Of a DNA stretch of 64,000 nucleotides, positions 1 through 64,000 are shown piece by piece (positions within the stretch are counted from its first letter, which is position 1; every line of letters begins with the position of its first letter). The notes beneath the pieces were generated by a model. It ran no database searches. It worked only from the letters and a program-made list of their open reading frames with translations, and was not told the origin of the DNA. The stretch is from IMG/VR virus record IMGVR_UViG_3300050011_000164, positions 1 to 64,000 of that record. One strand, given 5' to 3'. Position numbers and translations under genes: made by a program. This stretch comes from a virus.

Positions 1-2
1 GC

Positions 3-1094
3 AACGCAATAGGAACGAGCAACGCCACTTTTTACAGTACGGCAGTCGGAAACCTTGCGATTGAAATTGTGGGGTTTGCGGGGCAGACAGGTAACTTAAT
101 CCAAGCCATAGCCTCGAACGGGGTCAGCGTCTTTGCAATTAGCCCAAACGGGTCTTTACTGTGGGGATCGGGCGCAGGTGATACTAACTTATCTCGCATT
201 GGTGCCGCCTCTCTTGTCATAGGAAACGGGACGGTTGGGGACTTCTCCGGTGCTCTGAAACTAACCAATTTGTCCGTCCAAGGCACCCTGACGGATGGCT
301 TCGCTTCTGTTGGCACCGCTGGTCAAGTTTTGACATCAACGGGCACCAAGATAGCGTGGGCAACGCCCTCAAGCGGCTTCAGCAACCCCATGACCACCCT
401 CGGGGACATAATTATCGAGGGGAACTCTGGGAGCCCCGCTACACTCGGGCCTGTGCGATTGGGGATCGGCACAACGGGACAAGTCCTTACGGTTGTGGGC
501 GGTGTGCCTGCTTGGGCTACGGCTGGAGGTGGCGGCGGGGCTCCCGCTGGCGGTGCAATCATCACGGGGATGCCGCTTGGAATGTTTACCAACAATAGCT
601 CTTGGAGCAATTATACGATTTATTCCTTCATGGCGGGATGTGATCTTCTCAATATACCCGCAAATACATGGAAGGTTGTTTTGCTGTTTACGGGCGGCAC
701 GGGCGCTCATATTGCCAAATTCAATATCGTCAGAACAGCACGGTACTCCTTAGTGGTTGTGGATCGCACCCAAGTAAAATTTGGTGGGAATATGCCCGCC
801 ACAATCACTTGGGGTGGTTCACCAACAGCCGCCGCTCCACAGATTCAAGAGTCGGATGCAATCTCGTTGGCGCTAGATCAAAACCACGATTACTATATCG
901 AGATTTACTTTGACGCTGACGGCACCTACAACGGTACCGTGGGGTTTGCTCAAGGCGGTGCTGTCACCACATACGGCAGGTTGGTTGCTTCGTATGACAA
1001 TATAGGCGACCTAACCACAACAACTTCCATGACATCCCCATTTAGCTTCTCGGGTAATGGCTTGTTGGTTGGGCAGGTATATGTAGCGTCCTAA
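3..1094 (+). CDS. C-terminal part of a virion/tail-fibre-like protein (5' end outside window)
   Basis: Frame open from position 3. Gly/Thr/Ser-rich, with repeated GQVLT..G...WAT spacer motifs typical of phage tail fibres. Confidence 0.6.
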   Translation, partial: NAIGTSNATFYSTAVGNLAIEIVGFAGQTGNLIQAIASNGVSVFAISPNGSLLWGSGAGDTNLSRIGAASLVIGNGTVGDFSGALKLTNLSVQGTLTDGFASVGTAGQVLTSTGTKIAWATPSSGFSNPMTTLGDIIIEGNSGSPATLGPVRLGIGTTGQVLTVVGGVPAWATAGGGGGAPAGGAIITGMPLGMFTNNSSWSNYTIYSFMAGCDLLNIPANTWKVVLLFTGGTGAHIAKFNIVRTARYSLVVVDRTQVKFGGNMPATITWGGSPTAAAPQIQESDAISLALDQNHDYYIEIYFDADGTYNGTVGFAQGGAVTTYGRLVASYDNIGDLTTTTSMTSPFSFSGNGLLVGQVYVAS

Positions 1095-1118
1095 ACAAAT
1101 TTCATCGGGACGGTTTGG

Positions 1119-1147
1119 TTGAAAGAACCCCTGAATAGTGGTATTAT
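1119..1147 (+). promoter_or_regulatory. sigma70-type promoter TTGAAA-17-TATTAT with extended TG; ATG only 5 nt downstream (leaderless)
   Basis: Sequence ttgaaa(1119-1124)-17 nt-tattat(1142-1147)-agggt-ATG(1153). Confidence 0.65.
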
Positions 1148-1152
1148 AGGGT

Positions 1153-1821
1153 ATGGATGAATTTCGCCAAGGTCCGCCTGCCGTTTACGCAGATTACAAG
1201 CCGTCCCCCATCCTGAAGTTCAATGACTTCGTTCGGATGGCCCCGCGTGCGGGGAGGTGCTGCCCCACCGATCTCAAAATCGGGTACGTCCATAAAGGAT
1301 TGATGAATCGCTATCTTGAGCCCCATCGCCACTACCACACACTCGGGCACATCCAATTCGGCTTCAGCGAATACTTCAAGTTTTTCGACAAAATGGACCC
1401 CATTACCTTCTTTGCGTGGACCTATCATGATGCGGTTTACGAGCCCACCCGCGACGACAACGAAACCCGCAGTGCGATGGTTTTTGAGAAAGACAACTCC
1501 ATACTGGGGTTCGATGTAGCAGATGCCGATAAGATCATCGACCTCATCCTCAGCACCACACATATCGAACACACCAACATTGTGACCGACATCGATCTCG
1601 CGGGGCTGGGACTGCCCGCCGAACAGTATGACGAAAATACCCGCCTCATCCGCATAGAGTACAATTTTGCTTCCGACGAGATGTGGAAAGCAGGTCGCAC
1701 GGCATTTCTGAAGAGATTCCTCGTCCGACCACAGCTTTACTTCAGCCCCCAGTTCGCGGGAGCCTACACTCTCTTGGCTCGCGAAAACATGCAGCGCGAA
1801 CTATATCTACTAAGTTATTGA
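1153..1821 (+). CDS. HD-superfamily metal-dependent phosphohydrolase
   Basis: Motifs YLEPHRHYHTLGHI, YHDAVY, DNETRSA, DIDLAGLG, IRIEY. Confidence 0.8.
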   Translation: MDEFRQGPPAVYADYKPSPILKFNDFVRMAPRAGRCCPTDLKIGYVHKGLMNRYLEPHRHYHTLGHIQFGFSEYFKFFDKMDPITFFAWTYHDAVYEPTRDDNETRSAMVFEKDNSILGFDVADADKIIDLILSTTHIEHTNIVTDIDLAGLGLPAEQYDENTRLIRIEYNFASDEMWKAGRTAFLKRFLVRPQLYFSPQFAGAYTLLARENMQRELYLLSY

Positions 1822-1880
1822 TTCTAAAGCCACAATTCCTAACCGAAACTCGGGATTTCTTGGTAGAATGGAGGTGAGAG

Positions 1881-2399
1881 GTGAATATGGATGCCTACGT
1901 ATTAGCCATTAGCGTCAAGGACTCGCAGTATCTCCCAACACGGGCGAAAAACGTTCTGAAGCGACTGGGTTGCGAAACCATCGAAGATGTGGTTAAGTTG
2001 ACGCCCGAGCAAATCCTGCGCTCGAAATGGGCTGGCAAGAAGGTTCTGGCCTACATCAAACTTTGGCTTGACAGTTTCGGTCTCTCTCTGTCAGACTCAA
2101 GTCTCACCATGCCGACATCCGCTGGATTCCCGCTCCTCAACGGCTACCTTCAATTCCGTGGGCGAATCTACGACTATTTCGGCTACTCTGGACCTGACTT
2201 CCCTATAGAGGATTGCACGAATCGCCCATGGGGTGTTAATTCCGCACGACCCGAACGCTTGGCGACAATTGCCGCGTGGACCTATCGCGGGAAAGATTTC
2301 ACACTGATCGTCAGCAAGGCTTCCGAGCATCAGTCGGTGCTTTGCATCTACGACAACGCCAAAGAGTTCAAATCCAACGCGGCTATAGGCGGCGAGTAA
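1881..2399 (+). CDS. protein with N-terminal RNA polymerase alpha-CTD-like domain
   Basis: LPTRAKNVLKRLGCETIEDVVKLTPEQIL...GKKVLAYIK...GLSL follows the alpha-CTD pattern (LSVRxxNxLK.....I.DL......L.....GxKS). TGGTAGAAT lies upstream at 1861. Confidence 0.7.
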   Translation: MNMDAYVLAISVKDSQYLPTRAKNVLKRLGCETIEDVVKLTPEQILRSKWAGKKVLAYIKLWLDSFGLSLSDSSLTMPTSAGFPLLNGYLQFRGRIYDYFGYSGPDFPIEDCTNRPWGVNSARPERLATIAAWTYRGKDFTLIVSKASEHQSVLCIYDNAKEFKSNAAIGGE

Positions 2400-2764
2400 T
2401 GTCCATGATGTCTTGGCCCGGATCAAAACCTCTTCTGACCGACGAGGAGTTGAGCAAGGTCCTCGAAGAGGATAACGACGCCTCTATCTGGTTGGCACTG
2501 GTGGACGCCGCCCAGAATGACCAAATTCTCTACCGCGTCTTCGGTCTCGCCCGTGCGAAAGGTTGGTCACGATTCCGCACGGTGATGGTATGCTCGTATG
2601 TGATGGCTCAGCAGCACGAGCGGACGATCCAGCGGGAAATGGATCGCCTGAATATGACGCTGACGCCAAAGATGCAGTTCTGTGCGAAATGTTCGGAGGA
2701 CCTTTTCACGACCGATGACGGCGTGACGCTACGGCTCAAAACAGTCGAGGAGCAGAAGGCGTAG
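2399..2764 (+). CDS. hypothetical protein (CxxC near C-terminus)
   Basis: TAATG overlap with the previous gene gives the start MSMMSW. Confidence 0.55.
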   Translation: MSMMSWPGSKPLLTDEELSKVLEEDNDASIWLALVDAAQNDQILYRVFGLARAKGWSRFRTVMVCSYVMAQQHERTIQREMDRLNMTLTPKMQFCAKCSEDLFTTDDGVTLRLKTVEEQKA

Positions 2765-2835
2765 GTCTGTAAGCGGACTTCTCATTTCTTAGAAGGGCGG
2801 TACTTGTGGGACTCGGATATGGTACAGGAGTGGGC

Positions 2836-3990
2836 ATGAAAGGTATTGGACTCAAGTTAGACCCTACTAAGCGTTCGAACGATGCGCGTGATTTTGAGAA
2901 AGCCATGCGGAAGCGTATCGTCGGACAGGACGCCGCCGTCGATAAAGTCACCGAGATTTACCAGATGTTCTTGGCTGGCCTGAATGCTCCGGGTCGTCCA
3001 GTCGGTAACCTGCTCTTCCTCGGTCCCACTGGTAGCGGTAAGACCCGCGTGGTCGAAGCCATGGCTGAATCCCTCTTCGGTGATTGCCGAGCCTGCATCA
3101 AGATCGACTGCGCTGAGTTCCAGCATTCCCACGAAATTGCGAAGCTGATCGGTTCGCCCCCGGGCTACCTCGGTCACCGCGAGACGCATCCGCTGCTCAC
3201 GCAGGAAGCGTTGAACCAGTGGTTCAGCGAGAAGTTGAAGCTCTCGATCCTGTTGTTCGACGAAATCGAAAAAGCCAGCGATTCACTCTGGCAACTCCTG
3301 CTCGGCATCCTCGATAAAGCAACTCTCACTCTCGGCGATAACCGCCGCGTGGACCTTAGCCAGTGCATCATCATCCTGACATCGAACCTCGGTGCTGCCG
3401 ACATGAGTGAACTGATGAATGGCGGCATAGGTTTCGGCATTGCCAAAGAAAACATCATCGTTGACGATTCGCTGGATGCAAAGATCGACCGTAGTGCAGT
3501 TGACGCCGCCAAACGCAAATTCACGCCCGAGTTCATGAACCGCATCGACAAGTCGGTCGTATTCAAGACTCTTCGCCCCGAGCACTTGGCGCAGATTCTT
3601 GATATCGAACTTGGTATGGTGCAGCAGCGTGTGCTGATGGCGGCGGGGACGAACCAATTCGTATTCAACTGCACGCCAGAGGTGAAAGCATTCCTGCTCA
3701 AGGAAGGTACGGACCCGAAGTACGGAGCCCGTCACTTGAAGCGTGCCATTGAACGCAATTTGGTCTTCCCAATGGCAAACCTCGTCGCCACTGGTCAGGT
3801 CAAGTTGGGGGATTTCATTCGTGTGGATTTGGAAGGCGAAACCACTACGTTCGTCAAGGAAGCCGAGAATACCATGGCTCCCGTACTGCTCGAACGTTAC
3901 GGAGCGGCGGCAACACAGCGTGAAGACCCCATCAACGTGAGACCCATCGTTCCGATTACGCGGAAGTCCAGTGGGGGCGCGGGAGCTTAA
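2836..3990 (+). CDS. ClpB/ClpC-like AAA+ ATPase, second nucleotide-binding domain (D2) only
   Basis: IVGQDAAV, Walker A GPTGSGKT, KLIGSPPGYLG, Walker B LLFDEIEKA, LTSNLG, PEFMNRID, YGARHLKRAIE. Start could be 2806 or 2836. Confidence 0.9.
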   Translation: MKGIGLKLDPTKRSNDARDFEKAMRKRIVGQDAAVDKVTEIYQMFLAGLNAPGRPVGNLLFLGPTGSGKTRVVEAMAESLFGDCRACIKIDCAEFQHSHEIAKLIGSPPGYLGHRETHPLLTQEALNQWFSEKLKLSILLFDEIEKASDSLWQLLLGILDKATLTLGDNRRVDLSQCIIILTSNLGAADMSELMNGGIGFGIAKENIIVDDSLDAKIDRSAVDAAKRKFTPEFMNRIDKSVVFKTLRPEHLAQILDIELGMVQQRVLMAAGTNQFVFNCTPEVKAFLLKEGTDPKYGARHLKRAIERNLVFPMANLVATGQVKLGDFIRVDLEGETTTFVKEAENTMAPVLLERYGAAATQREDPINVRPIVPITRKSSGGAGA

Positions 3991-4370
3991 TGCTTAAGTG
4001 GGTTCCATCGGCGATCTGCTTCTTGTTCGGGCACGTTTGGTATGTGCCCGAAACTTTCCCTGACGCGCTTCTCCAACCACGCGCTAACCTTGGCTACTGT
4101 CGTCGCTGTGGGGAGCCCACAATGGATCAGCGTACCCTAGACGCCTTCAACAAATCCCATGCGGAGTGGGAAGCGAGGGTGAATAGAATGAGCACTGCCT
4201 ATGAACGGGTGTTGGCTCGGCGTTCGAAGCGATTAGGTGTTTCGCTTGAAGAAGCGGCCAAGATAACGGCGAAGCCGCGTTACTTGCAGGCGGTTGAGGC
4301 GGCAGCATCACGTCGAGGGGTAACTGTTGAAACCGTGCTGGAAGAGGATTTCAGGAGAAGCCGAAGTTAA
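3990..4370 (+). CDS. small hypothetical protein with C..GH.W...CxRC Zn-ribbon-like motif
   Basis: CFLFGHVW...CRRCG; TAATG coupling to the ATPase gene. Confidence 0.6.
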   Translation: MLKWVPSAICFLFGHVWYVPETFPDALLQPRANLGYCRRCGEPTMDQRTLDAFNKSHAEWEARVNRMSTAYERVLARRSKRLGVSLEEAAKITAKPRYLQAVEAAASRRGVTVETVLEEDFRRSRS

Positions 4371-4663
4371 CGGGTTTCGCCGTTAGTGATGAACCCATGC
4401 CAGTGTCCCGAACTGCTTGCGTCAATCGACGGACTCACGTTTAGATTTTCAAAATCCCCGACGATACTCCAAGCGAAATTAGGAGAGCACGGAACAACCT
4501 GCATATTCCAGTCTTCACCGAACGCCTTTTCATAGATGTCAAACTGTTCATGATCGGACAGAGCGATATTTTTGCATGTCAGCCAGTCTTTACGACAATG
4601 AGGACAGCGGAATGCAAACATATTGGGGTGAATCCATCGTGGTTCAAGGTCTGTTAGCCTCAT
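4367..4663 (-). CDS. DUF6527-like Cys/His protein
   Basis: FRCPHC ... VSPSID...HWHGFITNG. Start MRLTDL overlaps the upstream stop (ATGA). Confidence 0.6.
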   Translation of the reverse strand: MRLTDLEPRWIHPNMFAFRCPHCRKDWLTCKNIALSDHEQFDIYEKAFGEDWNMQVVPCSPNFAWSIVGDFENLNVSPSIDASSSGHWHGFITNGETR

Positions 4664-5349
4664 GGCACCAATTCTCCATTGTGTAGGAAGCCGTGCCAGT
4701 TCCCGCTGATGATCGAACCTCCTCCAGCCGCACAAGTGTGCCCGTTCTTATCCACATGAATGTTTGGCGGTGTGCCATGTCGTACCCAGCAACGATGTGT
4801 GCGTTCTTCCTTCATAGTGCAGTTGCTTGCCCGTCCATCAATCATCCAATCACTGCCCCTCGGCGTGCGACACATTAAGGGCGGCTCAATTTGGTTATCC
4901 CATTCCCAACCGTACAGCTTGTCGCTATTGAGAATGCTAGGGTCTGCCATGCTGTGCTTCATCCACCATGCGTACCAGAGGGCTCCCGTAGGAGCGTCAT
5001 AGAGCGTGGTAAGCGGCCCACCGTCCGACCGTGAGTGTAGGCGATGGGTGAACATCTGCCCGCCACGCTCACAACCGCGTAAATCGTCAGTGATGGGTGC
5101 TCCGCATTTACAGTGGGTGGGCCAAATGGGGTCGCCTGCGGGAGGACGAATAGTCTCGGTGAAATCGATCCAGTCCTCGGACTTACCCCAAACATGGGGA
5201 TAGTCGAAATCCCCGATGAGATTCATATTCTGATGATAGGAGTATTCGCCCAGACAAAGTGGGCAACAGTTCGGAGTGCCTGAGTTATAACGGCGAGCCC
5301 ACACACGTATTTTAGCGACTGGCGTTAACAGGAAGCATGGAATACCCAT
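4660..5349 (-). CDS. Cys/His-rich protein with DUF6527-like C-terminus
   Basis: CCPLC, CKCG, HRCW, GSI...WHGFLHNG; C-terminus resembles that of the neighbouring gene. Confidence 0.6.
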   Translation of the reverse strand: MGIPCFLLTPVAKIRVWARRYNSGTPNCCPLCLGEYSYHQNMNLIGDFDYPHVWGKSEDWIDFTETIRPPAGDPIWPTHCKCGAPITDDLRGCERGGQMFTHRLHSRSDGGPLTTLYDAPTGALWYAWWMKHSMADPSILNSDKLYGWEWDNQIEPPLMCRTPRGSDWMIDGRASNCTMKEERTHRCWVRHGTPPNIHVDKNGHTCAAGGGSIISGNWHGFLHNGELVP

Positions 5350-5355
5350 GTGGCG

Positions 5356-5682
5356 TTACCCCTTCGAAGGATCGGGGACAGCCGCAGGAGCAGCCGTAGC
5401 TGTCGCCGTGTTTGAGTTGTCGTTGTCCACGTTCACAATCGTGGTTGGTGCTTGCGTCGTTTTATCAGGCCAGACTTGACTGCCTACGAAATGTCCACCG
5501 AGGAGAGCATAGAAGCTAAATACCGTGCCCTGCACGTTTGGACCCAAGTCTTTCCCCGTATGACAATGCCACAGCAGTATCGCCGCTTGAAACGCACAGG
5601 CGATGGGAATGTGCATATAATTCTGGAGCCTATCAAGCCAAGGCTGGAGTTTGGGGAGGTACTTTTTGAAGTCTATACTCAT
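5356..5682 (-). CDS. small membrane protein (holin-like?)
   Basis: Two hydrophobic segments and an Ala/Pro tail; preceded by the phage promoter-like motif at 5696-5715. Confidence 0.45.
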   Translation of the reverse strand: MSIDFKKYLPKLQPWLDRLQNYMHIPIACAFQAAILLWHCHTGKDLGPNVQGTVFSFYALLGGHFVGSQVWPDKTTQAPTTIVNVDNDNSNTATATAAPAAVPDPSKG

Positions 5683-5695
5683 TGTTGAATCGTCC

Positions 5696-5715
5696 CTATT
5701 GAAGAATGCGGTAGT
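5696..5715 (-). promoter_or_regulatory. phage-specific promoter-like motif ACTACC-GCATT-CTT-CAA-TAG
   Basis: Matches the motif recurring upstream of at least 7 other genes or units. Confidence 0.55.
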
Positions 5716-5855
5716 TGTCGAAAATTTCTGTCAAGTAGAAAATTCTCGCACTGATGCTGCGAGACTTATGCTATCAATAACCGCATGAACACTGGGTTTT
5801 TAGATAGGTCAGAAACCTCAAATGGTATAATGGTTATAGTAGATCAGGAGGCAAC

Positions 5856-6167
5856 ATGACCAAGATTAGCAAGCGGAAGACGCGACTGAGCTTCGAGACG
5901 GATGCCGAGATGCGGGGGTGGGGCAGCATCACTGTGGATAAGGAGAAGAAGAAAACGCGACGTGTCCCAGTGACTCGGGCGATCATCGTGGATGTAGACA
6001 ACGCATTCCATGGCACCGTGCGACTGAAGGGCACCCGCCAAACCTTTGACTTCTCGTGGGAGGGATTGTTCCTGTGGGCCGTGGAGCAGAAGGTCATGAA
6101 GGAGCGTGCGGAGAAGAAGCGGCTGCGTGACGCTAAGAAGAAGGGACGCTTAGTCCACGTCCGCTAG
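5856..6167 (+). CDS. small basic hypothetical protein
   Basis: TGGTATAAT at 5823, SD GGAGG, Lys/Arg-rich ORF. Confidence 0.65.
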   Translation: MTKISKRKTRLSFETDAEMRGWGSITVDKEKKKTRRVPVTRAIIVDVDNAFHGTVRLKGTRQTFDFSWEGLFLWAVEQKVMKERAEKKRLRDAKKKGRLVHVR

Positions 6168-7883
6168 ACCACGTAAGGCGTTCTCGGACTCCTCTTCCTC
6201 AGTGGGAAAGGAGTCTGGATCGCCGAACGGTACGAACGCTTTGACCGATTTATCCCCACGATCATACGCCGCTCCTACGCGGTGAGTCCCGTCTATCACC
6301 GTGTTGTGATGGTCGAGCACGATAGGCGGGGCAGGGGTGTCCAACAGAGAATAGTTTTCGACCAGTTCTTCGGACGTTTCCCACGGGGCGTCGATCTGAT
6401 CCAGCGGCACTTCCTTCAGTACGAACTCTTTGTACTGCGTGATGCGGCCATCATCTTCGTAGCCCTCATGCATCTCGCGAGCATACTCCAACACCGACCA
6501 CGAATCCACTCGTTGTCCGACAGGCAGGTTCCCGATGTATTCACTCGCCATCTTACCTTCTATCAACTGAATTTGGCTCGGTGAGAATGGGATGTAGGCT
6601 TCAATCTGTGGCATGTTGGGAGCATCACTCCCGACCACGATCAGTCCGTCGTACCCCTTTTCAATCTGTTCTTGTCGCCACTTCGCATCCCTGACGTATT
6701 TCTCTTCCGCCTCAAACCCACCTTCCATCGCGTTGAGAACCAGCGGGCTGTTGAAGGTCACGTAGGCTACGGTGACCTCGCCGAATTCTGCGGCGTATTC
6801 CCTGTTGTTCGTGAAGTAGGTAGGGACTTTAGTGAGATCGGTGTCTCCTCCGTGGTAGAGCTTGTACCGCTTTTTACTCTCTTGCCATACGGCGGCGTTC
6901 TTTTGGAGTAGGGGGTTGCTCGCTGCCACGTAGCTTCTACTTGGCTGTGCGTTGGGCGGGGAAGCTTCCTTCGCGTTGCAGGTGTTTATCACAAACCATT
7001 CGGACTGCATACCCGAATAGTTGCTTTCATCTGGGTGCGTTCGATTACGCCAGAGAACGATATCCTCAAGAGCGATCCCCTGAATTTTGCCTACGGTCTG
7101 CCACACGATGCCGCGATGTCCACCAGAGAACCCCTTGGCGGTGTCGTAAGCCGCCGACCAAGATAGCAGGTCCCGAAGGTGTGGCTCCCACTTGGCGGGC
7201 TCGCGATCATCACCCATGCGAATCTCTTCCCCACGATAGAGACACTTGCGGGTAGTCGGCGGCACGAACGGTGTGAGCGATTTGACCAACTCAACCACCC
7301 GACCAGATGCCGCTGGGTTGTCCTCAAAGGCGTCGGCACACTGCACATATTGACCGAAGTAGCCGTAAAGCGCGTCGTCCATGGCGATAGTGTAGCAAAC
7401 TTTGTCGTACTTGCTTCGAGGTTTGTCGGCGGCAAATTTGATCTGGCAATGATATAAACCACCTCTCGCTTTGTCGATTTGGATGCTGTGCCCACGTCCA
7501 TCCCAGTACCGTTCCCACTTCTTCATGTCGCTTTTGTTGAGCAGACCTTCGTCCTTCCATGAGTCTGAGGCCGTGCAATGGAGTGTAACCGTAGCTCCCG
7601 CTCCAACAATTGGAATGTTATCTTCATCCGAATTGTAAATTTGTTGCGGCTCGTCATCGATAGGCTTAGGCTTACCAACAAGTTGTTCAATCTTCTTGCC
7701 CGAGTTTTTGAACAAGGTGATAAGGCCCGGGTGAAATTGGTCTGGGTTCTCGGCTATCATCCGGTGTATTTCGTCGAGAGTGAACCATTCGAGGCTAGTG
7801 GTTTCCCAACCATGACCCTTTTCGGGATGGAGTGAAACCTCTTGAGGAACGACACCCAGAAAATTGAAATACTTAAACGCCAC
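6150..7883 (-). CDS. downstream half of split polyvalent protein: NUDIX C-terminal part + two ADP-ribosyltransferase-fold domains + ParB/Srx domain
   Basis: FKYFNFLGVV...WETTSLEWF (NUDIX C-term); LYRGE..LSWS..QSEW; LYHGG..YFT..YA..GYDGLI; PPIVL..VIDGTHR. GTG start with GAGG SD inside the 3' end of the HNH gene. Confidence 0.75.
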   Translation of the reverse strand: MAFKYFNFLGVVPQEVSLHPEKGHGWETTSLEWFTLDEIHRMIAENPDQFHPGLITLFKNSGKKIEQLVGKPKPIDDEPQQIYNSDEDNIPIVGAGATVTLHCTASDSWKDEGLLNKSDMKKWERYWDGRGHSIQIDKARGGLYHCQIKFAADKPRSKYDKVCYTIAMDDALYGYFGQYVQCADAFEDNPAASGRVVELVKSLTPFVPPTTRKCLYRGEEIRMGDDREPAKWEPHLRDLLSWSAAYDTAKGFSGGHRGIVWQTVGKIQGIALEDIVLWRNRTHPDESNYSGMQSEWFVINTCNAKEASPPNAQPSRSYVAASNPLLQKNAAVWQESKKRYKLYHGGDTDLTKVPTYFTNNREYAAEFGEVTVAYVTFNSPLVLNAMEGGFEAEEKYVRDAKWRQEQIEKGYDGLIVVGSDAPNMPQIEAYIPFSPSQIQLIEGKMASEYIGNLPVGQRVDSWSVLEYAREMHEGYEDDGRITQYKEFVLKEVPLDQIDAPWETSEELVENYSLLDTPAPPIVLDHHNTVIDGTHRVGAAYDRGDKSVKAFVPFGDPDSFPTEEEESENALRGLADVD

Positions 7884-8622
7884 AAGCAGCCTCTTTCAAA
7901 TTTTGGAATTCATACAGCCTTTTCACCCAAGCTAACCATTCCCCGATTGACATGGTGTTCTTAGATCGGTTACAGAATTTACAAGCGGTTACGCAGTTGC
8001 TCGGAATGTATCCAATAGCATTGTCTGATCTGTCAATGCCGTTGTAGTAAAAGTCCGTTGGGTGCTGATACCAGACAGCGGCTCTTTTGATGTATTGGTC
8101 AGGCCATAGCGTTGATGGGGCTTCCCCACAATAATGGCAGTTATCGACAATCAGTTTGGAAAATTCTTCAAAGGACAGCTCGAACTTGTGTTCTCTATTT
8201 CTCGCGGCATTACGGTAGTTGTTGTAAATGCTCTTACGAGCCCGTTGGTGGTCGGGTTTAACAAAAGATGCACTCATCATTTCAAAGCTCTTACAACCAC
8301 AAGATTTGCTGATTCCTTCCATAAGGGATTGCGTCCTAACAACTCGTTCCACCCCACAAACACAACGGCAAAGCCAGCCGTGCGGTCTTTTATACTCTTT
8401 AACCGTCCAATAGCCGAATGGCATTCCCGCCAATTCGTTTTTCAGATGGTCTCGTTTGCCCACTACCACGGGGCAACTCTGATACGCACCGCTACAAATC
8501 AACCGACCGTTACTTTGTTGATACTTAGCGGGGTTCCCGCATCCAAAGAAACACAATTCAGAACCGCTGTACGGTAACGGTTTGGTGTTTTTCTTGCTTT
8601 TTCTCACATATTTTCTACTCAT
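7873..8622 (-). mobile_element. free-standing HNH (His-Me finger) homing endonuclease inserted into the NUDIX coding region
   Basis: WLCRCVCG...SKSCGC N-terminal module; CHYCG...NGIDRSDNAIGY..SNCVTACKFCNRSK. More AT-rich than its flanks. Confidence 0.85.
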
Positions 8623-8626
8623 ACAA

Positions 8627-8663
8627 CTCCTATTAAAATCTCTCTAATAGAAGGTGTCGTAGT
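8627..8663 (-). promoter_or_regulatory. promoter-like motif ACTACG-ACAC-CTT-CTAT-TAG overlapping an 11-bp hairpin that sequesters the HNH SD (AGGAG)
   Basis: CTTCTATTAGA-GAGAT-TTTAATAGGAG pairs fully with two G-U pairs; ATG follows 4 nt later. Confidence 0.65.
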
Positions 8664-8668
8664 CGATT

Positions 8669-11600
8669 TTATGCTGTAAAGACAAACGCTGGGTGTAGCG
8701 TAATACCGCCGCGATACCCAGTTTCTTCGCCTAACTCTTCTTTGGCACTTTCTTGCGGGGTCATTCCCTTTTTAACGGCTCCCCCGATGGTTCCGAAACA
8801 ATTCCCTCGGTCAACATCGGGCGATCTCCACGCAAGTCCTATCCTACCCGTTGTTGGACAAATGAGGAGTATCCCTGATGCTGCGTTGCCCTCACCTGAC
8901 CAAAATCCCTCCTCACCAAACCCTTCGGCGGCAAACTTATCATGCTCAATGCACCCACCACAAGAACAGGCCGCACACTTCGACATAGCATCTTTGAGTG
9001 CCGCTTGCTTGAGAAACACGGCTATCTTCGCGGGCATTTTCTTCAGACCGTTAGCTTCCTTGAAAGACGCCCCTTTAACTTGAGGGTTGTCCATAAACTC
9101 TCCCGTGTTTTTCTCCACCTCGCGAGCCTTGTCGTCCCAAATGGTGATCATTCCGGGGTCTTTCTCGTTCGTGGAATCCAAGGCTACCCCGATGTATTTC
9201 TTGGTGTAGGCTCGAATCAATCGCTGAAGCTGGTCACGATTCTCCCCGTCCGCTAAACGAGCGGTGAATACCTTGACAGTGTGTCCTTCGGCTATCGCTT
9301 TCTTGATCTTCTCCACCATCGCGAGAATAGGAGGTCCGATAGCCAAGGGAACAAATGGTTGCATGTCGTAGGCGATAGTCCCGTCGAGGTCTACGCCAAT
9401 CCATGGAAGGTACTCGGGTGCAGCGGTGTCCTTTGTACTACCTTCCTTCAACTGCTTGGGATCAATATCCAATGGGAATATTTCGACATCATTAGCCGTG
9501 AAGGTAACATCAGGAATTTTCTTCCAGTTATATCCACCGCCAGTCTCATAGAGAGAATGCGGGATGTCAATTCCCCAAGCCTCGTCGTCATCGTACACAA
9601 GAAGCCACGAGTGATCGTCTCCTTCCTGACCGCCCTCGGTGACCTGACAATCAATGGCGTTGCGGGCAATTACTTCGGCGATAGCATTAGCGATCTCAGC
9701 ACAAATGCCGCCCGCCCCCAGTACCTCATCCACGCCCTGTTCATCCTGTTCCCATTCGTCATAGACCTTTTGAGCAGTCTCGGCAAAGCGACCTTTCAAC
9801 AGTATGAGTTGCGACTTCAAATAACTCGTCGCTTGTTTTGACGCGATAGCCGCCGTCTTGCCCTCGCCCCATACTTGATCGATAGCACGCCATAGGTCAC
9901 CGAGAGAACCTTTACCCGATTCGTTGCCTAAATCCCACACAACTTCCGAGCCCTTGCAGATAGTGCCGAGTGCGCGACGTTGAGCGGGGGTAGGTTCATT
10001 CTTCGCCTCTACAACCCAGCCATCATAATCACCGTATATGCGTACCGCTCCCGTCTCGTGAAGTAAGCGACCTACTTGGGTAACTCCGACTTTCTTTGGG
10101 TCTTCGCCAAAAGCGACACAAGCGATCTGCTCGTGATAGGCGCTCGTGGAAACCATACCATCTTTCCAAATAAATCGAGGATCGGGCATCGCTTCATAAG
10201 GATGTTCCGCAGGGTAGGATTTACGGGCAACCTGCTCGGGCTTGCTTTTAGCCGCCGTCTTGACTACCCGCCCGTCGTTGTAGTAGCTGATTTTGGTGAT
10301 CGCCGACCGTGGGATATCGCCCTCGATGCGACGGTACATGTCGCCTTCCTCGAAATGTTCGGGGTCGGGCTCGCTCTTGCTGTAGTCCCAGATGAACTCG
10401 ATCACGGCGAACTGTTCGCTGTCCGTGGTACTCATGCCATATTCTTTTGCCGCGTACTCAGCGATGGCACACCAAACGTAAGGCTTCTTGGTGTCGAGCG
10501 AATCGCTGCCAGCCTTCAGACCTTCCTTGTCAATCTGTTCCGCCGCTTCCCACGATGTGCCGTGGTAGAAAACCTGAGGAGCATCTTCGTGGGCTGATGC
10601 GGCCACGCCCTTAGCCTTGGGTTGAACTTTGCGAGCATCCGTCACTTCGTACTTGCTGCCGAACTTGGTGTTCCACTGGCTGAAGAAGTCTGGCGGGATG
10701 GTGCCCCAATGCAAGATCATTTGAGCGGGAGTCTGCCGATCCCGAATTTCTACGATAGCGAGGATGTGGTTCGACCCGCTGAAGCCAATTGGCTCGTTGA
10801 CGCGGGAGGTGTTCATGTTGTATAGCTGATTCTTCGAGGACTCAGTGGACGGGCGGGCGAGGAGTCGCAATGTACGGGTAACCTTCTCTGCCGCTTCGCG
10901 AAACGCTGCTTCTCCTTCGGCTCCATCAGGGAGCACGGTGTTCATATCGGGGCGTTGCTTTTCCTTCGGGGTGCCGTAGAAGACCTGATCCCATGACCGA
11001 ATGTAAGCGTAGTTGTCCTTGACGTGACCTGCCGCACGAGTGACGGCTGCGAGCCATACGCTGGGTAGAAGCTTCTCAAGTTCCTTTTTCAGTTCGGGGT
11101 GGAACGACATCCCACGTTCTGCAAATTTACTCCCCCACTGTGTAAGGCACTTACCGATGTAATCATCCCGCATTCCTTCTATTTCTTGTTGCCATGTCTC
11201 GGCAGCACCTTCTTGTGTAGCCGCTAAGTAGTAGCAAAGAACGTGGAAGGTGTTGTCGCTCAAATGCTTGATTGGAGCGCCCAAGACTCCTGTGACGTTA
11301 TCTTCGTCAAGATACATGGTGTTGGGCTGAAGCTCCATGATGACGACCAAACAGCCGCCGCGAGCCTTCTTGTCTTCAGTGTTTGGGGCTCCCGTCGCCG
11401 TCATGAGGTTCTGCGTCACATAGGTGCCGCCGTAAGACTGACGACTGGGTGCGGTAATGCTCGCGTCAGGATCGTCTGCCCAGACCTTTTCCGTGCCTTC
11501 GGGAACCAACCCCTGACTCATGATGCTTTGCAGGTTCTTGAGGCTGGTGCCGTGATACCAGATGGACTTCGGGGCGGCGGTCACACCAATAGCTTTGGAT

Positions 11601-14600
11601 TCCTGAGGAATCAATATAGTGTATTTGGGGAACTTCTTCTTGAACATATCCACTACGGCATTGGCAATAAACCCATCTTCTAGAGGGTTAGATGGCGCAT
11701 TCTCCAAAGTTACAGTCTTCTCATCCCTGTCAATTTCAGCGTAACCTCGATCCACCTCATCGAATTTCCGACCACTAGCCATCTCCTTGCCCATGGTCTT
11801 TGCTACCAAGTCCGCGTGAGGACCTATTTTTCCTATCCTTGAAAACGCACCATAATCAGGGTGATAAATCCATTTTTCGTATCTGTCTTCCACGTCTCTC
11901 CAACTGCCGCGCTTCTCCCTCGACGATGGGGCATTCTCGTTAATGAAGCGGTGCATCAGGATGATGGCACTTTCTTGCGCGGAAGTCGCCTGACTAAGCG
12001 TGTAATCGTTTTGCACGCCCAATTCGCTGAATGTATTCTGGTACGTTGCATAGAAGTCCTCGGCTTCATGAAGGTTATTCTCGGCCTCTCCAAGCATCTC
12101 ACCCAGATACTTCCTGTCCTTCCGATTCGACTTACGTAGATATTCCTTGCAGTGGTATAGCAAGCTTGCTATCGTCTTCTGTTGCCGCTCGACTACTGCT
12201 TCCGCAACGATGGGGAGCGCATCTACCCGCGCTCTGCTGGGGTGATACAAAATCGCATCGTGCTCAGTCAACAATGATTCATGCGTCGGAGCCGCAGTCT
12301 TAACTACGGGCGCTTTATCCCTAGCGTACTTCGTAAACTGCTTGGGCTCCCAATAGAGCTTCCAATGTTTCTCGTACTTGCCCGTCAATTCGCAGATCGA
12401 CTCCCCGGGTTTCTCTACCTTAAGAACGGTGGTCTCGGCAACAGGCATCTTGTCGAAAGTAAAGTAGACCTTTTCATTTGGCAGAACGGCGGGACGACCC
12501 TTGAACGCCCAGAACTCCAGATTGTGTGCGGGCGGTTCGTCCCAGAAGTGACCACGGGAATCTTTTGGAACTTCGATGAAGAAAGCAAACTTGGCGAAAT
12601 CTGACGCCGCCTTGACGATATCTGATGATCCCCTGACGATAGGTTCAACGGTCTGGGACTGGATAGCATCGGGATTAAATAGGGCGACTGACACATGCTT
12701 GCCACGTTTGTTGCCGCTGTACACATCGTTGCAGATGACGCCATCCACTCCGTTGTTCTTCAGGAGTTCGACGTTAGCGGGCCTGCCTTCGAGTACACCG
12801 TAATCTGTGTAGTGCTTTACGAATTCCTCATCGCTCATTGGCGGATACCCGTTGCTGCCTCGCCAGACATCTACGTTCTTTTTGATCTGCTGAACCAGTG
12901 GCTCGTTTAGATCGCGGAGGTCAATGATCTTAGCGTCGGGCTTGAGGATGACCTTGAACATGCGGCTCTGCCCCTTTTGATAGTGCTGATTGGCGTAAGA
13001 CTCCGCATCCTGCTTCTCTGCCAACCAGATGATTCCATGGCCCAGCCCAGATAGCTCGGTGAAGTCGCCTTCTTTGTTGGTGCCGTGGTAGAAAACTCGG
13101 TCTTTTGGCGTCAGGGCGGCGGTCTTAGCATAGGGGTCAACCTTGCTCACAAACTGTACAGCGTTCCCGCTGTAGGTACGCCACTCACCCAATGCCGACT
13201 CGCGGGTGCCCATCGCACCAGCTATGGGCTTGAATTGGAGAATTGCAATCTGCTCGATTGGTGTGCTGGCGAGTGCTGGGATGTTCGTACTGAAGAACAG
13301 GGGATTCATCGGCCCGCCCGCGTTCTCACGTGCGGCTGCCCACGTCTTGTAAAAATCAAAGGTGCGGTCCTGAAGCTCGGCATCGGATAGCGGCTGCATC
13401 CACGTTACCCAACGCCCCATACCATCCCCACCCATCCAACCTTCACCGATGGGTTCCGCATTGCCCATCTGATCCTGCCGTTTACCCATGGATACTTGCT
13501 CAATCTTCTTACCATCGAGTAACGCCTGAATATGGTCGGGCCAAGGTTGTCCCACGTTCCACTTTTTATCGCCTGTGTAATATGCCCCGCCCCACGTGAT
13601 CGCTTCGTATATCCACGGACGACTGGCGGTCGTGCCCTTTGTCGCCATGTCGATCATCTGCTGTAGGGTGAATTCACCGCTTGCAACCTTACGACCCTCT
13701 ACCATAGCAAGGTAGATGCTCTGTGCGGTTGCCAGATCGTCAGTGAAGCTGACGGCTTTGTCGGTGCCGCCGCCGAGTCCCGTACCCTGATCCATCGACA
13801 ATTGGTAGCGGGTCTTCAAACCTCCTGACATAACTTGGTCGGCTGCGGTTGTCACGTGGTACAGATTGGCTGGCAGGGGCTTGAACGTTCCCGGCAGATA
13901 AAGCCCACGAGCCTTGGCTTCTTCGGGAGCGAGTTTTCCTTCTGATACGGCAGCGAGAGCAAGCTGTTCCCAATGATTGTTCTTCTTGTAACGTTCCGTC
14001 GTCGCTTCCTGCGGCTCTTCTTCAAACATCTGAGTCTCGGGATTGATTGGTGGGTATGGAGAATATTCGTTTCTCGCCATCTCCCATGGTTCCGCAGCCG
14101 TTTTCTCTGAAGCTTGCTTACCAGTGCCGTAACGCTCTGCCATCCAGCGGACAGCCTCGCCATCTGGAGCTTTCGAGAACGCACTACCGTCGTTGGCGGC
14201 ATCGACAATCTTCGGATCACGTTCCATCAATTCTTCCCACGTGCCGTCTTCCATCAGGTAACGCACGTGGTGGTGGAACGGCTCATGGAATGCCACGATC
14301 TGGTTGAGAGGAACGTCGCCGTTTGCAATGACGTGATGGTAACCCTTTGCCCACTCTTCAGGACTATCTTCTTTACGAGGGTATTCTGCCCGATGACTAA
14401 TCTGCTCAGGAGATAAGTAGAGTTCAACAAATAAGTGAGTGTCGCCCGGGGGACGAGTAGATGCCCATATACCTGCGGACGGCCCTGAGCCGCTCCCGTC
14501 ATCGCCGCGAGCAAACGACGCAAGCAATCCTCGCTTCTTGATGCTCTCGAAGCTTTCTCTGCTCTTCGTGTAGTGATACAGCCGAACTGTTCCCGCAGGA

Positions 14601-17600
14601 ATCTGAGTCTCACCCGGCTCAAGCGGAATCTCACTGGCGGCGAGCTTGGCGACTGCACGCTGAGCTTTGGGCTTCTTCGGGGCTTTTTTCGGCAGCAATG
14701 ACGCAGCGTTCGCAATCGCGTAATCAACAACTTCCGACAAACCCCCCTCGAATAACGGATTACCATCTTGATCCTGAATAGACCATGTGCTGTATCCGTC
14801 ATTGAAAATTGGAATGATGTTCTTGGCATCCTTACCCCAGAAAATGATCTGCTCGAAATCATCCCCCGTATGGTACGTCTCGATGCCGTTTGCTTGGAAT
14901 AGGACGCAGTGCCGACCGTAGTCTTTCCCGAGACCTTCGAGGTTACGGTGGTGGGCATCAATGGCAAAATTATACCCGCCCATCTTCTTTGCCTCATCCT
15001 TGAAGTACGTTGTCAGAGCGAGCGTCTCTACCCGATCCATACCGAACTTAAATCCGTTCTTGGCAATCTCTTCGGGGTGATCGGTGAAGTGCACTAACCA
15101 AGCATTCTTGACATCACGCCGATAATCTACGGTCAGGAACGTTGGGGCATTAGCTGGGTCATCCTGCATCGCCTGACTACCATACTGTTCGAGGAAATCG
15201 CTCAGTATGTCATCGGAGACCATACTGAAATCGTCCATGTACTCGTCTTCATCGAGGTTTTCCAAAAATTCGGGATGCTCGTTCTCTACGAATTGTCTCC
15301 AGTAACCGCTGAATATACGAGCTAACTCTTCGCCCATATCACGGCGGCTCGGGGTAAGGTAGCTCCGCAGGTTAGCAAGATCGGCTGCCGCCGCATTCTT
15401 CTCTATCTCCACGAAATCAGGTCCAGCTTCGGGCGTCTCGGGAGCAACCTGTTTCTCCAACGCCTTGCCGCGATAACGGGACGCGGGGATGAGTCCTAGC
15501 TTCTTGCAGATTGGGCAATGGCGATTCAGCCCGCCCTGATTCTTCATTCGACGCTCGAAGTCTCTATCCACGTTATCCCAAATACGGGCAACGGTGAACG
15601 AAATACCTTTCGCATGAATGGCTTCAATCAGCTTAACTCCTGAGGTTGCTTTGTAGTGTTGGTCGATACGTTCCTGTGCATTCTCACTCCATCCCATGTA
15701 ATGGCGAGCGTGGAATGGTTTCTTAGCATCCTCGCGGCTGCTGGGAACCTCTTCCTTCGGGTCGATATCGAAGTGCAGGAGATAAACCTGACCCTTAACC
15801 GACGCGGTGACCGTTCGCACAGGGGGTTGCGACCATCCTGATTTCTTATCGTACTGGATTCCCTCAAGCTCAAATTGTGTACCCTCCAGCAAACGTACTT
15901 CTTTTTCGTTTTCGCCCAATGAAGGAAACATGTTGGAGTAGATGGTGCCTTCCCAGTCAACGTTATCCTCATTGATTACGCCGTGCAACGTCACACTCGG
16001 CCCACCCGTACCCCAGTGGCACTCTGCGGCACCCTCCTCCCACGACCAGTAGATGCCCACGCCTTGGTACTTTATTGCCTGCAATCCTTGCTGGAGTTTC
16101 GCTTGTGGAGTGTCGGGGAACAGGTGTTGCTGTTGTGCGTCCTTAGCCTTTGGTAGGGAGATGCAGCGGAACACGTCCATCGGAAACTGCCAGCCCTGAT
16201 ACTCAGCTACCAGATTCTCGTAACGCTCACGGAAATCTCCGACTGCGCGTTTACGCAGTATATTTTGGTACGACTTGACCTCGGCTGGGTTGCTGGGGTC
16301 TTCCAGACCGTAGCCGTATGTTTCCGCCTCATCGACATCGTACTCGCTGAGCAGCTTACCAATGCCGCCCATCTTCTTCAGCCACGCATTGAACGACTGG
16401 AAGCTTGCTGCCGTCTTGGTCGAGGCTGTCGTTGCTTCCTCGGGATACTTCGCTTCCCAGTCTCTCTTTTGCCGACGCTGTAGCTCCTGCTTATGGTACT
16501 TGTTGGCAGTGTAGGGATCAATCTCAGGCTCGATGATGCCTTTCTGTTTGACCTGAGTGGGCTTGAACACGATGTAGTCGTCCGCCAGACTCTCGTGATG
16601 GAGTTCGTAAACGTTTTTGATGATCGCCCCATCATAGCCATTCTCGTAGGCGTACTTAGCGAGGATGTCGGTGTCAACCGTATCCATTCCCTCAGCGACC
16701 CAACCCTTCAATTTCTTGGGAGTAGGAATGGAAGAGTACCCAGACCCCTTGGCGTCCACAATAAGGGGTTTATTCATCGTTAGGTAGCACTCGTGCACGA
16801 AGGTGCCGTATGCCTGTGCAACGAGCGGATCGGAACTGAAGAATTTTCCAATCTTGTATTGGTCGATCTGGATTTCATCAGACCACTCACGGTGGGTGCC
16901 GTGATAAACTGGACCGTACTGCTTGGCGACCTTGCCTGCTTCCTTCTTCTCCTCTGGGAACAAAGGCGTTTTCTCTAACTTCGGGAACGATTTTCCGCCC
17001 ATGCCGTGGGCAACATCTGCAATCATGTCTACCTCGTCAGGTAGCATCTGGGTTGACCCGCTCGCCTTTTTGTACCCAGCGAGTGAATTCAGGGTGCTGG
17101 TACCGCCTTGTACAAACCAACTTGCGAGATCGCTGCGGGCATGGACGATGTTTAGGATGCGGTCAACAGCTTGGAGCTTCTGCTCAGCCGTTTGAGCCTG
17201 TTCAAGGCGGATAGCACTATCGACAAGCTTATCTAGGGCATAATCAGTTAGCCGCCACTGTCCGCTGTCGTCGTCGAAAAAGGTGTAATCAACATCCTCA
17301 ATGTTGGGAAGGTCCTTAACGTACTCCTCGCCCATGACTGATTCAACAAACTGTTCGGATGCTTGGTCAGTGTGTCCGCAAAGGATTGTGTTGGTATGAA
17401 TTTTCCAGATATTTTCGAGTATCCGCCACGTAATGTCGTCCATGCCTTTTTCATCGCGTACTATACCTGTCTTGGCATAGTCGTTCCAGATTTTCTTTAG
17501 ACGAGCAGCGGGCACCACATCCCACTTCTGACGATACGAAGGGTCGTTCCGATGTGAGTCAAATTCCTGAATAACGGATTCTGCAATGGAATCGAGCCCC

Positions 17601-20600
17601 GTGAAATAAGACTCCGCATCGGCGGTCTTCAATAAAGACCCAAACTTCGGTGTTGGAATGACCTTGATTGCGTTCGCGGGGATGTCGCCAAGGTAAGCAA
17701 CTTGACAACTGTATTTGAGGCTTACTTCCCACGGCACAAGTGCCCAATTGTCGCCGTACTCTTCTTTTACCCACGGTTCGATGTCGCCACTGTAACGCTC
17801 CCAAACATCGGGGAAATCGTAGTCATCTGGACGGAGCAAGTCTTGGCGCAGGTTGCTGACCGTGATCTGAAGGATGATCCAGTTCTCGGGCTTCACCCCT
17901 TTGTGCCCCGCGTAGTTGGCTGCTGTCGTTTGATCGCAGGCGAGATACGTAGCTTTCTGCCACTCGATGTTGCTTTCGTTGAATTCAACACGCAACCCAC
18001 CATTCAAGATGGCGTCGAGATTCTTTTTGTCGGTGCCGTGATACAGGTATTGCGGAATCGGGAAGGGTTCCTCGGCAGCCCGAGCCGTCTTCTCTTCATC
18101 TGGGAACAGCGGGTTCTCTTCTAGCTGTGGGAAGTCCTGTCCGCCAATGCCTTTCTGTCCACGCATAGGTAGGTTCTTGGAATCGTCGCCGTAAGCCACG
18201 ACCGTTTTCTGGATTGGCTTCCTGTAGCCATCCCCATATTCGATACCCACTAATCGAAGCTCGGCACCTGCCACAACTGTGATCTCATTCTCCTCCTCGT
18301 TGAGCATGTTCGCGAGAAGAGTTGCATCCCAATCCACGTCGGTTGAGCGCAATACCTTGGCTTTCAGGATTACAGTTTGAGGATTCTTCGGGTGCGGACC
18401 ACCTTGATCCCACATTGACCCCGAACCAAAGTACGCATCGGCACTATTTTCAACCCACGTCCAATAGACACCCGCGTGCTCCAAGTTCGGCTGCGTGCCA
18501 GTCTCGACTTGAACCGCACGATAGATGGTGATGGGGAAATCCACCGTGCTGAAGTGAGCGACGTTCTCGTCATAGCGGTACCCAGCCTCGTTGAAATCGT
18601 CAGGCTGGTACATCGGGTTCGCATCACACCAGTTGTCAAACGGCATGGGCTTGAAATTCTGAGCCCCGGTCTTGAACAAGGCGGGCGAAAGAGTTTCGAG
18701 TGACGGTAGGTCTTCTACACCCTTTACACACTCGGGAATGTCGGCGTAGGCATTCGTCTCCTCGCCCATCTCTGGATTCTCATACTGCGTATCGCTCATC
18801 GGCGGGGTTTTGTGTGATGCCGTGATTTCCCCCTGCTCAGGATCAAACTTCCCCGTGTTACCCGTAGCCGACTTGATCTGATTAGCTTCAAACACAGCGT
18901 AGTTCACCGTACCGAGTTCGATCAGGATCACGCCATCGTGTCCCATTTGCTTGATGTAGTTTATAAAGCCCGGGAGTTCCAACACCACCCAATTGCCCTC
19001 TCGAATCTGCTTCATGAATGCCTGTCGGTCGTAGTTGGAATAATCCTCGGGTACGAGTTCCTCGGGCGTCTTATTTGTGGCGTCTGCAACCAGACGCTCG
19101 TACTCATAGTCTCCTTCGCTCCAATTTGGCGAGACTTCCTCCAGCCAATCCAAGGCGGTGCTCTGACCTTCGTCGGTGCGGAAGTCAAACGGGTCTTCGA
19201 TCTTCAAGTACACGGGCATGACGTTTCCGCCCGGGTCCTTATTTGGGGACGAATAGAGACTGGCAAACTTCGGGTCCGTACTGAAGAATGCAAGATAGTC
19301 GCCGCTATACTCCTTCTCGAACTTCTGAATATCGGATGAAGGCGTGCCGTGGTACACAATAAGAGGGTTACCATGCTTGTCCACGACTTTCGAGGCACCG
19401 AACCACGCCTTAAATTCAGGCGTTTCGGTAAACGGCTTCGTTGGGTTTTTGACATTTTTGGTCGGCTTATAGGCTGCGGACTTAAGAGGTTTGCCAAAAG
19501 GCACTCGAACCTGACCCCCGCCCTTCTGTGATAAGGTGATGTCGTTCACTTCAAATGTCACACCCTCAACCCAATCCAACCCATCGTACTTGGCGGCAGC
19601 TTCGGGCTTGACATAAGCAAGCGTCACGTGCGGCTTGTAGTCGAAGTCATCCTTGCGGGTGCTCATGGCCTTGTTGACCATATCGTGCAGAACTTCAAGC
19701 TCAGGAGCGTGCGCTTCAACTACAATGGGAGCCTGAGCATCAGAGCTTTCACTCACCTCGAATACATGTGTTTTGCCCAGCGTAACGGTGAACGGCTTCT
19801 GATCGGCGACGACTTGGCTGAGTAAGGCTGAATCAGCTTTGATGCCGTACTTGATCGTGATGTGAGCCTCATCTTCCCGCCCATCCTCGCCAAGCTCCTC
19901 ATCAGGAATCTGTGTAGCGGCTTCGTACATCTTAGCCGCAGCATCAGGCGACAAGTTGATGTGAGCCGTCGCGTTCTTGTGTGGACCTGAGTTGGCTTCC
20001 TTTGCACCCTCGATAGCATCGAGTTCGTCCTGTATGGGGGAGCAAGCGAATTTCGCCATCGGAGCATTAGCCCAGAGGTCTTGGAGCTTCTGTTCCTGTT
20101 CTGGAGTACGTGGGAGATTCCATCCCGTGTACTGCTTAATTCGACCTCGCCCTTTGGTGAATACGGAGTCCGTTGTCTTAACCAATTTGAATTCGCCCGA
20201 AGCCCAGTCAATCCCATCGAGGTACGCCATAGCCTGACGGCTAAGCCCCACCGCCCATTGCCAGCCCAAACGTTGCTTGTGCCGCCCGTACACGTAGTTG
20301 TTGAGCAGGACAAAGATTTCCTTGCCCTGATCGTCCACTACGGTGTCCTTATCGGATTTCTCTGTCACAAAGTCCGCACCGTATTTTGCATCGAAACGCT
20401 TGGCGACTTCTTTCCACTCCTTGCCGTGTCCATCTGGCCCAAAAATGTTTTGATACCGTTTGTAGGTTTCGTAACCGATTTCCAGAAGTTTTGGCTTGGC
20501 AATGAGCAAGGCGACTTCATGATGACACAGTTCATGGGCAATAACGCGACGGAGGGTCTCCTCATGCCCCAGAACCTTCTTCTGAATTTCCAATGTGGTA

Positions 20601-21067
20601 TTGTCGTCGCCCCAAGTCTCATTGGCTTTCTTGCCCCAAAGCCAACGGCATTGCCCCAACGTTCTATTGGTCTGGTTTATGATCTTGACTTCGGGCTGGG
20701 GGAGTCCTGCGGTGAGGACGCCCATCATCTCGGTGACAATGTTCTTCATCTGACCGATATCGGCGGCGGTTTTGGCAGCAGCAGATTTCTGTGTCGGGGT
20801 AAGAGTTACGAACTTCCCATCGGCAGGATCGCCAATAACGGTGCTCATTCCATCCGTATTATAGTCGTCGAAGATCGCCCAATGCTCATCCCACCAATCG
20901 GCTTCGGGGGTGCCTGCTTCACGTCGGCAGCCGAGGGTGTGGGTTTCGACAATGAAATCCCCGATTCTCTGGCTGATGCCACAGACTTGAGGATCGGTCT
21001 CATCTAACAGGTTTTGAGCCTGAAGAAGAACGTCCTTTGTATCAGGCTTTTGGAGAAGTGGGTTCAT
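8669..21067 (-). CDS. 4132-aa polyvalent protein: SprT metalloprotease, 2H phosphoesterase, ~11 ART-fold domains, GIY-YIG, papain-like C-H-D domain, HAD phosphatase, NUDIX N-terminal part
   Basis: HELCH (~20530); HITI/HVTL (~19860/19625); YHGT/YHxT or YR..YW[ST]W..ExE motifs at ~19350, 18520, 18040, 16900, 16170, 15090, 14570, 13855, 13085, 11555, 10560; VYLLHF..HYMG..R..QH (~15780); GICAEIA..HSW..IDI (~9700); DLDGT (~9385); Nudix box GG..KKGMTPQESAKEELGEETG (~8750). Confidence 0.85.
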   Translation of the reverse strand: MNPLLQKPDTKDVLLQAQNLLDETDPQVCGISQRIGDFIVETHTLGCRREAGTPEADWWDEHWAIFDDYNTDGMSTVIGDPADGKFVTLTPTQKSAAAKTAADIGQMKNIVTEMMGVLTAGLPQPEVKIINQTNRTLGQCRWLWGKKANETWGDDNTTLEIQKKVLGHEETLRRVIAHELCHHEVALLIAKPKLLEIGYETYKRYQNIFGPDGHGKEWKEVAKRFDAKYGADFVTEKSDKDTVVDDQGKEIFVLLNNYVYGRHKQRLGWQWAVGLSRQAMAYLDGIDWASGEFKLVKTTDSVFTKGRGRIKQYTGWNLPRTPEQEQKLQDLWANAPMAKFACSPIQDELDAIEGAKEANSGPHKNATAHINLSPDAAAKMYEAATQIPDEELGEDGREDEAHITIKYGIKADSALLSQVVADQKPFTVTLGKTHVFEVSESSDAQAPIVVEAHAPELEVLHDMVNKAMSTRKDDFDYKPHVTLAYVKPEAAAKYDGLDWVEGVTFEVNDITLSQKGGGQVRVPFGKPLKSAAYKPTKNVKNPTKPFTETPEFKAWFGASKVVDKHGNPLIVYHGTPSSDIQKFEKEYSGDYLAFFSTDPKFASLYSSPNKDPGGNVMPVYLKIEDPFDFRTDEGQSTALDWLEEVSPNWSEGDYEYERLVADATNKTPEELVPEDYSNYDRQAFMKQIREGNWVVLELPGFINYIKQMGHDGVILIELGTVNYAVFEANQIKSATGNTGKFDPEQGEITASHKTPPMSDTQYENPEMGEETNAYADIPECVKGVEDLPSLETLSPALFKTGAQNFKPMPFDNWCDANPMYQPDDFNEAGYRYDENVAHFSTVDFPITIYRAVQVETGTQPNLEHAGVYWTWVENSADAYFGSGSMWDQGGPHPKNPQTVILKAKVLRSTDVDWDATLLANMLNEEENEITVVAGAELRLVGIEYGDGYRKPIQKTVVAYGDDSKNLPMRGQKGIGGQDFPQLEENPLFPDEEKTARAAEEPFPIPQYLYHGTDKKNLDAILNGGLRVEFNESNIEWQKATYLACDQTTAANYAGHKGVKPENWIILQITVSNLRQDLLRPDDYDFPDVWERYSGDIEPWVKEEYGDNWALVPWEVSLKYSCQVAYLGDIPANAIKVIPTPKFGSLLKTADAESYFTGLDSIAESVIQEFDSHRNDPSYRQKWDVVPAARLKKIWNDYAKTGIVRDEKGMDDITWRILENIWKIHTNTILCGHTDQASEQFVESVMGEEYVKDLPNIEDVDYTFFDDDSGQWRLTDYALDKLVDSAIRLEQAQTAEQKLQAVDRILNIVHARSDLASWFVQGGTSTLNSLAGYKKASGSTQMLPDEVDMIADVAHGMGGKSFPKLEKTPLFPEEKKEAGKVAKQYGPVYHGTHREWSDEIQIDQYKIGKFFSSDPLVAQAYGTFVHECYLTMNKPLIVDAKGSGYSSIPTPKKLKGWVAEGMDTVDTDILAKYAYENGYDGAIIKNVYELHHESLADDYIVFKPTQVKQKGIIEPEIDPYTANKYHKQELQRRQKRDWEAKYPEEATTASTKTAASFQSFNAWLKKMGGIGKLLSEYDVDEAETYGYGLEDPSNPAEVKSYQNILRKRAVGDFRERYENLVAEYQGWQFPMDVFRCISLPKAKDAQQQHLFPDTPQAKLQQGLQAIKYQGVGIYWSWEEGAAECHWGTGGPSVTLHGVINEDNVDWEGTIYSNMFPSLGENEKEVRLLEGTQFELEGIQYDKKSGWSQPPVRTVTASVKGQVYLLHFDIDPKEEVPSSREDAKKPFHARHYMGWSENAQERIDQHYKATSGVKLIEAIHAKGISFTVARIWDNVDRDFERRMKNQGGLNRHCPICKKLGLIPASRYRGKALEKQVAPETPEAGPDFVEIEKNAAAADLANLRSYLTPSRRDMGEELARIFSGYWRQFVENEHPEFLENLDEDEYMDDFSMVSDDILSDFLEQYGSQAMQDDPANAPTFLTVDYRRDVKNAWLVHFTDHPEEIAKNGFKFGMDRVETLALTTYFKDEAKKMGGYNFAIDAHHRNLEGLGKDYGRHCVLFQANGIETYHTGDDFEQIIFWGKDAKNIIPIFNDGYSTWSIQDQDGNPLFEGGLSEVVDYAIANAASLLPKKAPKKPKAQRAVAKLAASEIPLEPGETQIPAGTVRLYHYTKSRESFESIKKRGLLASFARGDDGSGSGPSAGIWASTRPPGDTHLFVELYLSPEQISHRAEYPRKEDSPEEWAKGYHHVIANGDVPLNQIVAFHEPFHHHVRYLMEDGTWEELMERDPKIVDAANDGSAFSKAPDGEAVRWMAERYGTGKQASEKTAAEPWEMARNEYSPYPPINPETQMFEEEPQEATTERYKKNNHWEQLALAAVSEGKLAPEEAKARGLYLPGTFKPLPANLYHVTTAADQVMSGGLKTRYQLSMDQGTGLGGGTDKAVSFTDDLATAQSIYLAMVEGRKVASGEFTLQQMIDMATKGTTASRPWIYEAITWGGAYYTGDKKWNVGQPWPDHIQALLDGKKIEQVSMGKRQDQMGNAEPIGEGWMGGDGMGRWVTWMQPLSDAELQDRTFDFYKTWAAARENAGGPMNPLFFSTNIPALASTPIEQIAILQFKPIAGAMGTRESALGEWRTYSGNAVQFVSKVDPYAKTAALTPKDRVFYHGTNKEGDFTELSGLGHGIIWLAEKQDAESYANQHYQKGQSRMFKVILKPDAKIIDLRDLNEPLVQQIKKNVDVWRGSNGYPPMSDEEFVKHYTDYGVLEGRPANVELLKNNGVDGVICNDVYSGNKRGKHVSVALFNPDAIQSQTVEPIVRGSSDIVKAASDFAKFAFFIEVPKDSRGHFWDEPPAHNLEFWAFKGRPAVLPNEKVYFTFDKMPVAETTVLKVEKPGESICELTGKYEKHWKLYWEPKQFTKYARDKAPVVKTAAPTHESLLTEHDAILYHPSRARVDALPIVAEAVVERQQKTIASLLYHCKEYLRKSNRKDRKYLGEMLGEAENNLHEAEDFYATYQNTFSELGVQNDYTLSQATSAQESAIILMHRFINENAPSSREKRGSWRDVEDRYEKWIYHPDYGAFSRIGKIGPHADLVAKTMGKEMASGRKFDEVDRGYAEIDRDEKTVTLENAPSNPLEDGFIANAVVDMFKKKFPKYTILIPQESKAIGVTAAPKSIWYHGTSLKNLQSIMSQGLVPEGTEKVWADDPDASITAPSRQSYGGTYVTQNLMTATGAPNTEDKKARGGCLVVIMELQPNTMYLDEDNVTGVLGAPIKHLSDNTFHVLCYYLAATQEGAAETWQQEIEGMRDDYIGKCLTQWGSKFAERGMSFHPELKKELEKLLPSVWLAAVTRAAGHVKDNYAYIRSWDQVFYGTPKEKQRPDMNTVLPDGAEGEAAFREAAEKVTRTLRLLARPSTESSKNQLYNMNTSRVNEPIGFSGSNHILAIVEIRDRQTPAQMILHWGTIPPDFFSQWNTKFGSKYEVTDARKVQPKAKGVAASAHEDAPQVFYHGTSWEAAEQIDKEGLKAGSDSLDTKKPYVWCAIAEYAAKEYGMSTTDSEQFAVIEFIWDYSKSEPDPEHFEEGDMYRRIEGDIPRSAITKISYYNDGRVVKTAAKSKPEQVARKSYPAEHPYEAMPDPRFIWKDGMVSTSAYHEQIACVAFGEDPKKVGVTQVGRLLHETGAVRIYGDYDGWVVEAKNEPTPAQRRALGTICKGSEVVWDLGNESGKGSLGDLWRAIDQVWGEGKTAAIASKQATSYLKSQLILLKGRFAETAQKVYDEWEQDEQGVDEVLGAGGICAEIANAIAEVIARNAIDCQVTEGGQEGDDHSWLLVYDDDEAWGIDIPHSLYETGGGYNWKKIPDVTFTANDVEIFPLDIDPKQLKEGSTKDTAAPEYLPWIGVDLDGTIAYDMQPFVPLAIGPPILAMVEKIKKAIAEGHTVKVFTARLADGENRDQLQRLIRAYTKKYIGVALDSTNEKDPGMITIWDDKAREVEKNTGEFMDNPQVKGASFKEANGLKKMPAKIAVFLKQAALKDAMSKCAACSCGGCIEHDKFAAEGFGEEGFWSGEGNAASGILLICPTTGRIGLAWRSPDVDRGNCFGTIGGAVKKGMTPQESAKEELGEETGYRGGITLHPAFVFTA

Positions 21068-21068
21068 T

Positions 21069-21089
21069 CTACTTTAAGATACCAATAGT
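21069..21089 (-). promoter_or_regulatory. promoter-like motif ACTATT-GGTAT-CTT-AAAG-TAG directly before the giant ORF ATG
   Basis: Motif ends 1 nt before the ATG; no SD present. Confidence 0.5.
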
Positions 21090-21103
21090 TTCAGTGTTTT
21101 TGG

Positions 21104-21502
21104 TTAAAACAGGGTGTGACCTTTGTAGAGAGCGTGCTTCCTGAAGATACCTTTGTCCGCAATATGTTGCCGCCACTGCTCGAACGCAGGACCGTGGTCG
21201 TCCTTCATGTTCGTGGCGAGATGAATCATCTCATGTGCCATGGAACTTAGGATGCTGACCCAATCAGCCTTCTCATCCAGAACGATCTCGAAATTGTGAC
21301 GGCAGTTGGGGCAGTTCCTCTCGTTGTGGGGCCAAGTGGGAGTGTTTGGTGCATCCGCCCAGCCGTGGAAGCCCGTTTCTATCTCTCGCTTCTCCTCCCC
21401 CTGTCTTGCGTATCGAAGGCACACCCATTCGGGACATACGCCGTCGAAAAACCGCTTATTTATGTCCTTATACCAACGGCGAAGTGTGCGGTCAGACTGC
21501 AT
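21104..21502 (-). CDS. SprT-like zinc metalloprotease
   Basis: INKRFFDG, HEMIH, DHGPAF; SD AGGAG. Confidence 0.75.
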   Translation of the reverse strand: MQSDRTLRRWYKDINKRFFDGVCPEWVCLRYARQGEEKREIETGFHGWADAPNTPTWPHNERNCPNCRHNFEIVLDEKADWVSILSSMAHEMIHLATNMKDDHGPAFEQWRQHIADKGIFRKHALYKGHTLF

Positions 21503-21512
21503 TTGACGGCTC

Positions 21513-22985
21513 CTAAATTTTCTTTGTTGCCTCGGCTTTCAACTGTTGAGCAAGGGCTATAATCTCGCTACGATTTGGCAGAACCCATAACGTGCTGCTT
21601 GGCTTACCCGGAGCGAGTTTTGCCATGGCTTCTTGGATGTAGCGCGTCTCATTCCCTGAGACACCTGCGGATTCCCACGCCTTGCGGTAGTTCGCGTCGT
21701 TCAGGTCGGTCTTTTCCCAACGAGCCTTCCTGAGCGTCTCCGTAGCTTTCACGTAGATTGACCACAGTGATGTCTTACTTCCAACAATAACTCTGACGGC
21801 TTTCTCGATGTCGCCCACAGTCAGGGAGGCGGTCTTTCCCATCGACCGAGCTTTGAGATTCGTCGCCAAAGCTGCGGCAATTTCAAACCGAAGGCTTTCA
21901 TCCGTGCGGCCTTCGATGGCAAACTGAAGCTTTTCAAGCTCTCGTTCCCCTTCCTGCACCAACCTATTCAGGTTGCTCAGGGATTCCTTTTCTTCAGGCG
22001 TCAATTCGCCTTTTTCAGGCTTATAAAGCAGGTCATGGGTCACTTCAGCCCAAGCGTGCATCAGGACGGATGCGACCTGAATCTCGATCTGCGTATCGGC
22101 GTACCGAAGCTCCTTCTTGCGAAGCGTCTCGGGACGCAAGCGCACCAAATAGTGAGTCGCCGTGTAACCTAACGTGTCGCCTTCCTCGGGCTTGCTGGCT
22201 TCGGGGAAGCTCTTCGGGGGTCGCACGGGAACGAACAGCTTGTCAATGATCTGTCCAACTACCCCTCGGTCGGCGGGCATGTAGAGCGCCACACGGCAAC
22301 CAGCCAGATCGATGATGTCGTCGTCGATGTCGCGGAACGTCTTGTACAGTCTTTTCTTGTCCCGCTTGTACAATTTTTTCCTTAGCCGATCTGGGGTTTT
22401 CGCACGAGAGCTAACCACCGCCTTGATCCCCGCGTCCTGAAGTGCCTGATCTAATTTGTCCTGTACGAGGTGAGCTACTTCATCGTAGAAATCCACCTCG
22501 TGCTTGTAGTTTTTCAGGAAGGCTTCGATAACCGTATACTTCTCACCTGCGGCAACCTTACTCGCGGCGGCTTCCTTCTGCTTTTCCTTCACCGTGTCGA
22601 ACAGATACTCAAAATCAACCTCGGAAATGTCGCCCAACAGGTCCTCGCCTGCCTGTCCCACGTATGCCTCTTCAGCCTCTTCTAGCGTACTGAACCCCAG
22701 CATGATTTTGTACTCATCGAACTCGCCCTTGTCATCTAATTGCTCAACAATGTAGGCATATTCAGCATCTTCGCTGGGACCTCGGTAGATGTCGAGCTTC
22801 TCGGCGTCCCCGGCAGCCGTTGTGTCAGGGATGTAGCCGTAATCGACTTTCATCTCTGTTTTGAATGGCGTACCGTCAGGCTTTTTGCCTACTCGCGTAG
22901 ACCCTTTAGGCCATTCAATTATAACAGGAAGACCCCGAAATTCGGTAGAGTGTTCCTGCGGCAGCTTGTCAGCAACGATTTTCAC
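21513..22985 (-). CDS. inorganic pyrophosphatase-like domain fused to a RelA/SpoT-type small alarmone synthetase domain
   Basis: IEWPKGS..DYGYIPDT..DAEKLDIY..DEYKIMLG (PPase); RAKT..RLRKK, DLAGCRV, GYTATHY, EIQVASVLMHAWAEVTHDLLYK (synthetase). Linkers KVAA and KTAS. Confidence 0.85.
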   Translation of the reverse strand: MKIVADKLPQEHSTEFRGLPVIIEWPKGSTRVGKKPDGTPFKTEMKVDYGYIPDTTAAGDAEKLDIYRGPSEDAEYAYIVEQLDDKGEFDEYKIMLGFSTLEEAEEAYVGQAGEDLLGDISEVDFEYLFDTVKEKQKEAAASKVAAGEKYTVIEAFLKNYKHEVDFYDEVAHLVQDKLDQALQDAGIKAVVSSRAKTPDRLRKKLYKRDKKRLYKTFRDIDDDIIDLAGCRVALYMPADRGVVGQIIDKLFVPVRPPKSFPEASKPEEGDTLGYTATHYLVRLRPETLRKKELRYADTQIEIQVASVLMHAWAEVTHDLLYKPEKGELTPEEKESLSNLNRLVQEGERELEKLQFAIEGRTDESLRFEIAAALATNLKARSMGKTASLTVGDIEKAVRVIVGSKTSLWSIYVKATETLRKARWEKTDLNDANYRKAWESAGVSGNETRYIQEAMAKLAPGKPSSTLWVLPNRSEIIALAQQLKAEATKKI

Positions 22986-23242
22986 GAAAATGTCCTAATT
23001 TCCTATGGTTTTGGGGGGTCTCCGGGTAACCCGTCGATCCAGCATCCCTCACTAGAAGATACGGAAAGTGACTGAGTTTTTCCACGTTGGTTGGCGGAAA
23101 ATTTTTCGGCACGAATTATGGTGGAACTTGGGTATTACAAAAATGTGGGAGACTGCACCCAAAACGCGGCAGGCCATTTCCTCCCATTGGCGCTGGCGCT
23201 GCGTTTGATAAAGGGCCACTTTAGCAACTACACGTTGCATAG

Positions 23243-24505
23243 ATGTGTCCCTTCTTGGAGGAAACATTCTTGGCTAAGAAAAAAGATTCAAAGAAAGTTT
23301 CAAAGCAAACCCTCATCGCTGAAGCCCAGCGTTTAGCAACTCAGACAGACGAACTCACACGTGATTTTTTCCGCAGCAAGAGCGAGTTCAAAGACGGATG
23401 GAACATCTACTGGCCAACCTTCCAAGCCTTTCTGGCCGAAGCGAAAGTGGTTTTCAAAGTTGCAAAACCATCGCCCGACAAGCAAGTTGAGCTTGAGATC
23501 GAGAAAGTCCGCGACCGCAAGACTAACTTGAAAGCTAAATACGACGCCGCTGTTCGTCGTGCAGAACGGGCTGAAGAAACTCTATCCGTATTACAAGACC
23601 TTCGCACTCGCACGTCGCAGCATCTAAGCATCCTACCGAAAGCTGTCAGTGGCACCAGTGAGTCGGTCGCAGTGTGGGCCGCAAGCGATTGGCACATCGA
23701 AGAAAAAGTCGATTACGCCGATGTCGAAGGTCGCAACTATTTCGATTTGAGTGTCGCTCACCATCGCATTGAGATGTTCTGGCAGAATCAAATGCGCCTG
23801 ACAGACATTATGCAGAAGGACACCAACATTCCCGTTGTCTTTCTGGCCCTACTCGGTGACTTCATTACCAACACCATCCACCCTGACGTGGCCGAAAGCA
23901 ATCAACTCGGCCCGGGCGATGCGATCTGGTGGGTGCAGGAGCATCTTGTCAGTGGCATGAAGTTCGCCCTCGACAACCTCAGTAAGAACACGGTTCTCAA
24001 GGTCGCCTGTCACACGGGCAACCATGGGCGCACTACAGTGAAACAGCGCCAGAAAACGGAACCTTCAAACTCGTGGGAGAGATTGATGTACCGCGAAATG
24101 AAGATGATCTTCGACGGCGATTCAAAGTACGGCAATCGCGTCGAATGGTGCATTGCTGATGGATATCACAGCACGCACGACCTGTTCAATGGAGCCTTCA
24201 AGCTTCGTACTCATCACGGTCACGCTATCGGTTATGGCGGCGGTGTGGGCGGCATCACGATCCCCGTCAACAAGAAGATCGCCAACTGGAACATCAACAA
24301 CCCGAGAACTCCGAACCTTGACTTGTTCGGTCACTTCCACCAGTACATCGACAGCGGGACGTTCGTTACGAACGGCAGCTTGATTGGGTACAACGCCTTT
24401 GCTAACACCATCGGCGCTGCATTTGAGAAGCCGACACAGGCATTCTTCCTCATCAACAAGAAGTTCAACTCAAAGACGATGGCAACGCCGATCTTCCTCG
24501 ACTAA
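23243..24505 (+). CDS. calcineurin-like metallophosphoesterase with N-terminal coiled coil
   Basis: SDWH, LGD, GNHGR, HHGH, GHFH. True start is probably the TTG at ~23270 after GGAGG. Confidence 0.8.
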   Translation: MCPFLEETFLAKKKDSKKVSKQTLIAEAQRLATQTDELTRDFFRSKSEFKDGWNIYWPTFQAFLAEAKVVFKVAKPSPDKQVELEIEKVRDRKTNLKAKYDAAVRRAERAEETLSVLQDLRTRTSQHLSILPKAVSGTSESVAVWAASDWHIEEKVDYADVEGRNYFDLSVAHHRIEMFWQNQMRLTDIMQKDTNIPVVFLALLGDFITNTIHPDVAESNQLGPGDAIWWVQEHLVSGMKFALDNLSKNTVLKVACHTGNHGRTTVKQRQKTEPSNSWERLMYREMKMIFDGDSKYGNRVEWCIADGYHSTHDLFNGAFKLRTHHGHAIGYGGGVGGITIPVNKKIANWNINNPRTPNLDLFGHFHQYIDSGTFVTNGSLIGYNAFANTIGAAFEKPTQAFFLINKKFNSKTMATPIFLD

Positions 24506-24636
24506 TATGAAAGAAGCAATCAACGTTGGCTACTATCGCTTGGTAACCCCCTCCGCGAATGACAAAGCGGAGGTCAATAGAATTGTCGCCGAATTTACGG
24601 GACGGTTTGAAAAAGCGATTGACGAGGCGCTGCAAT

Positions 24637-25669
24637 CTAAGAAACTTTAAGCTTGCGGTTGTGACGAACCTCGATGGCAAGCATTTGGTGCTCGCCGCCC
24701 ATCACGTCCTGAATCTCGTTGATCTCCATGAAGCGGTTCCAGCACCGCATACGCTCCTCTTCGAGAGCGTCCATCTCGACGTTGTATCCATCATAGGTGC
24801 AAAGCAACTCTTCGTCGCTCAGTGATCTGACTTTATTGCAGAACTCTTCGCTAGGCAGCTTCGTCATTAGAGTTCCACCCCGTCGTCCAGATACTTTTTC
24901 TCGCCGCAGAAGCACTCGACTGTGGCGCTGTCGCCGAGGCCGCTCGGGACAAAGATGATCTTGCAATGTGCGCCCGAGAAGTCGGGCACGACCTTACAAG
25001 TCTTCCGATGTTCCTCTTGCCAAGCGGAGTATTGCTCTACCTGTGTGTCGTTCAGTGTGAATGTTCTCATGAACCCATCTTACCACGGGTGCGAGGCAGT
25101 AGTCAAAAAGGTTCCCGTCACGTTCTCGCGCCCGCGCCAGCCGAGTGAGCGGGCCTTAGCGATGGTCTTACGGTAGGAGAGTTTGTCGGGTACGAACTGG
25201 AATGCGCGTTGATCCCTGATGGCGACTTTGTTCGTGCGGGCGTTGAACCCGAGCCAGCCTTCGAGGAGCCAGTAGCACATGTAGTAACACAGGTTCGGCT
25301 GCTTGACATCCGCCGTGCGCTTGCTTCCGCAGACTTGGCAACAGGGGATGGTCATTACTTGCTCTCCACGTAGCCCGCGCCGTCTACCCAAACGCGGTGA
25401 ACATGCTCGGTGGTGTTGTCTTTCGCACTGTAGCCGCTGGATTCATCCTTCGCCTGACCCTTGGTGAAATAAGGTCCGCAGAGCACGCCAACGACCTTTG
25501 GGTCAGCGGCGATGTCGCGTTCCCGCATCTGCTTAATCGTGCCACGCTCAGTCACGACTACGTACCAGTCCGTCGTGCCGAACATTTTCTTGTCCTGTGG
25601 GCTGATGCGGAACTCGGCGGCTGCTTTCTCGCGGGTCTCGTTGGCTTCCAGTTGGCGGTCAGTGTTCAT
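24637..25669 (-). CDS. four small hypothetical genes (24637-24867, 24867-25070, 25080-25355, 25355-25669)
   Basis: Tightly coupled TAATG overlaps; two are preceded by -10 boxes 6 nt before the ATG. Confidence 0.55.
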
Positions 25670-25737
25670 ACCCCTATTATACCCAAAAAGATGTCAAAAT
25701 CGATAGGATTTTAGGGGTTTATTGCCTTTGTTTTCAA

Positions 25738-26670
25738 CTACCTAGTGGGGGAGTTGACGTTGATTGTCATCGAACCGTCACCGCTGGTAAAGCTGGCGCT
25801 TTTATGGCCGAATTGTTTGTCAATGGCACCCAAACAATCGTCACGAAAACAATCCTTCGTACTCGGCTTGTCGTAGTCGTGCTCGATCTTGGGCGGCGGC
25901 GAAGACTCCATTTGTCGCTGTGCTTCCCGAGGAATGCTCTGATACGCACGCCCAACCGTGGTCGTAGTTACCGCCTCTACTTCTCCATTTGAATCCGTCT
26001 CCACTACCTGTACGGGCTGAGCGGCGACGGCTGCAATCGGAGGGGGTAAAGCGGCTGCGGCTGGAGCGGGTAAAGCGGCTGCGGCTGGAGCGGGATCGGC
26101 GGGGATAACGGGTGCTGGTGCCGCAAACAGGCTGGCCGTTGCCATGTTGAACTCTTCGTTGCTGACCATAATCTGTTCCATCTGCTTGATCTGCTCTGCC
26201 TGTATCTCGATTGTGCGGATAGTGTTCTGCATCCTGATTTGGTCGAGGGTCGGTCCACGTTGGCTAAAGCTGAAAGCCATGACCCCCGCGAAGATCGCCG
26301 TCACCACTCCCACGAATTTGAAAAAGCCAAACTTTGTGGCGGTTTCCACCGCTTTCGCCGCTTCAACCACCTTGGGCTCAGTCTTCAACATCTTGTCGGC
26401 GAGCTTTTTCACATCCTCCCATTTGCCATTGAACCATTGCTCGGCATCGGCTTCGCTCATGCCGTAATGCATCAAATGTCCCATGACATGTTTCCGCCAC
26501 TCTTCACGGGCGGCGTCAGTGGACGACTTCGCCGTACCACTGCACGCTTGATGAAACTCTTTCCAAGTCCCTTCTACGTCGCCCTGTCCCCTTGATGCGG
26601 CTTCGGCGACTTTTTGAAAGGTCTGGAAAGCTTTCTTGTGGATGTTGATGACGGCTGATTCGAATGACAT
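25738..26670 (-). CDS. membrane-anchored protein with Pro/Ala-rich linker
   Basis: Start MSFESAV coupled to the upstream stop; TM segment FVGVVTAIFAGVMAF; PAPAAAAL repeats. Confidence 0.6.
   Translation of the reverse strand: MSFESAVINIHKKAFQTFQKVAEAASRGQGDVEGTWKEFHQACSGTAKSSTDAAREEWRKHVMGHLMHYGMSEADAEQWFNGKWEDVKKLADKMLKTEPKVVEAAKAVETATKFGFFKFVGVVTAIFAGVMAFSFSQRGPTLDQIRMQNTIRTIEIQAEQIKQMEQIMVSNEEFNMATASLFAAPAPVIPADPAPAAAALPAPAAAALPPPIAAVAAQPVQVVETDSNGEVEAVTTTTVGRAYQSIPREAQRQMESSPPPKIEHDYDKPSTKDCFRDDCLGAIDKQFGHKSASFTSGDGSMTINVNSPTR
26044..26091. repeat. 24-nt tandem duplication encoding a PAPAAAAL repeat
   Basis: gggtaaagcggctgcggctggagc occurs twice in tandem. Confidence 0.8.
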
Positions 26671-26951
26671 TAGGCTACCACCCGACGAGGCGGGAGATTC
26701 GCCGCCCAAACCGCCGCTATGGGGGCGACGATAGACATTGCAAGACCACCCGCATCTACAACGCGGTTCATCTCAGCAAGAGTACCTGAATCAGGCATCA
26801 GGATGCGAATCGCGATGAATCCCAATACGACGACAAATGAGAACGCTCCGAAAGCGTAGAAAAATGAGCGTAAACGTTGTGAGCTTTTGCGAATTCCATC
26901 AATCAAAAGCCAGAGACAAACGAGCATGACGAGCAATGCGATGTATTCCAT
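26670..26951 (-). CDS. small 3-TM membrane protein
   Basis: Hydrophobic ORF; TGGTATAAT-7 nt-ATG(26951). Confidence 0.6.
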   Translation of the reverse strand: MEYIALLVMLVCLWLLIDGIRKSSQRLRSFFYAFGAFSFVVVLGFIAIRILMPDSGTLAEMNRVVDAGGLAMSIVAPIAAVWAANLPPRRVVA

Positions 26952-26999
26952 AGCAATCATTATACCACGAGGGATTGAGTGGGGTATCCCACTAAAGTG

Positions 27000-27374
27000 C
27001 TACTCTTCGGTTCTGTCCAGACGCCGTAGCGTATGTTCGAGAAGAATGCGGCCTGTCTCGGTGTCGGGCACCAGATTGCCGTCAATGGCAAAGAACCCCC
27101 GCTCGTCAATTTCCACAACGGGCGGCTTGGGTAGTTCGACAACTACGGGCTCGAAGTCCCGCTTGAACATTCCAGCGGGCGGCTCGGGTAGCGGGCCGCA
27201 GGACTTCTCATACTCTTCCAGTCGTCTGATGACCTCGGGATCGAGCGGCGGGGGTGGGATGAGTGTGTAGCCCTCGATCTCCCTCGGGTGGACAATCTTA
27301 AGTCCCTCTCTGCCGTCCTCATCAGTAAAGACGACAAGCACTTCATCCATATTTTCGATTCTGACAAGCCTCAT
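27000..27374 (-). CDS. Pro-rich hypothetical protein
   Basis: ATGA overlap with the upstream gene. Confidence 0.5.
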   Translation of the reverse strand: MRLVRIENMDEVLVVFTDEDGREGLKIVHPREIEGYTLIPPPPLDPEVIRRLEEYEKSCGPLPEPPAGMFKRDFEPVVVELPKPPVVEIDERGFFAIDGNLVPDTETGRILLEHTLRRLDRTEE

Positions 27375-27586
27375 CGTCTGCTCAATTCTCGGCTTCTTCG
27401 TCGCATCTCTGCGGGGTGGGCCGTTTCATCCACGTCGAACGAGAGCCCCAGTTTCGTTTGATTTCCGTGGAAATAATCGCCGATTGCTTCTTTCATCGTT
27501 CTCCCGCGACCGACCACGGGGGAGCCGGGAACTGTTGGATCATCTACCACAAATTGAGCGCCGTCTTTGCTTATCTTCAGCTTCAT
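27371..27586 (-). CDS. HicB-like small protein
   Basis: FVVDDPTVPG...GRGRTMKEAI resembles the HicB N-terminal fold; TGGTAGAAT-6 nt-ATG. Confidence 0.45.
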   Translation of the reverse strand: MKLKISKDGAQFVVDDPTVPGSPVVGRGRTMKEAIGDYFHGNQTKLGLSFDVDETAHPAEMRRRSRELSRR

Positions 27587-27615
27587 AATCCCATTCTACC
27601 ACAGGTCGTAGTCGA

Positions 27616-30588
27616 TCATAACTTAACGAGTTTCTCCAGTTCCAGCCGACCTACCAACTCGTCAATGGTGTGTTGAAGCGGGGCCTTGAGCCAGTCGGGG
27701 AATTTCGGCTTGGCAATCAATTCACGAGAAACAGCGAGATCGGTTTCTATCTCTTCGATAGATTGATTGGCGAGCTTGGCGAGGCGTTCTTCTCGCCAAC
27801 GAGCACGGACGATATTGCATTGCTTTTTTGTCATGACAACGGCTCAACGTGGCAGCCCCGCAAGAATTCTTGGTCATTCTTCTCGATTTTCCCCTTCTCG
27901 ATCTCTTCGGCGATGGATGTCGGAATCATTTTCTCAGGGTCGGCACAACGGACTGGAATCCCCAGTTTACCGACCCACTGCCACATGGCGGTGTACCTCG
28001 CAATACACTCGGGACATGCCCAGAGAGAAAGGTATTTTTCGAAGGCGGGTTTACCGCAGGGTTTGTTGCCCGGAACGTGATATCCACAGATCATTTCTTC
28101 CACACCAACCACGTGACGCTGTGCTTCGGTAGATGTGGTGGGGCGAAGATGGCCTGCGCCAGTAGGGCAACCGCCCAGAGCACACACCAAACCAGCACGG
28201 CGGAAAGAGCGAAGCCGATAACCGCAGCGGGGCGTCTCATGCCCTCATTGTACCACAATGAAAGTCTTGGATGATCCATCAGCGTACTCAACCGTGAAGT
28301 TCACGTCACACTGCAATTCCCTGAACCGCTGGATGATCTTCTTCCACGTCTCATCCTGATAGGCGGTGTTGTATGCCGCTTTGACCTTTTCCAGTTCTTC
28401 CGTGGGCAAGGTCTGGTAGAGGCAACCGGGATGTGGACGGGGGGTCATCATACAGTCATTCTACCACAAACCACCAGACCATTGAACATTGGAGTGTGGG
28501 CAGTTGTCTCGATGCATTTCGGTATTGCACTCAACGCAGATGGGTTGTTGATTTACGTGCAGGTCTAATAGGGTCTGTACACGAATACCACAACCGGGAC
28601 ATTCCCAGATGAAAAGTTCGGTTAATGCGCTCATTTCTTCTCAGCTTCTTTCTTCTTACCAAGTCCCAGTCGCTTTATGGCCTCTTTGGTCTTACCGCAG
28701 TCGGCACATGGTCTCGGACCACACTTACCATCGCGGTATACATTTGGCTTGTAATCCCCGTAATTCTTGCGGACGTTCCGAGCCAATTGGACGAGAGCCG
28801 CGTCGAAGGTCGGTCCCCCACAGTCCAGCTTCCAGTCGTGATAATTCATCTCGCCTGTGGTGTCGTCCCAATCCTCGTTGGGCTGACCGTACAAATAGCC
28901 GTACTCGACTGGGCCGAATTCCAGCCAGCATTCCACGTTGACATTCTTCTTTGGGTCATCCGTCACCTTGCGACCATCGGTCTTGGCATAGTGAATACTG
29001 AGATTCTCTTCAATGGCGGGGACGGTCAGATGGCGCATGTATTGATAGCATTTGCCGCATTTGTCCCGCGAAACAAGGAATCCCTGCTTCTCTATCTTAT
29101 CCGCCTCTTTGGGCGTGATCTCGTTTCGAATCATTCGTTGGAGCTTGGGGTGGTAGTGGAGGAACCACCAAGCGTCGTAGGCGTTACTGATTTTGTGATA
29201 GCGTTTCTTTGTCATTAGTGTTTTCCTTTGCGTGCGATCACCCAATCGAGATACTGAATGCCTCGCGAGTATTCTGCCTGTTTTGCGGCGTACTCAGCCC
29301 GCAGCTTACGAGCGAGCCTAAGCGATTCTGCCCGTGCTTCTTTCCGCGTCTTAGCCAAGAACCCGTTACAGGTATGAACCGCTCCCGACACAGCCTCAGG
29401 ATCACTGGGATCGGTCTCTGGATGCTCCGCTGCGAACTTGGGGCTGTGGGCTGTGTAGCCGTCACCCTCGTCGCATTCTCCAGTGATTGTGATGACTTCG
29501 TAGTCCCAACTCCCGAAAATCCAATATGCCTTGTCGCCGACCTTAAGGTCGATCAACTGTCTTTGGTGCCATTGTGTCATTTTTAGCCTTAAATAGTTCG
29601 GGGTTTGTTCCCCTAAATTCTTCTAGTGCGTTCTCTAGGTCACTCGGATGTTTGCCCCATGGATCGGCGATCATGAGCCAGAACCTCAGGCCCAGTAGAT
29701 AGAACTCAAACTCCCAGTCTTGGGAATGGTTATCGTACCCTGCCCCGATGTGAATGAGGTAGAACTCGGCCCAGCCGAATTCCTTGTGATGGGTGATCTC
29801 GTACCATTGGTTGGCGGAGAATCCCGCTGTCCAGTAATTGCTATAACCGAGCATCTTGGTTTCTCCCTTGCCCTTCTTGGTCTTCTTCTTAATACCGCTC
29901 ACATTACCCTTGCGGCTGCCTTTTGGGACTAATCCCACAAGCTTTGGAAATGCTTTGCGAACAAAGCCAGTCCCTCCTCAAGAATAGCCTGATCCCGCGC
30001 TTCCAGAGCCCGTAGAGCGACGAAGTGGTCGTCCTTGACACTCTTCCATGCCTCGGGGCTGACGCCCTTAGGACGGCGACTAGGGTATGGGCCGAGTTCC
30101 TTCTCATAGAGGCAGTCATCTATGCGGTTGTGAGCCTCGAAGCCAGCGATCATCTTCATCATGATCTCGTCCCAGCGAGCTTCGGCGATCTTGAATGCCT
30201 CGTCGGTGGGGTTGCCAGTCTCGTCGATATACTCGGGACCCTCGGGGAATACGTGCATGGGCACGCCGTGCTTGTGCTCCTTCAGGTAGCGGAGAGCCTG
30301 TGGTAGCCAGCCCGAGAGGTAGGAGGCGAGACCCCAAGTGTCACGGTTAGCCCAGCCTCGGGCTCCGCGCTGAATGAACCACTTGATGGCGTAGTAAGTG
30401 TTCTCGGGGAACTCACGGATGTGCTTGATTCCACGGCGAATCGTCCAGTAAGTGGACGTGTACCATGGGTCGGGGGTGTCGTAGAAGAGGTCAGGGTCCC
30501 AAGGCACAGTACGGCAAATGTCAGTTGGGACAGGGATAGGACGGTTACGGAGAAAGAAATCAATCTTCCGCCAGAGTGATATGGTCAT
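27616..30588 (-). CDS. run of small hypothetical genes (27616-27834, 27831-28094, 28091-28240, 28245-28451, 28461-28634, 28631-29215, 29215-29580, 29543-~29900, 29929-30588)
   Basis: Coupled start/stop overlaps and several CxxC motifs. 28461-28634 (57 aa, CPGC/CVEC) is below the ORF-track cutoff. Confidence 0.55.
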
Positions 30589-30742
30589 GTCAGGTGCTCC
30601 TTTAGTTGGTCTTCTAAAGCGTACTTGACATGGCTGTGCTCCTCGGGGGGTGATTGAATTTGAGAACGGCACCCGCGATACCGGACTTTGCAGGACTTAC
30701 GCTCGCTCTCTAAACATAATACTGAAAGTCAGGAAAATTGGC

Positions 30743-30779
30743 AAGAAAATAGCGGAAGTGGAGCGAGGGCCACTTCCGC
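30743..30779 (-). terminator. intrinsic terminator
   Basis: GCGGAAGTGG/CCACTTCCGC 10-bp stem followed by TATTTTCTT. Confidence 0.75.
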
Positions 30780-30892
30780 CTAAGGAAAGGTAATCAGCAT
30801 CTCGCTTGATGGCTGTCCGTGTCAATCGGTTCCACCCTGAAGGGGCAGCCCATTAGAGGCTACGGCAGCAAGGTATATCTAAGGTTTTGGAA

Positions 30893-31813
30893 TTACACCG
30901 ACTGGGCGACGGACGTGGTGGTCGCCGATCCCAATTTCACGTTAGGAGATACGCCGTGACCCTCATCCACCAGTTTCCGCATTCTGTCAGGCTTACCTTG
31001 AGCACCGTAGTACAGATTTGACAGGCTGTCATTCACCCCGGGCTGATCTTGACCCTCCCACATGCGTTCCTTCCAATGAACCTCGGTTGCTGTCCCCTGA
31101 GGTCCGATCTGTGGGTGCCAGACGTGCAAGACTTGTCCCGGCAGGGTCATGTGCAGCCCATACAGGGTGTCCATGGCACGCATGGCGGCATGATCTTCAC
31201 CACCCCAGCCACGGAAACGTTGATCCCAGCCGCCTACAGTCTTAAATGCTTCACGGGACATGATCTGAACCATGGCTCCGTACCAATGTCCGACTTTCGT
31301 ATCGGCTGTGCCGCCCAAGATGAACATGGACGCCAATGGTTCTGGGAACGGGAACGGGCTCGCGGGATCGGATTGCAGAAGGCAGCGTGAGGCTTCCTCG
31401 GTCAGTCGATAGAACTGACGGTAAGGAACGAACCAGAGTTTCTTGCCTCGCTTGCGAGCAGTACGAATCTCTTCGGCACAATAGAGAACGGAGTCAGCTT
31501 GCATGTAACCGTCAGCATCGATAATGACAAACACGTCACCCTTAGCCTTGGCTGCTGCATTGTTGACGGCGACCGACTTCGAGAATGGCTGACCTGTTGG
31601 ATCATCCCCCATGACAATTTGCGCTCCCGGCAACTGGGTTACCCAGTACCGCTTAAGCCATTCGACATTCTTTACCCGAGGATTCGTTGAGTCGAGGCAG
31701 CGGAACGGAATTATGACACTGATGCCCCGTCCCTTACGAAATAGTCGAGATACGAGCCAACTCACAATGGTCATAACTATAACCCCCACTACCAAATCTA
31801 CTGCCCCAATCAT
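30893..31813 (-). CDS. GT2-family glycosyltransferase with N-terminal TM
   Basis: ISVIIPFR, SKSVAVN, IDAD, GGWDQRFRGWGGED, HVWH. Confidence 0.85.
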   Translation of the reverse strand: MIGAVDLVVGVIVMTIVSWLVSRLFRKGRGISVIIPFRCLDSTNPRVKNVEWLKRYWVTQLPGAQIVMGDDPTGQPFSKSVAVNNAAAKAKGDVFVIIDADGYMQADSVLYCAEEIRTARKRGKKLWFVPYRQFYRLTEEASRCLLQSDPASPFPFPEPLASMFILGGTADTKVGHWYGAMVQIMSREAFKTVGGWDQRFRGWGGEDHAAMRAMDTLYGLHMTLPGQVLHVWHPQIGPQGTATEVHWKERMWEGQDQPGVNDSLSNLYYGAQGKPDRMRKLVDEGHGVSPNVKLGSATTTSVAQSV

Positions 31814-32577
31814 TTTAGTGCCTTTCTCAGTGCACGATATGCATCGTAAACTGCGAACTTAACATCCTCCACACGGAACTGCGAAGGTTCCCCCATCTTG
31901 CCGGCTTCCCAATTCATTTGGATGCTTGCCGAATAATCACGAAATTTGAAGTCCCCGCCATCCCTCGCCAGTGCGGGACAAACCTCCACACGACGAGGAA
32001 TACCGAATGCATCCGATACGATCATCCCATGCAGCGATGAGGTCACTATTCGTCTGCAAGCCCCGATCTGTTTCAGTACCTCAATCGGATCATCGCTCGG
32101 GTTGATAGCTTTGATAACCGTGCCCGCAGGCATCAGGTTTGTAAACCGAGGAACCAGTTCCTTATCCATGAAGTGCGGCAAGATACCTAAATCCCACTGC
32201 TTCGGCTGATCGCCAACTAACTCGTCCGCCAGTATTCCGGGATCACCTAGAGCGTAACTCCCCACGATGCCGCGAGCCGACAGCGGGCCACGTAACGACA
32301 GGATCGTCGATGAGATTTTTCCCATCTGCATAATTTGCAGCCGAGAATCTTCGTGCAACTTACCTGAGCCAAGAATGTAGCCATCCCATAGTGGCGGGAT
32401 GTGTTCTAAAACCGATCCAATGGACGCGATCTTTGAGTGCGAAATTGTGCCCCACTCCACCTCGATGTCGGCAAAGTGTTCAAGCAAATAAGGTGCTAAC
32501 GCATCGCCAAAGTTCGGCACTTCCTTCCACCAGTAGGCTTTAATTGGTTCGGCCCTGAAAAACTGTTTCAAATTCAC
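31810..32577 (-). CDS. polysaccharide pyruvyl transferase (ExoV-like)
   Basis: NFGDAL, IGSVL, LRGPLS, DPGIL, ILPHF, TSSLHGMIVSDAFGIP. Confidence 0.85.
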   Translation of the reverse strand: MNLKQFFRAEPIKAYWWKEVPNFGDALAPYLLEHFADIEVEWGTISHSKIASIGSVLEHIPPLWDGYILGSGKLHEDSRLQIMQMGKISSTILSLRGPLSARGIVGSYALGDPGILADELVGDQPKQWDLGILPHFMDKELVPRFTNLMPAGTVIKAINPSDDPIEVLKQIGACRRIVTSSLHGMIVSDAFGIPRRVEVCPALARDGGDFKFRDYSASIQMNWEAGKMGEPSQFRVEDVKFAVYDAYRALRKALK

Positions 32578-32647
32578 TGTAGCTCCTACTTCAGAAATGA
32601 GAAGAAGAGAAATTCGACGCTAGTAATGAATTAGGCGGTTTTCCAAT

Positions 32648-32675
32648 AAAAAATGGGGCTCCGAAGAGCCCCATT
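32648..32675 (-). terminator. intrinsic terminator with UUCG loop
   Basis: AATGGGGCTC-TTCG-GAGCCCCATT followed by a T-run on the minus strand. Confidence 0.8.
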
Positions 32676-32697
32676 ATAGGAATTTTTACAGTGTTAC

Positions 32698-33384
32698 CTA
32701 GATAGATTTTGTCCGTGTGTGCACGTCACACTCGGGGAGCGGATCACCTTGCAAATCTTCGATATCCTCCATGCTGTGCTTGTGCTCGGTCGGATCGTCG
32801 CAGTACGGGCAGCCCGCGTCGGCAGCGGTCGAACCATCAGCCTCGGCAACGTCGTATTGCTGTGGGTCGAGATTCTGTTGCTCCGCTAGCTCTGCCGTAT
32901 CATCAGCTTCGACAGCCTCAGCATCACAGGGGATGTCTTCAATAGCAAGAGGAGCGGTTCCTTCGATGGCTGCTTGGGTGATCGGAACGGAAACGTGTGT
33001 CATCGGTCCAACCTGAATCGGCTGCATCGGAACTTCGTTCTTGATCGCCTCATACATGAACACAAACTCCGTGGCGTCCTCGGCCTTCTCCACACCTTCG
33101 GGAAGTTCCCACTTGATGAGAACGCGATGATTCTCGAACTTGTCCATCGCCACCTTCGGGACCGTGACCTTGTTGCCTTGCGCTTCGATCAATGCGGCTG
33201 CCAATATTGACAGACGGCTATTCTGAGTGTACAACTCGCGAGCTTGATTGATGACCTGACCGAGAGTAGTGTTCGGATCGGTTTTCAGAGCTTCGAGTTG
33301 CTTTTCAAGCTCCTCGCAATACTTCTTCAACCGAGGAAGATACAGCTTTGTGATGGCTTTGTTTCTCTTGTTGTTGCGTCCCAT
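32698..33384 (-). CDS. hypothetical coiled-coil protein with acidic tail
   Basis: SD AAGGAG; 228-aa ORF. Confidence 0.65.
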   Translation of the reverse strand: MGRNNKRNKAITKLYLPRLKKYCEELEKQLEALKTDPNTTLGQVINQARELYTQNSRLSILAAALIEAQGNKVTVPKVAMDKFENHRVLIKWELPEGVEKAEDATEFVFMYEAIKNEVPMQPIQVGPMTHVSVPITQAAIEGTAPLAIEDIPCDAEAVEADDTAELAEQQNLDPQQYDVAEADGSTAADAGCPYCDDPTEHKHSMEDIEDLQGDPLPECDVHTRTKSI

Positions 33385-33556
33385 GGATTCTCCTTAAAAG
33401 TTTTCGGGAGCGTTGCCCGAAGCGGCCACAATACTTCATTTTCAGGCGAAGGTGTGACTCAACCTGTCCGAGGTAACCGACGTAGCCTGAATTTTTCAGC
33501 CGCCAGCTACGTCAGAGGCTTTCGGCGTGCCCGGTTTATGTCAGGCGGCAATGCTT

Positions 33557-34489
33557 TTAGTCAACGCAGAGCTTGGTGTTGCCACATTTCGGGCACACTA
33601 CCAAACCCTTTTGTCTTGCTTCTATATAACTGTTCCACGTCCACCATCGCATGGTGCGGAATTTGCGGATCATGTAGATGAATCGTCGCCCCAGAAGCGA
33701 CCATGAAAACTCTTGGTGCTCCCGCATAGTCTTTGGCAGCACTTCGCCCTCTTCACAGGCGACTTTGTACGGCCACGGCTTTTCGATCACGCGAACGAAA
33801 AACTTAGACAATTTGCCTTTGCTGGTGAACTCGCGGTCGATGCCAACCCAGCGAGGACGGATGTAGTCCTTCACATAATCGATGAACGTTTCGATGGGGT
33901 TGTAGCTCCACGACCAAAAGTCGTCCTGTTCCCAATCGCATGAGCCGTGTGGCGTGCCGTGACAATGGACGAATGCCATTAAAGTTCTTCCTTAGTGATC
34001 TTTGCGGCGATGCTGCGAATCTCATTGCTGAAGAGGTTCGGATCGTTCTCAGGATCGTAGGGTGCGGATGGGGCGAAATGTGCGGGATCGCATGATGGGC
34101 ATATCCCACACACGCAGACCTGATCGCCAGCTTCCTTTTTGCACGTTGGACAAATCATATCACTTCTTTTTCGGAGTGGCAACCTTCTTCGCGGGTGGAG
34201 CGGACTTCGCCTTCTTGATCTTCTTGCCGAAGTTCGGGTTCTTGGTCTGCACGCGGGTTGCAGGGTCGGTGATGTAAGCTCGTGAGTCGATGACTGCACC
34301 CTTACCCTGCTTGACCGCTGCCTCAGCCACGTTAGGGGAAATAGTGGTCATCTTGGCCTCACGGATCGGATCGAGATAGATTTCGAACCCCGCCGTATCT
34401 TCGTAGCTGATGTCCGTCGTCTTCTTGAACGTCTCACCGTCGATGTAGAAATACTGACCCATCTTGATTGCTGAAAAAGTAGCGCCCAT
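33557..34489 (-). CDS. three small hypothetical genes (33557-33979, 33979-34158, 34160-34489; the last has a Lys/Ala-rich histone-like tail)
   Basis: Coupled ORFs; KKIKKAKSAPPAKKVATPKKK tail. Confidence 0.55.
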
Positions 34490-34519
34490 GAGAAATCTCC
34501 TCTCCTCCATAATACTGCA

Positions 34520-34921
34520 TTATGTGGATTTTTCTGCTAATTTCTTACGCTCAGCCCGAACCTTACGGGAGGCGGTAGTTTTACGTTTATGATGGGGCTT
34601 GCATAACGACCGCAGGTTGTTCGAATCGTGGAAGCATCCGCCGTCTGCAAGCTCAATGATGTGGTCTACGTCCTTGGCAGGCAACCCGCAGATAATCCCA
34701 TCCTCCATCACCCACTGACATCTCCACTTGTCCCGGCGACGGACCTTGTTGCGGATGTAGTTCCAGTCGCAGCGAGAGCGAACTTCCAGAAGACACTCCT
34801 TCGAGCACCACGCTTGCTTACGGCCCGTCAAAACTTTCTTGCAATAACGGCAATGGTAGCCCGCCGCATCCTTACGGGCGGGGAAGTCATTCCACGTGAA
34901 CTCCTGACCTTTACGTGCCAT
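34520..34921 (-). CDS. small HNH endonuclease
   Basis: RDKWRC..CG..DVDHIIELADGG..NLRSLCKPHH. Confidence 0.85.
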   Translation of the reverse strand: MARKGQEFTWNDFPARKDAAGYHCRYCKKVLTGRKQAWCSKECLLEVRSRCDWNYIRNKVRRRDKWRCQWVMEDGIICGLPAKDVDHIIELADGGCFHDSNNLRSLCKPHHKRKTTASRKVRAERKKLAEKST

Positions 34922-35687
34922 TGGTTTCTTTCTTCGCTACACCCCAAAGAGCCGTAAGCCCAAGCATTTCCAGTTGATATACGCCCTTCAATTTAATGCG
35001 ATGATACTCAAGTGCTCCCTCAACCGATCCATGTTCTCCGCGAGCAATGCTCAGGGCGGCTCTCATCGCGTCCTGTACGCGAGTTAGCGATATACGCTGC
35101 TTATCGTCCTCGCGATATTCCTTCCGCAGACGGTTGATGTGCTCGTAGCGGGTTTGATTGTCACGCCGACATGCCACGGCATGAATCAAGTCTCTCTGTT
35201 GTTCCGCAGTCGTTGTGCGAAGCGGGGGACGAACGCGACTAATCATGCAGTCTCGTTTGTCGCTGTACTCCAGAAGTCCCCAATCCTTCGGTTTCTCGGT
35301 CTCCGCGATCAACCCAGCGGGAGCGGCAATCCAGCACAAGTCGGCAGGCGCAGGCCATTCCCATTTATGATCGCCACGGAAATCGCTGCGGGAAGTCTTA
35401 ACCTCCACCACCACGGTCATCATGCGGTTCAGGATGCTCGCTTCGAACTGCCAAGCGTCCTTCTCTTCCTGCGGTTTCTTCCATTTGGGCTTGCGGCGAA
35501 TCAATTTCAGGTCTTGCAGTTCCGTCTCAGTGGGGCACGACACCCCCGCTATATCGGCGATCCAGCCGGATGCTATCGTGACCTCGGTCTCGACGGGCTT
35601 GATCCCACGTTCGTCGAGCCAGAAACAGGTCGCAGCGGTGATCTGTTTCGTGAGTTCTGTTTTGTTCTGGTCGTCAAAAAGACTCAT
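34911..35687 (-). CDS. PD-(D/E)xK nuclease, MmcB-like
   Basis: ETEV..IADIAG..VVEVKTSRSDFRGDHKW..WGLL. Confidence 0.7.
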   Translation of the reverse strand: MSLFDDQNKTELTKQITAATCFWLDERGIKPVETEVTIASGWIADIAGVSCPTETELQDLKLIRRKPKWKKPQEEKDAWQFEASILNRMMTVVVEVKTSRSDFRGDHKWEWPAPADLCWIAAPAGLIAETEKPKDWGLLEYSDKRDCMISRVRPPLRTTTAEQQRDLIHAVACRRDNQTRYEHINRLRKEYREDDKQRISLTRVQDAMRAALSIARGEHGSVEGALEYHRIKLKGVYQLEMLGLTALWGVAKKETNGT

Positions 35688-36523
35688 TCTTTTTCCATTG
35701 CTTCGATGGCGGCGACTGCCCGCGTAAGGATTTTGGTCGCACGTTCGAGCACGTGCTTGTGACCTTGCACGCCGTAACTGTTGGATTCGCAGGCTTCGAA
35801 TACCCTGCGGACGGCCTTGCGGTCGTATCGATACAACCCGCTAATGCTGATTTCGAGAATCTTTTTCTGTTGAACTTGTGTCAGTTTCATTGGACAACCC
35901 CGTCGATTTCTATCAGTTCCCAAGCGACACGCTCGGCGTTTTCAAAACCAAAGTCGATCATAAACCGTAACCCTTGTTGCTCCAAATATTTAGCGAAGGC
36001 GACTTGCTCGGGCTTCGTTTCATAATCGGGGAAACGAGTTAAGAATTTCTCAATCTCTGTCATTTAGTCCTCATCAAATACTGGTTCGGTGGTTTCCCGC
36101 GTTCCACAACTTTCCCAGTAAGCAAGTCACACAGGTCTTGGATATGACCTGACGGCTCACGGCGGACGATGGCTCGAAGTAGCCTGTGCAACTGATTCAG
36201 TTTATTCACTGGTTTTCGCTTTCCCAGCCAAATACTCTTCCGCCGCTGCGCGAAGTTTGCACAGATGACAATTCTCGCGAGGACCAAATGGTTTCGAGTG
36301 GTATTCCTCAACCAATTCAATGAACTGGGGTGCGATCTGATCCAGCAAGGCGATGGTTTGAATGATCTGCACGAAGAAAATACCCGCCTGCTCATCGTCA
36401 TCGTTTGCCGCCGCGATCTGGTGGGCGACTTTAGCAACAGCCTTATCACGGAGGGTTCGTTCGGCGAATGCTCTGTTGGGCGGAATATCCTCGCCGACGT
36501 ACTCGTGACCACAATAGGTTTTC

Positions 36524-36775
36524 TTATCCTCTGGCACTCTTCCACTCCTTGTACTTCTCAGGTAAACATTTAGCGCAAGGACGGAACCCAGCGGCAATGG
36601 CTGTGGCTTCATCCTTGAAGAAAACTCTGTGTTTTACGTAGTGTCCTGCGGCGATGAAACGGAGAGCAGAAGGGCAGTCGAGCCTACCGTATATCTTGAG
36701 TTGCCTGTGTCCGCCCAACTTCCCGGGCGTCTTGCTTGCTCGAATCCAGCCGTCCGATCCCATCAACAGAAACAT
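36524..36775 (-). CDS. stand-alone Ada metal-binding domain protein
   Basis: KIYGRLDCPSA...RVFFKDEATAIAAGFRPCAKC. Confidence 0.8.
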   Translation of the reverse strand: MFLLMGSDGWIRASKTPGKLGGHRQLKIYGRLDCPSALRFIAAGHYVKHRVFFKDEATAIAAGFRPCAKCLPEKYKEWKSARG

Positions 36776-37065
36776 GAGGTCCTCTCCACATAATACCCAT
36801 TGTGCGGAGAAATTTGGCGTCATCCATGGTTATTGTGCTGAGACGGGCGCACCGTTTGCACTGGCAACCGAATGCAAGCTCGTGGCGGGTGCGGGTGTAG
36901 AAGAGAGGTTCGTCCTCTTGACGAGAACGTGCGATGTCGGGGTCTGCCCCGTACCCCCGACAATACAAATCCCAGTAACGCGAATCGCCCCCACAGTTTG
37001 GGGGGCGATCCTCGGGTTCAAAGTGTTGGTGCATTCGTTCCCTCTTCAATGAAAAGGGAAGTCAG

Positions 37066-37767
37066 TTAAGCGGTGACGAGATCGGGCGCGACTTCGCTCG
37101 GCATCCGATCCTTGACTGGCACATCCTCATACGGCTCGTAAGTCGTGAGGTCCACAACGAGAGACCCGTCACTGGGTGCATTCGTCCACCGCACATTACC
37201 GCTGCCGTCGCTCGTAAGTACGGTACCAGCGGCAGGCAAGCCGCTACCACATGGAGTAGCTTGGGTGCCAAGCGACATGTTATTACTGTTAATGAAAGTA
37301 AAGACTTCGCCATTGTTGGTGTTCGCCAACGTGCAGGTCACCGTGGGGCTCTGGTAAGTGCCGTTGCTGGTGAGCAGGCTGCCGCCCTGAAAATTGCCGC
37401 CGTTAATGATGCCAGTATTCGGCGTGTTGTAGCCGACCCAATTAGGCTGAGTGGTGAACGTGTAGTTGGGAGTGTTGTAGTAATTCGGCCAAGACCAGAC
37501 CCATTGTGGGTAGGTGTAGACGTAGCGGACGTTCTGGGGCGGCTCCGTACCCTCCACGAGGGCTCTCAGGGATCGTTCGAGCATATCTAACCGAGCGGTC
37601 TCCTGCACGATCTCTTGGTGATTCTTGGTAGCCGTTGCCAAAGCTTTTTCGGCTCTGACGAGAGCTTTCTTCTTGTCGGCAAGCTCTTTTGAAGCTGCTT
37701 TCATCAATTTCGCGTATTTTGAAGTTTTAGTCTTGCTATTTGCTGCAATTCTTTTCTTGTTTGCCAC
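37066..37767 (-). CDS. hypothetical protein: basic coiled-coil N-terminus, Asn/Thr-rich C-terminus
   Basis: GTG start with GAGG SD; contains the tail-fibre-like spacer GTVLTSDGSGNVRW. Confidence 0.6.
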   Translation of the reverse strand: MANKKRIAANSKTKTSKYAKLMKAASKELADKKKALVRAEKALATATKNHQEIVQETARLDMLERSLRALVEGTEPPQNVRYVYTYPQWVWSWPNYYNTPNYTFTTQPNWVGYNTPNTGIINGGNFQGGSLLTSNGTYQSPTVTCTLANTNNGEVFTFINSNNMSLGTQATPCGSGLPAAGTVLTSDGSGNVRWTNAPSDGSLVVDLTTYEPYEDVPVKDRMPSEVAPDLVTA

Positions 37768-37863
37768 GTGGCACCTCTAAAAGTGTGAATTGATAGTCTG
37801 AAAACACCGAATTTACAAAATTCATTGTCGATTCTGAGTATCTAATACTGAGTTTTGAGGTAC

Positions 37864-37899
37864 AAAAGCAAAAAGCCCTCGATTTTCATCGAGGACTTT
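37864..37899 (-). terminator. probable intrinsic terminator
   Basis: AAAGTCCTCGAT/ATCGAGGGCTTT stem followed by T-rich tail. Confidence 0.6.
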
Positions 37900-37926
37900 C
37901 AGTTTTGAGGAGGGATTATAGCTCCT

Positions 37927-38463
37927 TTAGAAATATCTTACGTAAACACTTACCAGATTCGAACTGGCTTGAAATTGAAATTGCTGATTCGCCTGTGCGA
38001 ACACCGAGGACGGCAGCACCAGAAACTCCGTGCCCGGGTGAAGTTCCGTGGCGACGGGTACAACGTAGTCGTCAACATCGGATGTACGGCCCGTGCAAGC
38101 ATCAGGAGCCGATAAAAGTGTGATCGTGGAATCACCATCTGCATAAGCTCCCCAATAGATCGATGGGGGTGACAGGGATGGGGTCTGATTCAAGCTACCC
38201 GCAAGAGCGATGTAAGCCTGACCGCCAATATTGACCACCTGCCCAGCCGTGTAAACCGTCACGCTCGACCATGCGAGTGCTGTAGTAGCGGCAGCACAAT
38301 AGAAGGTCACCAGATCACGACCCGTTGTCAAGAAGTAGTTACCGTTCACCGCGTCACAAACGGTATAAAGAGGGTTCAACCCCGTTCCCGTTCCCGTCGT
38401 CCCGAACGTGGCACTGAGTGTGATCGGCGCGTTGTTGACGACCATTGTTGGTTTCGTAAGCAT
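37927..38463 (-). CDS. virion protein with inserted CBM5/12-like carbohydrate-binding module
   Basis: WSSVTVYTAGQVVNIGGQAYIAL...P....YW. Confidence 0.55.
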   Translation of the reverse strand: MLTKPTMVVNNAPITLSATFGTTGTGTGLNPLYTVCDAVNGNYFLTTGRDLVTFYCAAATTALAWSSVTVYTAGQVVNIGGQAYIALAGSLNQTPSLSPPSIYWGAYADGDSTITLLSAPDACTGRTSDVDDYVVPVATELHPGTEFLVLPSSVFAQANQQFQFQASSNLVSVYVRYF

Positions 38464-38471
38464 GTGTCCCC

Positions 38472-38965
38472 TTACTTCTTTTTCTTATGAGTGGCTTTCC
38501 ACTCTTTGAATTCTTTGTGTTCGGAGGCGGTGATGCGAACAGCTTTTTCCGCTTTCCGCCAAAGCTTGCTGCCGACCCAATCAAAAGCAGCTTTACCGAA
38601 TGAACCAAGCAGTAAGCCTCCACTACCGAGAAAGTAGTGGATAAACCTATCGTCAAAGTCCATTCGGGCTTTTACCAGTTCGAACAACATTACGCTGCCT
38701 TTGGTGCCGTTGGTGCTGGGTTTGCCTTGACGTACAGATACGCCGCGAGGCCGCCGCTGGCAGCCGAGACCAGAATGAGCAGGTCAAGCTCGCTGCGTAG
38801 ACCGTTGGTGACGTTGAACTTCGTCGAATCGAGGATAGACGCACCCACAACAGACGACAGCCCAGACCATGCACCGTGCAGAGCCGCCATACCGACAGCC
38901 TTGATGTAGACAGCCCAACGTGAGCCTGCCGCTTCTTCTGCTTTCAACCAAGTGGAAATGGACAT
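38472..38965 (-). CDS. two small membrane proteins, holin-like (38690-38965 and 38472-38690)
   Basis: Hydrophobic helices and basic C-termini; TAATG coupling. Confidence 0.45.
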
Positions 38966-38971
38966 GATGAT

Positions 38972-38997
38972 GCCCTCCTACAAAGGAGGGCGGTAGG
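38972..38997 (-). promoter_or_regulatory. promoter-like motif overlapping a perfect 8-bp hairpin (GCCCTCCT-TTGT-AGGAGGGC) that sequesters the SD
   Basis: CCTACC-GCCCT-CCT-TTG-TAG; the AGGAGG SD lies in the 3' arm, which ends 6 nt before ATG 38965. Confidence 0.65.
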
Positions 38998-39002
38998 CAG
39001 AT

Positions 39003-39948
39003 TTATTCGGAGAAACCAGCCGCCCATAGGTAGAGGCGAGTTTGCCAGATGAAGAGGCGTCTCAGGCGAGCGCATTGGCGATAGGTCAGATTGAGGTTAC
39101 CGACAAGCCAGTATTCGGGCTGGCCCCAGAACACGTCTAGAATGATGAGGATGCGAGCGACTTCCTTCCTCCATCTTGGCCAAGGGAGCTTCTTTTTCTT
39201 GGAGTTACCCGTGTAGGCTTCAGATTGATGGGCGAGATTGTAAGTGATGGCACGCCACAAGCGTTCGCCCAGCGGGGTGTACCAGCCGTAAGGCGGGCCG
39301 TTACCTTTGGTGCGCGGGAACCATATCCACGAATAGGGTTGCATTTGTTTCCTGTGGCTAAGATCGCTTTGCGCCTTCGACCATAGGGATTAACTGCTCG
39401 TTCGTAAGTCCCACTTTATATCCTAGATCGGCAACCTGACCTGCGTCGAGACCGTCGAACCACTTCTGGAACATTGCAATCACGTCTTGCTTGGAGAGGT
39501 TCAGGTCTTTCACCAATCGGCTCGGGGTGACCCAGCAACGACCCATGTGCCCATTCGGACAAGAGCAACCGAGATCACATGGGACTTCGCTCACCAGTTG
39601 TTTGAAGCCCAATATGCCCGTCAGCCGCACGGTGTCCAGAACACCATCATCCGTATTGTAACCCGAGCCCCACTTGCCGATGACGAAGAAAGCTTTGGTT
39701 TGGTAGTAGTCGCCCGAGTTGAACTTGTTCATAATCTCAACGGGGTCAATATTCCACAGGCGGTCGCCTTCGCGGGGTTCGTCACTGTTCATAAGCCAAG
39801 GAGTGCCGGATTGAATGCCGAGACGATTCGGTCGGTCACACTGGTGCTCTTTGCCATCCTTGGTGACGATGATGACGTTGCCGTCCGAGATGTCACCTTC
39901 AATAAAGAATCCAGTACCGTTACGCCTTATTGTTTTGGTTTCCAACAT
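39003..39948 (-). CDS. two hypothetical genes (39003-39344, 39358-39948)
   Basis: SD-led ORFs; TGGTACCAT -10-like box upstream of 39948. Confidence 0.55.
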
Positions 39949-39980
39949 GTGATCCTCCCGCTTTCAATGGTACCACGAGG

Positions 39981-40036
39981 AAAGAAAAAAGGCTAGTTCC
40001 AAGTCCGATTCGAACGGAACTCATTGGAACTAGCCT
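39981..40036 (-). terminator. terminator-like hairpin
   Basis: AGGCTAGTTCCAA/TTGGAACTAGCCT stem followed by TTTTTCTTT. Confidence 0.65.
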
Positions 40037-40103
40037 ACCATTTTAATCAGAATCGGGGGTCTTTCTCCCCCATGCACTATAATAATACCATAGTCTGGAA
40101 CTT

Positions 40104-40844
40104 TTAGGAACCACCCGCCAAAGTAAAATTCACCTGAATCTGGGTTTGCACTTCAACGGGTGAGCCGTTGAGCAAATACGGTCTGTACCGCCATTGTTTA
40201 ACCGCATCGACGGCAGCCTTCACGAGCAGCGGATGCCCACTGATAACCTTCAAGTCCTCAATAGTCCCGTTCGCAGAAATCACCGCTTCAAGCATTACAG
40301 AGCCCTGCACGCGGGCTTGACGCGCCAACGGCGGGTAAGTCGGTGTCACCTTCCGAACCAGCATTCCAGCCGAAACACCTGACGATACTCGCACAATCTT
40401 GGGCGGTGCAAGTTGCGGTGCCGCCACTGGAACTGCACTGAGGATTGAGCCAATCACGCCGTTTGGTGTTCCTCCCGGAATTCCTCCGGGTACGCCACCC
40501 ACTACGCCTTGAACTGCCACAGACGGTGGAGGTGCGTCTTCTATGATCTGTTGAATCTTCTTTGGGATGCGCGTGGGCGTGCGAAGCTGCCCATTCACGA
40601 TGTCGGTCTGTACCTGCTTAACCACCCTAACTGGTGCGGCTGCTGGAGGGGGTGGCGGTGGTGGAGGGGAAGGCGCAACCAGCATAGTGACCAATTGCGC
40701 TGCGGGTAGCTCATCAGTGATGAACAACGGGATTAGAAGCACAATACCGAGGATCGCCGCTTCAATCAGAAACGCGACCGACGTGTATCGCCCGCGTTTG
40801 TCCTTCAGCTTACCGCCAGATTCTAATAGACTGTCTTCAAACAT
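40104..40844 (-). CDS. tonB: TonB-family energy transducer
   Basis: N-terminal TM, poly-Pro linker, GVVGGVPGG, PTYPPLARQARVQGSV..A.I...G..AVKQWRYRP..NG.PV.V (TonB C-terminal domain). Confidence 0.9.
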   Translation of the reverse strand: MFEDSLLESGGKLKDKRGRYTSVAFLIEAAILGIVLLIPLFITDELPAAQLVTMLVAPSPPPPPPPPAAAPVRVVKQVQTDIVNGQLRTPTRIPKKIQQIIEDAPPPSVAVQGVVGGVPGGIPGGTPNGVIGSILSAVPVAAPQLAPPKIVRVSSGVSAGMLVRKVTPTYPPLARQARVQGSVMLEAVISANGTIEDLKVISGHPLLVKAAVDAVKQWRYRPYLLNGSPVEVQTQIQVNFTLAGGS

Positions 40845-41013
40845 GTATCCCCCGTACTATATTAGAACTCAAAGTCACGTATTTGTTGCACGTTAAACCT
40901 CTATGGGAACCAGATGTCGTCGTCACCCGGTTGGGCTTGTAGATGACCGATCCAAATGAGTCCACCAACTATAAGCACGAAGCAAAGGATGAAAGCAGCG
41001 ATTTGCCAGAACA

Positions 41014-42069
41014 TTATACCACCTGTGAAACCTTTCGCCGCCCGCGCTTGCGCTTGGATTCCCCCGTATCGTTATTCTGGAAGCACGCGGCCAATTCTTT
41101 CAGTCGCGTGCGCTGACGAGCGAAAAGAGTCTCACTGATACCCAAAGATTTGGCAGCCTCATGCTGGGACGATGCCTGTTGAATCGCATCCATCGCAAAT
41201 ACCAACTCGGGCTCTTTCGCTTCGACATAACGGCGGAATTCATTGGCGAGCAAGTAGTTCTCGTACTGTTGTGCCGTGCGAGACGTGGCGGCACTCAGGT
41301 AGTCCGAGTGCACATGGCAGTAAGCATCATCCACCACGTCGTACTCACCGTTCTCGTGGCTGGGATCGACATTCGTCACGATGGTGACGTTGCCAATCCG
41401 ACAGATGGGATTCTTGTTGCGCTTCGAATACACGGTGTTGAACTTGTTCGTGAGGCACATGTTAACATACGAGCGGAAACGACGCTCACTCGCCCCATAC
41501 TGACTGATCGGATTGAATGTTTCGATCACATCCGTGCAGCCATTTACTCGGCCATTAGCACCCAGCTTGCGGTGCTTGCTAGATTGCGGTAGGTATTTCA
41601 TGTGAATGATGAGGTCCTGAGTCCAGTCTTGAACATCCCCGTCAACGATAAAGCGAGCAAGGCGCTTCTTAACCCAATTGCTGATGTAGAGGGGGTAGCG
41701 TTCGTAGAATTCGAGGAAGTCCTTTGGAACACGGAAACCGTCGTCGCCGATGTAGTGCCCCGTGCGAGGATCATACTGAATCTTGTCGTATTGGCTATCG
41801 GGTTTGGCGGGTGCTGGCGTGGTGACTGGGATCAGGTCCATCGGCATTGTGCGTCGGACGTGCCACACGCCGTCGATTTCCTCACCGATGGCGATAAGGG
41901 TCTTGATGAGTTCGTATTGCCATTGGTCGCCACATTCGTTTGGCAAACGTTCCGTCGCGAGAGCGAACAGTTGATCGATGCGCTTAGGGCCTTGAAAGAG
42001 AGCTATAGCTAAGAGGTTGCCGAACTTGAGAGAAGAAAATGCGAATGCAGCGGTCTCTAACGGAACCAT
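41014..42069 (-). CDS. sigma70/ECF-like sigma factor (putative)
   Basis: FYERY...DVQDWTQDLII (region 2.1-2.2-like); FRSYVNMCLTN (region 2.3-2.4-like); C-terminal HTH SQHEAAKSLGISE. Confidence 0.55.
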   Translation of the reverse strand: MVPLETAAFAFSSLKFGNLLAIALFQGPKRIDQLFALATERLPNECGDQWQYELIKTLIAIGEEIDGVWHVRRTMPMDLIPVTTPAPAKPDSQYDKIQYDPRTGHYIGDDGFRVPKDFLEFYERYPLYISNWVKKRLARFIVDGDVQDWTQDLIIHMKYLPQSSKHRKLGANGRVNGCTDVIETFNPISQYGASERRFRSYVNMCLTNKFNTVYSKRNKNPICRIGNVTIVTNVDPSHENGEYDVVDDAYCHVHSDYLSAATSRTAQQYENYLLANEFRRYVEAKEPELVFAMDAIQQASSQHEAAKSLGISETLFARQRTRLKELAACFQNNDTGESKRKRGRRKVSQVV

Positions 42070-42262
42070 TAGGTCTCCAACACTATCAAAATACTGAACT
42101 CCACGGGAATTCAGCGGGTGCCTTCCACTGTAGGCACGTTAACCCTTTAGTACACAGGGTCTATTTAGTTTATACATCAAGAGTTTGGTTTTATCAAGTG
42201 GAAAAAGGTACGAGCGTTTACTCATTCTTCCGTTGGATGCCATTCGGCTCAATGAGGATTCT

Positions 42263-42688
42263 TTAGTGCGCCAGCATCTTCCAGAGCATTCCGAGGAACA
42301 TCAGTACGTTAAAACCAATGCTGATGGCAAGGTTTTTGTCGAAGTTGGACTGCTCTTTATCCGAGGTCTTGGCAGATTTGTCGCCCACGCCCTGCGAACG
42401 GCTCTCACGGAGTGAGATAACGTCCTTGGTCAGTTCCGACACATTGAGAGCGACCTGCTCAATGTCTCCACTCATCACCTTATTGATCTCGCTCTGGTTG
42501 TTTTCGGACTTGCTGTTAGCCTTTTCGGAGGCGGCGAAAGCGACCTGTGTCGTCTTCTCTTGGTTAGCCAAAGCTACCGTGATGGCGGTCTGAGCGAACA
42601 CAGCTTGCTCGTCAACCTTCTTGCTGAGGTTGGCGATTCGTTCCGCCAGTACATCTACCGATAGTCCATTACCGTTGCGATTTGCCAT
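42263..42688 (-). CDS. coiled-coil protein with C-terminal TM
   Basis: Heptad pattern followed by LAISIGFNVLMFLGMLW. Confidence 0.6.
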   Translation of the reverse strand: MANRNGNGLSVDVLAERIANLSKKVDEQAVFAQTAITVALANQEKTTQVAFAASEKANSKSENNQSEINKVMSGDIEQVALNVSELTKDVISLRESRSQGVGDKSAKTSDKEQSNFDKNLAISIGFNVLMFLGMLWKMLAH

Positions 42689-42740
42689 GATTTTTCCTTC
42701 TAACTGGGGTAAAATTGACCCTACCTATAGATTCGGAAGC

Positions 42741-44870
42741 TTAAAAACGGCGTCCCTTGCCTCGGGATACCCTGTGGCTTCCGCCGCCAAATTTGAACTT
42801 GCTCATCTGGTACGTGCGTTCCGCTTGCTTCAGGTCCATCATGCTCATAGCATCGATATTGAGGATCGGCTTATGCGGAAGTGCCTGCTGTCGCTGCATG
42901 ATGAGGCTCTGCCCCGTAGGGTCCATTTTCAAGTGACCCTCATCGATTAGCCATTGCTGAACTTGCATGGCGACAAGCATGACCGCATCCACCATGTCGT
43001 CGTGGGCTCCCTTTTCCAGAGGAGCGTGAACGCGGATACGGTACTTGGCAACCACGTCGGTCTCCACCATCTTGATTTCGTGGATGAACTTCGGCACGTA
43101 CGGAAAATTAGCTGTGTGGTCATTGATGAATGACCGTAAAGCGTAAGCCATCTCCGAGTTGATCGCGGGGGTGAGATTCACCAATTCCATGTTATGGACT
43201 TCATTTTGCTCCAACAAAGTGATAAGCTGACGACCTGCGTGTTGATCGGTTGAGCCCTTAAAACAGGGAAGGATTTTGTTCATTTCCTTCAACCAGAGTA
43301 GGATGTCACCTACGGGTAAGAGTTGGAAATCCTTGTACTTGATACCGTCAGGAGTTTGAATGACAACCCCCGGACCTTCGAATTGCTCGCCAGCAATCAT
43401 ACGGTCGATGTAGTCAAACACTAGGTGGAAACCGTGGGTTAATCCGGGTGTTGGATTAGCGGCTTGACGAACCTCAAGGTGCCCAATCGCCAATGCCGAA
43501 GCGTCGGGCCTAGTATTATCGGGATCAGTGACGTTCACACCGCCAAGATCAAGGCCCCAGAAGTAGTTAAAGCCCACTTGATCGCCATTGAATCGCGTGG
43601 TGTTTAGACGAACGCTCGCACTGGGTAAAGGTTTGCCCATGCTGTCCCACGCACCTTCAGGCTTACCATTCACCAAAACATCCGTGCAGGTTATGATATC
43701 GATGGATCGAACGAACGATTCCGTAGATTCCAAGAATTGTCCGCCGTACTCAGCCCTGAACGTGATGGGGTTCTTACGAGCTTTGTCACGCAAGAACCCT
43801 GCCTTCAATTTCGGGTTCATTTCTGCCGATGAACAACTGAGGGCAAAGGTTGGGTTATCCTCGTTGATACCATCTTCCATCGCCATACGGTAGAGATCGT
43901 ACATCATACCGACTTTCTTCAATGGCGATGAGATGCTCAGAATCAATGAATCCTGAATTTCGACTTTACCATCCGTGCCTGCGGGTTCCACGTGGTGGAA
44001 ATCGCCCGTCTGGTGAAAGTCGGCCTCGTCGATGATGGGGGCGGATTCATCGTGATGGAAGTCGCCAGCGGCAGGTGTAGCAGCATCGTACATATCTTCA
44101 GACGTAGAACCTATCTCGGAACGGAAGTGAGCGAACTCATCAAGAGCGAGGAAGAGAGATGACGGACCACGGACAGCGTTCGTAGTACAGGGTAACGACA
44201 CGACTTGAACAGACGGCTTGGCAGCAACCTTGTGATGACGGTCAGCCTCGCAAGTGAACGTCAGGTTTTTGGCGTTGTTGTCCTTGATGTAGGTATGGAA
44301 CCACGTTGCACGAGTGACGGCAGCCTGAAGCTTTTGGAACAAGCGACCTGCGCCCGTTTCGTCCTGAGCCAAGAAGGTGAAGTCTATCTTTGAGCCCTCA
44401 GCCAAACCGAAGAACTTCTGCGGCGAGTTGATGCACAGCGTTAGGTAGAGCTTGTAGGCGGCAATGGCCGCAACGGCTTCCGATTTACCGCCACGACGAC
44501 CACAGAAGATAACCGCTTCGTTAAAACCTCTCTGTGGTATATCTCGCCAGTCTCCGACGTTGCAGCGTCCCTCTTCGTGGACGATATGGAGATACTCTTC
44601 TTCCGTGACCGTGCAGATCAGTTCATCGCGGAAGGGGTTCCACATCTCCACCATTCCCCAGTTTTCGATGGCGTCAGCCCACTTGGGACGATAATCAAAC
44701 GGGACGGCGAAGAGTGCCTTGATGAGGACTCGCTGAACGGGACGCAGGACGATACCCGTCCCTCCCGGTCCTTCAATGAAATCAATGGCATTGATCTTCC
44801 TTGTCGCATCAGGCAGGATGTTGTCTGCGATCTTTGTCCAAGCTGTATTTTTGACTTTCTTATCAGCCAT
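42741..44870 (-). CDS. terL: terminase large subunit
   Basis: LRPVQ adenine-binding motif, Walker A GRRGGKS, Walker B LALDEFAH, ISS coupling motif, nuclease GLDLG and HDDMVDA. Start MADKK at 44870 follows the promoter-like motif. Confidence 0.9.
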   Translation of the reverse strand: MADKKVKNTAWTKIADNILPDATRKINAIDFIEGPGGTGIVLRPVQRVLIKALFAVPFDYRPKWADAIENWGMVEMWNPFRDELICTVTEEEYLHIVHEEGRCNVGDWRDIPQRGFNEAVIFCGRRGGKSEAVAAIAAYKLYLTLCINSPQKFFGLAEGSKIDFTFLAQDETGAGRLFQKLQAAVTRATWFHTYIKDNNAKNLTFTCEADRHHKVAAKPSVQVVSLPCTTNAVRGPSSLFLALDEFAHFRSEIGSTSEDMYDAATPAAGDFHHDESAPIIDEADFHQTGDFHHVEPAGTDGKVEIQDSLILSISSPLKKVGMMYDLYRMAMEDGINEDNPTFALSCSSAEMNPKLKAGFLRDKARKNPITFRAEYGGQFLESTESFVRSIDIITCTDVLVNGKPEGAWDSMGKPLPSASVRLNTTRFNGDQVGFNYFWGLDLGGVNVTDPDNTRPDASALAIGHLEVRQAANPTPGLTHGFHLVFDYIDRMIAGEQFEGPGVVIQTPDGIKYKDFQLLPVGDILLWLKEMNKILPCFKGSTDQHAGRQLITLLEQNEVHNMELVNLTPAINSEMAYALRSFINDHTANFPYVPKFIHEIKMVETDVVAKYRIRVHAPLEKGAHDDMVDAVMLVAMQVQQWLIDEGHLKMDPTGQSLIMQRQQALPHKPILNIDAMSMMDLKQAERTYQMSKFKFGGGSHRVSRGKGRRF

Positions 44871-44890
44871 ATATAAAAGGAATTGGTAGT
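44871..44890 (-). promoter_or_regulatory. promoter-like motif ACTACC-AATTC-CTT-TTA-TAT abutting the terL ATG
   Basis: Directly precedes ATG 44870. Confidence 0.6.
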
Positions 44891-44907
44891 AGGAGGATTT
44901 GGGGAGG

Positions 44908-45081
44908 TTATTCGCCGCGTTCGTACTTGCAGCCTTCACAGTCGAGTGGACAGGGGGTGGGCACGTAGCAGGTATCACAGATGAAGTATTTGGTGAAATC
45001 TTCGCCGAAGAGTTCGGCCATAATCTTCAACTTCTTTTCGAGGTCTTCGTCGAGAGGATTATCGCATTTTATACAGTTCAT
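44908..45081 (-). CDS. 57-aa Cys-rich (Zn-finger-like) protein
   Basis: MNCIKCDNPL...ICDTC..PCPLDCEGC; below the ORF-track cutoff. Confidence 0.55.
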   Translation of the reverse strand: MNCIKCDNPLDEDLEKKLKIMAELFGEDFTKYFICDTCYVPTPCPLDCEGCKYERGE

Positions 45082-45123
45082 AAGAAAACCGGGGGCGGCT
45101 GCGTAGCGGAGAGAACCGCCCCC
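45082..45123 (-). terminator. terminator downstream of tRNA
   Basis: GGGGGCGG/CCGCCCCC stem followed by GGTTTTCTT. Confidence 0.6.
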
Positions 45124-45155
45124 TCAACGGCACCCACACATGGTGGGGCCGCACT

Positions 45156-45230
45156 TGGAACCCGCGACGGGACTCACACCCGCAACTCCTTCGTTTAGAA
45201 TGAAGTGCTCTGCAATTGAGCTACGCAGGT
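45156..45230 (-). tRNA. tRNA with CUA anticodon (amber suppressor), encoded CCA
   Basis: ACCTGCG-TA-GCTC-AATTGCA-GAGC-A-CTTCA-TTCTAAA-CGAAG-GAGTT-GCGGG-TGTGAGT-CCCGT-CGCGGGT-T-CCA. 75-nt cloverleaf with an A31-C39 mismatch and non-canonical D and T loops. Confidence 0.8.
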
Positions 45231-46266
45231 AAACTTACTTCGTCACGACAATAGCTGATATATCGAGCCGCTGCGCCACATTTGTGCTCGTAACTACAGC
45301 CGCAATCACCATTTTCATCCTCTGGGTATGTGATGACCCTGCCATGTTGCAGCAAGTCGAAGAACGTCATGCAATTGTCACAGAAGAACCCCCACGTGTC
45401 GAAGTCCCACGGAGTGGGGCTTGGATCAGCGGGCAGCGTTGTTAGGCGTCGGTAAGTCCGATGTCCTACTCCTCCGCACATAATTCGCTCTCCATCGGCA
45501 CTTCGTCTGGCGGATCGTTCAATGGATACGTTTCAGGCCACTTCTTGCCGCAGCTTGCGTCCACGTTCATTGGCACACGGAGAGGCTTGCGGAATACTTC
45601 GTTGAACTGATCGTGCGTGAAGCACAATAAAATACCCGCAGAGTTGTCTGGCATTAGGCTTGTCCCCCTTCGCTCATGGGTGTGCCCTGTTGTCCTGACC
45701 TGATTTCCAAGGTAGTTATGCCGCCAGTGGTCGCGATATGAGGCACTTCGACGTTCTTCATGAGCAGAGCCCACTGAGCGATGCGCCCCATCGTGAGGTA
45801 GGTTGGCTCCATCGGGTGGTAGTAGATGCCGTGAACTTCGCAGAACGCGAACGCTTCCTCTTGACTACCTGCGATTGCTTTGAGTGCTTCGTGTTGAAGG
45901 GTGGGCATTAGTCGTCCCATCCTTCGCGAGTAATGCCGTCCCAGCCGTCGCGAGTGATTTCGCCTTGGGTGTCAGTGATGCCGCCTGTGGTTGCCATTGT
46001 TGGGTCTGTGCCTTCGATCTCGATTGGTACTTTCTTTCCAAATGTAGTATCCATTATCGTCCTCTCCTATGTAATACTGGATTTCTTAGGTCAGCCCGAA
46101 CGAACCTTACTCGGCCCCGACCGCCACTTGCCTGTGCTGCGGGCTCTTCAAGCCAGTTATCCCACTCATCTTGGTCGCACTCAATGAGATCAATCGTGTC
46201 CTTCCAGTTATCCTTGGCGAGAACACGACCTGATTTCGATGAGGTTTTGACCCCGATCTTAGCCAC
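45221..46266 (-). CDS. small hypothetical genes (45221-45481, 45466-45654, 45654-45908, ~45908-46054, 46054-46266)
   Basis: Coupled short ORFs with SD sites. Confidence 0.45.
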
Positions 46267-46314
46267 GGTTAATCTCCCCTCATGTATTCTAACACTCTAG
46301 TGACCTACGGGGGT

Positions 46315-49300
46315 TCATTCTTTCGTGCCGCATATAAAACTGTATGTCGCGATCAAGCTCTCGGTGTCGATGTCATCGATACGGACGAAGACTTCGTACA
46401 CGTAGCCGCCCTCTTCACCTTCGTGCCACACCGCACCCTGAGCCGAGGAGCTATTGATAGCGTCCTTGATCTCGCTGTCGGTGAGCTTGTTCATCAGGTA
46501 CTTCACGCGGCTCGCCTGATTGTAGATATTGAAACTCGACAAACCTTGCGGCTGTTCGACCTGAGCCAGTTGGATTTCACCCTTGCCCGGGACTTGGTTC
46601 AACATCGGACGGTAGGTGACCTTGAACAGTGCCACTAGGGTAGCCGCAATCTCACCGCAGACGTACTGAAGGAAGATTGAGAACTGCTTGGCTTCGTCGG
46701 CACCTGCGACCTTGCCCAGCTTCAGGCTCTTCAGATAAGCTAGTGCGGAACCCGGACGTACAAACCCTGCGGCTTTGCCGCTTGCGAATGCTTTGCCCGG
46801 CACCCCCGTTTGCTGACCGTAAAACTCGTCCGTAAACATCATACCACGGATGTCATTCTCTTTGCGGAGTGGAGCACCTTCGAGCACTTCAGGCTTGCCA
46901 TCACGACCGATGCCAGCAGCCGCAGCGGGGCTGGTGCTGACGTAGGCGATGATGGTGGTGTCAAGAGCACCTTCGAGAGCGGCTGCAAGAGCTATCTCCT
47001 CTGGAACTTCGTCCTTGTCACCAACGATGTCGGGATACTGCATCGGGGTGTTGGTCTGGTTTGGATAATCCACGAGTTCATGCTGAAGCTCGGGGGCGAT
47101 TTCGCGAAGTACCTGACCCGGGAAGAAAAAGTTGAAGCCTGCTTCCTTTTCGATCTCTTCGGGAGTCTTAGCCGCACCTTCGCCCGCATGAACTGGGGGA
47201 AGTCCTGCCGCTTCTTCTTTGTTGTATTTGTCCACGGAATCAATTGCTCCTTGTTCGGAATCGCGGATTCCGATGAATTGCTTGCCCTGATTGACCTGCC
47301 AGCGAGTGGGGCTAACCTGATCGTATGTGTATGGTTCTGCTGCTGCTTTCTTCACGCCCTTACCTCCTGCCATATAGTCCTCGTCATCCCAGCGCAAACC
47401 GTGCTTAGCTAAGATTTGCAAAGCTTCTTCTTTGCTCGGCCCGCCCATGACACCCAGCATCGCTGGGTTCATCTTGAGGGAATCGATTGCGATGCGAAGC
47501 TGGTGCTTCTCAGGTACGCTCATGGCAGCCACTCTTTTCAATACTGCGGTTGCTGTCCTGAGGGATTCCATTTTGATGCCCATGTTGTCCAACATCTTGT
47601 CGTCCTGCTTATTCGTCTGTGGGTACTTGTCGGGGTTCTCCGCACGCTCGGATTCCATCTCCGCAGTGGCGATCTCTTCCCAGTTAACTTCATTTGAGGG
47701 CTGTTCCCAATCGCTCTGCCCACCCGCGTCGTACCACATGTTCGTGATACTATCGACGAAATCACGAGCCTTGTTGCCGCTCGGCGATTTCACCACGCCT
47801 TCGAGTTGCTCGCGTTCGTGCTTTCCACGCTCACCACGGGCATTCTCGGCGTTCTCCGCATAGAACTTCTTACTCTGCTCACCGAACTTCTTGAAGAGGC
47901 GGGCGAACTGACCTGCCAACTCCTTCGGGGTCATTTTCTTCTTCAAGGCATTACGAACCAAATTGTGGAGCGTCGTAAGCCCCGCCGAGTCGTTGTTAAT
48001 CATCAGGGCAGTGTGACCTGTGATCCAATCGTCGTAGCCGAAATGGTCCGCCGCCATCTTAGCCAAGCTCATCATGCTGGCTCCCTTAGAGGGCTCCCAC
48101 TTTACAGTGCAACCTGCGGGACAATCCACTGGGTCCTGTAGCCGACCTTCATACGTCCCATCCGCAGCATACGCCACTGGAACCATCGGTGGCTGGGGCT
48201 TCGGCGGTACGGGCGACGGTGGTTGACCCTTCATCTGGCGGCTACGGTTCTGCGAGATGATCTGGTTACGCTCCTGTACCAACTTCTGGTACTCGGCGTA
48301 TGACGTTGCTGCCAGTTTTGCGGAGGCGTGCTGCGTCATGTACCGCTTGTAATCGTTCGGTCCCTTTTCCTTACCACCCCAGTATGCGTCGGCATCCGCC
48401 AACTCTTCGGAACGCTGGCGGCGAAGTGCGGGACTGTTGGGGTCCTGTTTCGTCTCAGACGGCGGATGCTGAATGGTCTGCTTCTGATACGGCTGCATCT
48501 TCCACAGGTACTTTTCAACAAGCTTGTTGACTGCCGCTTCAGGTTTGGGGATCGCAGCGTACTCCTTACGGAAACTGTCCGCATCCGTCCCACGAAGAAC
48601 GTACTCACGTCCATTCATGGTCAGCAGCATGTGGAACCCCTGCTCATCCTGACCCTGTGCCACGTTAATTGCGGCGGTACGAACCATGTGCAGATATTCC
48701 TGCCCAGCCTGCTTGAGGTTTGCCTCATTGAACAAACTTGCGTTCTTAAGAAATGCCGCCTTGAGTTCGTGGTATGTGGCGATCTTTCCCTTGCCGTATT
48801 TCCCGCTCAGGATGTCGTCAAGCTGCTGTTCGGTAATCTTGAAATAATCCATGCAAGACTGACGGCCCATGCCCGAAGTGTACTGACCGCGAACCCGAGC
48901 AACTGTGTCGGGACTGGGGGCAGCGCCTTCGAACAGGCTTTTGTGGCCTGCGTAACCTTCTTGCGGACGCTCTGCGTGCTTTTCCATATTCGGGGTTGCT
49001 GACAAGCTCGTACCTCCAAACATACCGTTAGCTGAAGTGTTTTCCCTCGGGTGCTGCTTCTCACCACCGATAGGTTGTTCTTTCTTACCTGCCTCGATCC
49101 CACGACGCGCATACTCTGGTTCACGTGCAGGAGGAGCCGCTGGCGGCATACTGGATACGGCTTCGGAGCCACATGCAGCGCATTGTCCCCTTACACTGAG
49201 TTCTCCCTCGTTGCCGCAATTGAGACATTGCCATTTTTCCCGAGGCACTTCGGATGCGATGTTGATGATGATTTGAGTCCCGGGTTTAGCGGTGACTTCT

Positions 49301-49656
49301 TGTGCGGCGGCGTTGTCCTTGACTTCTTTGTCTCCATAAGGACCATCGCCCCTAGTCGCCATCTCATCTTCTTTCTCTTCGATGGTTTTACCGATCTCCA
49401 TCTCGGCCTGAGCTTCGATGGCATCTCGGACAGCGGAAACATTCTGGCGTTCAGGCGAACGAATTTCGCCGTCGAGTACGCCTACGCCGCTTTCGTCGTG
49501 GGAATTACCCACCAACTCATCGTTACTCGGCCCAGCTTCCGCCGTAGCTTCGGGGGTTGCTGGTTCGAGCTTCTGAGACAGATCATCGTCGCTGTGCATT
49601 AAGTCCGCCCCAACCCTGCGGGCGGCTTCACGCAACCTATCGATACTAATTGGCAT
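46315..49656 (-). CDS. large multi-module probable head/internal virion protein with KxA linkers
   Basis: Start MPISID; repeated KHAE, KIAT, KNAS, KQAG, RTAA, KLAA, KMAA, RVAA, KAAA, KEAG, KVAG; lies near terL. Confidence 0.6.
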   Translation of the reverse strand: MPISIDRLREAARRVGADLMHSDDDLSQKLEPATPEATAEAGPSNDELVGNSHDESGVGVLDGEIRSPERQNVSAVRDAIEAQAEMEIGKTIEEKEDEMATRGDGPYGDKEVKDNAAAQEVTAKPGTQIIINIASEVPREKWQCLNCGNEGELSVRGQCAACGSEAVSSMPPAAPPAREPEYARRGIEAGKKEQPIGGEKQHPRENTSANGMFGGTSLSATPNMEKHAERPQEGYAGHKSLFEGAAPSPDTVARVRGQYTSGMGRQSCMDYFKITEQQLDDILSGKYGKGKIATYHELKAAFLKNASLFNEANLKQAGQEYLHMVRTAAINVAQGQDEQGFHMLLTMNGREYVLRGTDADSFRKEYAAIPKPEAAVNKLVEKYLWKMQPYQKQTIQHPPSETKQDPNSPALRRQRSEELADADAYWGGKEKGPNDYKRYMTQHASAKLAATSYAEYQKLVQERNQIISQNRSRQMKGQPPSPVPPKPQPPMVPVAYAADGTYEGRLQDPVDCPAGCTVKWEPSKGASMMSLAKMAADHFGYDDWITGHTALMINNDSAGLTTLHNLVRNALKKKMTPKELAGQFARLFKKFGEQSKKFYAENAENARGERGKHEREQLEGVVKSPSGNKARDFVDSITNMWYDAGGQSDWEQPSNEVNWEEIATAEMESERAENPDKYPQTNKQDDKMLDNMGIKMESLRTATAVLKRVAAMSVPEKHQLRIAIDSLKMNPAMLGVMGGPSKEEALQILAKHGLRWDDEDYMAGGKGVKKAAAEPYTYDQVSPTRWQVNQGKQFIGIRDSEQGAIDSVDKYNKEEAAGLPPVHAGEGAAKTPEEIEKEAGFNFFFPGQVLREIAPELQHELVDYPNQTNTPMQYPDIVGDKDEVPEEIALAAALEGALDTTIIAYVSTSPAAAAGIGRDGKPEVLEGAPLRKENDIRGMMFTDEFYGQQTGVPGKAFASGKAAGFVRPGSALAYLKSLKLGKVAGADEAKQFSIFLQYVCGEIAATLVALFKVTYRPMLNQVPGKGEIQLAQVEQPQGLSSFNIYNQASRVKYLMNKLTDSEIKDAINSSSAQGAVWHEGEEGGYVYEVFVRIDDIDTESLIATYSFICGTKE

Positions 49657-52600
49657 CTTCCTGCTCCACAACTAAGTCCGCCAGATCACCGATACCGAGA
49701 TCGATTGGACGTTCCTCGTCTTCTTCGTCGCCATAGCCTGCACACGCTGTGTGTGCATTCAGTGCGTCGGTGCCGAGTTCCGCGACAATCTCCAGAGTGT
49801 TCTGAAGTTCATCCACGTTATCGCCCTCTTCGTAAAGCTCACCATCTACGAATACTTGGTAGCCGTCTGTGAAGGTCAGGACTTCGACGCGGCTGTCGTT
49901 GAGCATGAAATGCCCCGGCTCGCCATCGTCACTCCAACCCATACCCACCAGCGTCTCGACATACGGGAATTCCCCGACTTCGGCTGGCATTCCTGCGGCT
50001 GCTTCTTTCGTGTCGTCCGCCGCGTCCTCGTGTGGTGGTTGTGGCTTCTGTGGTTCCACAGGAGCGTCACCGCGTAGTTCTGGTTTCGTCTCCAAAGGCG
50101 TATCATTGCCTTTTAACTGATCGTCTTGTGATTCAGGCTTCGTCGCCAGAGGCTTGCCCTTTGACTGATTGCCCTGTGGCGCAGCCAAGTCACCCTGTTG
50201 ACGATTGTCGCTGTCAACGCCCGGAGAAACGGCATCCGCTGCCTGTTCAGGGTTGCGCGGAGTTCCACGTCCACCCCCGCCGCCTCCACCGCCGCCAGAG
50301 CCTTCGCCCGTGCCGCCAGTTCCATCAGAACCCGGTCCATCGCCGCCCGGACCCGAACCGCTGTCCGTATCGACGGTAGATGCACCGCCCGTGCCGCCGT
50401 TGTAGATGATGATGGTGGGGGTTTTAGGTTGCACTCCACCAGCAGGTTGACCAGCGGCTTGTACACTGCCGTCTTCACCGCCGCCTTCGTCACCACCCGC
50501 TGAGTTTGTGCTCGTTGGTGCAATGCTCACAGTTCCACCCGTGCCAGCCCCGCCTGTTCCCGTGCTGGTCGCCGCACCACCCGTGCCAGCCCCGCCCGTA
50601 CCTGCACCACCCATGCCGCTACCTACGCCGCCAGTTGATGCACCGCCCGGACTTGAACCGCCAGTTTCGGTTGATGTTTCGTTGCCAGAAGTTTCCGAGG
50701 TTCCATTACCACCCGCACCCGCTGGTGCTGCTACGGCTGCTGGTGCTGGTGCTGCTGGAACCGCTGCTGGTGCTGCTGCTGGTGCTGCCGCTGGAGCTTC
50801 AGCCTTCGCGGGAGGAGTAACGGCGGGCTTATTCTTGCCCTTCGTCTCATCAGGCTTGGCTGCTGGTTCATCTTCAGCTTCGGGTTTCTCGTCAGCTTCA
50901 ACTTCAGGCTTCTCGTCATCTGCCTCAACGGGTTCTTCCTCATCCGCCGAGAAATGCTCAGGGTTGACCGTCTTGGTCGCACGTGAGTCATTCGCCAAAT
51001 CTTTCTTGGCTCCATGGTCGAGTTCCGACTTGGCTTCGGAGATATCCCCCGAGATGTCCGCCGAGTTCATTGTCATACGGTCTGTTTCAGCAATGTCCTG
51101 TGCGTAAGCATTATCGGCTTCGCGCTGAGCTTGAACATACGCTTCTGTTGCAGCTTCCGCTTCTGCCGCAAACTCAGGGTAGACCTGACCCGATACTGGG
51201 TCGATGTGCTCTTCACAGTCTTCCGCTGGTATCTGGCAGATTGCACAGAAGTCTTGTGCGCCTGCTGGCGGTTCATCGTTACGGCTGATGGCGGTCTTCT
51301 GAGAAGAACGCTTACCAGCCTCGCCTACGGACTCCGTGGGCTGCTTGATGTCCTTGTCAACGGTGTCTGGGTTGACTACTTCGGACTTCGCTTCCGAGAT
51401 GTCCCCCGAAATGTCAGCCGCGTTACGACGTGTCAGTTCACGAGCATCGCGTTGACGCTGCGCTTCCAGACGTTTCGCACGCTCTTCATTGGTTTCTTCC
51501 GCCACATCACCCTCTACCTTGAACATCGGCTCTTCTTCCTTCGACCACGTAGCCAACGGGTTCTGGTAGGTGCCGTCGTTCGGGTAAACCGCAGCTTCAG
51601 TTGGGTCGAAATGACCAATCAGATGCTCGTTGTGCCCGCCGGGTTCCATGCTCTTGAGCAAAGCTTCCATATATCGTGCGAGGTTCGCATCATTTGGCTT
51701 ACCTGCACCACGCTGTTGTCCGTAACCCTTCACGTCCCACGCAGCATCGGTCGAGCCCGGAATACGAATGACGTACTTCGGTGTAATGGTACGGCCAGCG
51801 GTCTTGCTGATATCAGCGTCCGTCTTCGGAAGGATGGCACCGTCGCCATCAGCTTCGTTTGCAGGATTGTCGGCGGTGTCCGCCGTCTTTCCCTCACCGA
51901 AGTAAGATGCGAAGTCATCCTCGGCGTAATTTGCCGTCTTTTCGCTCGACGCCAGAATCGCGTCGTCAAAGTTGGGCTCCATCTGCTCTTCCAGAGTGAT
52001 GTACTGAGTGTTCTCTCCGAAAGGAACGTCGCTCTCTTCGAAGTGACCATTCTTATCGCGACAATCGCCATTCCAACCGAGTCCGAGTTTCTCGGAGGTC
52101 GTCAAGGATGGGTGTACGCCGCCGCAGGCACCGCACTCGTAGAATACTGCGGGTGCCGTTGCTTGAGCTTCTTCCATCTGATCCAATGCCGCGCCATTTT
52201 CGTCAGCGAGGATGGAATCGAGTCCAGCGAAATGCTCATCGTCTTCGTCGTAACCGTTATCGAACGAAGGCTCCGCAGAGCAGCATGGATCATCCTCGTT
52301 CACGGTGCTGCCGCATTCGAAGCACTTACGCTGCTTTACCCAACCCTGTTGGTCGGCGTCCCAGCGAGAATTCTGGTTGGGGCAACCTGTTTCGTGAGTC
52401 GCAACACCGTTGATGCTCAACATCTCGCACTGGTCGCAACGAACACGCTGTCTGGGGCGAGCATTAGGTGCAGCCGTCTTGGAGTCTTCTTCCTTTGGCT
52501 CTTCCTTCTCTTCCTTTGGCTCGTCCTTCTTCTCGGACTTACTCTTGCCACGGTTCTTCGCCCATTCGGATTTAGAACCACCCTCGGACTTTGTTTCTTT

Positions 52601-55300
52601 CGAGTCCGCCGATGCTCCGTCGTCGCCCGTGCTGGGCTCGTCCTCTTCGGACTTGGTGGTATCGTTCTCAAGAGCCTCTTCCACCTTTACGGTCGGCTCT
52701 TCCTGATCGCCCTTGACCTGCTCGGGAACGTCGCTCTTCGAGTCCGCACTCATCTCTGGAGCTTCGATCTCGTGCTGCCCTGTGGTGGACTTTTCGTTGT
52801 CCTTACTCTCGCCCGGAAGTCTAATCTCGGGTGCAGGCCCCATGTCTTCCATCGTCTCGGACCAAATGTCGTCGATATCCTGAGGAACATCGGCGAATTT
52901 CTTACGCTGAGACGAATACTTGCGGGCCATCTCTTCTTCACGCTTCTTAGCCGCCGTGACGGAGTGCTGCGAGCGAGCATCGTAATCCTCGCCGCCAAAC
53001 CCGCCGCCAATCAAACTGGCAATGTAGGATGCGTCGTTTTGCGAAGCCGTCTTCTTGGACGCCTTCTTGGAGGAGATCACGGGTGGAACCTGCCCACCCT
53101 TCTGATCCTGTCCGTGGTCGCGTTCGCCAGCGTCTTCTGCTCCGAACTGATAGATCATGTCATCGTCACCGACGTAAATGTCCACGTTACCCCAAGCCTT
53201 GGAAGCCTCGGTCAAGCCATCGCCCGTTGTCGGGTAATCGCCATCCCAATAGCCCGCTCCGTGACCGCAGCGGGTGAGCCAGAAATCATGACCCTGACGG
53301 AAGTCGTCCTGACCATCCTGTTCGGATGCCGCAGCCAAAAGCTCGGCATTCTCCGCTTGGAACTTAGCGCAATCTTCGGTCATCGCCTGCAAGCAGGAGG
53401 GAGCGAGATCGCGGATATCGTAATTCTGATCCAATGGCTGTCCACCGCTTGGATCGGACTCGTCATTCGAAGACCACAGAGCGGTCTCGATGTAGCCACG
53501 AGTGAAGTTGTCGAATTCAGCGGCGACCTTCTTGGCAGTGCCCACCCACAAGGAGGAAGCCTGCTTCTTGCCTAGCCCGCCCCACTTGGCGGCGTCGAAA
53601 GATGCGTGATGATCCTTCAGAGCATCTTTGCCCTGACGAGCCTGACTCACGTTCTTCTTCAAGTGCTCACTGATGGCTTCGGGATCGTCCTCTGCACCCT
53701 TCTTCGAAGACGAGATCGACAAAGGAGTCGGCCCATGCTTCCCTGCGGCGATCTCCTTCTTGTGATCGGCTACCGCGTGATGAGCCTGATTATCCTGACT
53801 CATGCTGGCGGCGTATTCCTTCATCTTGTCGGCATGTTTTTCGAGAGCCTCTTTAGCCTCTTTACCGCCTTTGCGGACTCCATCCAGTACCGCACTAGCG
53901 GATGCGCTCAAATCGCCAGCCTGAGTTTGTGCCGCGAGACGTTCAACATCCCCCGTACAGGTCAGACCCTCAACACGCTTCGCCTGCTTGTCAGCGGCCC
54001 TCTTGTCGTACTGAGCCTTGACTTCGCCAGCCCATGGACCCGGATTCTTTTCCTCGTACTTCTGGATCGCTTCCTTTATGTTGCTCGCCCATGTCGTGCT
54101 TGCAACATATTTGCCGCTAACGAAGATATCGATCTTCGGGAAATCGCGACGGTCGCCGTAAGCGGCGGACTTTCCCTTACGCTCTTCTTCTGGACGGCGA
54201 GGTACGCCAGTCTCATCGAGAGCGATGCCAATTGGTGCGCTGTTGATGACGGCCTTCGGCGTGTCCTTCTCGTCCTTGTAACCTTCGGTGCGCTGGTTAG
54301 CTTCGTCGTGAGCTTCGGTGCCGGGGCCAACGTTCGTAATCGGGGTCTCGAATACCGCAGTGGCGGAACCCTTCTTGACGCCCTTGTTGCAGAACTTGCA
54401 GCCATCGCCTTCGCACTTGTCGCATTCCTGAGCCGCAATACGGGGAACCATTTCGCCCTTTGTCGGAGCTTTACCTTCGGAAGCGTTTTCAACGCCCTTG
54501 GTGCCGCTTGGCATGATGCTGTTGCGGAGAGCCGTGTCCAAAGATTCGAACACGTCCATCTCCTGAGGTTCTAAGACAGCTTTGGTAACTTCGTCGGCGG
54601 TCTTGATGGTCAAACCGAGGCGGGTTCTCTTCTTCGACCCTTCCTTGGTGAGGAGCGGGTATTCCTTCAACGGATTCTCAGCCAAAGCGGGGAAGTTCAT
54701 CTTCGGCGTGATGTCCGTGACATCGAACTTCGAGGTCTCCACATCGGTCATCATGGCATCGAATGCCGAGGACAGACGGGGGTCGAAGTACGAACTGAAG
54801 ACCAAATGACGGGTCAGGTTTGCAAGCTGGTTATCGTCTTTCGGGAATTGGAAACCGATGTACTCACGCTTGTTAACCCAGTTAGGAGCGAACAGGATGA
54901 GGGCGGCGAACTTACCATCTTCGGAGCCGAACAACTCTTCCTTAATCGACGCATAGGACGCCTGAGAATATTCATCCCATTCGGTATCACCGATTTTGTG
55001 GGAGATCATGTCGCCAATTTCCTCACCACCAAAGGTGCGAACAAGACAACCATAGAGCAGTGCGGTCGGGAAGTCCTGCCCCTTCTTGTCAGCAACCGAG
55101 GGAGGGACGATGTAGATACGACCGATGGCAATGTTCTGACGAAAGCCCTTGTAAAAAATTTCAAAGCTTTGGACGTTGCCCGAACTACGGGCTTCCTTCT
55201 CGCCAGCCTTAATAGCTTCGACAGTTTTGCTAAGCAACCCATCATTGACCATGAAGGACTGGAAAGACTTTAATGCGACTGTGTTTCCGCTCTGAGCCAT
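49646..55300 (-). CDS. 1884-aa multi-module probable virion polyprotein with KxA linkers, Zn-ribbon modules and Gly/Ala-rich tract
   Basis: KTAD, KSAA, KRAA, KQAS, KVAA, KTAS, KFAD, KTAA, KTAN, KTAG, KTAI, KEAA; ADISGDISEAKSE occurs twice; several CxxC modules. Confidence 0.65.
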   Translation of the reverse strand: MAQSGNTVALKSFQSFMVNDGLLSKTVEAIKAGEKEARSSGNVQSFEIFYKGFRQNIAIGRIYIVPPSVADKKGQDFPTALLYGCLVRTFGGEEIGDMISHKIGDTEWDEYSQASYASIKEELFGSEDGKFAALILFAPNWVNKREYIGFQFPKDDNQLANLTRHLVFSSYFDPRLSSAFDAMMTDVETSKFDVTDITPKMNFPALAENPLKEYPLLTKEGSKKRTRLGLTIKTADEVTKAVLEPQEMDVFESLDTALRNSIMPSGTKGVENASEGKAPTKGEMVPRIAAQECDKCEGDGCKFCNKGVKKGSATAVFETPITNVGPGTEAHDEANQRTEGYKDEKDTPKAVINSAPIGIALDETGVPRRPEEERKGKSAAYGDRRDFPKIDIFVSGKYVASTTWASNIKEAIQKYEEKNPGPWAGEVKAQYDKRAADKQAKRVEGLTCTGDVERLAAQTQAGDLSASASAVLDGVRKGGKEAKEALEKHADKMKEYAASMSQDNQAHHAVADHKKEIAAGKHGPTPLSISSSKKGAEDDPEAISEHLKKNVSQARQGKDALKDHHASFDAAKWGGLGKKQASSLWVGTAKKVAAEFDNFTRGYIETALWSSNDESDPSGGQPLDQNYDIRDLAPSCLQAMTEDCAKFQAENAELLAAASEQDGQDDFRQGHDFWLTRCGHGAGYWDGDYPTTGDGLTEASKAWGNVDIYVGDDDMIYQFGAEDAGERDHGQDQKGGQVPPVISSKKASKKTASQNDASYIASLIGGGFGGEDYDARSQHSVTAAKKREEEMARKYSSQRKKFADVPQDIDDIWSETMEDMGPAPEIRLPGESKDNEKSTTGQHEIEAPEMSADSKSDVPEQVKGDQEEPTVKVEEALENDTTKSEEDEPSTGDDGASADSKETKSEGGSKSEWAKNRGKSKSEKKDEPKEEKEEPKEEDSKTAAPNARPRQRVRCDQCEMLSINGVATHETGCPNQNSRWDADQQGWVKQRKCFECGSTVNEDDPCCSAEPSFDNGYDEDDEHFAGLDSILADENGAALDQMEEAQATAPAVFYECGACGGVHPSLTTSEKLGLGWNGDCRDKNGHFEESDVPFGENTQYITLEEQMEPNFDDAILASSEKTANYAEDDFASYFGEGKTADTADNPANEADGDGAILPKTDADISKTAGRTITPKYVIRIPGSTDAAWDVKGYGQQRGAGKPNDANLARYMEALLKSMEPGGHNEHLIGHFDPTEAAVYPNDGTYQNPLATWSKEEEPMFKVEGDVAEETNEERAKRLEAQRQRDARELTRRNAADISGDISEAKSEVVNPDTVDKDIKQPTESVGEAGKRSSQKTAISRNDEPPAGAQDFCAICQIPAEDCEEHIDPVSGQVYPEFAAEAEAATEAYVQAQREADNAYAQDIAETDRMTMNSADISGDISEAKSELDHGAKKDLANDSRATKTVNPEHFSADEEEPVEADDEKPEVEADEKPEAEDEPAAKPDETKGKNKPAVTPPAKAEAPAAAPAAAPAAVPAAPAPAAVAAPAGAGGNGTSETSGNETSTETGGSSPGGASTGGVGSGMGGAGTGGAGTGGAATSTGTGGAGTGGTVSIAPTSTNSAGGDEGGGEDGSVQAAGQPAGGVQPKTPTIIIYNGGTGGASTVDTDSGSGPGGDGPGSDGTGGTGEGSGGGGGGGGGRGTPRNPEQAADAVSPGVDSDNRQQGDLAAPQGNQSKGKPLATKPESQDDQLKGNDTPLETKPELRGDAPVEPQKPQPPHEDAADDTKEAAAGMPAEVGEFPYVETLVGMGWSDDGEPGHFMLNDSRVEVLTFTDGYQVFVDGELYEEGDNVDELQNTLEIVAELGTDALNAHTACAGYGDEEDEERPIDLGIGDLADLVVEQEDAN

Positions 55301-55315
55301 GCTCGTTCCCCTTCG

Positions 55316-55858
55316 TTACTTCTGTTTGTTTGTGCCGATGTTTTCCGCTTCGCGACGAATGCGGAGTTCGTTCATTTCGATTTGGCTACGGAATTGCTTG
55401 ACGTAGCTGGTAACCGTGTGCTCGTCCCAGCCCATGGAGCGGAGAGCTTCAACGCCCATCTGCAACCACTGGCCAGCGACGAACTGGAACTTCTCGCCAT
55501 CGAAGTTGATGAAGTCACGCTTCGCTTGATTGTCCATCTCAATGATTTGGCGACCAAGTTCACGGACGCCCTTCAGTTGCTCGCTGAGACTCTTGATGGC
55601 GAGATTGGCATCCATACCTTTAATACCCGAGGTTGGATTGTCCAGATGTTCGTTCATGCCGTCCAAAATCGACGCCATTTCGAGGGCGATGAGTTTGCTG
55701 AGTTCCGCCTGACTGATATTCGTGTCTTCGATCTTCGTCCGAATCTCATTCAGTTTGGAGCTAAGCTCACGCTTGCCCGGTTTCTTGACTTCCGCCGCCG
55801 CGTTGTACTTTCCTTCCAGATTGATCACCAGTTCTGTACGCTCGGTTTCGTTGCTCAT
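55316..55858 (-). CDS. helical hypothetical protein
   Basis: 180-aa ORF coupled to upstream gene (TAATG). Confidence 0.65.
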   Translation of the reverse strand: MSNETERTELVINLEGKYNAAAEVKKPGKRELSSKLNEIRTKIEDTNISQAELSKLIALEMASILDGMNEHLDNPTSGIKGMDANLAIKSLSEQLKGVRELGRQIIEMDNQAKRDFINFDGEKFQFVAGQWLQMGVEALRSMGWDEHTVTSYVKQFRSQIEMNELRIRREAENIGTNKQK

Positions 55859-57789
55859 TACTCTATGTCTCCCATCTCAAAATGATTCCCCATCCGGGTA
55901 TCATCAGCCCTGTCCTTGTTCATCTCAATGTCGGCCATCTTCGTGTCGCCCGGACGCCCTGAATTCGGCATCAGATCAAACTCCGCAAGAATTGTACGCC
56001 CATCCTCTGGCGCACCTTCCCCAACCTTGTGATTGGATGATGTTTTGTCCATACCGGGGAAGCTCAATAGAGTCCCACCCGTGAGACCACAATGCATCCC
56101 CTTGCGATACGTGCAAGAACCGCATTTGTGTGCTCCAATAATTGGATTGTGATCGGCGAGCTTGTTCTTGAGGAACGTGCAGTCGATCTGACTCAACGCA
56201 ACCTTGATCGGCTTGCGCTTCAGACTGGCGATGAATTCCTTCACGGCCTTGCTTGCCTGAGCGGTGCCAAACTTGGACGCTGCCTGCTTGTAAATCTTTT
56301 GTAACGAGTGCCCCTTCTTATGATACCGTTCGATGACGCTGGCATCGAGTTCAGGCTTGCTCGCACGATGTTCGTGACGCACCTGATCTGGGTTGCTCTC
56401 GTGGAATCCAGCGTGCGGAACACGGGAAACATAATCAGCGGACGCTGCTGACTTGTGCTTCGCCATTACCGCCGAATGTGTCACACAGGATGCACACTTT
56501 GCACCCGCCACGAAATTCTGGTTGTGCATCCCGGACTTTGCGAGAAATTCCGCATCGACCTTTGCGAGAACAACCTGTCCGTTGACATTTGGTTTCAGGC
56601 TACCGATGAACTCACGCAATGCCTTGCCTGCCGCATGTGCACCGAACCGCTTATCAGCCGCACGGAAGATAGCCTTCAGTGAGTGGCCCTTTACGTGCAA
56701 CGACGCGATGTGCGAAGAGTCGAAGTCCGTTGCAATCACGCGGCCTACACGCTTCGCCTGCGCTTCCACGCTGCCGAGGCTCGGGTGACGAGAAACGGAT
56801 GAGCTTGTCTTCGGGGCGATAGGCATGGAGCTTACTCTCGTGCCTGAATTGTCGTTGGCGATGTTCACCAACGCCGCCCGTTTCTGGTTGTTAGGCGTGC
56901 CCGGTGTGAGCTTATTCACAATGGGCGTAAGCTCAGCCGTGTTCGCTACAACGGGTAAGTGATAGAGATCACAGGTCTTAGAGCTACCGTTCTTCGAGAA
57001 ATACTGACATCCTTCACATGCACTGATCTGCTTTACGGATGCAGCCCGTGGTGTGACGCCTGCTTTCTTCCACTGCTCGTGCTGGCGGACGCATTCGTTA
57101 CTCGTACTGCCGTGCTTCTCTCGTTCATAAGTCGGGGAGTTCTTGTCCATGTAGGTATTCGGCTCAAGGAACGCCATGCCAACCAACCCAGCGTTTTCTT
57201 GCAGGTATTGAGTCGCCATCTGGTGATTGAACAATTCGATCTCAGCCAGCTTCTTGAGCTTCGCAGCGATCTTCGACGGTGCCATACCCTGATTGAGCAA
57301 GCTGTGGACGTACTTCTGAACCTGTGCATCTGACACGTTCTTCTTCTCGACCTTGCCAGACGAAGCCGCTGATTCCAGCGTTTCCGTAACTTCGGCGAAC
57401 AATGAGTCGTCATCGCCCAGCTTCGTGCTGTAGTCTTCTGGGTGCTGGGTTGCCTGCACACGCCAGTTCTGGTTGGAGCCCGCCACACCGCTGATGTGCT
57501 GATCCTTAGCCGCCATGCGATCCATGTGGGTGCCACGTGCACGTTCAAGACGGTCTTGTTGAGCGTTCTTTTCAGCGGAGCCCGTGCGACCCGGCCATAG
57601 CGGAGTATGTCTGCTGGCACTCTCAGCTATTTCATCCATGAACTCTTCATCGACGAACTGGTGGGAGCGATCTAACTGTTCTTCACCTGAGCCTTGTGCA
57701 TCTTTCAAGCCGAGGTCCTTCCAATCGGGCTCGCGGTCGTCCAAGAATGCGTCAACGATGCTGGTGTACGGTTTCTTTTCTTCTGCCAT
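55858..57789 (-). CDS. Cys-cluster protein with internal repeats, probable virion/assembly protein
   Basis: Start MAEEKK; repeated units H.KGHSL..I...A...FG...A.KA..EFI.SLK...GA.KC.SC; KxA-type linkers. Confidence 0.65.
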   Translation of the reverse strand: MAEEKKPYTSIVDAFLDDREPDWKDLGLKDAQGSGEEQLDRSHQFVDEEFMDEIAESASRHTPLWPGRTGSAEKNAQQDRLERARGTHMDRMAAKDQHISGVAGSNQNWRVQATQHPEDYSTKLGDDDSLFAEVTETLESAASSGKVEKKNVSDAQVQKYVHSLLNQGMAPSKIAAKLKKLAEIELFNHQMATQYLQENAGLVGMAFLEPNTYMDKNSPTYEREKHGSTSNECVRQHEQWKKAGVTPRAASVKQISACEGCQYFSKNGSSKTCDLYHLPVVANTAELTPIVNKLTPGTPNNQKRAALVNIANDNSGTRVSSMPIAPKTSSSVSRHPSLGSVEAQAKRVGRVIATDFDSSHIASLHVKGHSLKAIFRAADKRFGAHAAGKALREFIGSLKPNVNGQVVLAKVDAEFLAKSGMHNQNFVAGAKCASCVTHSAVMAKHKSAASADYVSRVPHAGFHESNPDQVRHEHRASKPELDASVIERYHKKGHSLQKIYKQAASKFGTAQASKAVKEFIASLKRKPIKVALSQIDCTFLKNKLADHNPIIGAHKCGSCTYRKGMHCGLTGGTLLSFPGMDKTSSNHKVGEGAPEDGRTILAEFDLMPNSGRPGDTKMADIEMNKDRADDTRMGNHFEMGDIE

Positions 57790-57793
57790 AGGT

Positions 57794-58414
57794 TTATGCC
57801 GCAGCCGAAGCTGCTTTCCCCTTCTTTGCATTTGAAATCGCCATCTTCCATTCCGTAGATAATGCTCCACGTTTTCCAACACGAAGACGATTCCGATTTG
57901 CTATCCGCTGTGCTTGTGCTGCCCTACGTTCGGGAGTCCATGCAGCCCGCATCGCTGCTTTCATTGCGGCTTCCACTTCTTCGGCGGGTTTAACCGCAAC
58001 TATTTTTTCGGTCGATGATGCCCAAGAGCTAGGTTTTTCAACTGTTGCGCTGTGACAGGTCTTCCTTTACGCTGCTCACTCCAAAGCTGTCTTGTTCTTT
58101 CCGAAATAATCCGGCCCACAGTTCCCTCACCGCCCAGCGTCATGTTGTAGCCGTTCTCAACTTTATGACTTTGATGGAGAACGATGAAAAAGGTCTCCAT
58201 CTTGGAGAGTTCATCAGCGGTCTTGGCACGATAAATCACTTCGGACCTTGAAGGCATCCGAGCCGTACTTGCGAATAGTGCGGCATAGGTAACGATCCCC
58301 ACCCCGTCTCGCTTCGCGAACGTGCTGTTGAAAACGAGCGTCTGCCTCATCTCCGACATATTTGCCGATGTAGACCCCACCGTTGATTCGATTTGTGAGC
58401 TTGTAAATCAGCAT
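57794..58414 (-). pseudogene. GIY-YIG homing endonuclease with NUMOD3-like repeats, two frameshifts
   Basis: MLIYKLTN.ING.VYIG..RFQQH..IRKYG..F, then frame change to EVIY..E.FFI..GYNMT.GGEG, then return to the first frame (AAWTPERR, AISNAKKGK). Extra C near 58243 and a missing A in the A6 run near 58005. Confidence 0.75.
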
Positions 58415-58415
58415 G

Positions 58416-58731
58416 TTAGAACTCGATATCGTCAAAAGCACCCATAAAACCCATAGGGTCGTTTTTAGGGGCGGCGGCGATTGACTCTCCATTGTCTACC
58501 TCATCGCCAACTAGCTTTATGATACTGTTTCCTTTTACTTTCCAAAAATCCCGAGTGCTCGGTGATTCATATATATTGCCAGCTACTCGTTCCAGTCCCA
58601 TGCTGGCGATCTTTTGCTTGAGGGCGGGAGGTATGGGGGTGCTGGAAATGAAGTGGTTGACCGTGAAAACGCTGGAATCAGCGGACTTTTGAGCCCCCAA
58701 CCCAAAACTTGACACCGCACGAAGCTTGCCC
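58416..58731 (-). CDS. small hypothetical protein
   Basis: MGKLRAV...DFWKV; motif ACTACC-AAACG-CTT and SD GAGG upstream. Confidence 0.65.
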
Positions 58732-58747
58732 ATAGTGATAGACCTCT

Positions 58748-58836
58748 CTGAGAGAAGCGTTTGGTAGTTGAAAAATGGGGAAGAAAACGGCTTTTCTGAT
58801 ATTCACTGACTTTCAGGTGTCTTAGATAGGAGCGCC
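58748..58836. promoter_or_regulatory. divergent pair of promoter-like motifs (minus 58748-58768; plus 58809-58829 with SD-covering hairpin)
   Basis: ACTACC-AAACG-CTT-CTC-TCAG (minus) and ACTTTC-AGGTGT-CTT-AGA-TAG (plus); GGTGTCTT/AGGAGCGCC pairing. Confidence 0.55.
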
Positions 58837-58839
58837 AAA

Positions 58840-59718
58840 ATGCAAACCGTAAATAATCTCATCCTCAACACGAATGTCGCCGCAGCAGACGGGGCGTGGC
58901 GTAACGTTTCGAACTTCGTGGCATCCTCAATTCAAATCATCGCACGGGACTCCTCGGGCATTTCGACCGCGTTGACAGGCACTATCACCATCGAAGTCAG
59001 CAACGATCCCAACGTCAACATCGACAACCTTGCCACTCAAATTGCCGCTCCTTCGGCTCCAGTTCTAACCGCATTTACCCCCACGAGTGCTGGACACGCG
59101 CAATCCCCTAACGCTGGCGGCGGCGATCAGCCATTCACCTACCCCGCAGCCACTTATGGAGTGAAGCTGACCTACGTCACCCTTCAGGGTGAGACGGTCG
59201 GCAGCGCAGCTACTTCGCTTGCGGTCGCCGCAGGTAAAACCATTTCGGTCGCAGGTCCGGGTCCCGATGGGGCGGGGTCACCACCTACTCCTTCTTATGC
59301 CATAGGCTACAACGTGTACGTCAGCGTCAACGGCGGACCATATATCCTTCAGAATCCACCATTTAACTCTGGTCAGACATTCGGCAACCTCGCCGTAGCC
59401 AATGGCCCTATCAGTGTTAATCAGGCGTTCATACTGTACGCATGGCAGAACAATTTGATTCAACCCCCAGTCGCCAACACCACGGGCACCCCGAACATCG
59501 GGGCAAACATCAGCGGGAACCTCAACGCGGCTGCGGTCGCGGGGGTAGACAACGAAGCGGCGGTCAGCTACGACACCGCCACTGGGTTATGGTCGGCGGC
59601 TGCCACGATGGTAATGTGGTCACCGTCTTGTCTATATTTTAATTGGGTGCGTGCTCGCGTGAGTGGTCAGACAGCGGGGCACGTCCTACAAGCTTACCTT
59701 TTTGGTCAAAATGGATAG
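58840..59718 (+). CDS. probable virion structural protein (beta-rich)
   Basis: Ala/Gly/Thr/Asn-rich; TYGVKLTYVT..GET, GYNVYVS motifs seen in phage structural proteins. Confidence 0.55.
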   Translation: MQTVNNLILNTNVAAADGAWRNVSNFVASSIQIIARDSSGISTALTGTITIEVSNDPNVNIDNLATQIAAPSAPVLTAFTPTSAGHAQSPNAGGGDQPFTYPAATYGVKLTYVTLQGETVGSAATSLAVAAGKTISVAGPGPDGAGSPPTPSYAIGYNVYVSVNGGPYILQNPPFNSGQTFGNLAVANGPISVNQAFILYAWQNNLIQPPVANTTGTPNIGANISGNLNAAAVAGVDNEAAVSYDTATGLWSAAATMVMWSPSCLYFNWVRARVSGQTAGHVLQAYLFGQNG

Positions 59719-59784
59719 CCTATCTCCTAAATAACTGAAAATAAAGAAGTTGTTCCTATACAAAACGTCATTCTCATTGGTATA

Positions 59785-60285
59785 ATGGGAATGCATCCAA
59801 TTACCTACGAGGGGCGTCTAAATCCCATGGACAAAGAACCCGATGAGAAACAGCTTCTAGCCAACATCGCCAAGGCTGCTCAAGAGCGACAGTTGAAGAG
59901 GGTTGCTGGTGCGCCTGAGGTGGGCATTTTTTGGGTTGTGAATGACAAACCTGTGATTGATGGTATGCCGCTGAACGAGGCGGAAGATTACGGAGGGTTC
60001 AAAACCCATGGTCGAAGCCACGATCAAATGTGGCCCGTATTCCAGCGAAATGATATCGTTCCGCGTGATGTGGAATATGACGAGGTTCCGCGTGGGCGGG
60101 TGGTTTACAGTACCAAGACTCGCAGCTTTACTTTCTTTGCCGACCGCTGCATTCTGAAAAATAAATCCCTGACCAACAGAATCAAAGAAAGTATGCACCT
60201 GCCGAACACGGTGAAGAACCTCACGGACTCCCATTACCGCTGCTCTGGGTGCATTGATGCCGCCCTATTCGGCGACGAAGAATAA
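59785..60285 (+). CDS. hypothetical protein
   Basis: PEVGIFW, H...W, YDEVPRGRVVY, DSHY; TGGTATAAT immediately upstream, so the true start is probably later than 59785. Confidence 0.65.
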   Translation: MGMHPITYEGRLNPMDKEPDEKQLLANIAKAAQERQLKRVAGAPEVGIFWVVNDKPVIDGMPLNEAEDYGGFKTHGRSHDQMWPVFQRNDIVPRDVEYDEVPRGRVVYSTKTRSFTFFADRCILKNKSLTNRIKESMHLPNTVKNLTDSHYRCSGCIDAALFGDEE

Positions 60286-60310
60286 CCCAGACTACCAAAG
60301 TCTTTTATAG

Positions 60311-60434
60311 TTCCCGCCGCCTATGTAACCCGGCTCTTGCTGGGTTTGCGGGCATGGCCGCTCGCTGGGACTGTCATGACAGTTTTGGCACCTTGCACGG
60401 GCTGCGGCTGGCGGGCATTAAGTCGCAGCCTTTT
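60311..60434 (+). ncRNA. candidate ~120-nt small RNA
   Basis: Promoter-like motif at 60291-60310, hairpins AACCCGGC/GCTGGGTT and ACTGTC/GACAGT, terminator GGCTGCGGCT/AGTCGCAGCC-TTTT; no credible ORF. Confidence 0.4.
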
Positions 60435-61170
60435 ATCCTCTGATTGAGTCGTTATAGTCGTTCACCGCTTTCAGTATGTTCGCTTCGGGGTTCTCGCTGA
60501 TGACGGCTCGCAAATCCTTCGGTAAACACTTGCCCCCGAAGCCGCGCTCCTCAGTTACCATGGTATGGCTACGCCCGATACGCTTGTCCAACAACCATAG
60601 TTCTCGCAATTCATTGTAATCCACACCGTAGCGGAGAGCTATGTCATGAAACTGATTGCAGAATGCTACTTTGGTGGAAAGGTAGCAGTTGAGCATGTAC
60701 TTGGACAACTCGGCTGTTGTGGGGTCGGTGGTCATATACTTGGTGTTTGCCCCCAGTACCGTTTGAAACACGCTGATGACCAATTGGCAGACAGTGAATT
60801 CCCCACCCACAATTACAAAATCATTCTCAAACTTATCCCACGTAGTTTCCCGCAGGTGTTCAGGGCAGAATGCTAAGCGCGGTTGCTTCGAGGACAGCTT
60901 GTGGGTTGTGCCCGGCGGTACCGTGGAGCGAATGCAAGTAGGTGCGGTGATCCAACTCACGCACTCCTCTACCGCCGAGGTATCGCAGGAATAGCCATCG
61001 GTACCAGTCGGGGTGCTCACTGATATGAACGCCAAATCGCAGCCATTGATGGAGGCTTTGGTGTTGCATTCCTGAAATTTATCGTAGACCAAGATTTCAA
61101 ACTTCGGGCTGAACAGCTTCTTCATCGACTGCCCCACAACTCCGAGACCAACTATGCCTATCTTCATCAT
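60433..61170 (-). CDS. UDP-glucose/GDP-mannose dehydrogenase family protein (lacking C-terminal UDP-binding domain)
   Basis: GIVGLGVVG, VSTPT, RSTVPPG, CPEHLRE, AELSKY..N.YL..KV.F.N, GFGGKCLPKD. Confidence 0.85.
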   Translation of the reverse strand: MMKIGIVGLGVVGQSMKKLFSPKFEILVYDKFQECNTKASINGCDLAFISVSTPTGTDGYSCDTSAVEECVSWITAPTCIRSTVPPGTTHKLSSKQPRLAFCPEHLRETTWDKFENDFVIVGGEFTVCQLVISVFQTVLGANTKYMTTDPTTAELSKYMLNCYLSTKVAFCNQFHDIALRYGVDYNELRELWLLDKRIGRSHTMVTEERGFGGKCLPKDLRAVISENPEANILKAVNDYNDSIRG

Positions 61171-61184
61171 GCCATCCCCTTTGT

Positions 61185-63470
61185 TTATCCTATCTTTCTT
61201 CGATTGTCCGCGTTCCTATTGCGATACAAGGCCCCCTGACTTGGTTTCACATGCCCCGTAAGAGCCTTCGAAGCCGCCGTCTGTATCTGTGGGTTCGGTT
61301 GAGGGGGAGGAGTGGGGGCTTGTTGCGACGAAGATGCGCGTATATCGGAGCCGATGTGGGCTGGACCTGAGGTTTCAGATTGTCGAAACTGCCAGCCATG
61401 TGCGATGCATACACTACAAGCCGAGACGTTGTGACGATTACACCGCGCCACTTTTGGATCAGGCAGAGGTTGTGGTTGCGGAGGTTGTAGTGGAAGCGGT
61501 GGAGAAGGTTCGGTTGGCAAATTAAGGACTGGCGCTATCAACTTATGCCAGATAAGAACAGCTTGAGTGGATGGTAGTGCTGTTATGACAGTAAAGTCAG
61601 TCCCGGACGGCACACGGAATGGGTGCCAATAAAAATCAGGCAGTATCGTGCGGAGGATGCCCGCATCCGCCATGACCTGACCAACCCAACGGTCGTCCGC
61701 GAAATCGTTGTTCAACGGAGTATCCACAAGTATCTGTATTGCTTTCTTCGAGAACCAAACCGCACCGCCTGTGATGTAGTGATGCGGCCATGTTCCTTTC
61801 TTGTAGTGGGGGAACCCCAAATCAGGTCTACCCCAGTCATTCGCATCACAGTGATTTCCCGCGTAATCAGCGTCCACGTGATGGATATGACTCACTTGAA
61901 TGTAGGTGTCATCGTCAACCTTGAGCATCTCATCATACTGATGCTCTTGAGCCCACTTAAAGATAGCTTTGGCTTTGAGTGGAAGATGAATATAGTCGTC
62001 AGGAACCCCCAGACGTTCCCCATCAAAGAACTCAACATCGTACCCAGCCGCCTGAGCGAGGGGAACCCATGTATCGCGGAGAGCCTGTTGACGGGCGGCG
62101 TACTTCTTACACGTGACGATGGCTATGAGAACCCTCGGTAAGCTCGTAAAAAATTCTGGCGGAATTTCATTTAAGCTCGTTTCGGGAATATCCTTGGTTC
62201 CCATAGCGGAAGATGAAGTGCAGGTATTCTTGTTGTGCGCTCGAATAACCATGAGCTTTTCAGCGTTTACTCCTACGAGTTGTCCCACTCTAGACGCCCC
62301 ATAGCCCAAGTTGGTGTCTTCCCCAACCATAATGTCGTCAAACTTATGGCTCTCCCACCATGTTTTGCGGTAGCAAAACGTTGCCCCATGAGGAGAGACA
62401 CAGTAAACTGGATGATAGCGATAAATCTTGTGAGTAGACATGTTCCAGTACAGCATATTGTGGTATGTCATCACTTGCTTCCCGCTGCGCTCTAGTTTAG
62501 AGACTTGATCCGTGATTCGACTCGGTGCTGACCAATCGTCGTCATCAAAATGAATGATAAACTCTCCCTGAGCCTGTTCACAGCAAATATTACGTTTCGC
62601 CCCCGTTGTTCGTCTGGGTCCTTCTAGACGAATGTATCTAATCCGGGGATTGTATGGAATGAGGTCCGCTACGTTGTCTGTGCCGTCGTCAAGAATTATC
62701 AGTTCTGAATCCGTGAACGTTTGCGATAGGAAGCACGCGATCATTGACGGCAGGTAGCGCCTGCGGTTATATGTTGGGCAAATGACAGTTACCTTCACCT
62801 TCAGCGGTAGTGGCAGGCTCAAAGGAAACTCGGCGGGAAGTTCCCGCAGGTCCACCTGTGGAATACCCACAGTTCCCATAGACAGGGCGGTAACGCAATG
62901 GTTACTGCTGTGCGCTCTGACGACCATGAATTTCTCAGCGTCTACGCCCACGTACTGTTCCGCCCTTTCCGCTGCATAACCAAACTCGGTATCTTCAAGG
63001 CAATTATCGTCAAATTTGTGCTGCGCCCACCACGCTTTCCGATAACAAAACGATGCACCGTGAGGAGTTCCCCTAAAGGTGGGGTGGAAGAGGTAAAGTC
63101 GGCGGGTATCGACATTCCAATACAAAATGTTGTAGTAAGTCAACACCTGCTTCTGGGTGCGTTCTAACTCTGAAATCTGATGTGCGATTCGACCCGGTGC
63201 TGACCAGTCGTCATCGTCAAAATGAACTATAAACTCCCCTTGAGCATGTTCACAACAAATGTTACGTTTTACGCCTGTGGACAATCCCGGTCCTTCGAGT
63301 CTGATGTATTTAATCCGAGGATTGTCAGGGATGAGGTCTACTATGCTATCGGTACCATCGTCAAGGATTATCAGTTCTGAATCCGTAAACGTCTGAGACA
63401 GAAAGCTCGCAATCGTTTGGGGGATGTACTGCCTGCGGTTGTGTGTTGGGCAAATGACGGTCACTTTCAC
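61185..63470 (-). CDS. GT2-GT2-GT31(Fringe/galactosyltransferase-like) triple glycosyltransferase fusion
   Basis: Two copies of VKVTVICPT.NRR...SQTFTDSELIILDDGTD...HFDDDDWS; third domain KVDDDTY..GGAVWFS..DDRWVG; GTGA overlap start. Confidence 0.85.
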   Translation of the reverse strand: MKVTVICPTHNRRQYIPQTIASFLSQTFTDSELIILDDGTDSIVDLIPDNPRIKYIRLEGPGLSTGVKRNICCEHAQGEFIVHFDDDDWSAPGRIAHQISELERTQKQVLTYYNILYWNVDTRRLYLFHPTFRGTPHGASFCYRKAWWAQHKFDDNCLEDTEFGYAAERAEQYVGVDAEKFMVVRAHSSNHCVTALSMGTVGIPQVDLRELPAEFPLSLPLPLKVKVTVICPTYNRRRYLPSMIACFLSQTFTDSELIILDDGTDNVADLIPYNPRIRYIRLEGPRRTTGAKRNICCEQAQGEFIIHFDDDDWSAPSRITDQVSKLERSGKQVMTYHNMLYWNMSTHKIYRYHPVYCVSPHGATFCYRKTWWESHKFDDIMVGEDTNLGYGASRVGQLVGVNAEKLMVIRAHNKNTCTSSSAMGTKDIPETSLNEIPPEFFTSLPRVLIAIVTCKKYAARQQALRDTWVPLAQAAGYDVEFFDGERLGVPDDYIHLPLKAKAIFKWAQEHQYDEMLKVDDDTYIQVSHIHHVDADYAGNHCDANDWGRPDLGFPHYKKGTWPHHYITGGAVWFSKKAIQILVDTPLNNDFADDRWVGQVMADAGILRTILPDFYWHPFRVPSGTDFTVITALPSTQAVLIWHKLIAPVLNLPTEPSPPLPLQPPQPQPLPDPKVARCNRHNVSACSVCIAHGWQFRQSETSGPAHIGSDIRASSSQQAPTPPPQPNPQIQTAASKALTGHVKPSQGALYRNRNADNRRKIG

Positions 63471-64000
63471 AAGTTTTCCTCGATGATCTTCCCCAGTGGA
63501 TTCGGTTGACAATAAGTAGCGATTGTGCGATTGAAGTTGTCATCGATTGCCGCAGCCTTCTCCTGATACGTGTCGGGAGTGATGGACTGCAATACTCGAA
63601 TAAGGTCGTCATAGGTTTCGAACCGAAGAACCCCATCCATATTGAAGTATTCTTCTAAGTTCGGACATCCCCAATAGATCGGGATCGTTTTGCTTATGAA
63701 GCAGTCGAATACCTTTTCGGTCATCCAGTTGTTATACTGGCAGTTTTCCACAGCGATGTGGTACCTGAAATCCGTGAAAAAATGCCCTCTCGCATCTTCG
63801 TCTATCCGTGGCGGTGAGCGATGTTTATGGATAGGCAATAATCCAACAGACTCGGGGAGTCGGGAAAATATCTCTTGCCTCAACATGTGTCCTGAGAGCG
63901 CGTTCATGTGGCTAGTTAAGAACGAGGCCGAAAACACTTTTGCCGAGTTCAGAGGGCAGACGTAACGCGGTTCGGGCGTAGTATACCATCCCACGTGCGA
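63467..64000 (-). CDS. GT10-family fucosyltransferase-like protein (5' end outside window)
   Basis: HIAVEN..NWMTEKVFDCF..TIPIYWGCPN. Confidence 0.75.
   Translation of the reverse strand, partial: SHVGWYTTPEPRYVCPLNSAKVFSASFLTSHMNALSGHMLRQEIFSRLPESVGLLPIHKHRSPPRIDEDARGHFFTDFRYHIAVENCQYNNWMTEKVFDCFISKTIPIYWGCPNLEEYFNMDGVLRFETYDDLIRVLQSITPDTYQEKAAAIDDNFNRTIATYCQPNPLGKIIEENL

Follow-up and report, generated by a model that had tools for sequence, protein, structure and literature searches.

K-x-A-[AS] linkers in a giant polyvalent protein of a Tunturi_5-like jumbo phage as candidate sites of a head-maturation protease

The prohead proteases of large phages, such as T4 gp21 and phiKZ gp175, cut head and ejection proteins at short motifs. 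T4 Alt and the internal proteins IPI-III carry an N-terminal capsid-targeting sequence that is removed by gp21, and in the T4 record Alt appears as an ADP-ribosyltransferase borne in the capsid. Herpesvirus assemblin, a capsid-maturation serine protease, cuts at Ala|Ser for its own release and for scaffold processing. The SPN3US protease gp245 is described as cutting head and ejection proteins, as well as its own C-terminal propeptide, at A-X-E (PMC10052503). Polyvalent proteins with 2 to 15 domains were described in phages and conjugative elements by Iyer, Burroughs, Anand, de Souza and Aravind in 2017 (PMC5512222). The passages of that paper drawn on here predict delivery with DNA and release of the domains by peptidases, with embedded zincins as the favoured enzymes.

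The locus described here lies in a window of 64,000 nucleotides, the whole stretch analysed, from IMGVR_UViG_3300050011_000164, an 84.7-kb record (CheckV 26% complete) of an uncultured soil phage. Sequence comparison identifies this phage as a jumbo myophage related to Tunturiibacter phage Tunturi_5 (PP885688), its nearest cultured relative (terL 40% identical), and the locus as a polyvalent protein of the 2017 class. All features below are on the minus strand and are numbered by window position.

Gene organization and modules of the polyvalent chain

ORF A (8669..21067, 4132 aa) makes up most of the polyvalent protein, is 39-80% identical to the relatives P0005-P0009, and ends at a TAA stop in the middle of a Nudix module. 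ORF B (6150..7883, 577 aa) is the C-terminal part, giving 4709 aa when the two are joined. A free-standing HNH endonuclease gene (7873..8622, 249 aa) is inserted between them. Its product matches phrog_1035 (E 2.5e-15) and phrog_374 (HNH endonuclease, E 2.5e-13) and had no match in a Pfam search; no homologue was found in the syntenic relative G002, and an Rfam search returned no group I intron. The GTG start of ORF B is preceded by AAGAGG and lies in an 11-nt overlap with the HNH stop, and P0005 and P0006 align unbroken across query residues 4047-4205 (joined numbering) at the junction. As judged from these alignments, the HNH gene splits the polyvalent gene within its Nudix module, so that the C-terminal 577 residues are made as a separate product. 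The first-pass annotation had described one polyprotein, but the locus now consists of two ORFs.

The same annotation put the number of modules at about 25. Linkers and breakpoints together do give about 25, whereas Pfam recognises only about 10. The assigned units are a SprT-like zincin, a 2H phosphoesterase, at least four ART-PolyVal domains, three PARP/Tpt1-like units, a Nudix module and a ParB-like end, together with many unknowns; the earlier comparison with polyvalent proteins that have ART, SprT and phosphoesterase modules is supported by these matches.

ORF A opens with the leader MNPLLQK (21047..21067), followed by a linker position. The form MNPLL[QL]K.A opens four of five giant relatives, with a different module next in each, while the window's protein opens MNPLLQKP; variants also open several shorter relatives. 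The leader may be a capsid-targeting peptide. Downstream lies the SprT-like zincin (aa 119-227, 20387..20713; PF10263 E 2.6e-5, 24.5 bits vs a 25.6-bit cutoff), whose HExxH motif reads HELCH at aa 178-182. It is followed by the LigT/Acb1-like 2H phosphoesterase (aa 396-517, 19517..19882; PF13563 E 2.7e-11; PF23474 Acb1 E 0.0012, below cutoff), ART-PolyVal domain 1 (aa 563-741, 18845..19381; PF18760 E 8.5e-45), a PARP/Tpt1-like ART (aa 1000-1067, 17867..18070; PF00644 E 1.6e-11, PF01885 E 3.5e-10) and ART-PolyVal domain 2 (aa 1387-1508, 16544..16909; PF18760 E 7.7e-12). ART-PolyVal domain 3 (aa 2658-2805, 12653..13096; PF18760 E 6.6e-5, 24.1 vs a 31.2-bit cutoff) also matches an in-house paralogue HMM that was built partly from domain 3 itself. 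Two weak matches to PF01885, both below cutoff, coincide with YH.T motifs: a Tpt1/PARP-like one at WYHGTS (aa 3166-3195, 11483..11572; E 0.005; YH.T at aa 3170) and a Tpt1-like one at FYHGTS (aa 3493-3520, 10508..10591; E 0.0054; YH.T at aa 3500).

The N-terminal part of the Nudix module, including the Nudix box, closes ORF A (aa 4064-4120, 8708..8878; PF00293 E 0.0014, 19.1 vs a 21.1-bit cutoff). The fold continues in ORF B, as shown by alignment with P0005 and P0006, in which the Nudix is intact. The remainder of ORF B consists of unknown modules, the weakly matched ART-PolyVal domain 4 (aa 353-444, 6552..6827; PF18760 E 5.1e-5, below cutoff, with an in-house HMM match) and a ParB-like DGTHR end recognised by eye. 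Upstream of ORF A are a 132-aa ORF (21104..21502) that weakly resembles SprT (HEMIH; PF10263 E 1.1e-4, below cutoff) and had no BLASTP match in G002, and a 490-aa protein (21513..22985) with InPase (PF18823 E 8.2e-30) and RelA_SpoT (PF04607 E 9.7e-11) domains.

Enrichment and position of the linker motif

ORF A and ORF B were read together (4709 aa) and compared with 2000 composition-preserving shuffles. Strict K.A[AS] was observed 24 times (shuffle mean 4.11, maximum 13), KTAA seven times (mean 0.15), and the looser [KR].[AG][AS] 33 times (mean 11.9); no shuffle reached any of these counts. All 22 motif strings listed in the first-pass annotation are present in the locus. When 24,000 three-residue patterns were scanned without bias, K.AA came second (16 vs 2.6, P 1.8e-8), behind only YH.T, a catalytic motif that belongs to the repeated ART domains. 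Seventeen other orderings of the motif residues give 1 to 16 matches, and the higher counts overlap the same sites. Lys at the first position is found 24 times vs 4.1 expected and Arg once vs 2.3, so Arg is not supported as the alternative that the original [KR] form allowed. The enrichment is order-dependent and Lys-specific.

Relatives gain and lose modules at linker points, and the repeats might be DNA-level joints, short recombination sequences for cassette exchange without meaning in the protein. The seven KTAA sites are written in mixed codons (AAA/AAG; ACC/ACG/ACT; GCC/GCA/GCT/GCG) and thus share no nucleotide word. We regard DNA-level joints as very improbable; the synonymous variation points to selection on the protein.

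Module boundaries were defined as the ends of BLASTP segments with ≥50% identity to five giant relatives, giving 54 ends in 30 clusters. Within 12 aa of a breakpoint lie 13 of the 24 motifs (random mean 4.3), a number reached in 0 of 10,000 random trials, which bears out the expected enrichment at boundaries. Conversely, a strict motif is present at 12 of the 30 breakpoints (random mean 4.0; 0/10,000 reach it) and a looser one at 15 (random mean 6.4; 2/5000 reach it), leaving 11 motifs with no breakpoint nearby and 18 breakpoints with no strict motif. The claim of a motif at nearly every boundary was overstated, because only some half of the boundaries set independently of the motif have one. 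By a hand check of Pfam-matched stretches, one of the 24 sites falls inside and one at an edge.

Individual sites illustrate this distribution. KSAAAKTAA (aa 94-102, 20762..20788) lies upstream of the SprT-like module at breakpoint cluster 94-97, and KSAA (aa 529, 19472..19483; breakpoint 534-551) separates the 2H domain from ART 1. KFAS at aa 600 (19259..19270) falls within the ART-PolyVal envelope and probably does not act as a linker. The linker KKAS (aa 1333, 17060..17071) is followed by a GSTQ[ML]L segment, which in relatives is preceded by KKAS, KAAG or KTAT..GGAG. Modules retain the motif where the upstream neighbour differs among relatives: P0006 keeps KTAA at the position of the linker KTAA at aa 1551 (16406..16417; breakpoint 1543-1554), and P0008 has KQAA in place of KNAA at aa 1890 (15389..15400; breakpoint 1887), each behind a different upstream module. 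Further along are KLAA (aa 2141, 14636..14647; breakpoint 2140-2142), the double linker KQASEKTAA (aa 2317-2325, 14093..14119), which has no breakpoint within 12 aa, and KVAS (aa 2460, 13679..13690), a site that four relatives conserve within a module and that is perhaps internal. KTAA at aa 2648 (13115..13126) is a linker 10 aa upstream of ART 3, and KAAS at aa 2819 (12602..12613; breakpoint 2801-2811) corresponds to RKSS, KKTA or KESS in relatives.

Three more KTAA linkers occur at aa 2923 (12290..12301; breakpoint 2935-2938), aa 3603 (10250..10261; breakpoint 3606) and aa 3737 (9848..9859; no breakpoint nearby). Ahead of the Nudix module, a Cys-rich spacer contains a cluster of KGAS, KQAA, KCAA and KFAA (aa 3998-4047, 8927..9076; breakpoint 4047), at the last site of which relatives have MKTAE or MKLAE. 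ORF B contributes, with breakpoints in joined numbering, the linker KFAA (aa 149, 7428..7439; breakpoint 4283), KEAS (aa 305, 6960..6971; no breakpoint nearby), NPLLQKNAA (aa 323-331, 6891..6917; breakpoint 4454), an internal copy of leader and linker upstream of ART 4, and KMAS before the ParB-like end (aa 444, 6543..6554; breakpoint 4584).

Modules bring the motif into new contexts, as duplication and shuffling would give, and the motif could be a flexible linker that is never cut, or a tag for docking or packing, which moves along with shuffled modules in one giant multi-enzyme chain. The virion RNA polymerase of phage N4 is packaged unprocessed (PMC5512222), and cleavage of the present chain is predicted from its sequence. 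The order and Lys specificity beyond composition argue against an uncut linker, as do three observations from relatives and other phages given below.

The motif in head-assembly proteins

The prohead protease expected elsewhere in the genome is absent from the 84.7-kb record, on which no protease, capsid or scaffold gene was found. Syntenic relatives alone yielded the gene, and the connection between protease and linkers therefore rests on them. G002 shares synteny with the window (terL 88% identical, neighbouring genes 76-89%), and the protease gene of G001 and G002 shows 64% identity to Tunturi_5 gp331. Among 44 homologues (62-87% identity) picked among 120 of 573 matches listed, K.A[AS] starts at reference residue 33 in 36, at residue 45 in 34 and, in the C-terminal tail, at residue 272 in 34; A274 and S275 are invariant across these 44 in the otherwise variable tail. 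Such positions, before and after the core, are typical of self-processing. The protease gave no Pfam match, no PDB sequence match and an hhalign probability of 0.3% against T4 gp21; its class, including S77 or S80 membership, is unproven.

The protein encoded between the protease and capsid genes of G001 and G002 is enriched, with 6-8 sites, and the nine residues KSAAAKTAA recur in it. Within its 40-kb structural region, G002 has 12 sites in four head-module genes (3.6 expected) and 8 in the other 34 ORFs, tail genes among them (5.3 expected; hand sums). Head-module enrichment is moderate, about 3.4-fold, and tail proteins have few sites. The ejection-protein homologue of G002 is not enriched (2 vs 2.06), and Tunturi_5 gp328 ("DNA ejection protein") has 10 sites vs 1.7 expected. 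Tunturi_5 also encodes a polyvalent protein, gp321, in its structural module, and the Pfam domains of gp321 are separated by SKAAA or KSAAT. Weak evidence comes from the "site" in the capsid protein, LLK[ST]A[AG]G and then QKLAAS: it is part of a family-conserved N-terminal motif, its Lys is replaced by Gln or Arg in more distant homologues, and K.A[ASGN] is found there in only 28 of 102 sequences.

On the window's own record, the 490-aa protein has KEAAASKVAAG between InPase and RelA_SpoT and GKTASL after the second domain (K.A[AS] 3 vs 0.7 expected, reached in 29/1000 shuffles). Three large low-complexity or Cys-rich proteins of 1118, 1884 and 674 aa adjoin terL (46315..57882), contain 6 vs 1.5, 9 vs 2.9 and 5 vs 1.1 sites (4-6/1000 shuffles each) and received no function from Pfam or PHROG; they may be additional substrates. 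In Dfl-JY45, an unrelated Dolichospermum phage, three giant proteins are unenriched (4 vs 1.9, 3 vs 1.5, 1 vs 0.6), and distant shorter relatives show no enrichment. These comparisons support a motif specific to the lineage of the window phage. In the giant relative P0009 the excess is not significant (7 vs 2.8, shuffle maximum 9). The near-invariance of the motif in variable protease tails, its recurrence in unrelated head-module proteins and its lack of enrichment in the giant proteins of another lineage all argue against an uncut linker or tag, which we consider unlikely but deserving of some weight.

A different enzyme could also make the cuts. The embedded SprT-like zincin, or the separate 132-aa SprT-like ORF, would then act before packaging or after injection, and the head protease would be uninvolved. 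Zincin release is the mechanism that Iyer et al. proposed (PMC5512222), an SprT-like HExxH occurs near the N-terminus of ORF A, P0005, P0007, P0008 and Tunturi_5 gp321, and the 132-aa ORF would be a second, weak source. However, P0006 with six KTAA and P0009 with its linkers have no HExxH at all, the 132-aa ORF is missing from G002, and the head protease and neighbouring head-module proteins that conserve the motif are not expected substrates of a zincin effector. Cutting by a zincin is therefore judged improbable.

Proposed processing and comparison with known systems

The linker core, in its best form K-T-A-A, is most likely the recognition site of the head-maturation protease PHROG 18299 (Tunturi_5 gp331 family). 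Because its joints share this tag with the lineage's own capsid-maturation protease, the chain is probably cut into its individual enzymes in the phage head. A giant effector chain cut at K-x-A-[AS] linkers by a non-Glu head-maturation protease, as the first-pass annotation suggested, is the best reading of the sequence patterns and, on balance, a slightly favoured one. The chain would be loaded into the prohead, where the conserved MNPLLQK leader may serve as a targeting peptide; ORF B has no N-terminal leader, and its loading would therefore need another route. During head maturation the chain would be cut at the linkers, by analogy between Ala and the following small residue. The pieces would pass into the host with the DNA, and there they could modify host targets by ADP-ribosylation and break down nucleotide-based defence signals.

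As in T4 Alt, a short conserved N-terminal leader is directly followed by what resembles a protease-type site (MNPLLQK-x-A), and an ADP-ribosyltransferase that is head-carried and injected in T4 is proposed likewise for the chain. Leader sequence and cut motif are unrelated to those of Alt and IPI-III, and T4 has one enzyme per protein instead of a multi-enzyme chain. The small Ala|Ser-type junction resembles that of herpesvirus assemblin; to our knowledge, the assemblin consensus has no Lys at -2, unlike the motif here. Tunturi_5 gp321, annotated as "MutT/NUDIX hydrolase" (PP885688), shares SprT, 2H and ART-PolyVal modules (27-33% identity) with K-[AS]-A-A between domains, but it has 1362 aa and about 6 modules, lies inside the structural gene module and has no HNH insertion.

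That polyvalent proteins are processed by peptidases, either embedded or assemblin-like, is already a published prediction (PMC5512222). The proteins treated in the passages covered are likewise phage-encoded polypeptides with many unrelated effector domains, and their hallmark families (ART-PolyVal, zincin-like metallopeptidase, 2H phosphoesterase and, next door, InPase) are present here, although about 25 modules in 4709 aa exceed the 2-15 domains given. The word "linker" occurs 0 times in that paper, no junction motif was found in the passages covered, and a literature search found no published description of a K-x-A-[AS] linker code. In contrast to those proteins, the present ones have a four-residue junction code shared with a head protease, the latter known from relatives, and two relatives without a zincin keep it, whereas embedded zincins are favoured there.

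The SPN3US gp245 system, as far as covered (PMC10052503), resembles the present one in pattern: the motif recurs in capsid-module and ejection-type proteins and in the C-terminal propeptide of the protease, substrates have several sites, and some N-terminal propeptides are short. Unlike A-X-E, the present motif lacks Glu and consists of Lys at -2, Ala and then a small residue. SPN3US substrates are single proteins with one propeptide, whereas, if the proposed reading is true, the substrates here are chains of about 25 enzymes, cut at Lys-x-Ala-Ala/Ser and not at Glu-type sites.

The polyvalent gene and its interruption

The window comprises the first 64 kb of an 84.7-kb IMG/VR virus record. 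CheckV rates this record as 26% complete, so the window is probably a fragment of a phage of about 300 kb. The large terminase gene (terL, 42741-44978) has its nearest cultured relative in the 309-kb myovirus Tunturi_5, a Tunturiibacter phage, with 40% identity across 94% of the protein. Adjoining terL on its upstream side is the only tRNA gene in the window (45156-45230, minus strand), which has a CUA (amber-reading) anticodon and is labelled tRNA-Pyl by ARAGORN. The window also encodes a galactosyl transferase (30893-31813), and galactosyl transferases lie near the polyvalent gene of Tunturi_5 as well. Genes rich in glycosyltransferases occupy 60433-64000 and beyond, including a 775-aa protein (61185-63512) with several glycosyltransferase PHROG matches.

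The giant protein is encoded by ORF A (8669-21067, minus strand, 4132 aa) and ORF B (6150-7883, minus strand, 577 aa). In ORF A, Pfam identified a SprT-like domain at residues 119-227 (E 2.6e-5, 1 bit under the cutoff), 2_5_RNA_ligase2 at 396-517 (E 2.7e-11), ART-PolyVal (PF18760) at 563-741 (E 8.5e-45), PARP / Tpt1 at 1000-1067 (E 1.6e-11), and NUDIX at 4064-4120 (E 0.0014, under the cutoff). An additional scan of the protein as 20 separate segments yielded one more clear ART-PolyVal domain (E 7.7e-12) and, below the cutoff, two ART-PolyVal and two Tpt1-like matches. This brings ART-PolyVal to four copies (two below the cutoff) and PARP/Tpt1 to one strong and two weak copies; 13 of the 20 segments gave no Pfam match or chance-level matches only (E >= 0.014). 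The ART signature [LIVFYW]-[YF]-H-x-[TSG] occurs nine times. The ART, SprT-like, and phosphoesterase-type modules that the first-pass annotation named for polyvalent proteins were recovered by Pfam, some of them under the cutoff.

Two genes directly upstream fit the same class. One (21513-22985, minus strand, 490 aa) encodes an InPase domain (PF18823, E 8.2e-30) fused to a RelA/SpoT-type alarmone synthetase domain (RelA_SpoT), and the other, a 132-aa ORF, has a weak SprT-like match. The fusion protein has KEAAASKVAAG between both domains and GKTASL behind the second. Several biochemically unrelated catalytic domains on one polypeptide, together with hallmark families (ART-PolyVal, the SprT-like zincin under the cutoff, and InPase directly upstream), identify the product of the locus at the sequence level as a polyvalent protein as defined by Iyer et al. 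(2017, PMC5512222). Its phage origin is indicated by the IMG/VR virus record, by terL, and by synteny with a phage contig of 155 kb on which genes for sheath, capsid, and protease are found.

ORF A ends with TAA right behind the Nudix box. After 46 nt, which include a ribosome-binding site, a 249-aa ORF begins (7873-8622, minus strand); its PHROG matches are to HNH and endonuclease VII families (E 2.5e-15 and 2.5e-13). The GTG start of ORF B, with AAGAGG ahead of it, has an 11-nt overlap with the HNH stop; this downstream restart is predicted to be translationally coupled. The insertion sits inside the Nudix module, with junctions at 8669-8671 and 7883. Alignments to P0005 and P0006, giant relatives of 5480 and 5245 aa, run without interruption over the A/B junction, with 67% and 55% identity at joined residues 4047-4205. 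The endonuclease ORF separates two halves, each an intact ORF, of what is an unbroken gene in these relatives. A homologue of the HNH gene is missing from the syntenic relative G002, and nucleotide similarity to G002 is lost over a stretch of about 30 nt on the left and about 75 nt on the right side of the insertion. Rfam detected no group I or II intron among the families it describes (E up to 1, positions 5500-22000). This result, the 46-nt spacer, and the overlapping start of ORF B speak against an intron or intein and favor a free-standing insertion. Most simply, the polyvalent gene has been split by a free-standing homing endonuclease into two translated pieces. The first-pass annotation had described one polyprotein; here the chain is encoded by two ORFs with the HNH gene between them. 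As ORF A stops at TAA, the tRNA with a CUA anticodon has no bearing on the split.

The K-x-A-[AS] motif at module joints

The pattern K.A[AS] occurs 24 times in ORFs A and B (4709 aa), against a mean of 4.11 and a maximum of 13 in 2000 shuffles, and KTAA occurs seven times against 0.15. The recurrence reported in the first-pass annotation is therefore real. K.AA ranked second in an unbiased scan of 24,000 three-residue patterns, and 17 permuted residue orderings gave 1-16 matches. Among the residues tried at the first position, lysine alone is enriched (24 vs 4.1 expected), and the proposed alternative, arginine, is not supported (1 vs 2.3 expected). Threonine is the most frequent second residue (7 of 24 sites). 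A composition artefact is excluded by the whole-protein shuffles, the permuted orderings, the first-residue controls, and the pattern scan. Synonymous codons differ among the seven KTAA sites, and a DNA-level recombination signal was rejected because the codons vary from site to site.

The other 86 ORFs of the record (21,567 aa) contain 37 K.A[AS] sites and one KTAA. Of these 37 sites, 20 fall in three large terL-adjacent proteins, where the motif is about four times as frequent as in shuffles of the respective protein. These proteins (46315-57882, minus strand; 1118, 1884, and 674 aa) are low-complexity or Cys-rich, and neither Pfam nor PHROG searches assigned them a function.

Five giant relatives of 3152-5480 aa were found, and the motif is significantly enriched in four; the fifth, P0009, has 7 sites vs 2.8. 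In a set of 27 shorter relatives (500 aa or more each), a 2- to 6-fold excess tends to occur in the closer ones, and the distant ones (E above 1e-30) have the motif at expectation. No enrichment is seen in three giant proteins of Dfl-JY45, an unrelated phage of Dolichospermum. A generic property of giant phage proteins was rejected for this one unrelated phage and for the distant shorter relatives.

Module boundaries were defined as the ends of BLASTP segments with at least 50% identity to the giant relatives (54 ends in 30 clusters). Thirteen of the 24 motifs lie at most 12 aa from such a boundary, where random placement gives a mean of 4.3, and 12 of the 30 boundaries carry the strict motif, compared with a random mean of 4.0; neither value was reached in 10,000 trials. 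The expected concentration at boundaries is thus borne out on homology breakpoints, although "nearly every boundary" was too generous, as even a looser motif is found at only 15 of 30. When the comparison is anchored on the downstream module, the motif is seen to be kept even where the upstream module changes. The SprT module, for instance, follows KAAA or KTAA in three relatives whose neighboring modules differ. Four of the five giant relatives start with MNPLL[QL]K.A, followed by differing modules, and variants of this leader also open several shorter relatives. The protein in the window starts with MNPLLQKP and has NPLLQKNAA internally in ORF B.

The head-maturation protease family and head-module proteins

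Protease, capsid, and scaffold genes are absent from the 84.7-kb record; tblastn with 16 structural proteins of Tunturi_5 matched the polyvalent gene only, and PHROG scans of 30 ORFs of the window found the terminase and no capsid or protease gene. The head protease anticipated by the first-pass annotation was located in relatives instead. The annotated head-maturation protease of Tunturi_5 (gp331, gene at 35861-36724 of that genome) has 64%-identical homologues in the IMG/VR relatives G001 and G002. G002 is syntenic with the window (terL 88%, the three large terL-adjacent proteins 76-86%, and the InPase-RelA gene 89% identical). The protease of this lineage matches phrog_18299, "head maturation protease" (E 1.8e-14). 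Its homologues number 573, and some of them are encoded on contigs as long as about 890 kb.

In an alignment of 44 homologues, drawn from 120 listed of the 573, K.A[AS] begins at reference residue 33 in the N-terminal region (36/44), at residue 45 right ahead of the conserved core (34/44), and at residue 272 in the variable C-terminal tail (34/44, with M-x-A-S in most others). A274 and S275 are invariant, as are the N-terminal K5, A7, and A9. In the relatives, therefore, the motif is conserved at positions of the self-processing type and also occurs in the product of the gene that separates the protease gene from the capsid gene. This product has 6-8 sites and contains KSAAAKTAA, identical to residues 94-102 of ORF A.

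The family also has four invariant cysteines and several invariant histidines, and one source labels a member as a Zn-finger protein. Pfam gave no match for gp331, a PDB sequence search returned a chance match only (E 0.66), and hhalign against T4 gp21 gave a probability of 0.3%. Atlas neighbors with S78 or S80 (score 0.90-0.93) are leads only.

Four head-module genes in the 40-kb structural region of G002 hold 12 sites vs 3.6 expected, and the other 34 ORFs of the region, including sheath and tail genes, hold 8 vs 5.3 (hand sums). Among 173 ORFs of G002, the top enrichment is found in a 2002-aa Cys-rich protein (11 vs 1.9) and in the polyvalent protein (15 vs 5.0); no enrichment is seen in the homologue of the "ejection protein" of Tunturi_5. 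In Tunturi_5, the structural module includes a 1362-aa polyvalent protein (gp321) with SKAAA or KSAAT between its Pfam domains. Three close capsid proteins have K[ST]A[AG]G and KLAAS at residues 19-30. We do not treat this N-terminal site as strong evidence, as the segment is conserved family-wide and K.A[ASGN] is present there in 28 of 102 capsid-family members, with lysine in the closest lineage only.

Proposed processing of the chain and comparison with known systems

The best-supported interpretation, which refines an idea of the first-pass annotation, is that the head-maturation protease of this lineage recognizes the linker core. On this view, the polyvalent chain and other motif-rich large proteins would be head cargo that is cut during maturation. 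By analogy, the scissile bond would lie behind alanine and the MNPLLQK leader would target the chain into the prohead. A ClpX-like AAA+ protein (PF07724 and ClpB D2-small; phrog_4871, "ATP-dependent protease") is encoded at 2806-3990 (plus strand), 2.2 kb from the end of ORF B, and no ClpP-like partner was identified among the ORFs scanned. If the linkers are cut behind Ala-Ala, the freed pieces would end in -AA.

A weaker candidate for the processing enzyme is the SprT-like zincin embedded in the chain, a role that Iyer et al. proposed for the zincin of polyvalent proteins (PMC5512222). It is weaker because P0006, with six KTAA, and P0009 both lack HExxH yet keep the motif. That the linker stays uncut has about one chance in four.

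Cleavage by the head protease leads to a broader proposal, whose probability we put just short of even: a widespread family of head-maturation proteases in huge soil phages would cut between A and [A/S] of K-x-A-[A/S] without Glu, and a counter-defence polyprotein of about 25 enzymes, loaded by MNPLLQK, would be cut and injected with the DNA. Such chains would be true polyproteins of a DNA virus, separated by the capsid protease into enzymes that enter the cell together with the genome.

Polyvalent proteins are regarded as the opening wave of counter-defence by phages. To our knowledge, how a single chain comprising a dozen or more enzymes is activated has so far only been guessed at. Polyvalent proteins and their predicted processing are already in print (PMC5512222), and our literature search, which covered papers without their supplementary files, found none on a K-x-A-[AS] junction or cleavage motif. 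A junction code common with the capsid protease does not appear in the accessible parts of PMC5512222, PMC10052503, PMC11924767, PMC7824862, and PMC12484599. The accessible text of the Tunturi paper does not mention proteomics, and neither "mass spectrometry" nor "protease" appears in it. A defined code common to the polyvalent chain and the capsid protease would provide a concrete, testable processing mechanism and points to a protease specificity that we did not find described for phage head proteases in the literature searched. If true, sequence alone would suffice to read the proteome that such phages package and inject, and the packaged and injected effectors of uncultured huge phages could be predicted. 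The existence of a cultured relative, Tunturi_5, makes the idea directly testable.

Proteases of the T4 gp21 and phiKZ gp175 type (MEROPS S77 / S80) recognize a cleavage motif that ends in Glu. The present system differs, as the enriched motif is K-x-A-[AS], and E.A[AS] occurs in ORFs A and B 6 times vs 4.8 expected. The proposed targeting has a precedent in the targeting sequence of T4 Alt and the internal proteins, and the proposed cut position has one in herpesvirus assemblin. Cutting by a head protease has a further precedent in SPN3US gp245 (PMC10052503). Compared with the polyvalent proteins of Iyer et al., for which the abstract states 2-15 domains (PMC5512222), the protein in the window exceeds this range.

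What the first reader, a model, noticed from the sequence alone, without database searches (positions are those of the whole stretch)
7840..8920. NUDIX domain split mid-fold by a homing endonuclease with no intron scaffold
Seen: the 4132-aa ORF ends just after a Nudix box (...EETGYRGGITLHPAFVFTA-TAA). The 577-aa ORF begins (V)AFKYFNFLGVV...WETTSLEWF, the expected continuation. The ~790-nt insert is almost entirely the HNH ORF, with 46 non-coding nt upstream and an overlap downstream. A new GAGG SD plus GTG start for the second half sits inside the HNH 3' end. Established precedent: mobE splitting nrdA in phage Aeh1, where the two halves reassemble as proteins. Inference: a naturally split NUDIX that reassembles in trans, or an unrecognised splicing or bypassing event (joining GCA-T to CG-TTT would restore the frame).
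Basis: partly seen in the sequence, partly recalled or inferred. Interest (0 to 1): 0.8.

Follow-up and report, generated by a model that had tools for sequence, protein, structure and literature searches.

The report
Homing endonuclease splits phage Nudix gene
A selfish nuclease gene has inserted into the middle of a small enzyme domain (Nudix) in a giant phage protein gene, so the domain is now encoded as two separately translated pieces; this kind of "gene in pieces" is already known, here in a new host gene.

Summary
A 4132-aa polyvalent-protein ORF (8669-21067) stops with TAA 14 residues after its Nudix box. A 46-nt leader and a 249-aa PacI-like HNH endonuclease ORF (7873-8622) follow. 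A 577-aa ORF (6150-7883) then starts at a GTG with its own Shine-Dalgarno inside the HNH 3' end.

The two ends match uninterrupted Nudix modules residue for residue, with no gap or extra residue (Tunturi_5 gp273 and eight distinct IMG/VR contigs). Independent metagenomes carry the same junctions.

Rfam finds no intron in this copy or in a second one. That second phage contig (L013) has a 51%-identical HEG at the same site, with the same TAA, leader and SD-GTG restart. There the C-half is a 97-aa ORF with nothing else attached, kept in seven variants. The two split modules are not sisters in a tree (AU p 0.019).

Best reading: a free-standing homing endonuclease cassette that carries stop and restart signals.

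It is a new member of a known kind (Aeh1 nrdA/mobE, T4 39/mobA/60, intein-less fractured genes). This scan has found HEG-split genes before on other DNA.

The parts
8669..21067 (-). N-part ORF, 4132 aa: a polyvalent (multi-effector) phage protein that ends inside its last module, the Nudix domain.
   Evidence: ORF list. Pfam finds ART-PolyVal (8.5e-45), PARP, 2H/LigT-like, Tpt1, SprT-like and NUDIX at residues 4064-4120.
8672..8926 (-). Nudix N-half, about 85 aa, with the Nudix box ...GGAVKKGMTPQESAKEELGEETGY... and the following strand ITLHPAFVFTA.
   Evidence: Pfam NUDIX positions 5-60 of 134. 73% identical to residues 1-84 of the intact L005 module. Keeps E64, E67 and E68 and 6 further conserved positions.
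8669..8671 (-). TAA stop directly after the GCA (Ala) codon; this is the 5' edge of the inserted cassette.
   Evidence: Sequence. L013 has the same TAA after GCT.
8623..8668 (-). 46-nt leader of the endonuclease gene. A hairpin (8614-8666) pairs the AGGAG Shine-Dalgarno (8631-8627).
   Evidence: RNA fold -15.4 kcal/mol, z -3.95, 0 of 200 shuffles as good. The leader is homologous in L013.
7873..8622 (-). Free-standing homing endonuclease gene, 249 aa: Cys-rich N-terminal part plus a PacI-like HNH (beta-beta-alpha-metal) nuclease.
   Evidence: PHROG HNH / endonuclease VII families, E 2.5e-15. The profile of 6 relatives hits PacI 3ldy at E 3.6e-6. All 43 columns invariant among the 6 sequences of A3 (of which it is one) are by definition kept. 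GC is 44-45% against 52-57% in the flanks. Single copy in the record.
7881..7895 (-). Restart signal for the C-part: AAGAGG (7895-7890), a 6-nt spacer, then GTG (7883-7881). It lies inside the 3' end of the HNH ORF. A TGA in the C-part frame lies four codons upstream (five triplets before the GTG).
   Evidence: Sequence. L013 has AAGGAG, 7 nt, then GTG at the equivalent place.
7665..7883 (-). Nudix C-half, about 73 aa: (V/M)AFKYFNFLGVV...GWETTSLEWF...FHPGLITLFKNSGKKIEQLVGKPK.
   Evidence: 58% identical to residues 87-158 of the intact L005 module with no gap and 48% to gp273 209-281. Keeps E112, W118 and H136 and 4 of 5 near-invariant positions (F101V).
6150..7883 (-). C-part ORF, 577 aa: Nudix C-half followed by further polyvalent-protein modules. 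It is the ancestral 3' end of the giant gene.
   Evidence: ORF list. Residues 151-322 are 96% identical to a module of the L005 polyvalent ORF. The DNA just downstream of the gene end is syntenic with L005.

Best explanation
A mobile cassette of about 790 nt has inserted into the hairpin loop between two beta-strands of the Nudix module that closes a roughly 4700-aa polyvalent phage protein gene.

The cassette consists of:
- a TAA stop;
- a 46-nt leader whose hairpin masks the endonuclease's ribosome-binding site;
- a PacI-like HNH homing endonuclease gene;
- inside that gene's last codons, a Shine-Dalgarno and a GTG.

The gene is therefore expressed as three products from one message: a 4132-aa protein ending in the Nudix N-half, the endonuclease, and a 577-aa protein beginning with the Nudix C-half. 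There is no RNA or protein splicing.

Shown: the anatomy, the exact collinearity, the absence of intron or intein sequence, the recurrence of the same cassette at the same site in another phage, and its patchy distribution among related Nudix modules.

Inferred: (a) the endonuclease cuts intact alleles at this site and spreads by homing; (b) the two Nudix halves, neither of which is a complete fold, associate after translation to rebuild the domain, which would also tether the 577-aa part to the giant protein.
For: 1. Collinearity. The halves abut on intact modules with no residue missing or added. The loop has 4 residues, as in 8 of the 9 intact alleles; the ninth has 5.

2. Intact alleles exist in relatives. 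Of 11 distinct phage sequences carrying this Nudix subfamily, 9 are uninterrupted and 2 are split. One of the intact ones, L005, is a syntenic relative of the window phage, 74-91% identical in DNA in the neighbouring genes.

3. A second cassette. In L013 the HEG is 51% identical (120 of 235, E 8e-87) and sits at the same codon. It has the same TAA, a homologous leader, and SD plus GTG. It overlaps the downstream half by 28 nt, against 11 nt in the window.

4. Mobility. In a tree of 26 modules the window groups with P0172 (98/98). L013 groups with intact L160 and L164 (99/97). The AU test rejects a window+L013 clade (p 0.019), and starred branches force at least 3 changes of the split state.

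5. No intron. Rfam E-value searches give only chance hits, E 4.3 in the window and E 1.1 and 2.9 in L013.

6. Both halves are maintained.
- The window keeps 6 of 6 invariant and 10 of 11 near-invariant family positions; L013 keeps 17 of 17.
- L013's C-half is a 97-aa ORF with no other module.
- It occurs in 7 sequence variants on contigs up to 339 kb.
- 5 of 68 domain columns vary, against 8 of 28 tail columns (Fisher p 0.017).
- For the pair L013 and P0221 alone the counts are 0 of 69 against 6 of 28 (p 0.0004).

7. Features of the class. An RBS-masking hairpin in the HEG leader and an overlap between the HEG 3' end and the downstream half are both described for free-standing HEGs in fractured genes (Dassa 2009, section 14).

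8. The junctions are real. Contigs of three other runs from different studies bridge them.
Against: - No RNA or protein data exist.
- The C-half alone gives no Pfam hit.
- The window's C-half has one near-invariant position changed (F101V).
- In the window the 577-aa ORF carries other modules. Its start signals could therefore be kept for their sake even if the Nudix were dead.
- One C-half variant (P0258) has three changes inside the domain.
- No HEG-less allele of this same phage was seen in the four runs laid.
- Endonuclease activity and its target are untested.
- The nuclease has Arg where the first His of the canonical HNH motif would stand, as PacI does.
- The tree rests on 162 columns, and co-conversion of flanks during homing could distort it.
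Confidence: 0.75

Rival explanations
1. The insertion killed the Nudix module. The giant protein simply ends in a non-functional stub, and the 577-aa ORF is kept only for its downstream modules. The halves do not reassemble.
For: Reassembly is not demonstrated. The window's C-half has F101V at a near-invariant position. The 577-aa ORF carries other modules that could by themselves explain the preserved SD-GTG. The giant ORF's NUDIX score is below Pfam's cut-off when the whole protein is scored (19.1 against 21.1).
Against: In L013 the C-half is a 97-aa ORF with nothing else attached. It still keeps SD, GTG and 17 of 17 conserved positions (with its N-half). It persists in 7 variants, with fewer changes in the domain than in the tail. 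The window's halves keep 16 of 17 conserved positions, including all three Nudix-box glutamates.
Confidence: 0.15
2. The insert is a cryptic self-splicing (group I-like) intron whose ribozyme core overlaps the HNH ORF. The mRNA is spliced and one continuous protein is made.
For: The whole insert folds slightly better than shuffles (z -2.05, 1 of 20 shuffles as good). Intron-borne HNH genes are known in phages.
Against: No Rfam intron family matches at E up to 10 in the window copy or in L013. Only 46 nt lie outside the ORF. The join would give a 3-residue loop, shorter than in any of the 9 intact alleles. A stop at the 5' edge and an SD-GTG at the 3' edge are conserved in two copies whose HEGs are only 51% identical, which splicing would not require.
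Confidence: 0.05
3. Ribosomes bypass the insert (a gene-60-like hop) or read through the stop, giving one polypeptide.
For: The take-off codon GCA is followed by a stop, and a GCG Ala codon follows the GTG. HEG cassettes can carry bypass elements, as in T4 mobA / gene 60 (recalled; listing).
Against: The gap would be about 790 nt and contains a translated ORF; the known bypass spans 50 nt (listing). A GCA-to-GCG hop would delete two loop residues. Read-through of TAA meets another TAA 11 codons later. The only tRNA found in the window reads TAG, not TAA.
Confidence: 0.01
4. It is a fractured gene of the split-intein type: the halves are ligated by protein trans-splicing.
For: A free-standing HEG between two gene halves is the layout of Dassa's fractured genes.
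Against: There is no room for intein halves. The N-part ends and the C-part begins exactly where the intact modules continue, with 0 extra residues.
Confidence: 0.005

Closest known systems
Phage Aeh1 nrdA-a / mobE / nrdA-b (Friedrich 2007, known to me only through citations; Crona 2011, PMC3045599, abstract and outline seen; review PMC2988022, passages seen)
   Same: A free-standing HNH homing endonuclease gene is inserted inside a conserved coding region. There is no intron and no intein. Two separately translated halves result, and the HEG 3' end overlaps the downstream half.
   Different: Aeh1's halves carry cassette-derived tails that are essential for activity. Here no tail exists: 4 loop residues replace 4. 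The host gene is a roughly 135-aa single-domain fold inside a polyvalent virion-type protein, not a large nucleotide-metabolism enzyme. Function of the split form has not been shown.
T4 gene 39 / mobA / gene 60 and the split gene 43 of Aeromonas phage 25 (review PMC2988022, passages)
   Same: HEG-associated splitting of one phage gene into two polypeptides that must assemble.
   Different: These are different nuclease subfamilies and host genes. The T4 cassette also carries a 50-nt bypass element (recalled; listing). Nothing comparable is seen here.
Fractured genes of Dassa et al. 2009 (PMC2677866; abstract, section 14), including their intein-less sbcD case
   Same: A phage or metagenomic locus with a free-standing HEG between gene halves, a hairpin in the HEG 5' UTR, and a 6-69 bp overlap of the HEG end with the downstream half.
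   Different: Most of those loci have split inteins that re-ligate the protein; this one has none. The enzymes there act in DNA synthesis and repair.
Intron-encoded HNH endonucleases (I-HmuI, I-TevIII)
   Same: An HNH-type nuclease interrupting a phage gene at a conserved site.
   Different: Those sit inside group I introns that splice. No intron is detectable here.
Restriction endonuclease PacI (PDB 3ldy)
   Same: The nuclease half of the HEG family aligns to PacI (E 3.6e-6) over ...GVDR.D..GY...N...C.ICNR.K..., with Arg where the first His of the canonical HNH motif would stand.
   Different: PacI is a stand-alone restriction enzyme. The HEG adds a Cys-rich N-terminal region and sits in a mobile cassette. 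That PacI uses a tyrosine to start cleavage is recalled, not taken from any call.

Membership tests
Free-standing homing endonuclease gene (HNH / beta-beta-alpha-metal, PacI-like) | Nuclease domain with the family's conserved metal and zinc ligands. | tested here: met
   The window copy is one of the 6 sequences of A3, which share 43 invariant columns including C162/C165, D197 R198 D200 N201, N209 and C214/C217/N218/K221. The profile hits PacI at E 3.6e-6. PHROG HNH families reach E 2.5e-15. Pfam HNH itself is only E 0.2.
Free-standing homing endonuclease gene (HNH / beta-beta-alpha-metal, PacI-like) | Own translation signals, not in frame with the host gene, and no flanking intron or intein. 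| tested here: met
   AGGAG lies 4 nt before the ATG. A TAA ends the host frame 46 nt upstream. No intron. No extra residues at the ends of the halves.
Free-standing homing endonuclease gene (HNH / beta-beta-alpha-metal, PacI-like) | Patchy presence at one site among related host genes. | tested here: met
   2 of 11 distinct modules are split at the same codon. The split rows are interleaved with intact ones in the tree, and the AU test gives p 0.019.
Free-standing homing endonuclease gene (HNH / beta-beta-alpha-metal, PacI-like) | Cleaves the HEG-less allele and is copied into it (homing). | not testable with these tools
   Needs a cleavage assay or mixed infection.
Gene in pieces made by a HEG (Aeh1 nrdA/mobE type) | The halves are collinear with an intact homologue, and the HEG 3' end overlaps the start of the downstream half. 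| tested here: met
   The overlap is 11 nt in the window and 28 nt in L013. Compare the 6-69 bp overlaps in Dassa 2009.
Gene in pieces made by a HEG (Aeh1 nrdA/mobE type) | Hairpin in the HEG leader that masks its ribosome-binding site. | tested here: met
   Window: -15.4 kcal/mol, z -3.95, 0 of 200 shuffles as good. L013 is weaker: z -1.77, 8 of 200.
Gene in pieces made by a HEG (Aeh1 nrdA/mobE type) | The halves assemble into an active enzyme. | not testable with these tools
Only indirect evidence from conservation exists.
Group I / group II intron | Match to the ribozyme core models. | tested here: not met
   The Rfam 15 E-value search returned only SAM-II and sR9 at E 4.3 in the window, and sR17 (E 1.1) and Histone3 (E 2.9) in L013.
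Group I / group II intron | Spliced RNA. | not testable with these tools
   No RNA run is listed as holding the stretch.
Split-intein fractured gene | N-intein at the end of the first half and C-intein at the start of the second. | tested here: not met
   The halves abut on intact modules with 0 extra residues.
NUDIX hydrolase (PF00293) | Nudix box and full fold. | tested here: met
   The N-half covers profile positions 5-60 of 134. Intact relatives cover 5-125 and 7-127. The family profile aligns across the Dcp2 and MutT Nudix folds (87 PDB sequences at E up to 0.001). E64, E67 and E68 are kept. The fold here exists only as the sum of two ORFs. Catalysis is untested.
Polyvalent protein of phages (Iyer et al. 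2017, PMC5512222) | Many effector domains in one polypeptide, including ART-PolyVal. | tested here: met
   ART-PolyVal at 8.5e-45, plus PARP, 2H, Tpt1, SprT-like and NUDIX. Passages of the paper were seen. Packaging into the virion is their prediction and was not tested here.

The most novel reading that the evidence does not exclude
The split Nudix fold has become a non-covalent clasp: co-folding of its two halves is what keeps the 577-aa cargo attached to the 4132-aa polyvalent protein for packaging and delivery. In addition, this HEG family homes specifically to the Nudix hairpin codons of polyvalent genes in soil jumbo phages. By co-conversion of flanks it would drive the shuffling of neighbouring effector modules between phages. 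That would account for the incongruent Nudix tree and the 91%-identical module found at different positions in two phages.
Probability: 0.2. Interest if true: 0.6.

Novelty: new member of a known kind. Interest (0 to 1): 0.45.

Why it matters
The find adds a clean natural example of a small single-domain enzyme fold encoded in two genes without any splicing or added interaction tails. The break lies in a beta-hairpin loop. That is useful for people who design split proteins and for annotators, who would otherwise call a truncated Nudix and an orphan ORF.

It also shows that homing endonucleases target the effector genes of soil jumbo phages (polyvalent proteins), not only DNA-metabolism genes. 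The cassette brings its own stop and restart signals, which limits the damage it does to the host gene.

Tried and rejected
RNA evidence. The look-up of sequencing runs listed 22 runs in 19 studies and no RNA holder, so expression and splicing could not be examined.

HEG-less allele of this same phage. None of the 4 runs laid (X2, X4, X6, X8, chosen out of 22) shows a joint across the insert. These are contigs, so absence proves nothing.

I mapped the split site only by sequence alignment to solved Nudix chains. There it falls in a loop that carries indels.

I therefore cannot say whether those models end in a stop or at a contig edge, nor what follows them. Contig lengths are 2150, 7602 and 16747 nt for P0172, P0251 and P0188, and 1024 and 674 nt for P0183 and P0186.

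Searches that found nothing:
- The search for related loci with P0002, P0001 and P0186 in viral contigs.
- Alignment A1, which was too variable to be used as a query.
- Of 80 viral loci and 60 metagenome loci holding HEG relatives, only L014 (the same place as L013) has Nudix flanks.

Fold of the whole insert: z -2.05. This is too weak and unspecific to count for a ribozyme.

It is rejected as unsupported, not disproved.

Suppression. The only tRNA in the window reads TAG. The stops at the junction are TAA.

In print. One search (Nudix + homing endonuclease + split gene) returned 0 papers. That is a narrow search of an open-access library only. Supplementary files were not consulted.

Rows dropped. 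The tree used 15 of the 150 listed family hits, chosen as short proteins and the proteins that end or begin at the site, plus 11 modules from loci. P0188, P0251 and P0252 were not in the tree.

Full report
OBSERVATION

All three ORFs lie on the minus strand.
- The 4132-aa ORF (8669-21067) ends ...EETGYRGGITLHPAFVFTA, followed by TAA at 8671-8669.
- Forty-six non-coding bases follow (8668-8623), with AGGAG at 8631-8627.
- A 249-aa ORF runs from 8622 to 7873.
- The 577-aa ORF starts at the GTG at 7883-7881. This GTG is preceded by AAGAGG (7895-7890) and a 6-nt spacer, and by a TGA in the same frame four codons upstream (five triplets before the GTG). It is therefore the first usable start.
- The 577-aa ORF overlaps the 249-aa ORF by 11 nt.

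Pfam puts the end of the giant ORF on NUDIX positions 5-60 of 134. The score is 22.4 bits against a cut-off of 21.1 when the last 343 aa are scored. It is 19.1 bits when the whole protein is scored. The 577-aa protein has no Pfam hit by itself.

THE TWO ENDS ARE ONE NUDIX DOMAIN

Two uninterrupted relatives were found first. One is gp273 of Tunturiibacter phage Tunturi_5 (PP885688). The other is an IMG/VR phage seen on three contigs that are identical over 8.5 kb (L003 to L005). Their Nudix modules cover Pfam positions 7-127 and 5-125 of 134 respectively.

BLASTP places the window's halves end to end on them, with no gap and no residue lost.
- On the L005 module, P0001 259-342 matches residues 1-84 (73%), and P0003 2-73 matches residues 87-158 (58%).
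- On gp273, the matches are at 10-207 and 209-281.

Codon by codon, the loop between ...PA[YF]VF and F.Y.NF has 4 residues in 8 intact alleles and 5 in one. It has 4 in the window: T-A, stop, then (V/M)-A.

A profile of 28 family members aligns across the whole Nudix fold of solved chains such as Dcp2 and MutT. In these alignments the break falls where both query and target carry indels, that is, in a loop. From general knowledge of the Nudix fold, which I did not compute here, neither fragment would be a complete domain.

The giant ORF is a polyvalent protein in the sense of Iyer et al. 2017. It carries ART-PolyVal, PARP, 2H, Tpt1, SprT-like and NUDIX domains (passages). The L005 phage is a syntenic relative, 74-91% identical in DNA in the neighbouring genes. 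The DNA just beyond the end of the 577-aa ORF matches the DNA beyond the end of L005's single ORF. The two ORFs are therefore the remains of one gene.

THE INSERT IS A HOMING ENDONUCLEASE CASSETTE, NOT AN INTRON

- The 249-aa protein matches PHROG HNH / endonuclease VII families (E 2.5e-15).
- A profile of it and five relatives hits the HNH restriction enzyme PacI (3ldy, E 3.6e-6) over the ...DR.D..GY...N...C..CN..K motif.
- Relatives are scattered singletons in phages and metagenomes: 42 phage records, all under 60% identity, and 95 proteins, the best at 58%.
- The insert has 44-45% GC against 52-57% in the flanks.
- It is single-copy in the 84.7-kb record.
- Rfam E-value searches over 2 kb find no intron family, only two chance hits at E 4.3.
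- Only 46 nt lie outside the ORF. This leader folds into a hairpin that pairs the HEG's own Shine-Dalgarno (-15.4 kcal/mol, z -3.95). Dassa et al. report such hairpins for 15 of 16 free-standing HEG leaders.

The junctions are not an assembly artefact. Contigs from other runs and studies (peat, permafrost, soil) cover the stretch at 99% identity or more and bridge both junctions.

A SECOND COPY AND A PATCHY DISTRIBUTION

Searching 1.84 billion representatives with the intact L005 module gave 1173 relatives.

Among the 150 listed, four end within a few residues of the same site: P0172, P0183, P0186 and P0188. One, P0221, begins there. Cluster mates P0251 and P0252 end there too.

P0221 led to L013, on IMG/VR contig 3300037089_000251 (104.5 kb). 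Its layout is as follows.
- A 702-aa ORF ends ...LYPAFVFTA, followed by TAA.
- A homologous leader follows.
- A 253-aa HEG is 51% identical to the window's.
- AAGGAG, 7 nt and a GTG start a 97-aa ORF, MPFKYHNF..., which overlaps the HEG by 28 nt.
- Rfam again finds no intron.

Thus the stop, the leader and the restart signal travel with the endonuclease gene.

Of 11 distinct phage sequences with this Nudix subfamily, 2 are split and 9 are intact.

In a maximum-likelihood tree of 26 modules:
- the window groups with P0172 (98/98);
- L013 groups with P0221, and then with the intact L160 and L164 (99/97);
- the AU test rejects a clade of the two split loci (p 0.019);
- well-supported branches force at least 3 changes of state.

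This is what homing, or precise loss, produces. There are two caveats: the alignment has only 162 columns, and co-conversion of flanks is possible.

Other members of the HEG family sit elsewhere. Of 80 viral and 60 metagenome loci, only L014 (the same place as L013) has Nudix flanks.

IS THE SPLIT NUDIX STILL USED?

This was not shown directly. The indirect evidence is as follows.
- The window's halves keep 6 of 6 invariant and 10 of 11 near-invariant family positions (F101V). L013's halves keep 17 of 17.
- In L013 the C-half has no other module attached, so its ORF, SD and GTG can only serve to complete the Nudix.
- That 97-aa ORF exists in 7 variants on contigs up to 339 kb.
- Across the variants, 5 of 68 domain columns vary against 8 of 28 tail columns (p 0.017).
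- For L013 and P0221 alone the counts are 0 of 69 against 6 of 28 (p 0.0004).

Against this, one variant (P0258) carries three changes in the domain. In the window, the restart signal could also be kept for the sake of the downstream modules.

MECHANISM, WITH STATUS OF EACH STEP

- Shown: the cassette anatomy, collinearity, recurrence, and absence of intron or intein.
- Inferred, likely: three translation products arise from one message. HEG translation is damped by the leader hairpin. The C-part initiates at its own SD-GTG, possibly coupled to HEG termination 8 nt downstream.
- Inferred: the nuclease cuts intact alleles in the hairpin-loop codons and is copied in by repair.
- Inferred, about 60%: the halves co-fold into an active Nudix.

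I put the overall reading at 0.75. The dead-module rival is at 0.15, a cryptic intron at 0.05, and bypass and intein readings at 0.01 or less.

COMPARISON WITH WHAT IS KNOWN

The arrangement is the genes-in-pieces type of Aeh1 nrdA-a/mobE/nrdA-b, T4 39/mobA/60 and the intein-less sbcD locus of Dassa et al.. Interruption of phage genes by selfish elements is common enough that a pipeline exists to mend the resulting fragmented gene calls.

It differs from those cases in four ways.
- The host gene is the Nudix module of a polyvalent protein.
- A small single-domain fold is cut in a hairpin loop.
- There are no cassette-derived tails, which Aeh1's enzyme needs.
- The nuclease is PacI-like.

One literature search for a HEG-split Nudix returned nothing. 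This scan has reported HEG-split genes on other DNA before. I file it as a new member of a known kind, with interest 0.45.

LIMITS

- There are no RNA or protein data.
- Friedrich 2007, the T4 bypass-cassette paper and the PacI structure paper were not read and are cited from citations or recall.
- The Tunturi virus paper (PMC11924767) was seen only as a search listing.

Noticed in passing
window 6927-7421 (-) and L005 4013-4507: A roughly 170-aa module of the 577-aa ORF is 96% identical in protein and 91% in DNA to a module at a different position in the related phage's polyvalent ORF. The Nudix modules of the same two phages are only 58-73% identical. This looks like recent exchange or shuffling of single effector modules.
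   Followed up: partly
proteins P0134, P0147, P0156, P0159, P0161, P0164: Six Nudix relatives match in two stretches, with the first ending at about module position 107. This suggests an in-frame insertion at a second site of the same Nudix family.
   Followed up: no
window 45156-45230 (-): ARAGORN calls one tRNA with anticodon CUA, labelled tRNA-Pyl, which would read the amber codon TAG. The stops at the HEG junction are TAA, so it has no bearing on the split.
   Followed up: partly
L015 (IMGVR_UViG_3300037089_000251, 72305-77877) and L162 4997-5173: The contig that carries the second split Nudix has another HEG of the same family (45% identical) about 25 kb away. It also has a weak HNH-like stretch about 1 kb downstream of the split locus.
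   Followed up: no
window 8927-9419 (-), P0001 residues 94-258: A HAD-like phosphatase module directly precedes the Nudix, as it does at the N-terminus of Tunturi_5 gp273. The window has an extra Cys-rich stretch of about 51 aa between the two (CAACSCGGC...) that gp273 lacks.
   Followed up: no
L129 (Ga0187876_1087102, 997-1176): A peat metagenome contig ends in a stretch 65% identical to the last 60 residues of the window's HEG. The contig stops 10 nt later, so what it is inserted into is unknown.
   Followed up: no
L010 / L157 (IMGVR_UViG_3300032770_000001, 455.7 kb) and P0256 (contig of 339 kb): This Nudix subfamily and the split form occur on very large contigs. The window record itself is estimated to be 26% complete at 84.7 kb. 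These are probably jumbo phages of peat and tundra soils. The cultured relative Tunturi_5 infects an acidobacterium.
   Followed up: no

Follow-up and report, generated by a model that had tools for sequence, protein, structure and literature searches.

Genes beside terL

The window analysed here is a stretch of 64,000 nucleotides from a contig of 84.7 kb that belongs to an uncultured soil jumbo phage (IMG/VR record IMGVR_UViG_3300050011_000164). The closest isolate is the Tunturiibacter phage Tunturi_5, and a search of cultured phages found no DNA nearly identical to the window. As an earlier note made from the sequence had claimed, four ORFs of 1884, 1118, 674 and 105 aa are present near terL, all on the minus strand, like terL, the 180-aa ORF and the gene of the 4132-aa protein described below. 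They are P0001 (1884 aa; 49646-55300), P0002 (1118 aa; 46315-49671), P0003 (674 aa, conserved, with an internal duplicated segment and Met32 as the likely true start; 55858-57882) and P0004 (105 aa; 58416-58733). A conserved 180-aa ORF devoid of K-x-A (55316-55858) separates P0003 from P0001. The large terminase subunit gene terL (42741-44978) matches phrog_2, phrog_17415 and phrog_9, and its product is 40% identical to that of Tunturi_5. The order P0004-P0003-180aa-P0001/P0002-terL is common to the window and to Tunturi_5 (gp347-gp350 and gp1), and the position beside terL is kept in Tunturi_5 as well as in three related genomes (G001, G002 and G004; loci L009, L013 and L015) for which both genes could be located. 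The window also encodes a 4132-aa polyvalent protein (8669-21067) with ART-PolyVal, SprT-like, PARP/Tpt1 and 2',5'-RNA-ligase domains, which contains 9 KTA and 3 KSA. Neither a capsid nor a head protease gene was found in the window's own contig.

Pfam and NCBIfam scans returned zero families in P0001, P0002, P0003 and P0004 (Pfam threshold of E ≤ 0.01 for P0001 and P0002), and the PHROGs scan of the same proteins returned phrog_1915 and phrog_20867 alone, both on the same module of P0001. P0002 has a conserved N-terminal end, a variable middle and a conserved C-terminal domain (residues 845-1118; 46318-47139) that occurs in 55 of 56 homologues and is homologous to the C-terminal end of Tunturi_5 gp350. 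The KEA at residue 842 stands directly before GFNFFFPGQ in nearly all alignment rows. In the AF2 model of this domain (288 residues modelled), pLDDT reaches 70 or more from about residue 161 onwards, which corresponds to residue 991 of P0002, so that the confidently folded part starts directly after the KVA at 987-989. Overall, the AF2 models of the P0002 C-domain and the P0001 N-domain are mediocre (pLDDT 60 and 54, respectively). Searches with them in PDB (Foldseek) and BFVD, and two wide VIA-align searches, were unconvincing (best Z 4.1 and Z 6.8): zero fold matches were retained for the P0002 C-domain, and the top match of the weakly modelled P0001 N-domain was YkuJ (2ffg), at Z 6.8 only.

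Modules of the 1884-aa protein and their free-standing relatives

The modules quoted in the earlier note (FTRGYIETALWSS...GHDFWLTRCGHGAGYWDG, RVRCDQCEMLSINGVATHETGCPN, FPKIDIFVSGKYVASTTW and CxxC ribbons) are all found in P0001, which consists of a conserved N-terminal domain followed by variable cassettes. The N-terminal domain, a putative carrier (residues 1-235; 54596-55300), is present in 23 of the 24 homologues and ends with the KTA at 233-235; an exact KTA follows the domain, at residues 229-243, in 21 of the 24. It is followed by a CxxC...CxxC ribbon module (236-379; 54164-54595) that occurs in 20/24 homologues and ends with the KSA at 377-379, many BLAST block ends falling at 374-381, and then by the FPKIDIFVSGKYVASTTW... 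module (380-435; 53996-54163), which lies between this KSA and a KRA and occurs in 3/24 homologues. The phrog_1915 module (FTRGYIETALWSS...GHDFWLTRCGHGAGYWDG; 53045-53521) is preceded by the KVA at 591-593 and ends with the KTA at 750-752. The next segment (804-943; 52472-52891; 11/24 homologues), made of DVPQDIDDIWSETMEDMGPAP and an acidic tail, is preceded by the KFA at 801-803 and ends with the KTA at 941-943, and the homologous block of Tunturi_5 gp350 has a KTA directly before it.

The second half of the chain starts with a zinc-ribbon cassette (944-1123; 51932-52471), the core of which (953-1010; 52271-52444) reads RVRCDQCEMLSINGVATHETGCPN...CFECG...CC. Two short acidic peptides follow, each lying between two KTA sites, namely the 17-residue NYAEDDFASYFGEGKTA (51881-51931) and the 28-residue DTADNPANE...ISKTA (51797-51880; 12/24 homologues). 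The former occurs as three tandem copies in the proteins P0005 and P0006, where every copy ends with KTA or KSA, and the latter as three tandem copies in P0008, where every copy ends with KTA. The next cassette (GRTITPKYVIRIPG...; 1169-1337; 51290-51796) starts directly after the KTA at 1166-1168 and ends with the KTA at 1335-1337. The C-terminal part (1338-1884; 49649-51289) comprises a DISGDISEAKSE repeat, a Gly/Ala/Pro/Thr low-complexity region and a C-terminal domain (1768-1884) located after a KEA.

The comparison of cassette content among relatives, which had been suggested as a check, revealed a variable assortment, single modules of P0001 being present in 2 to 23 of the 24 homologues, and the same KTA-bounded slot holds different cassettes in P0007, P0008 and P0013. 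The ends of the conserved blocks cluster at K[TS]A: 17% of the 174 BLAST block ends of P0001, which come from related sequences and are not independent of one another, lie at most 3 residues from a K[TS]A site, as compared with 3% for random sites, a clustering matched by 0 of 2000 random placements.

The earlier view that the modules resemble stand-alone phage proteins holds for three cassettes, which have free-standing homologues, but not for the FPKIDIFVSGKYVASTTW module. First, phrog_1915 matches P0001 over the full length of the family (E = 2.3e-24; profile positions 7-139 of 141 on residues 594-717), its module starts directly after the KVA, and among the matches listed by tblastn, cultured phages encode it as a gene of its own, about 130-140 aa long; ESM Atlas returned only unnamed viral clusters for residues 594-740 (score 0.83). 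Second, the Cys/His zinc module (residues ~947-1022), which shows 8 conserved Cys/His columns in alignment A3, accounts for 113 of 119 short free-standing matches, of which 109 begin with Met. In IMG/VR loci sought with a single-protein query it is encoded by small ORFs of 54-211 aa at 8/9 loci, and in the genomes G000-G004 it was found only as the copy embedded in the window (52262-52462). Third, the module at 1169-1254 has four free-standing matches of 93-134 aa that start with MGRT.TPKY or MGKTITPKY; their alignment with P0001 begins at their residue 2 or 11, opposite residue 1169. The N-terminus 'MGRT.TPKY' of these proteins is the sequence standing directly after the KTA in P0001 ('KTA|GRTITPKY'), and a cut after the Ala would therefore recreate the free-standing N-terminus. 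A tblastn search of cultured phages with the free-standing zinc-module and GRT-module proteins gave zero matches. The FPKIDIFVSGKYVASTTW module gave no free-standing homologue in a word-based search and nothing usable in ESM Atlas (score 0.75), and the word-based search for shorter relatives of residues 236-593 retrieved 11 same-family fragments only, with zero free-standing genes.

Distribution of the Lys-x-Ala motif

The recurrence of a K-x-A linker, put in the earlier note at roughly 20 and about 14 times in the 1884-aa and 1118-aa proteins, was confirmed (24, 14, 12 and 2 sites in the proteins of 1884, 1118, 674 and 105 aa), but bare K-x-A is a weak signal. With 500 composition-preserving shuffles per protein as the null, the corresponding numbers are 15.1 ± 3.6, 9.0 ± 2.7, 6.0 ± 2.3 and 0.7 ± 0.8, a modest excess of 1.6-2.6 SD. 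KTA, rather than bare K-x-A, is the real punctuation signal. No other tripeptide is as strongly over-represented as KTA in the 1884-aa and 4132-aa proteins (16 vs 2.47 expected; Poisson P = 8.8e-9), the 1884-aa protein alone containing 7 KTA vs 0.9 expected. When summed over the 24 homologues of the 1884-aa protein, KTA occurs 108 times vs about 15.5 expected, and the relatives of the 1118-aa protein contain 151 KTA vs 24.1 expected. At orthologous sites the K and the A are kept and the middle residue changes (KTA/KIA/KLA/KMA/KVA/KSA/KQA/KHA). The codons at the K[TS]A sites vary (6 distinct 9-mers at 8 sites in the 1884-aa protein, 10 at 12 sites in the 4132-aa protein), showing that the signal sits at the protein level and ruling out a DNA-level motif or recombination site.

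In the rest of the contig (20,305 aa outside the 1884-aa and 4132-aa proteins) there are 2 KTA vs 6.0 expected. This hint that KTA might be avoided outside the putative substrates was not supported by G001 (22 vs 14.5) and G004 (57 vs 37.6), a comparison for which the substrate sets were partly chosen after the counts were seen. Genome-wide, KTA enrichment is weak in Tunturi_5 (39 vs 28 expected; best single ORF at P = 0.002 among 376 ORFs).

Punctuation by K-x-A, claimed for all four proteins, is thus upheld for P0001 and less so for the others. P0002 contains 0 K[TS]A; its K-x-A at 452, 538 and 987 align with KTA in relatives, but the bounding of its modules by K-x-A was not borne out, its block ends showing no significant link with K-x-A (14% vs 9%, p = 0.17). 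P0003 and P0004 are not convincing as punctuated proteins and have one KSA apiece: the K[TS]A sites of P0003 are few and not conserved in position, and the KSA of P0004 (residues 16-18) is kept in three close relatives and replaced by RAN in G004.

As the contig of the window lacks protease and capsid genes, the link between the motif and the phage head rests on relatives (G001-G004 and Tunturi_5), in which the motif is common to the capsid protein, the protease and scaffold-like neighbours. The capsid protein starts with MANLSRTQQQTAMLGQLL-KTA-GGRQKL in G001-G004, with KSA instead in Tunturi_5 gp334, and this site at residues 19-21 is its sole K[TS]A; the protein is so conserved overall that the kept KTA carries little weight. 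All five presumed head proteases have a K[ST]A at matching alignment positions close to residue 33, and the ORFs beside the protease gene rank near the top for motif enrichment (G001: 4 KTA vs 0.21 expected; G004: 8 K[TS]A vs 1.28 expected). The protease matches PHROG 18299 'head maturation protease', its class coming otherwise from the annotation of others, and is distantly related to proteins of phiRSL1, BcepSauron and cluster-C-like mycobacteriophages. When set against the serine proteases of the T4 gp21 and herpesvirus assemblin types, it matches PHROG 18299 only, with zero matches in a Pfam scan (Tunturi_5 enzyme only) and zero among PDB sequences.

These data can be confronted with the view that K-x-A is not cut at all, being a Ser/Ala/Lys-rich flexible linker or a recombination joint within one long multidomain chain. 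This view agrees with the modest excess of bare K-x-A, with the location of the sites within linkers rich in small residues, and with the N4 vRNAP, which is packaged uncut (PMC5512222). We nevertheless regard it as unlikely, because it leaves unexplained that KTA surpasses all other tripeptides in enrichment, that KTA stands at capsid residues 19-21 and near the protease N-terminus, and that a cassette starts exactly at the Met of a free-standing protein, and because the varied codons speak against a DNA-level recombination site.

Possible processing in the phage head

We propose, as the probable reading, that K-x-A is the site of a head-maturation protease and that P0001, probably along with P0002 and the 4132-aa protein, is a cargo polyprotein loaded into the capsid. 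We infer the cleavage and its enzyme, and also the head location and the delivery with the virion, the last two from the sharing of the motif in relatives and from synteny. A conserved end domain (N-terminal in P0001, C-terminal in P0002) would carry a changeable string of cassettes into the prohead, where a head-maturation protease of the PHROG 18299 type would then cut after the Ala of Lys-x-Ala, with a preference for Thr as the middle residue, small residues at P4-P6 and A/G/D/S at P1'. The cassettes and the short acidic peptides would be released as separate products inside the capsid, where they would stay and from which they may pass into the host along with the DNA.

Prohead-protease processing, which removes propeptides inside the prohead, operates in phiKZ (gp175) and in T4 (gp21), where it acts on internal proteins, Alt and internal peptides. 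In SPN3US, the motif of the head protease (gp245) is A-x-E, with 14 sites mapped in 9 substrates (PMC10052503). Similarly to these systems, one short motif is found here on the capsid protein, the protease, scaffold-like proteins and putative internal or ejected proteins. Unlike SPN3US and T4, the motif is Lys-x-Ala with a presumed cut after Ala, not Glu, and a full-text literature search retrieved no phage head protease with a site of this kind. Furthermore, a protein can contain many sites (up to 8 K[TS]A in P0001, up to 11 in one relative), the products would be exchangeable cassettes with free-standing homologues and tandem short peptides instead of a propeptide and a mature protein, and the protease of the window's relatives belongs to PHROG 18299, with zero Pfam matches for the Tunturi_5 enzyme.

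Polyvalent proteins combine many unrelated domains in one phage polypeptide and were proposed to be packaged and processed, by analogy with RNA-virus polyproteins (Iyer et al. 2017, PMC5512222). P0001 resembles them in its several unrelated modules, three of which have solo versions, and in its variable content, and the 4132-aa protein is a textbook polyvalent protein (ART-PolyVal). Unlike polyvalent proteins, P0001 and P0002 have neither catalogued effector domains (MPTase, ART) nor an embedded peptidase, and their cassettes are tiny (17-180 aa).

Since autoprocessing of polyvalent proteins by an MPTase has been proposed (PMC5512222), a zincin/SprT-like metallopeptidase, embedded or encoded nearby, might alternatively cut the joints, possibly in the host after ejection. 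Two candidates exist, both below the Pfam cut-off, namely residues 119-227 of the 4132-aa protein and a 132-aa ORF at 21104-21502. P0001 and P0002 lack any peptidase domain (0 Pfam families), and this alternative, which we hold to be improbable, does not account for the motif in the capsid N-terminus, the head protease and the scaffold-like neighbours. A joint motif common to capsid and protease favours the head protease over an MPTase. That the proteins are not capsid cargo, but intracellular polyproteins or tail/surface proteins adjoining terL by chance, would fit with a head location deduced indirectly and with two conserved end domains of no recognisable fold, but is very improbable given the motif common to capsid, protease and scaffold-like proteins and the conserved position beside terL.

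Returning to processing by the head protease, a bolder reading, which we find plausible though slightly short of probable, is that the K-x-A slots are a general plug-in: the product of any small gene inserted between joints would travel into the capsid on the carrier domain and be released by the protease with a near-native N-terminus, the same code processing polyvalent effectors. A single gene would then arm the virion with changeable mini-proteins and multiple short acidic peptides, according to a prohormone-like logic, and the way giant polyvalent effectors get cut into units would be explained. If capsid processing at Lys-x-Ala is true, this motif would be a readable code predicting capsid cargo and cut points in a clade of soil jumbo phages, it would provide a testable answer to the processing of phage polyvalent proteins, and small uncharacterised phage proteins would become candidates for the first proteins entering the host.

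The DarB protein of phage P1 has methyltransferase and helicase domains, and no such domains were found in P0001 and P0002 (Pfam, E ≤ 0.01). Tunturi_5 gp350 (PP885688; PMC11924767), which is annotated as 'DarB-like antirestriction protein', is an orthologue of the present proteins: its N-terminal end matches residues 3-262 of P0001 (39%), its C-terminal end matches residues 842-1117 of P0002 (45%), and it has the same neighbours and adjoins terL. It is encoded by a single gene (1080 aa, 2 KTA), whereas the locus of the window comprises two genes totalling about 3000 aa. Tunturi_5 being cultured, bench tests are feasible.

Locus and gene order

The window spans nucleotides 1-64,000 of a viral contig of 84.7 kb, and near-identical DNA was not found in cultured phages. 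The large terminase gene terL (42741-44978, minus strand) shows 40% identity to terL of Tunturi_5, which is presented in PMC11924767 as a 309-kb myovirus infecting soil Acidobacteriota, a Tunturiibacter phage. The minus strand carries all four ORFs under study, upstream of terL, in the order 105 aa, a homing-endonuclease-like ORF, 674 aa, 180 aa, 1884 aa, 1118 aa, three small ORFs and terL; the matching order in Tunturi_5 is gp347, gp348, gp349, gp350 and gp1 (terL), across the origin of the record. Since Tunturi_5 gp350 (1080 aa, labelled 'DarB-like') fuses the N-end of the 1884-aa protein with the C-end of the 1118-aa protein, the locus in the window represents one type of ancestral gene, in an expanded form spread over two genes. 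This two-gene form also occurs in three related virus records, G001, G002 and G004 (loci L009, L013 and L015, respectively). The homing-endonuclease-like ORF (126 aa; 58000-58380, minus strand; weak matches), which sits between the 674-aa and 105-aa genes, is missing from the Tunturi_5 gene order. An 853-aa open frame (51014-53575, plus strand), antisense to the GC-rich low-complexity part of the 1884-aa gene, is probably not a gene.

K-x-A joints and exchangeable cassettes

The earlier note had treated the four proteins as one K-x-A-punctuated family. For the 1884-aa protein this holds: it is a genuine polyprotein of cassettes joined at K-[T/x]-A. The 1118-aa protein is a related case, much weaker in the window, whereas in the conserved neighbours of 674 and 105 aa the pattern is not convincing. 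The module sequences quoted in that note were found in the 1884-aa protein, and its K-x-A counts are numerically correct but weak evidence taken alone: 24 in the 1884-aa protein (15.1 ± 3.6 in shuffles), 14 in the 1118-aa protein (9.0 ± 2.7), 12 in the 674-aa protein (6.0 ± 2.3) and two in the 105-aa protein (0.7 ± 0.8).

Using an unbiased tripeptide scan, we found KTA to be the top over-represented tripeptide of the 1884-aa protein and the 4132-aa polyvalent protein (8669-21067, minus strand), with 16 copies versus 2.47 expected (P = 8.8e-9), whereas the remaining 20,305 aa of the contig hold only two (6.0 expected). KTA or KSA (K[TS]A) is absent from the 1118-aa protein, and one KSA occurs in each of the 674-aa and 105-aa proteins. 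As the codons differ between sites, selection acts on the peptide. The 153 non-redundant KTA contexts of both families have small residues upstream, with Ser enriched 5-fold at position P5, and A/G/D/S at P1', the residue after the presumed cut following Ala.

A search of 5.8 billion proteins, from which one marginal hit was left out, yielded, for the 1884-aa protein, 24 strong full-length relatives from contigs of up to 456 kb. Together they carry 108 KTA (about 15.5 expected), and in 21 of them a KTA stands at residues 229-243, directly behind the conserved N-domain. The relatives of the 1118-aa protein carry 151 KTA (24.1 expected), and in nearly all of them EKEA↓GFNFFFPGQ (arrow, presumed cut) precedes the conserved C-domain. 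At orthologous sites aligned with close homologues, K and A are kept while the middle residue varies, as in KLA/KIA/KTA (452), KMA/KIA/KTA (538) and KVA/KTA/KIA (987) of the 1118-aa protein, and KKA/KMA/KTA (745), KTA/KMA/KEA (941) and KTA/KSA/KHA (1166) of the 1884-aa protein, whose KFA 801 corresponds to a KTA in Tunturi_5 gp350. Hence the proposed K-x-A formulation of the joint is probably right, with Thr preferred; composition statistics can detect the KTA subset only.

The relatives have mosaic content, and any one module of the 1884-aa protein occurs in 2-23 of the 24 homologues. For this protein, 17% of 174 BLAST block ends (which stem from related sequences and hence are not independent) lie at most three residues from a K[TS]A, versus 3% for random sites, and none of 2000 random site placements matched this proximity; the same test at K-x-A in the 1118-aa protein was not significant (14% versus 9%, p = 0.17). 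One KTA-bounded slot holds different cassettes in different relatives, and relatives also carry tandem acidic peptides, 17 or 28 residues long, with a KTA closing each copy.

The modules had also been said to resemble stand-alone phage proteins, which we found for three cassettes of the 1884-aa protein. First, residues 594-717, starting directly behind KVA 591-593, match phrog_1915 across almost the whole profile; this module takes all but one of the best 25 rows of the 261 cultured-phage records with a tblastn match anywhere in the protein, and the feature-labelled rows among those 25 are separate genes of about 130-140 aa. Second, a phmmer search with residues 753-1340 found 395 hits among 1.84 billion representatives; the 150 listed include 145 new proteins, 119 of them of at most 200 aa. 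Among these listed hits, 113 of the 119 short proteins match the Cys/His module at about 947-1022, with eight conserved Cys/His columns in their alignment; 109 of the 113 have a Met start, in 46 the alignment starts within the first 12 residues, and in 56 it spans at least 60% of the protein. Complete small ORFs of 54-211 aa with this module were found at eight of nine IMG/VR loci, on viral contigs of 11-99 kb. Third, four proteins of 93-134 aa among the listed hits, starting MGRT.TPKY or MGKTITPKY, align to KTA↓GRTITPKYVIRIPG from the first residue past Ala. The resemblance does not extend to residues 236-593, for which a separate search gave only 11 same-family fragments and no free-standing relatives.

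Two further features of the 1884-aa protein were noticed. Two copies of a ~40-residue element, (A/S)ADISGDISEAKSE..., lie at residues about 1289-1451 (50948-51436, minus strand); this is the block most widely common to distant homologues, the N-domain excepted, occurs in multiple copies in several of these and is preceded by KTA in one homologue, P0013. Residues 1494-1767 (50000-50821, minus strand) form a low-complexity stretch of Ala/Pro, then Gly/Thr/Ser, including a ten-Gly run.

The motif in head genes of relatives and its proposed processing

Because the contig holds no capsid or protease gene, related records holding an orthologue of the 1884-aa protein were examined instead. All four encode one PHROG 18299 head-maturation protease and one PHROG 2522 capsid protein. 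The capsid proteins begin MANLSRTQQQTAMLGQLL-KTA-GGRQKL, with KSA in Tunturi_5 gp334, and this N-terminal site is the sole K[TS]A of each. In all five proteases, that of Tunturi_5 included, a K[ST]A aligns near residue 33 and a K-x-A lies close to the C-end. The ORFs flanking the protease gene, coiled-coil or acidic and scaffold-like, are among the most motif-enriched of whole records (4 KTA versus 0.21 expected in G001; 8 K[TS]A versus 1.28 in G004, complete at 463 kb); a giant protein (3341 or 3883 aa) and the orthologue of the 1884-aa protein rank alongside. Three results speak against the motif being the cut site of the head protease. The rest of the G001 and G004 proteins show no KTA depletion, the protease has neither a Pfam match (Tunturi_5 enzyme scanned) nor a PDB sequence match, and Tunturi_5 has a weak genome-wide KTA signal (39 versus 28 expected), its three top ORFs being gp348, an ADP-ribosyltransferase protein and the protease. 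Tunturi_5 gp90 (L003:47360-48589) is labelled 'major head protein', yet it matches AAA/BCS1 ATPase families, and the PHROG capsid match is gp334, not gp90.

This spread of the motif over capsid, protease, scaffold-like ORFs and the 1884-aa orthologue is the pattern known for the substrates of T4 gp21 and SPN3US gp245. Judging from these sequence patterns, processing by the head protease at K-x-A is the best-supported mechanism and a likely one. By analogy with the T4 targeting sequences, the end domains might serve as carriers bringing the chain into the prohead. Neither the N-domain nor the C-domain gave a convincing fold match; the C-domain has an AF2 model that becomes confident only at about residue 991, directly past KVA 987-989, and the model of the N-domain is weak, with KTA 233 within a low-confidence tail.

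Published systems and other genes of the window

That a prohead protease processes the head and ejection proteins of giant phages is already published; capsid, portal, protease and ejection proteins there share a single motif, which is A-x-E in SPN3US (PMC10052503). Phage polyvalent proteins with polyprotein-like processing are likewise a published concept, the proposed cutter being an embedded metallopeptidase (PMC5512222). The present case differs from these systems in its Lys-x-Ala joint, the many joints in each chain, the tiny exchangeable cassettes having free-standing relatives, the acidic peptides in tandem and the use of this code in a classic polyvalent protein 25 kb away as well. A phage head-protease site of Lys-x-Ala form was not found in full-text searches covering only a minority of subscription journals.

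That 4132-aa polyvalent protein has SprT-like, 2',5'-RNA-ligase, ART-PolyVal and PARP/Tpt1-like regions, with K[TS]A at 99, 529 and 993 just outside domain borders and at 732 inside the end of ART-PolyVal. A 490-aa protein (21513-22985, minus strand) combines polyvalent-type inorganic pyrophosphatase and RelA/SpoT alarmone-synthetase domains and has one KTA, and another phage ORF (40104-40844, minus strand) has a TonB C-terminal domain (E = 5.9e-22). A ClpB-like AAA+ ATPase, a UDP-glucose dehydrogenase that looks truncated and a triple glycosyltransferase of 775 aa, all phage-encoded, lie at 2806-3990 (plus strand) and 60433-63512 (minus strand).
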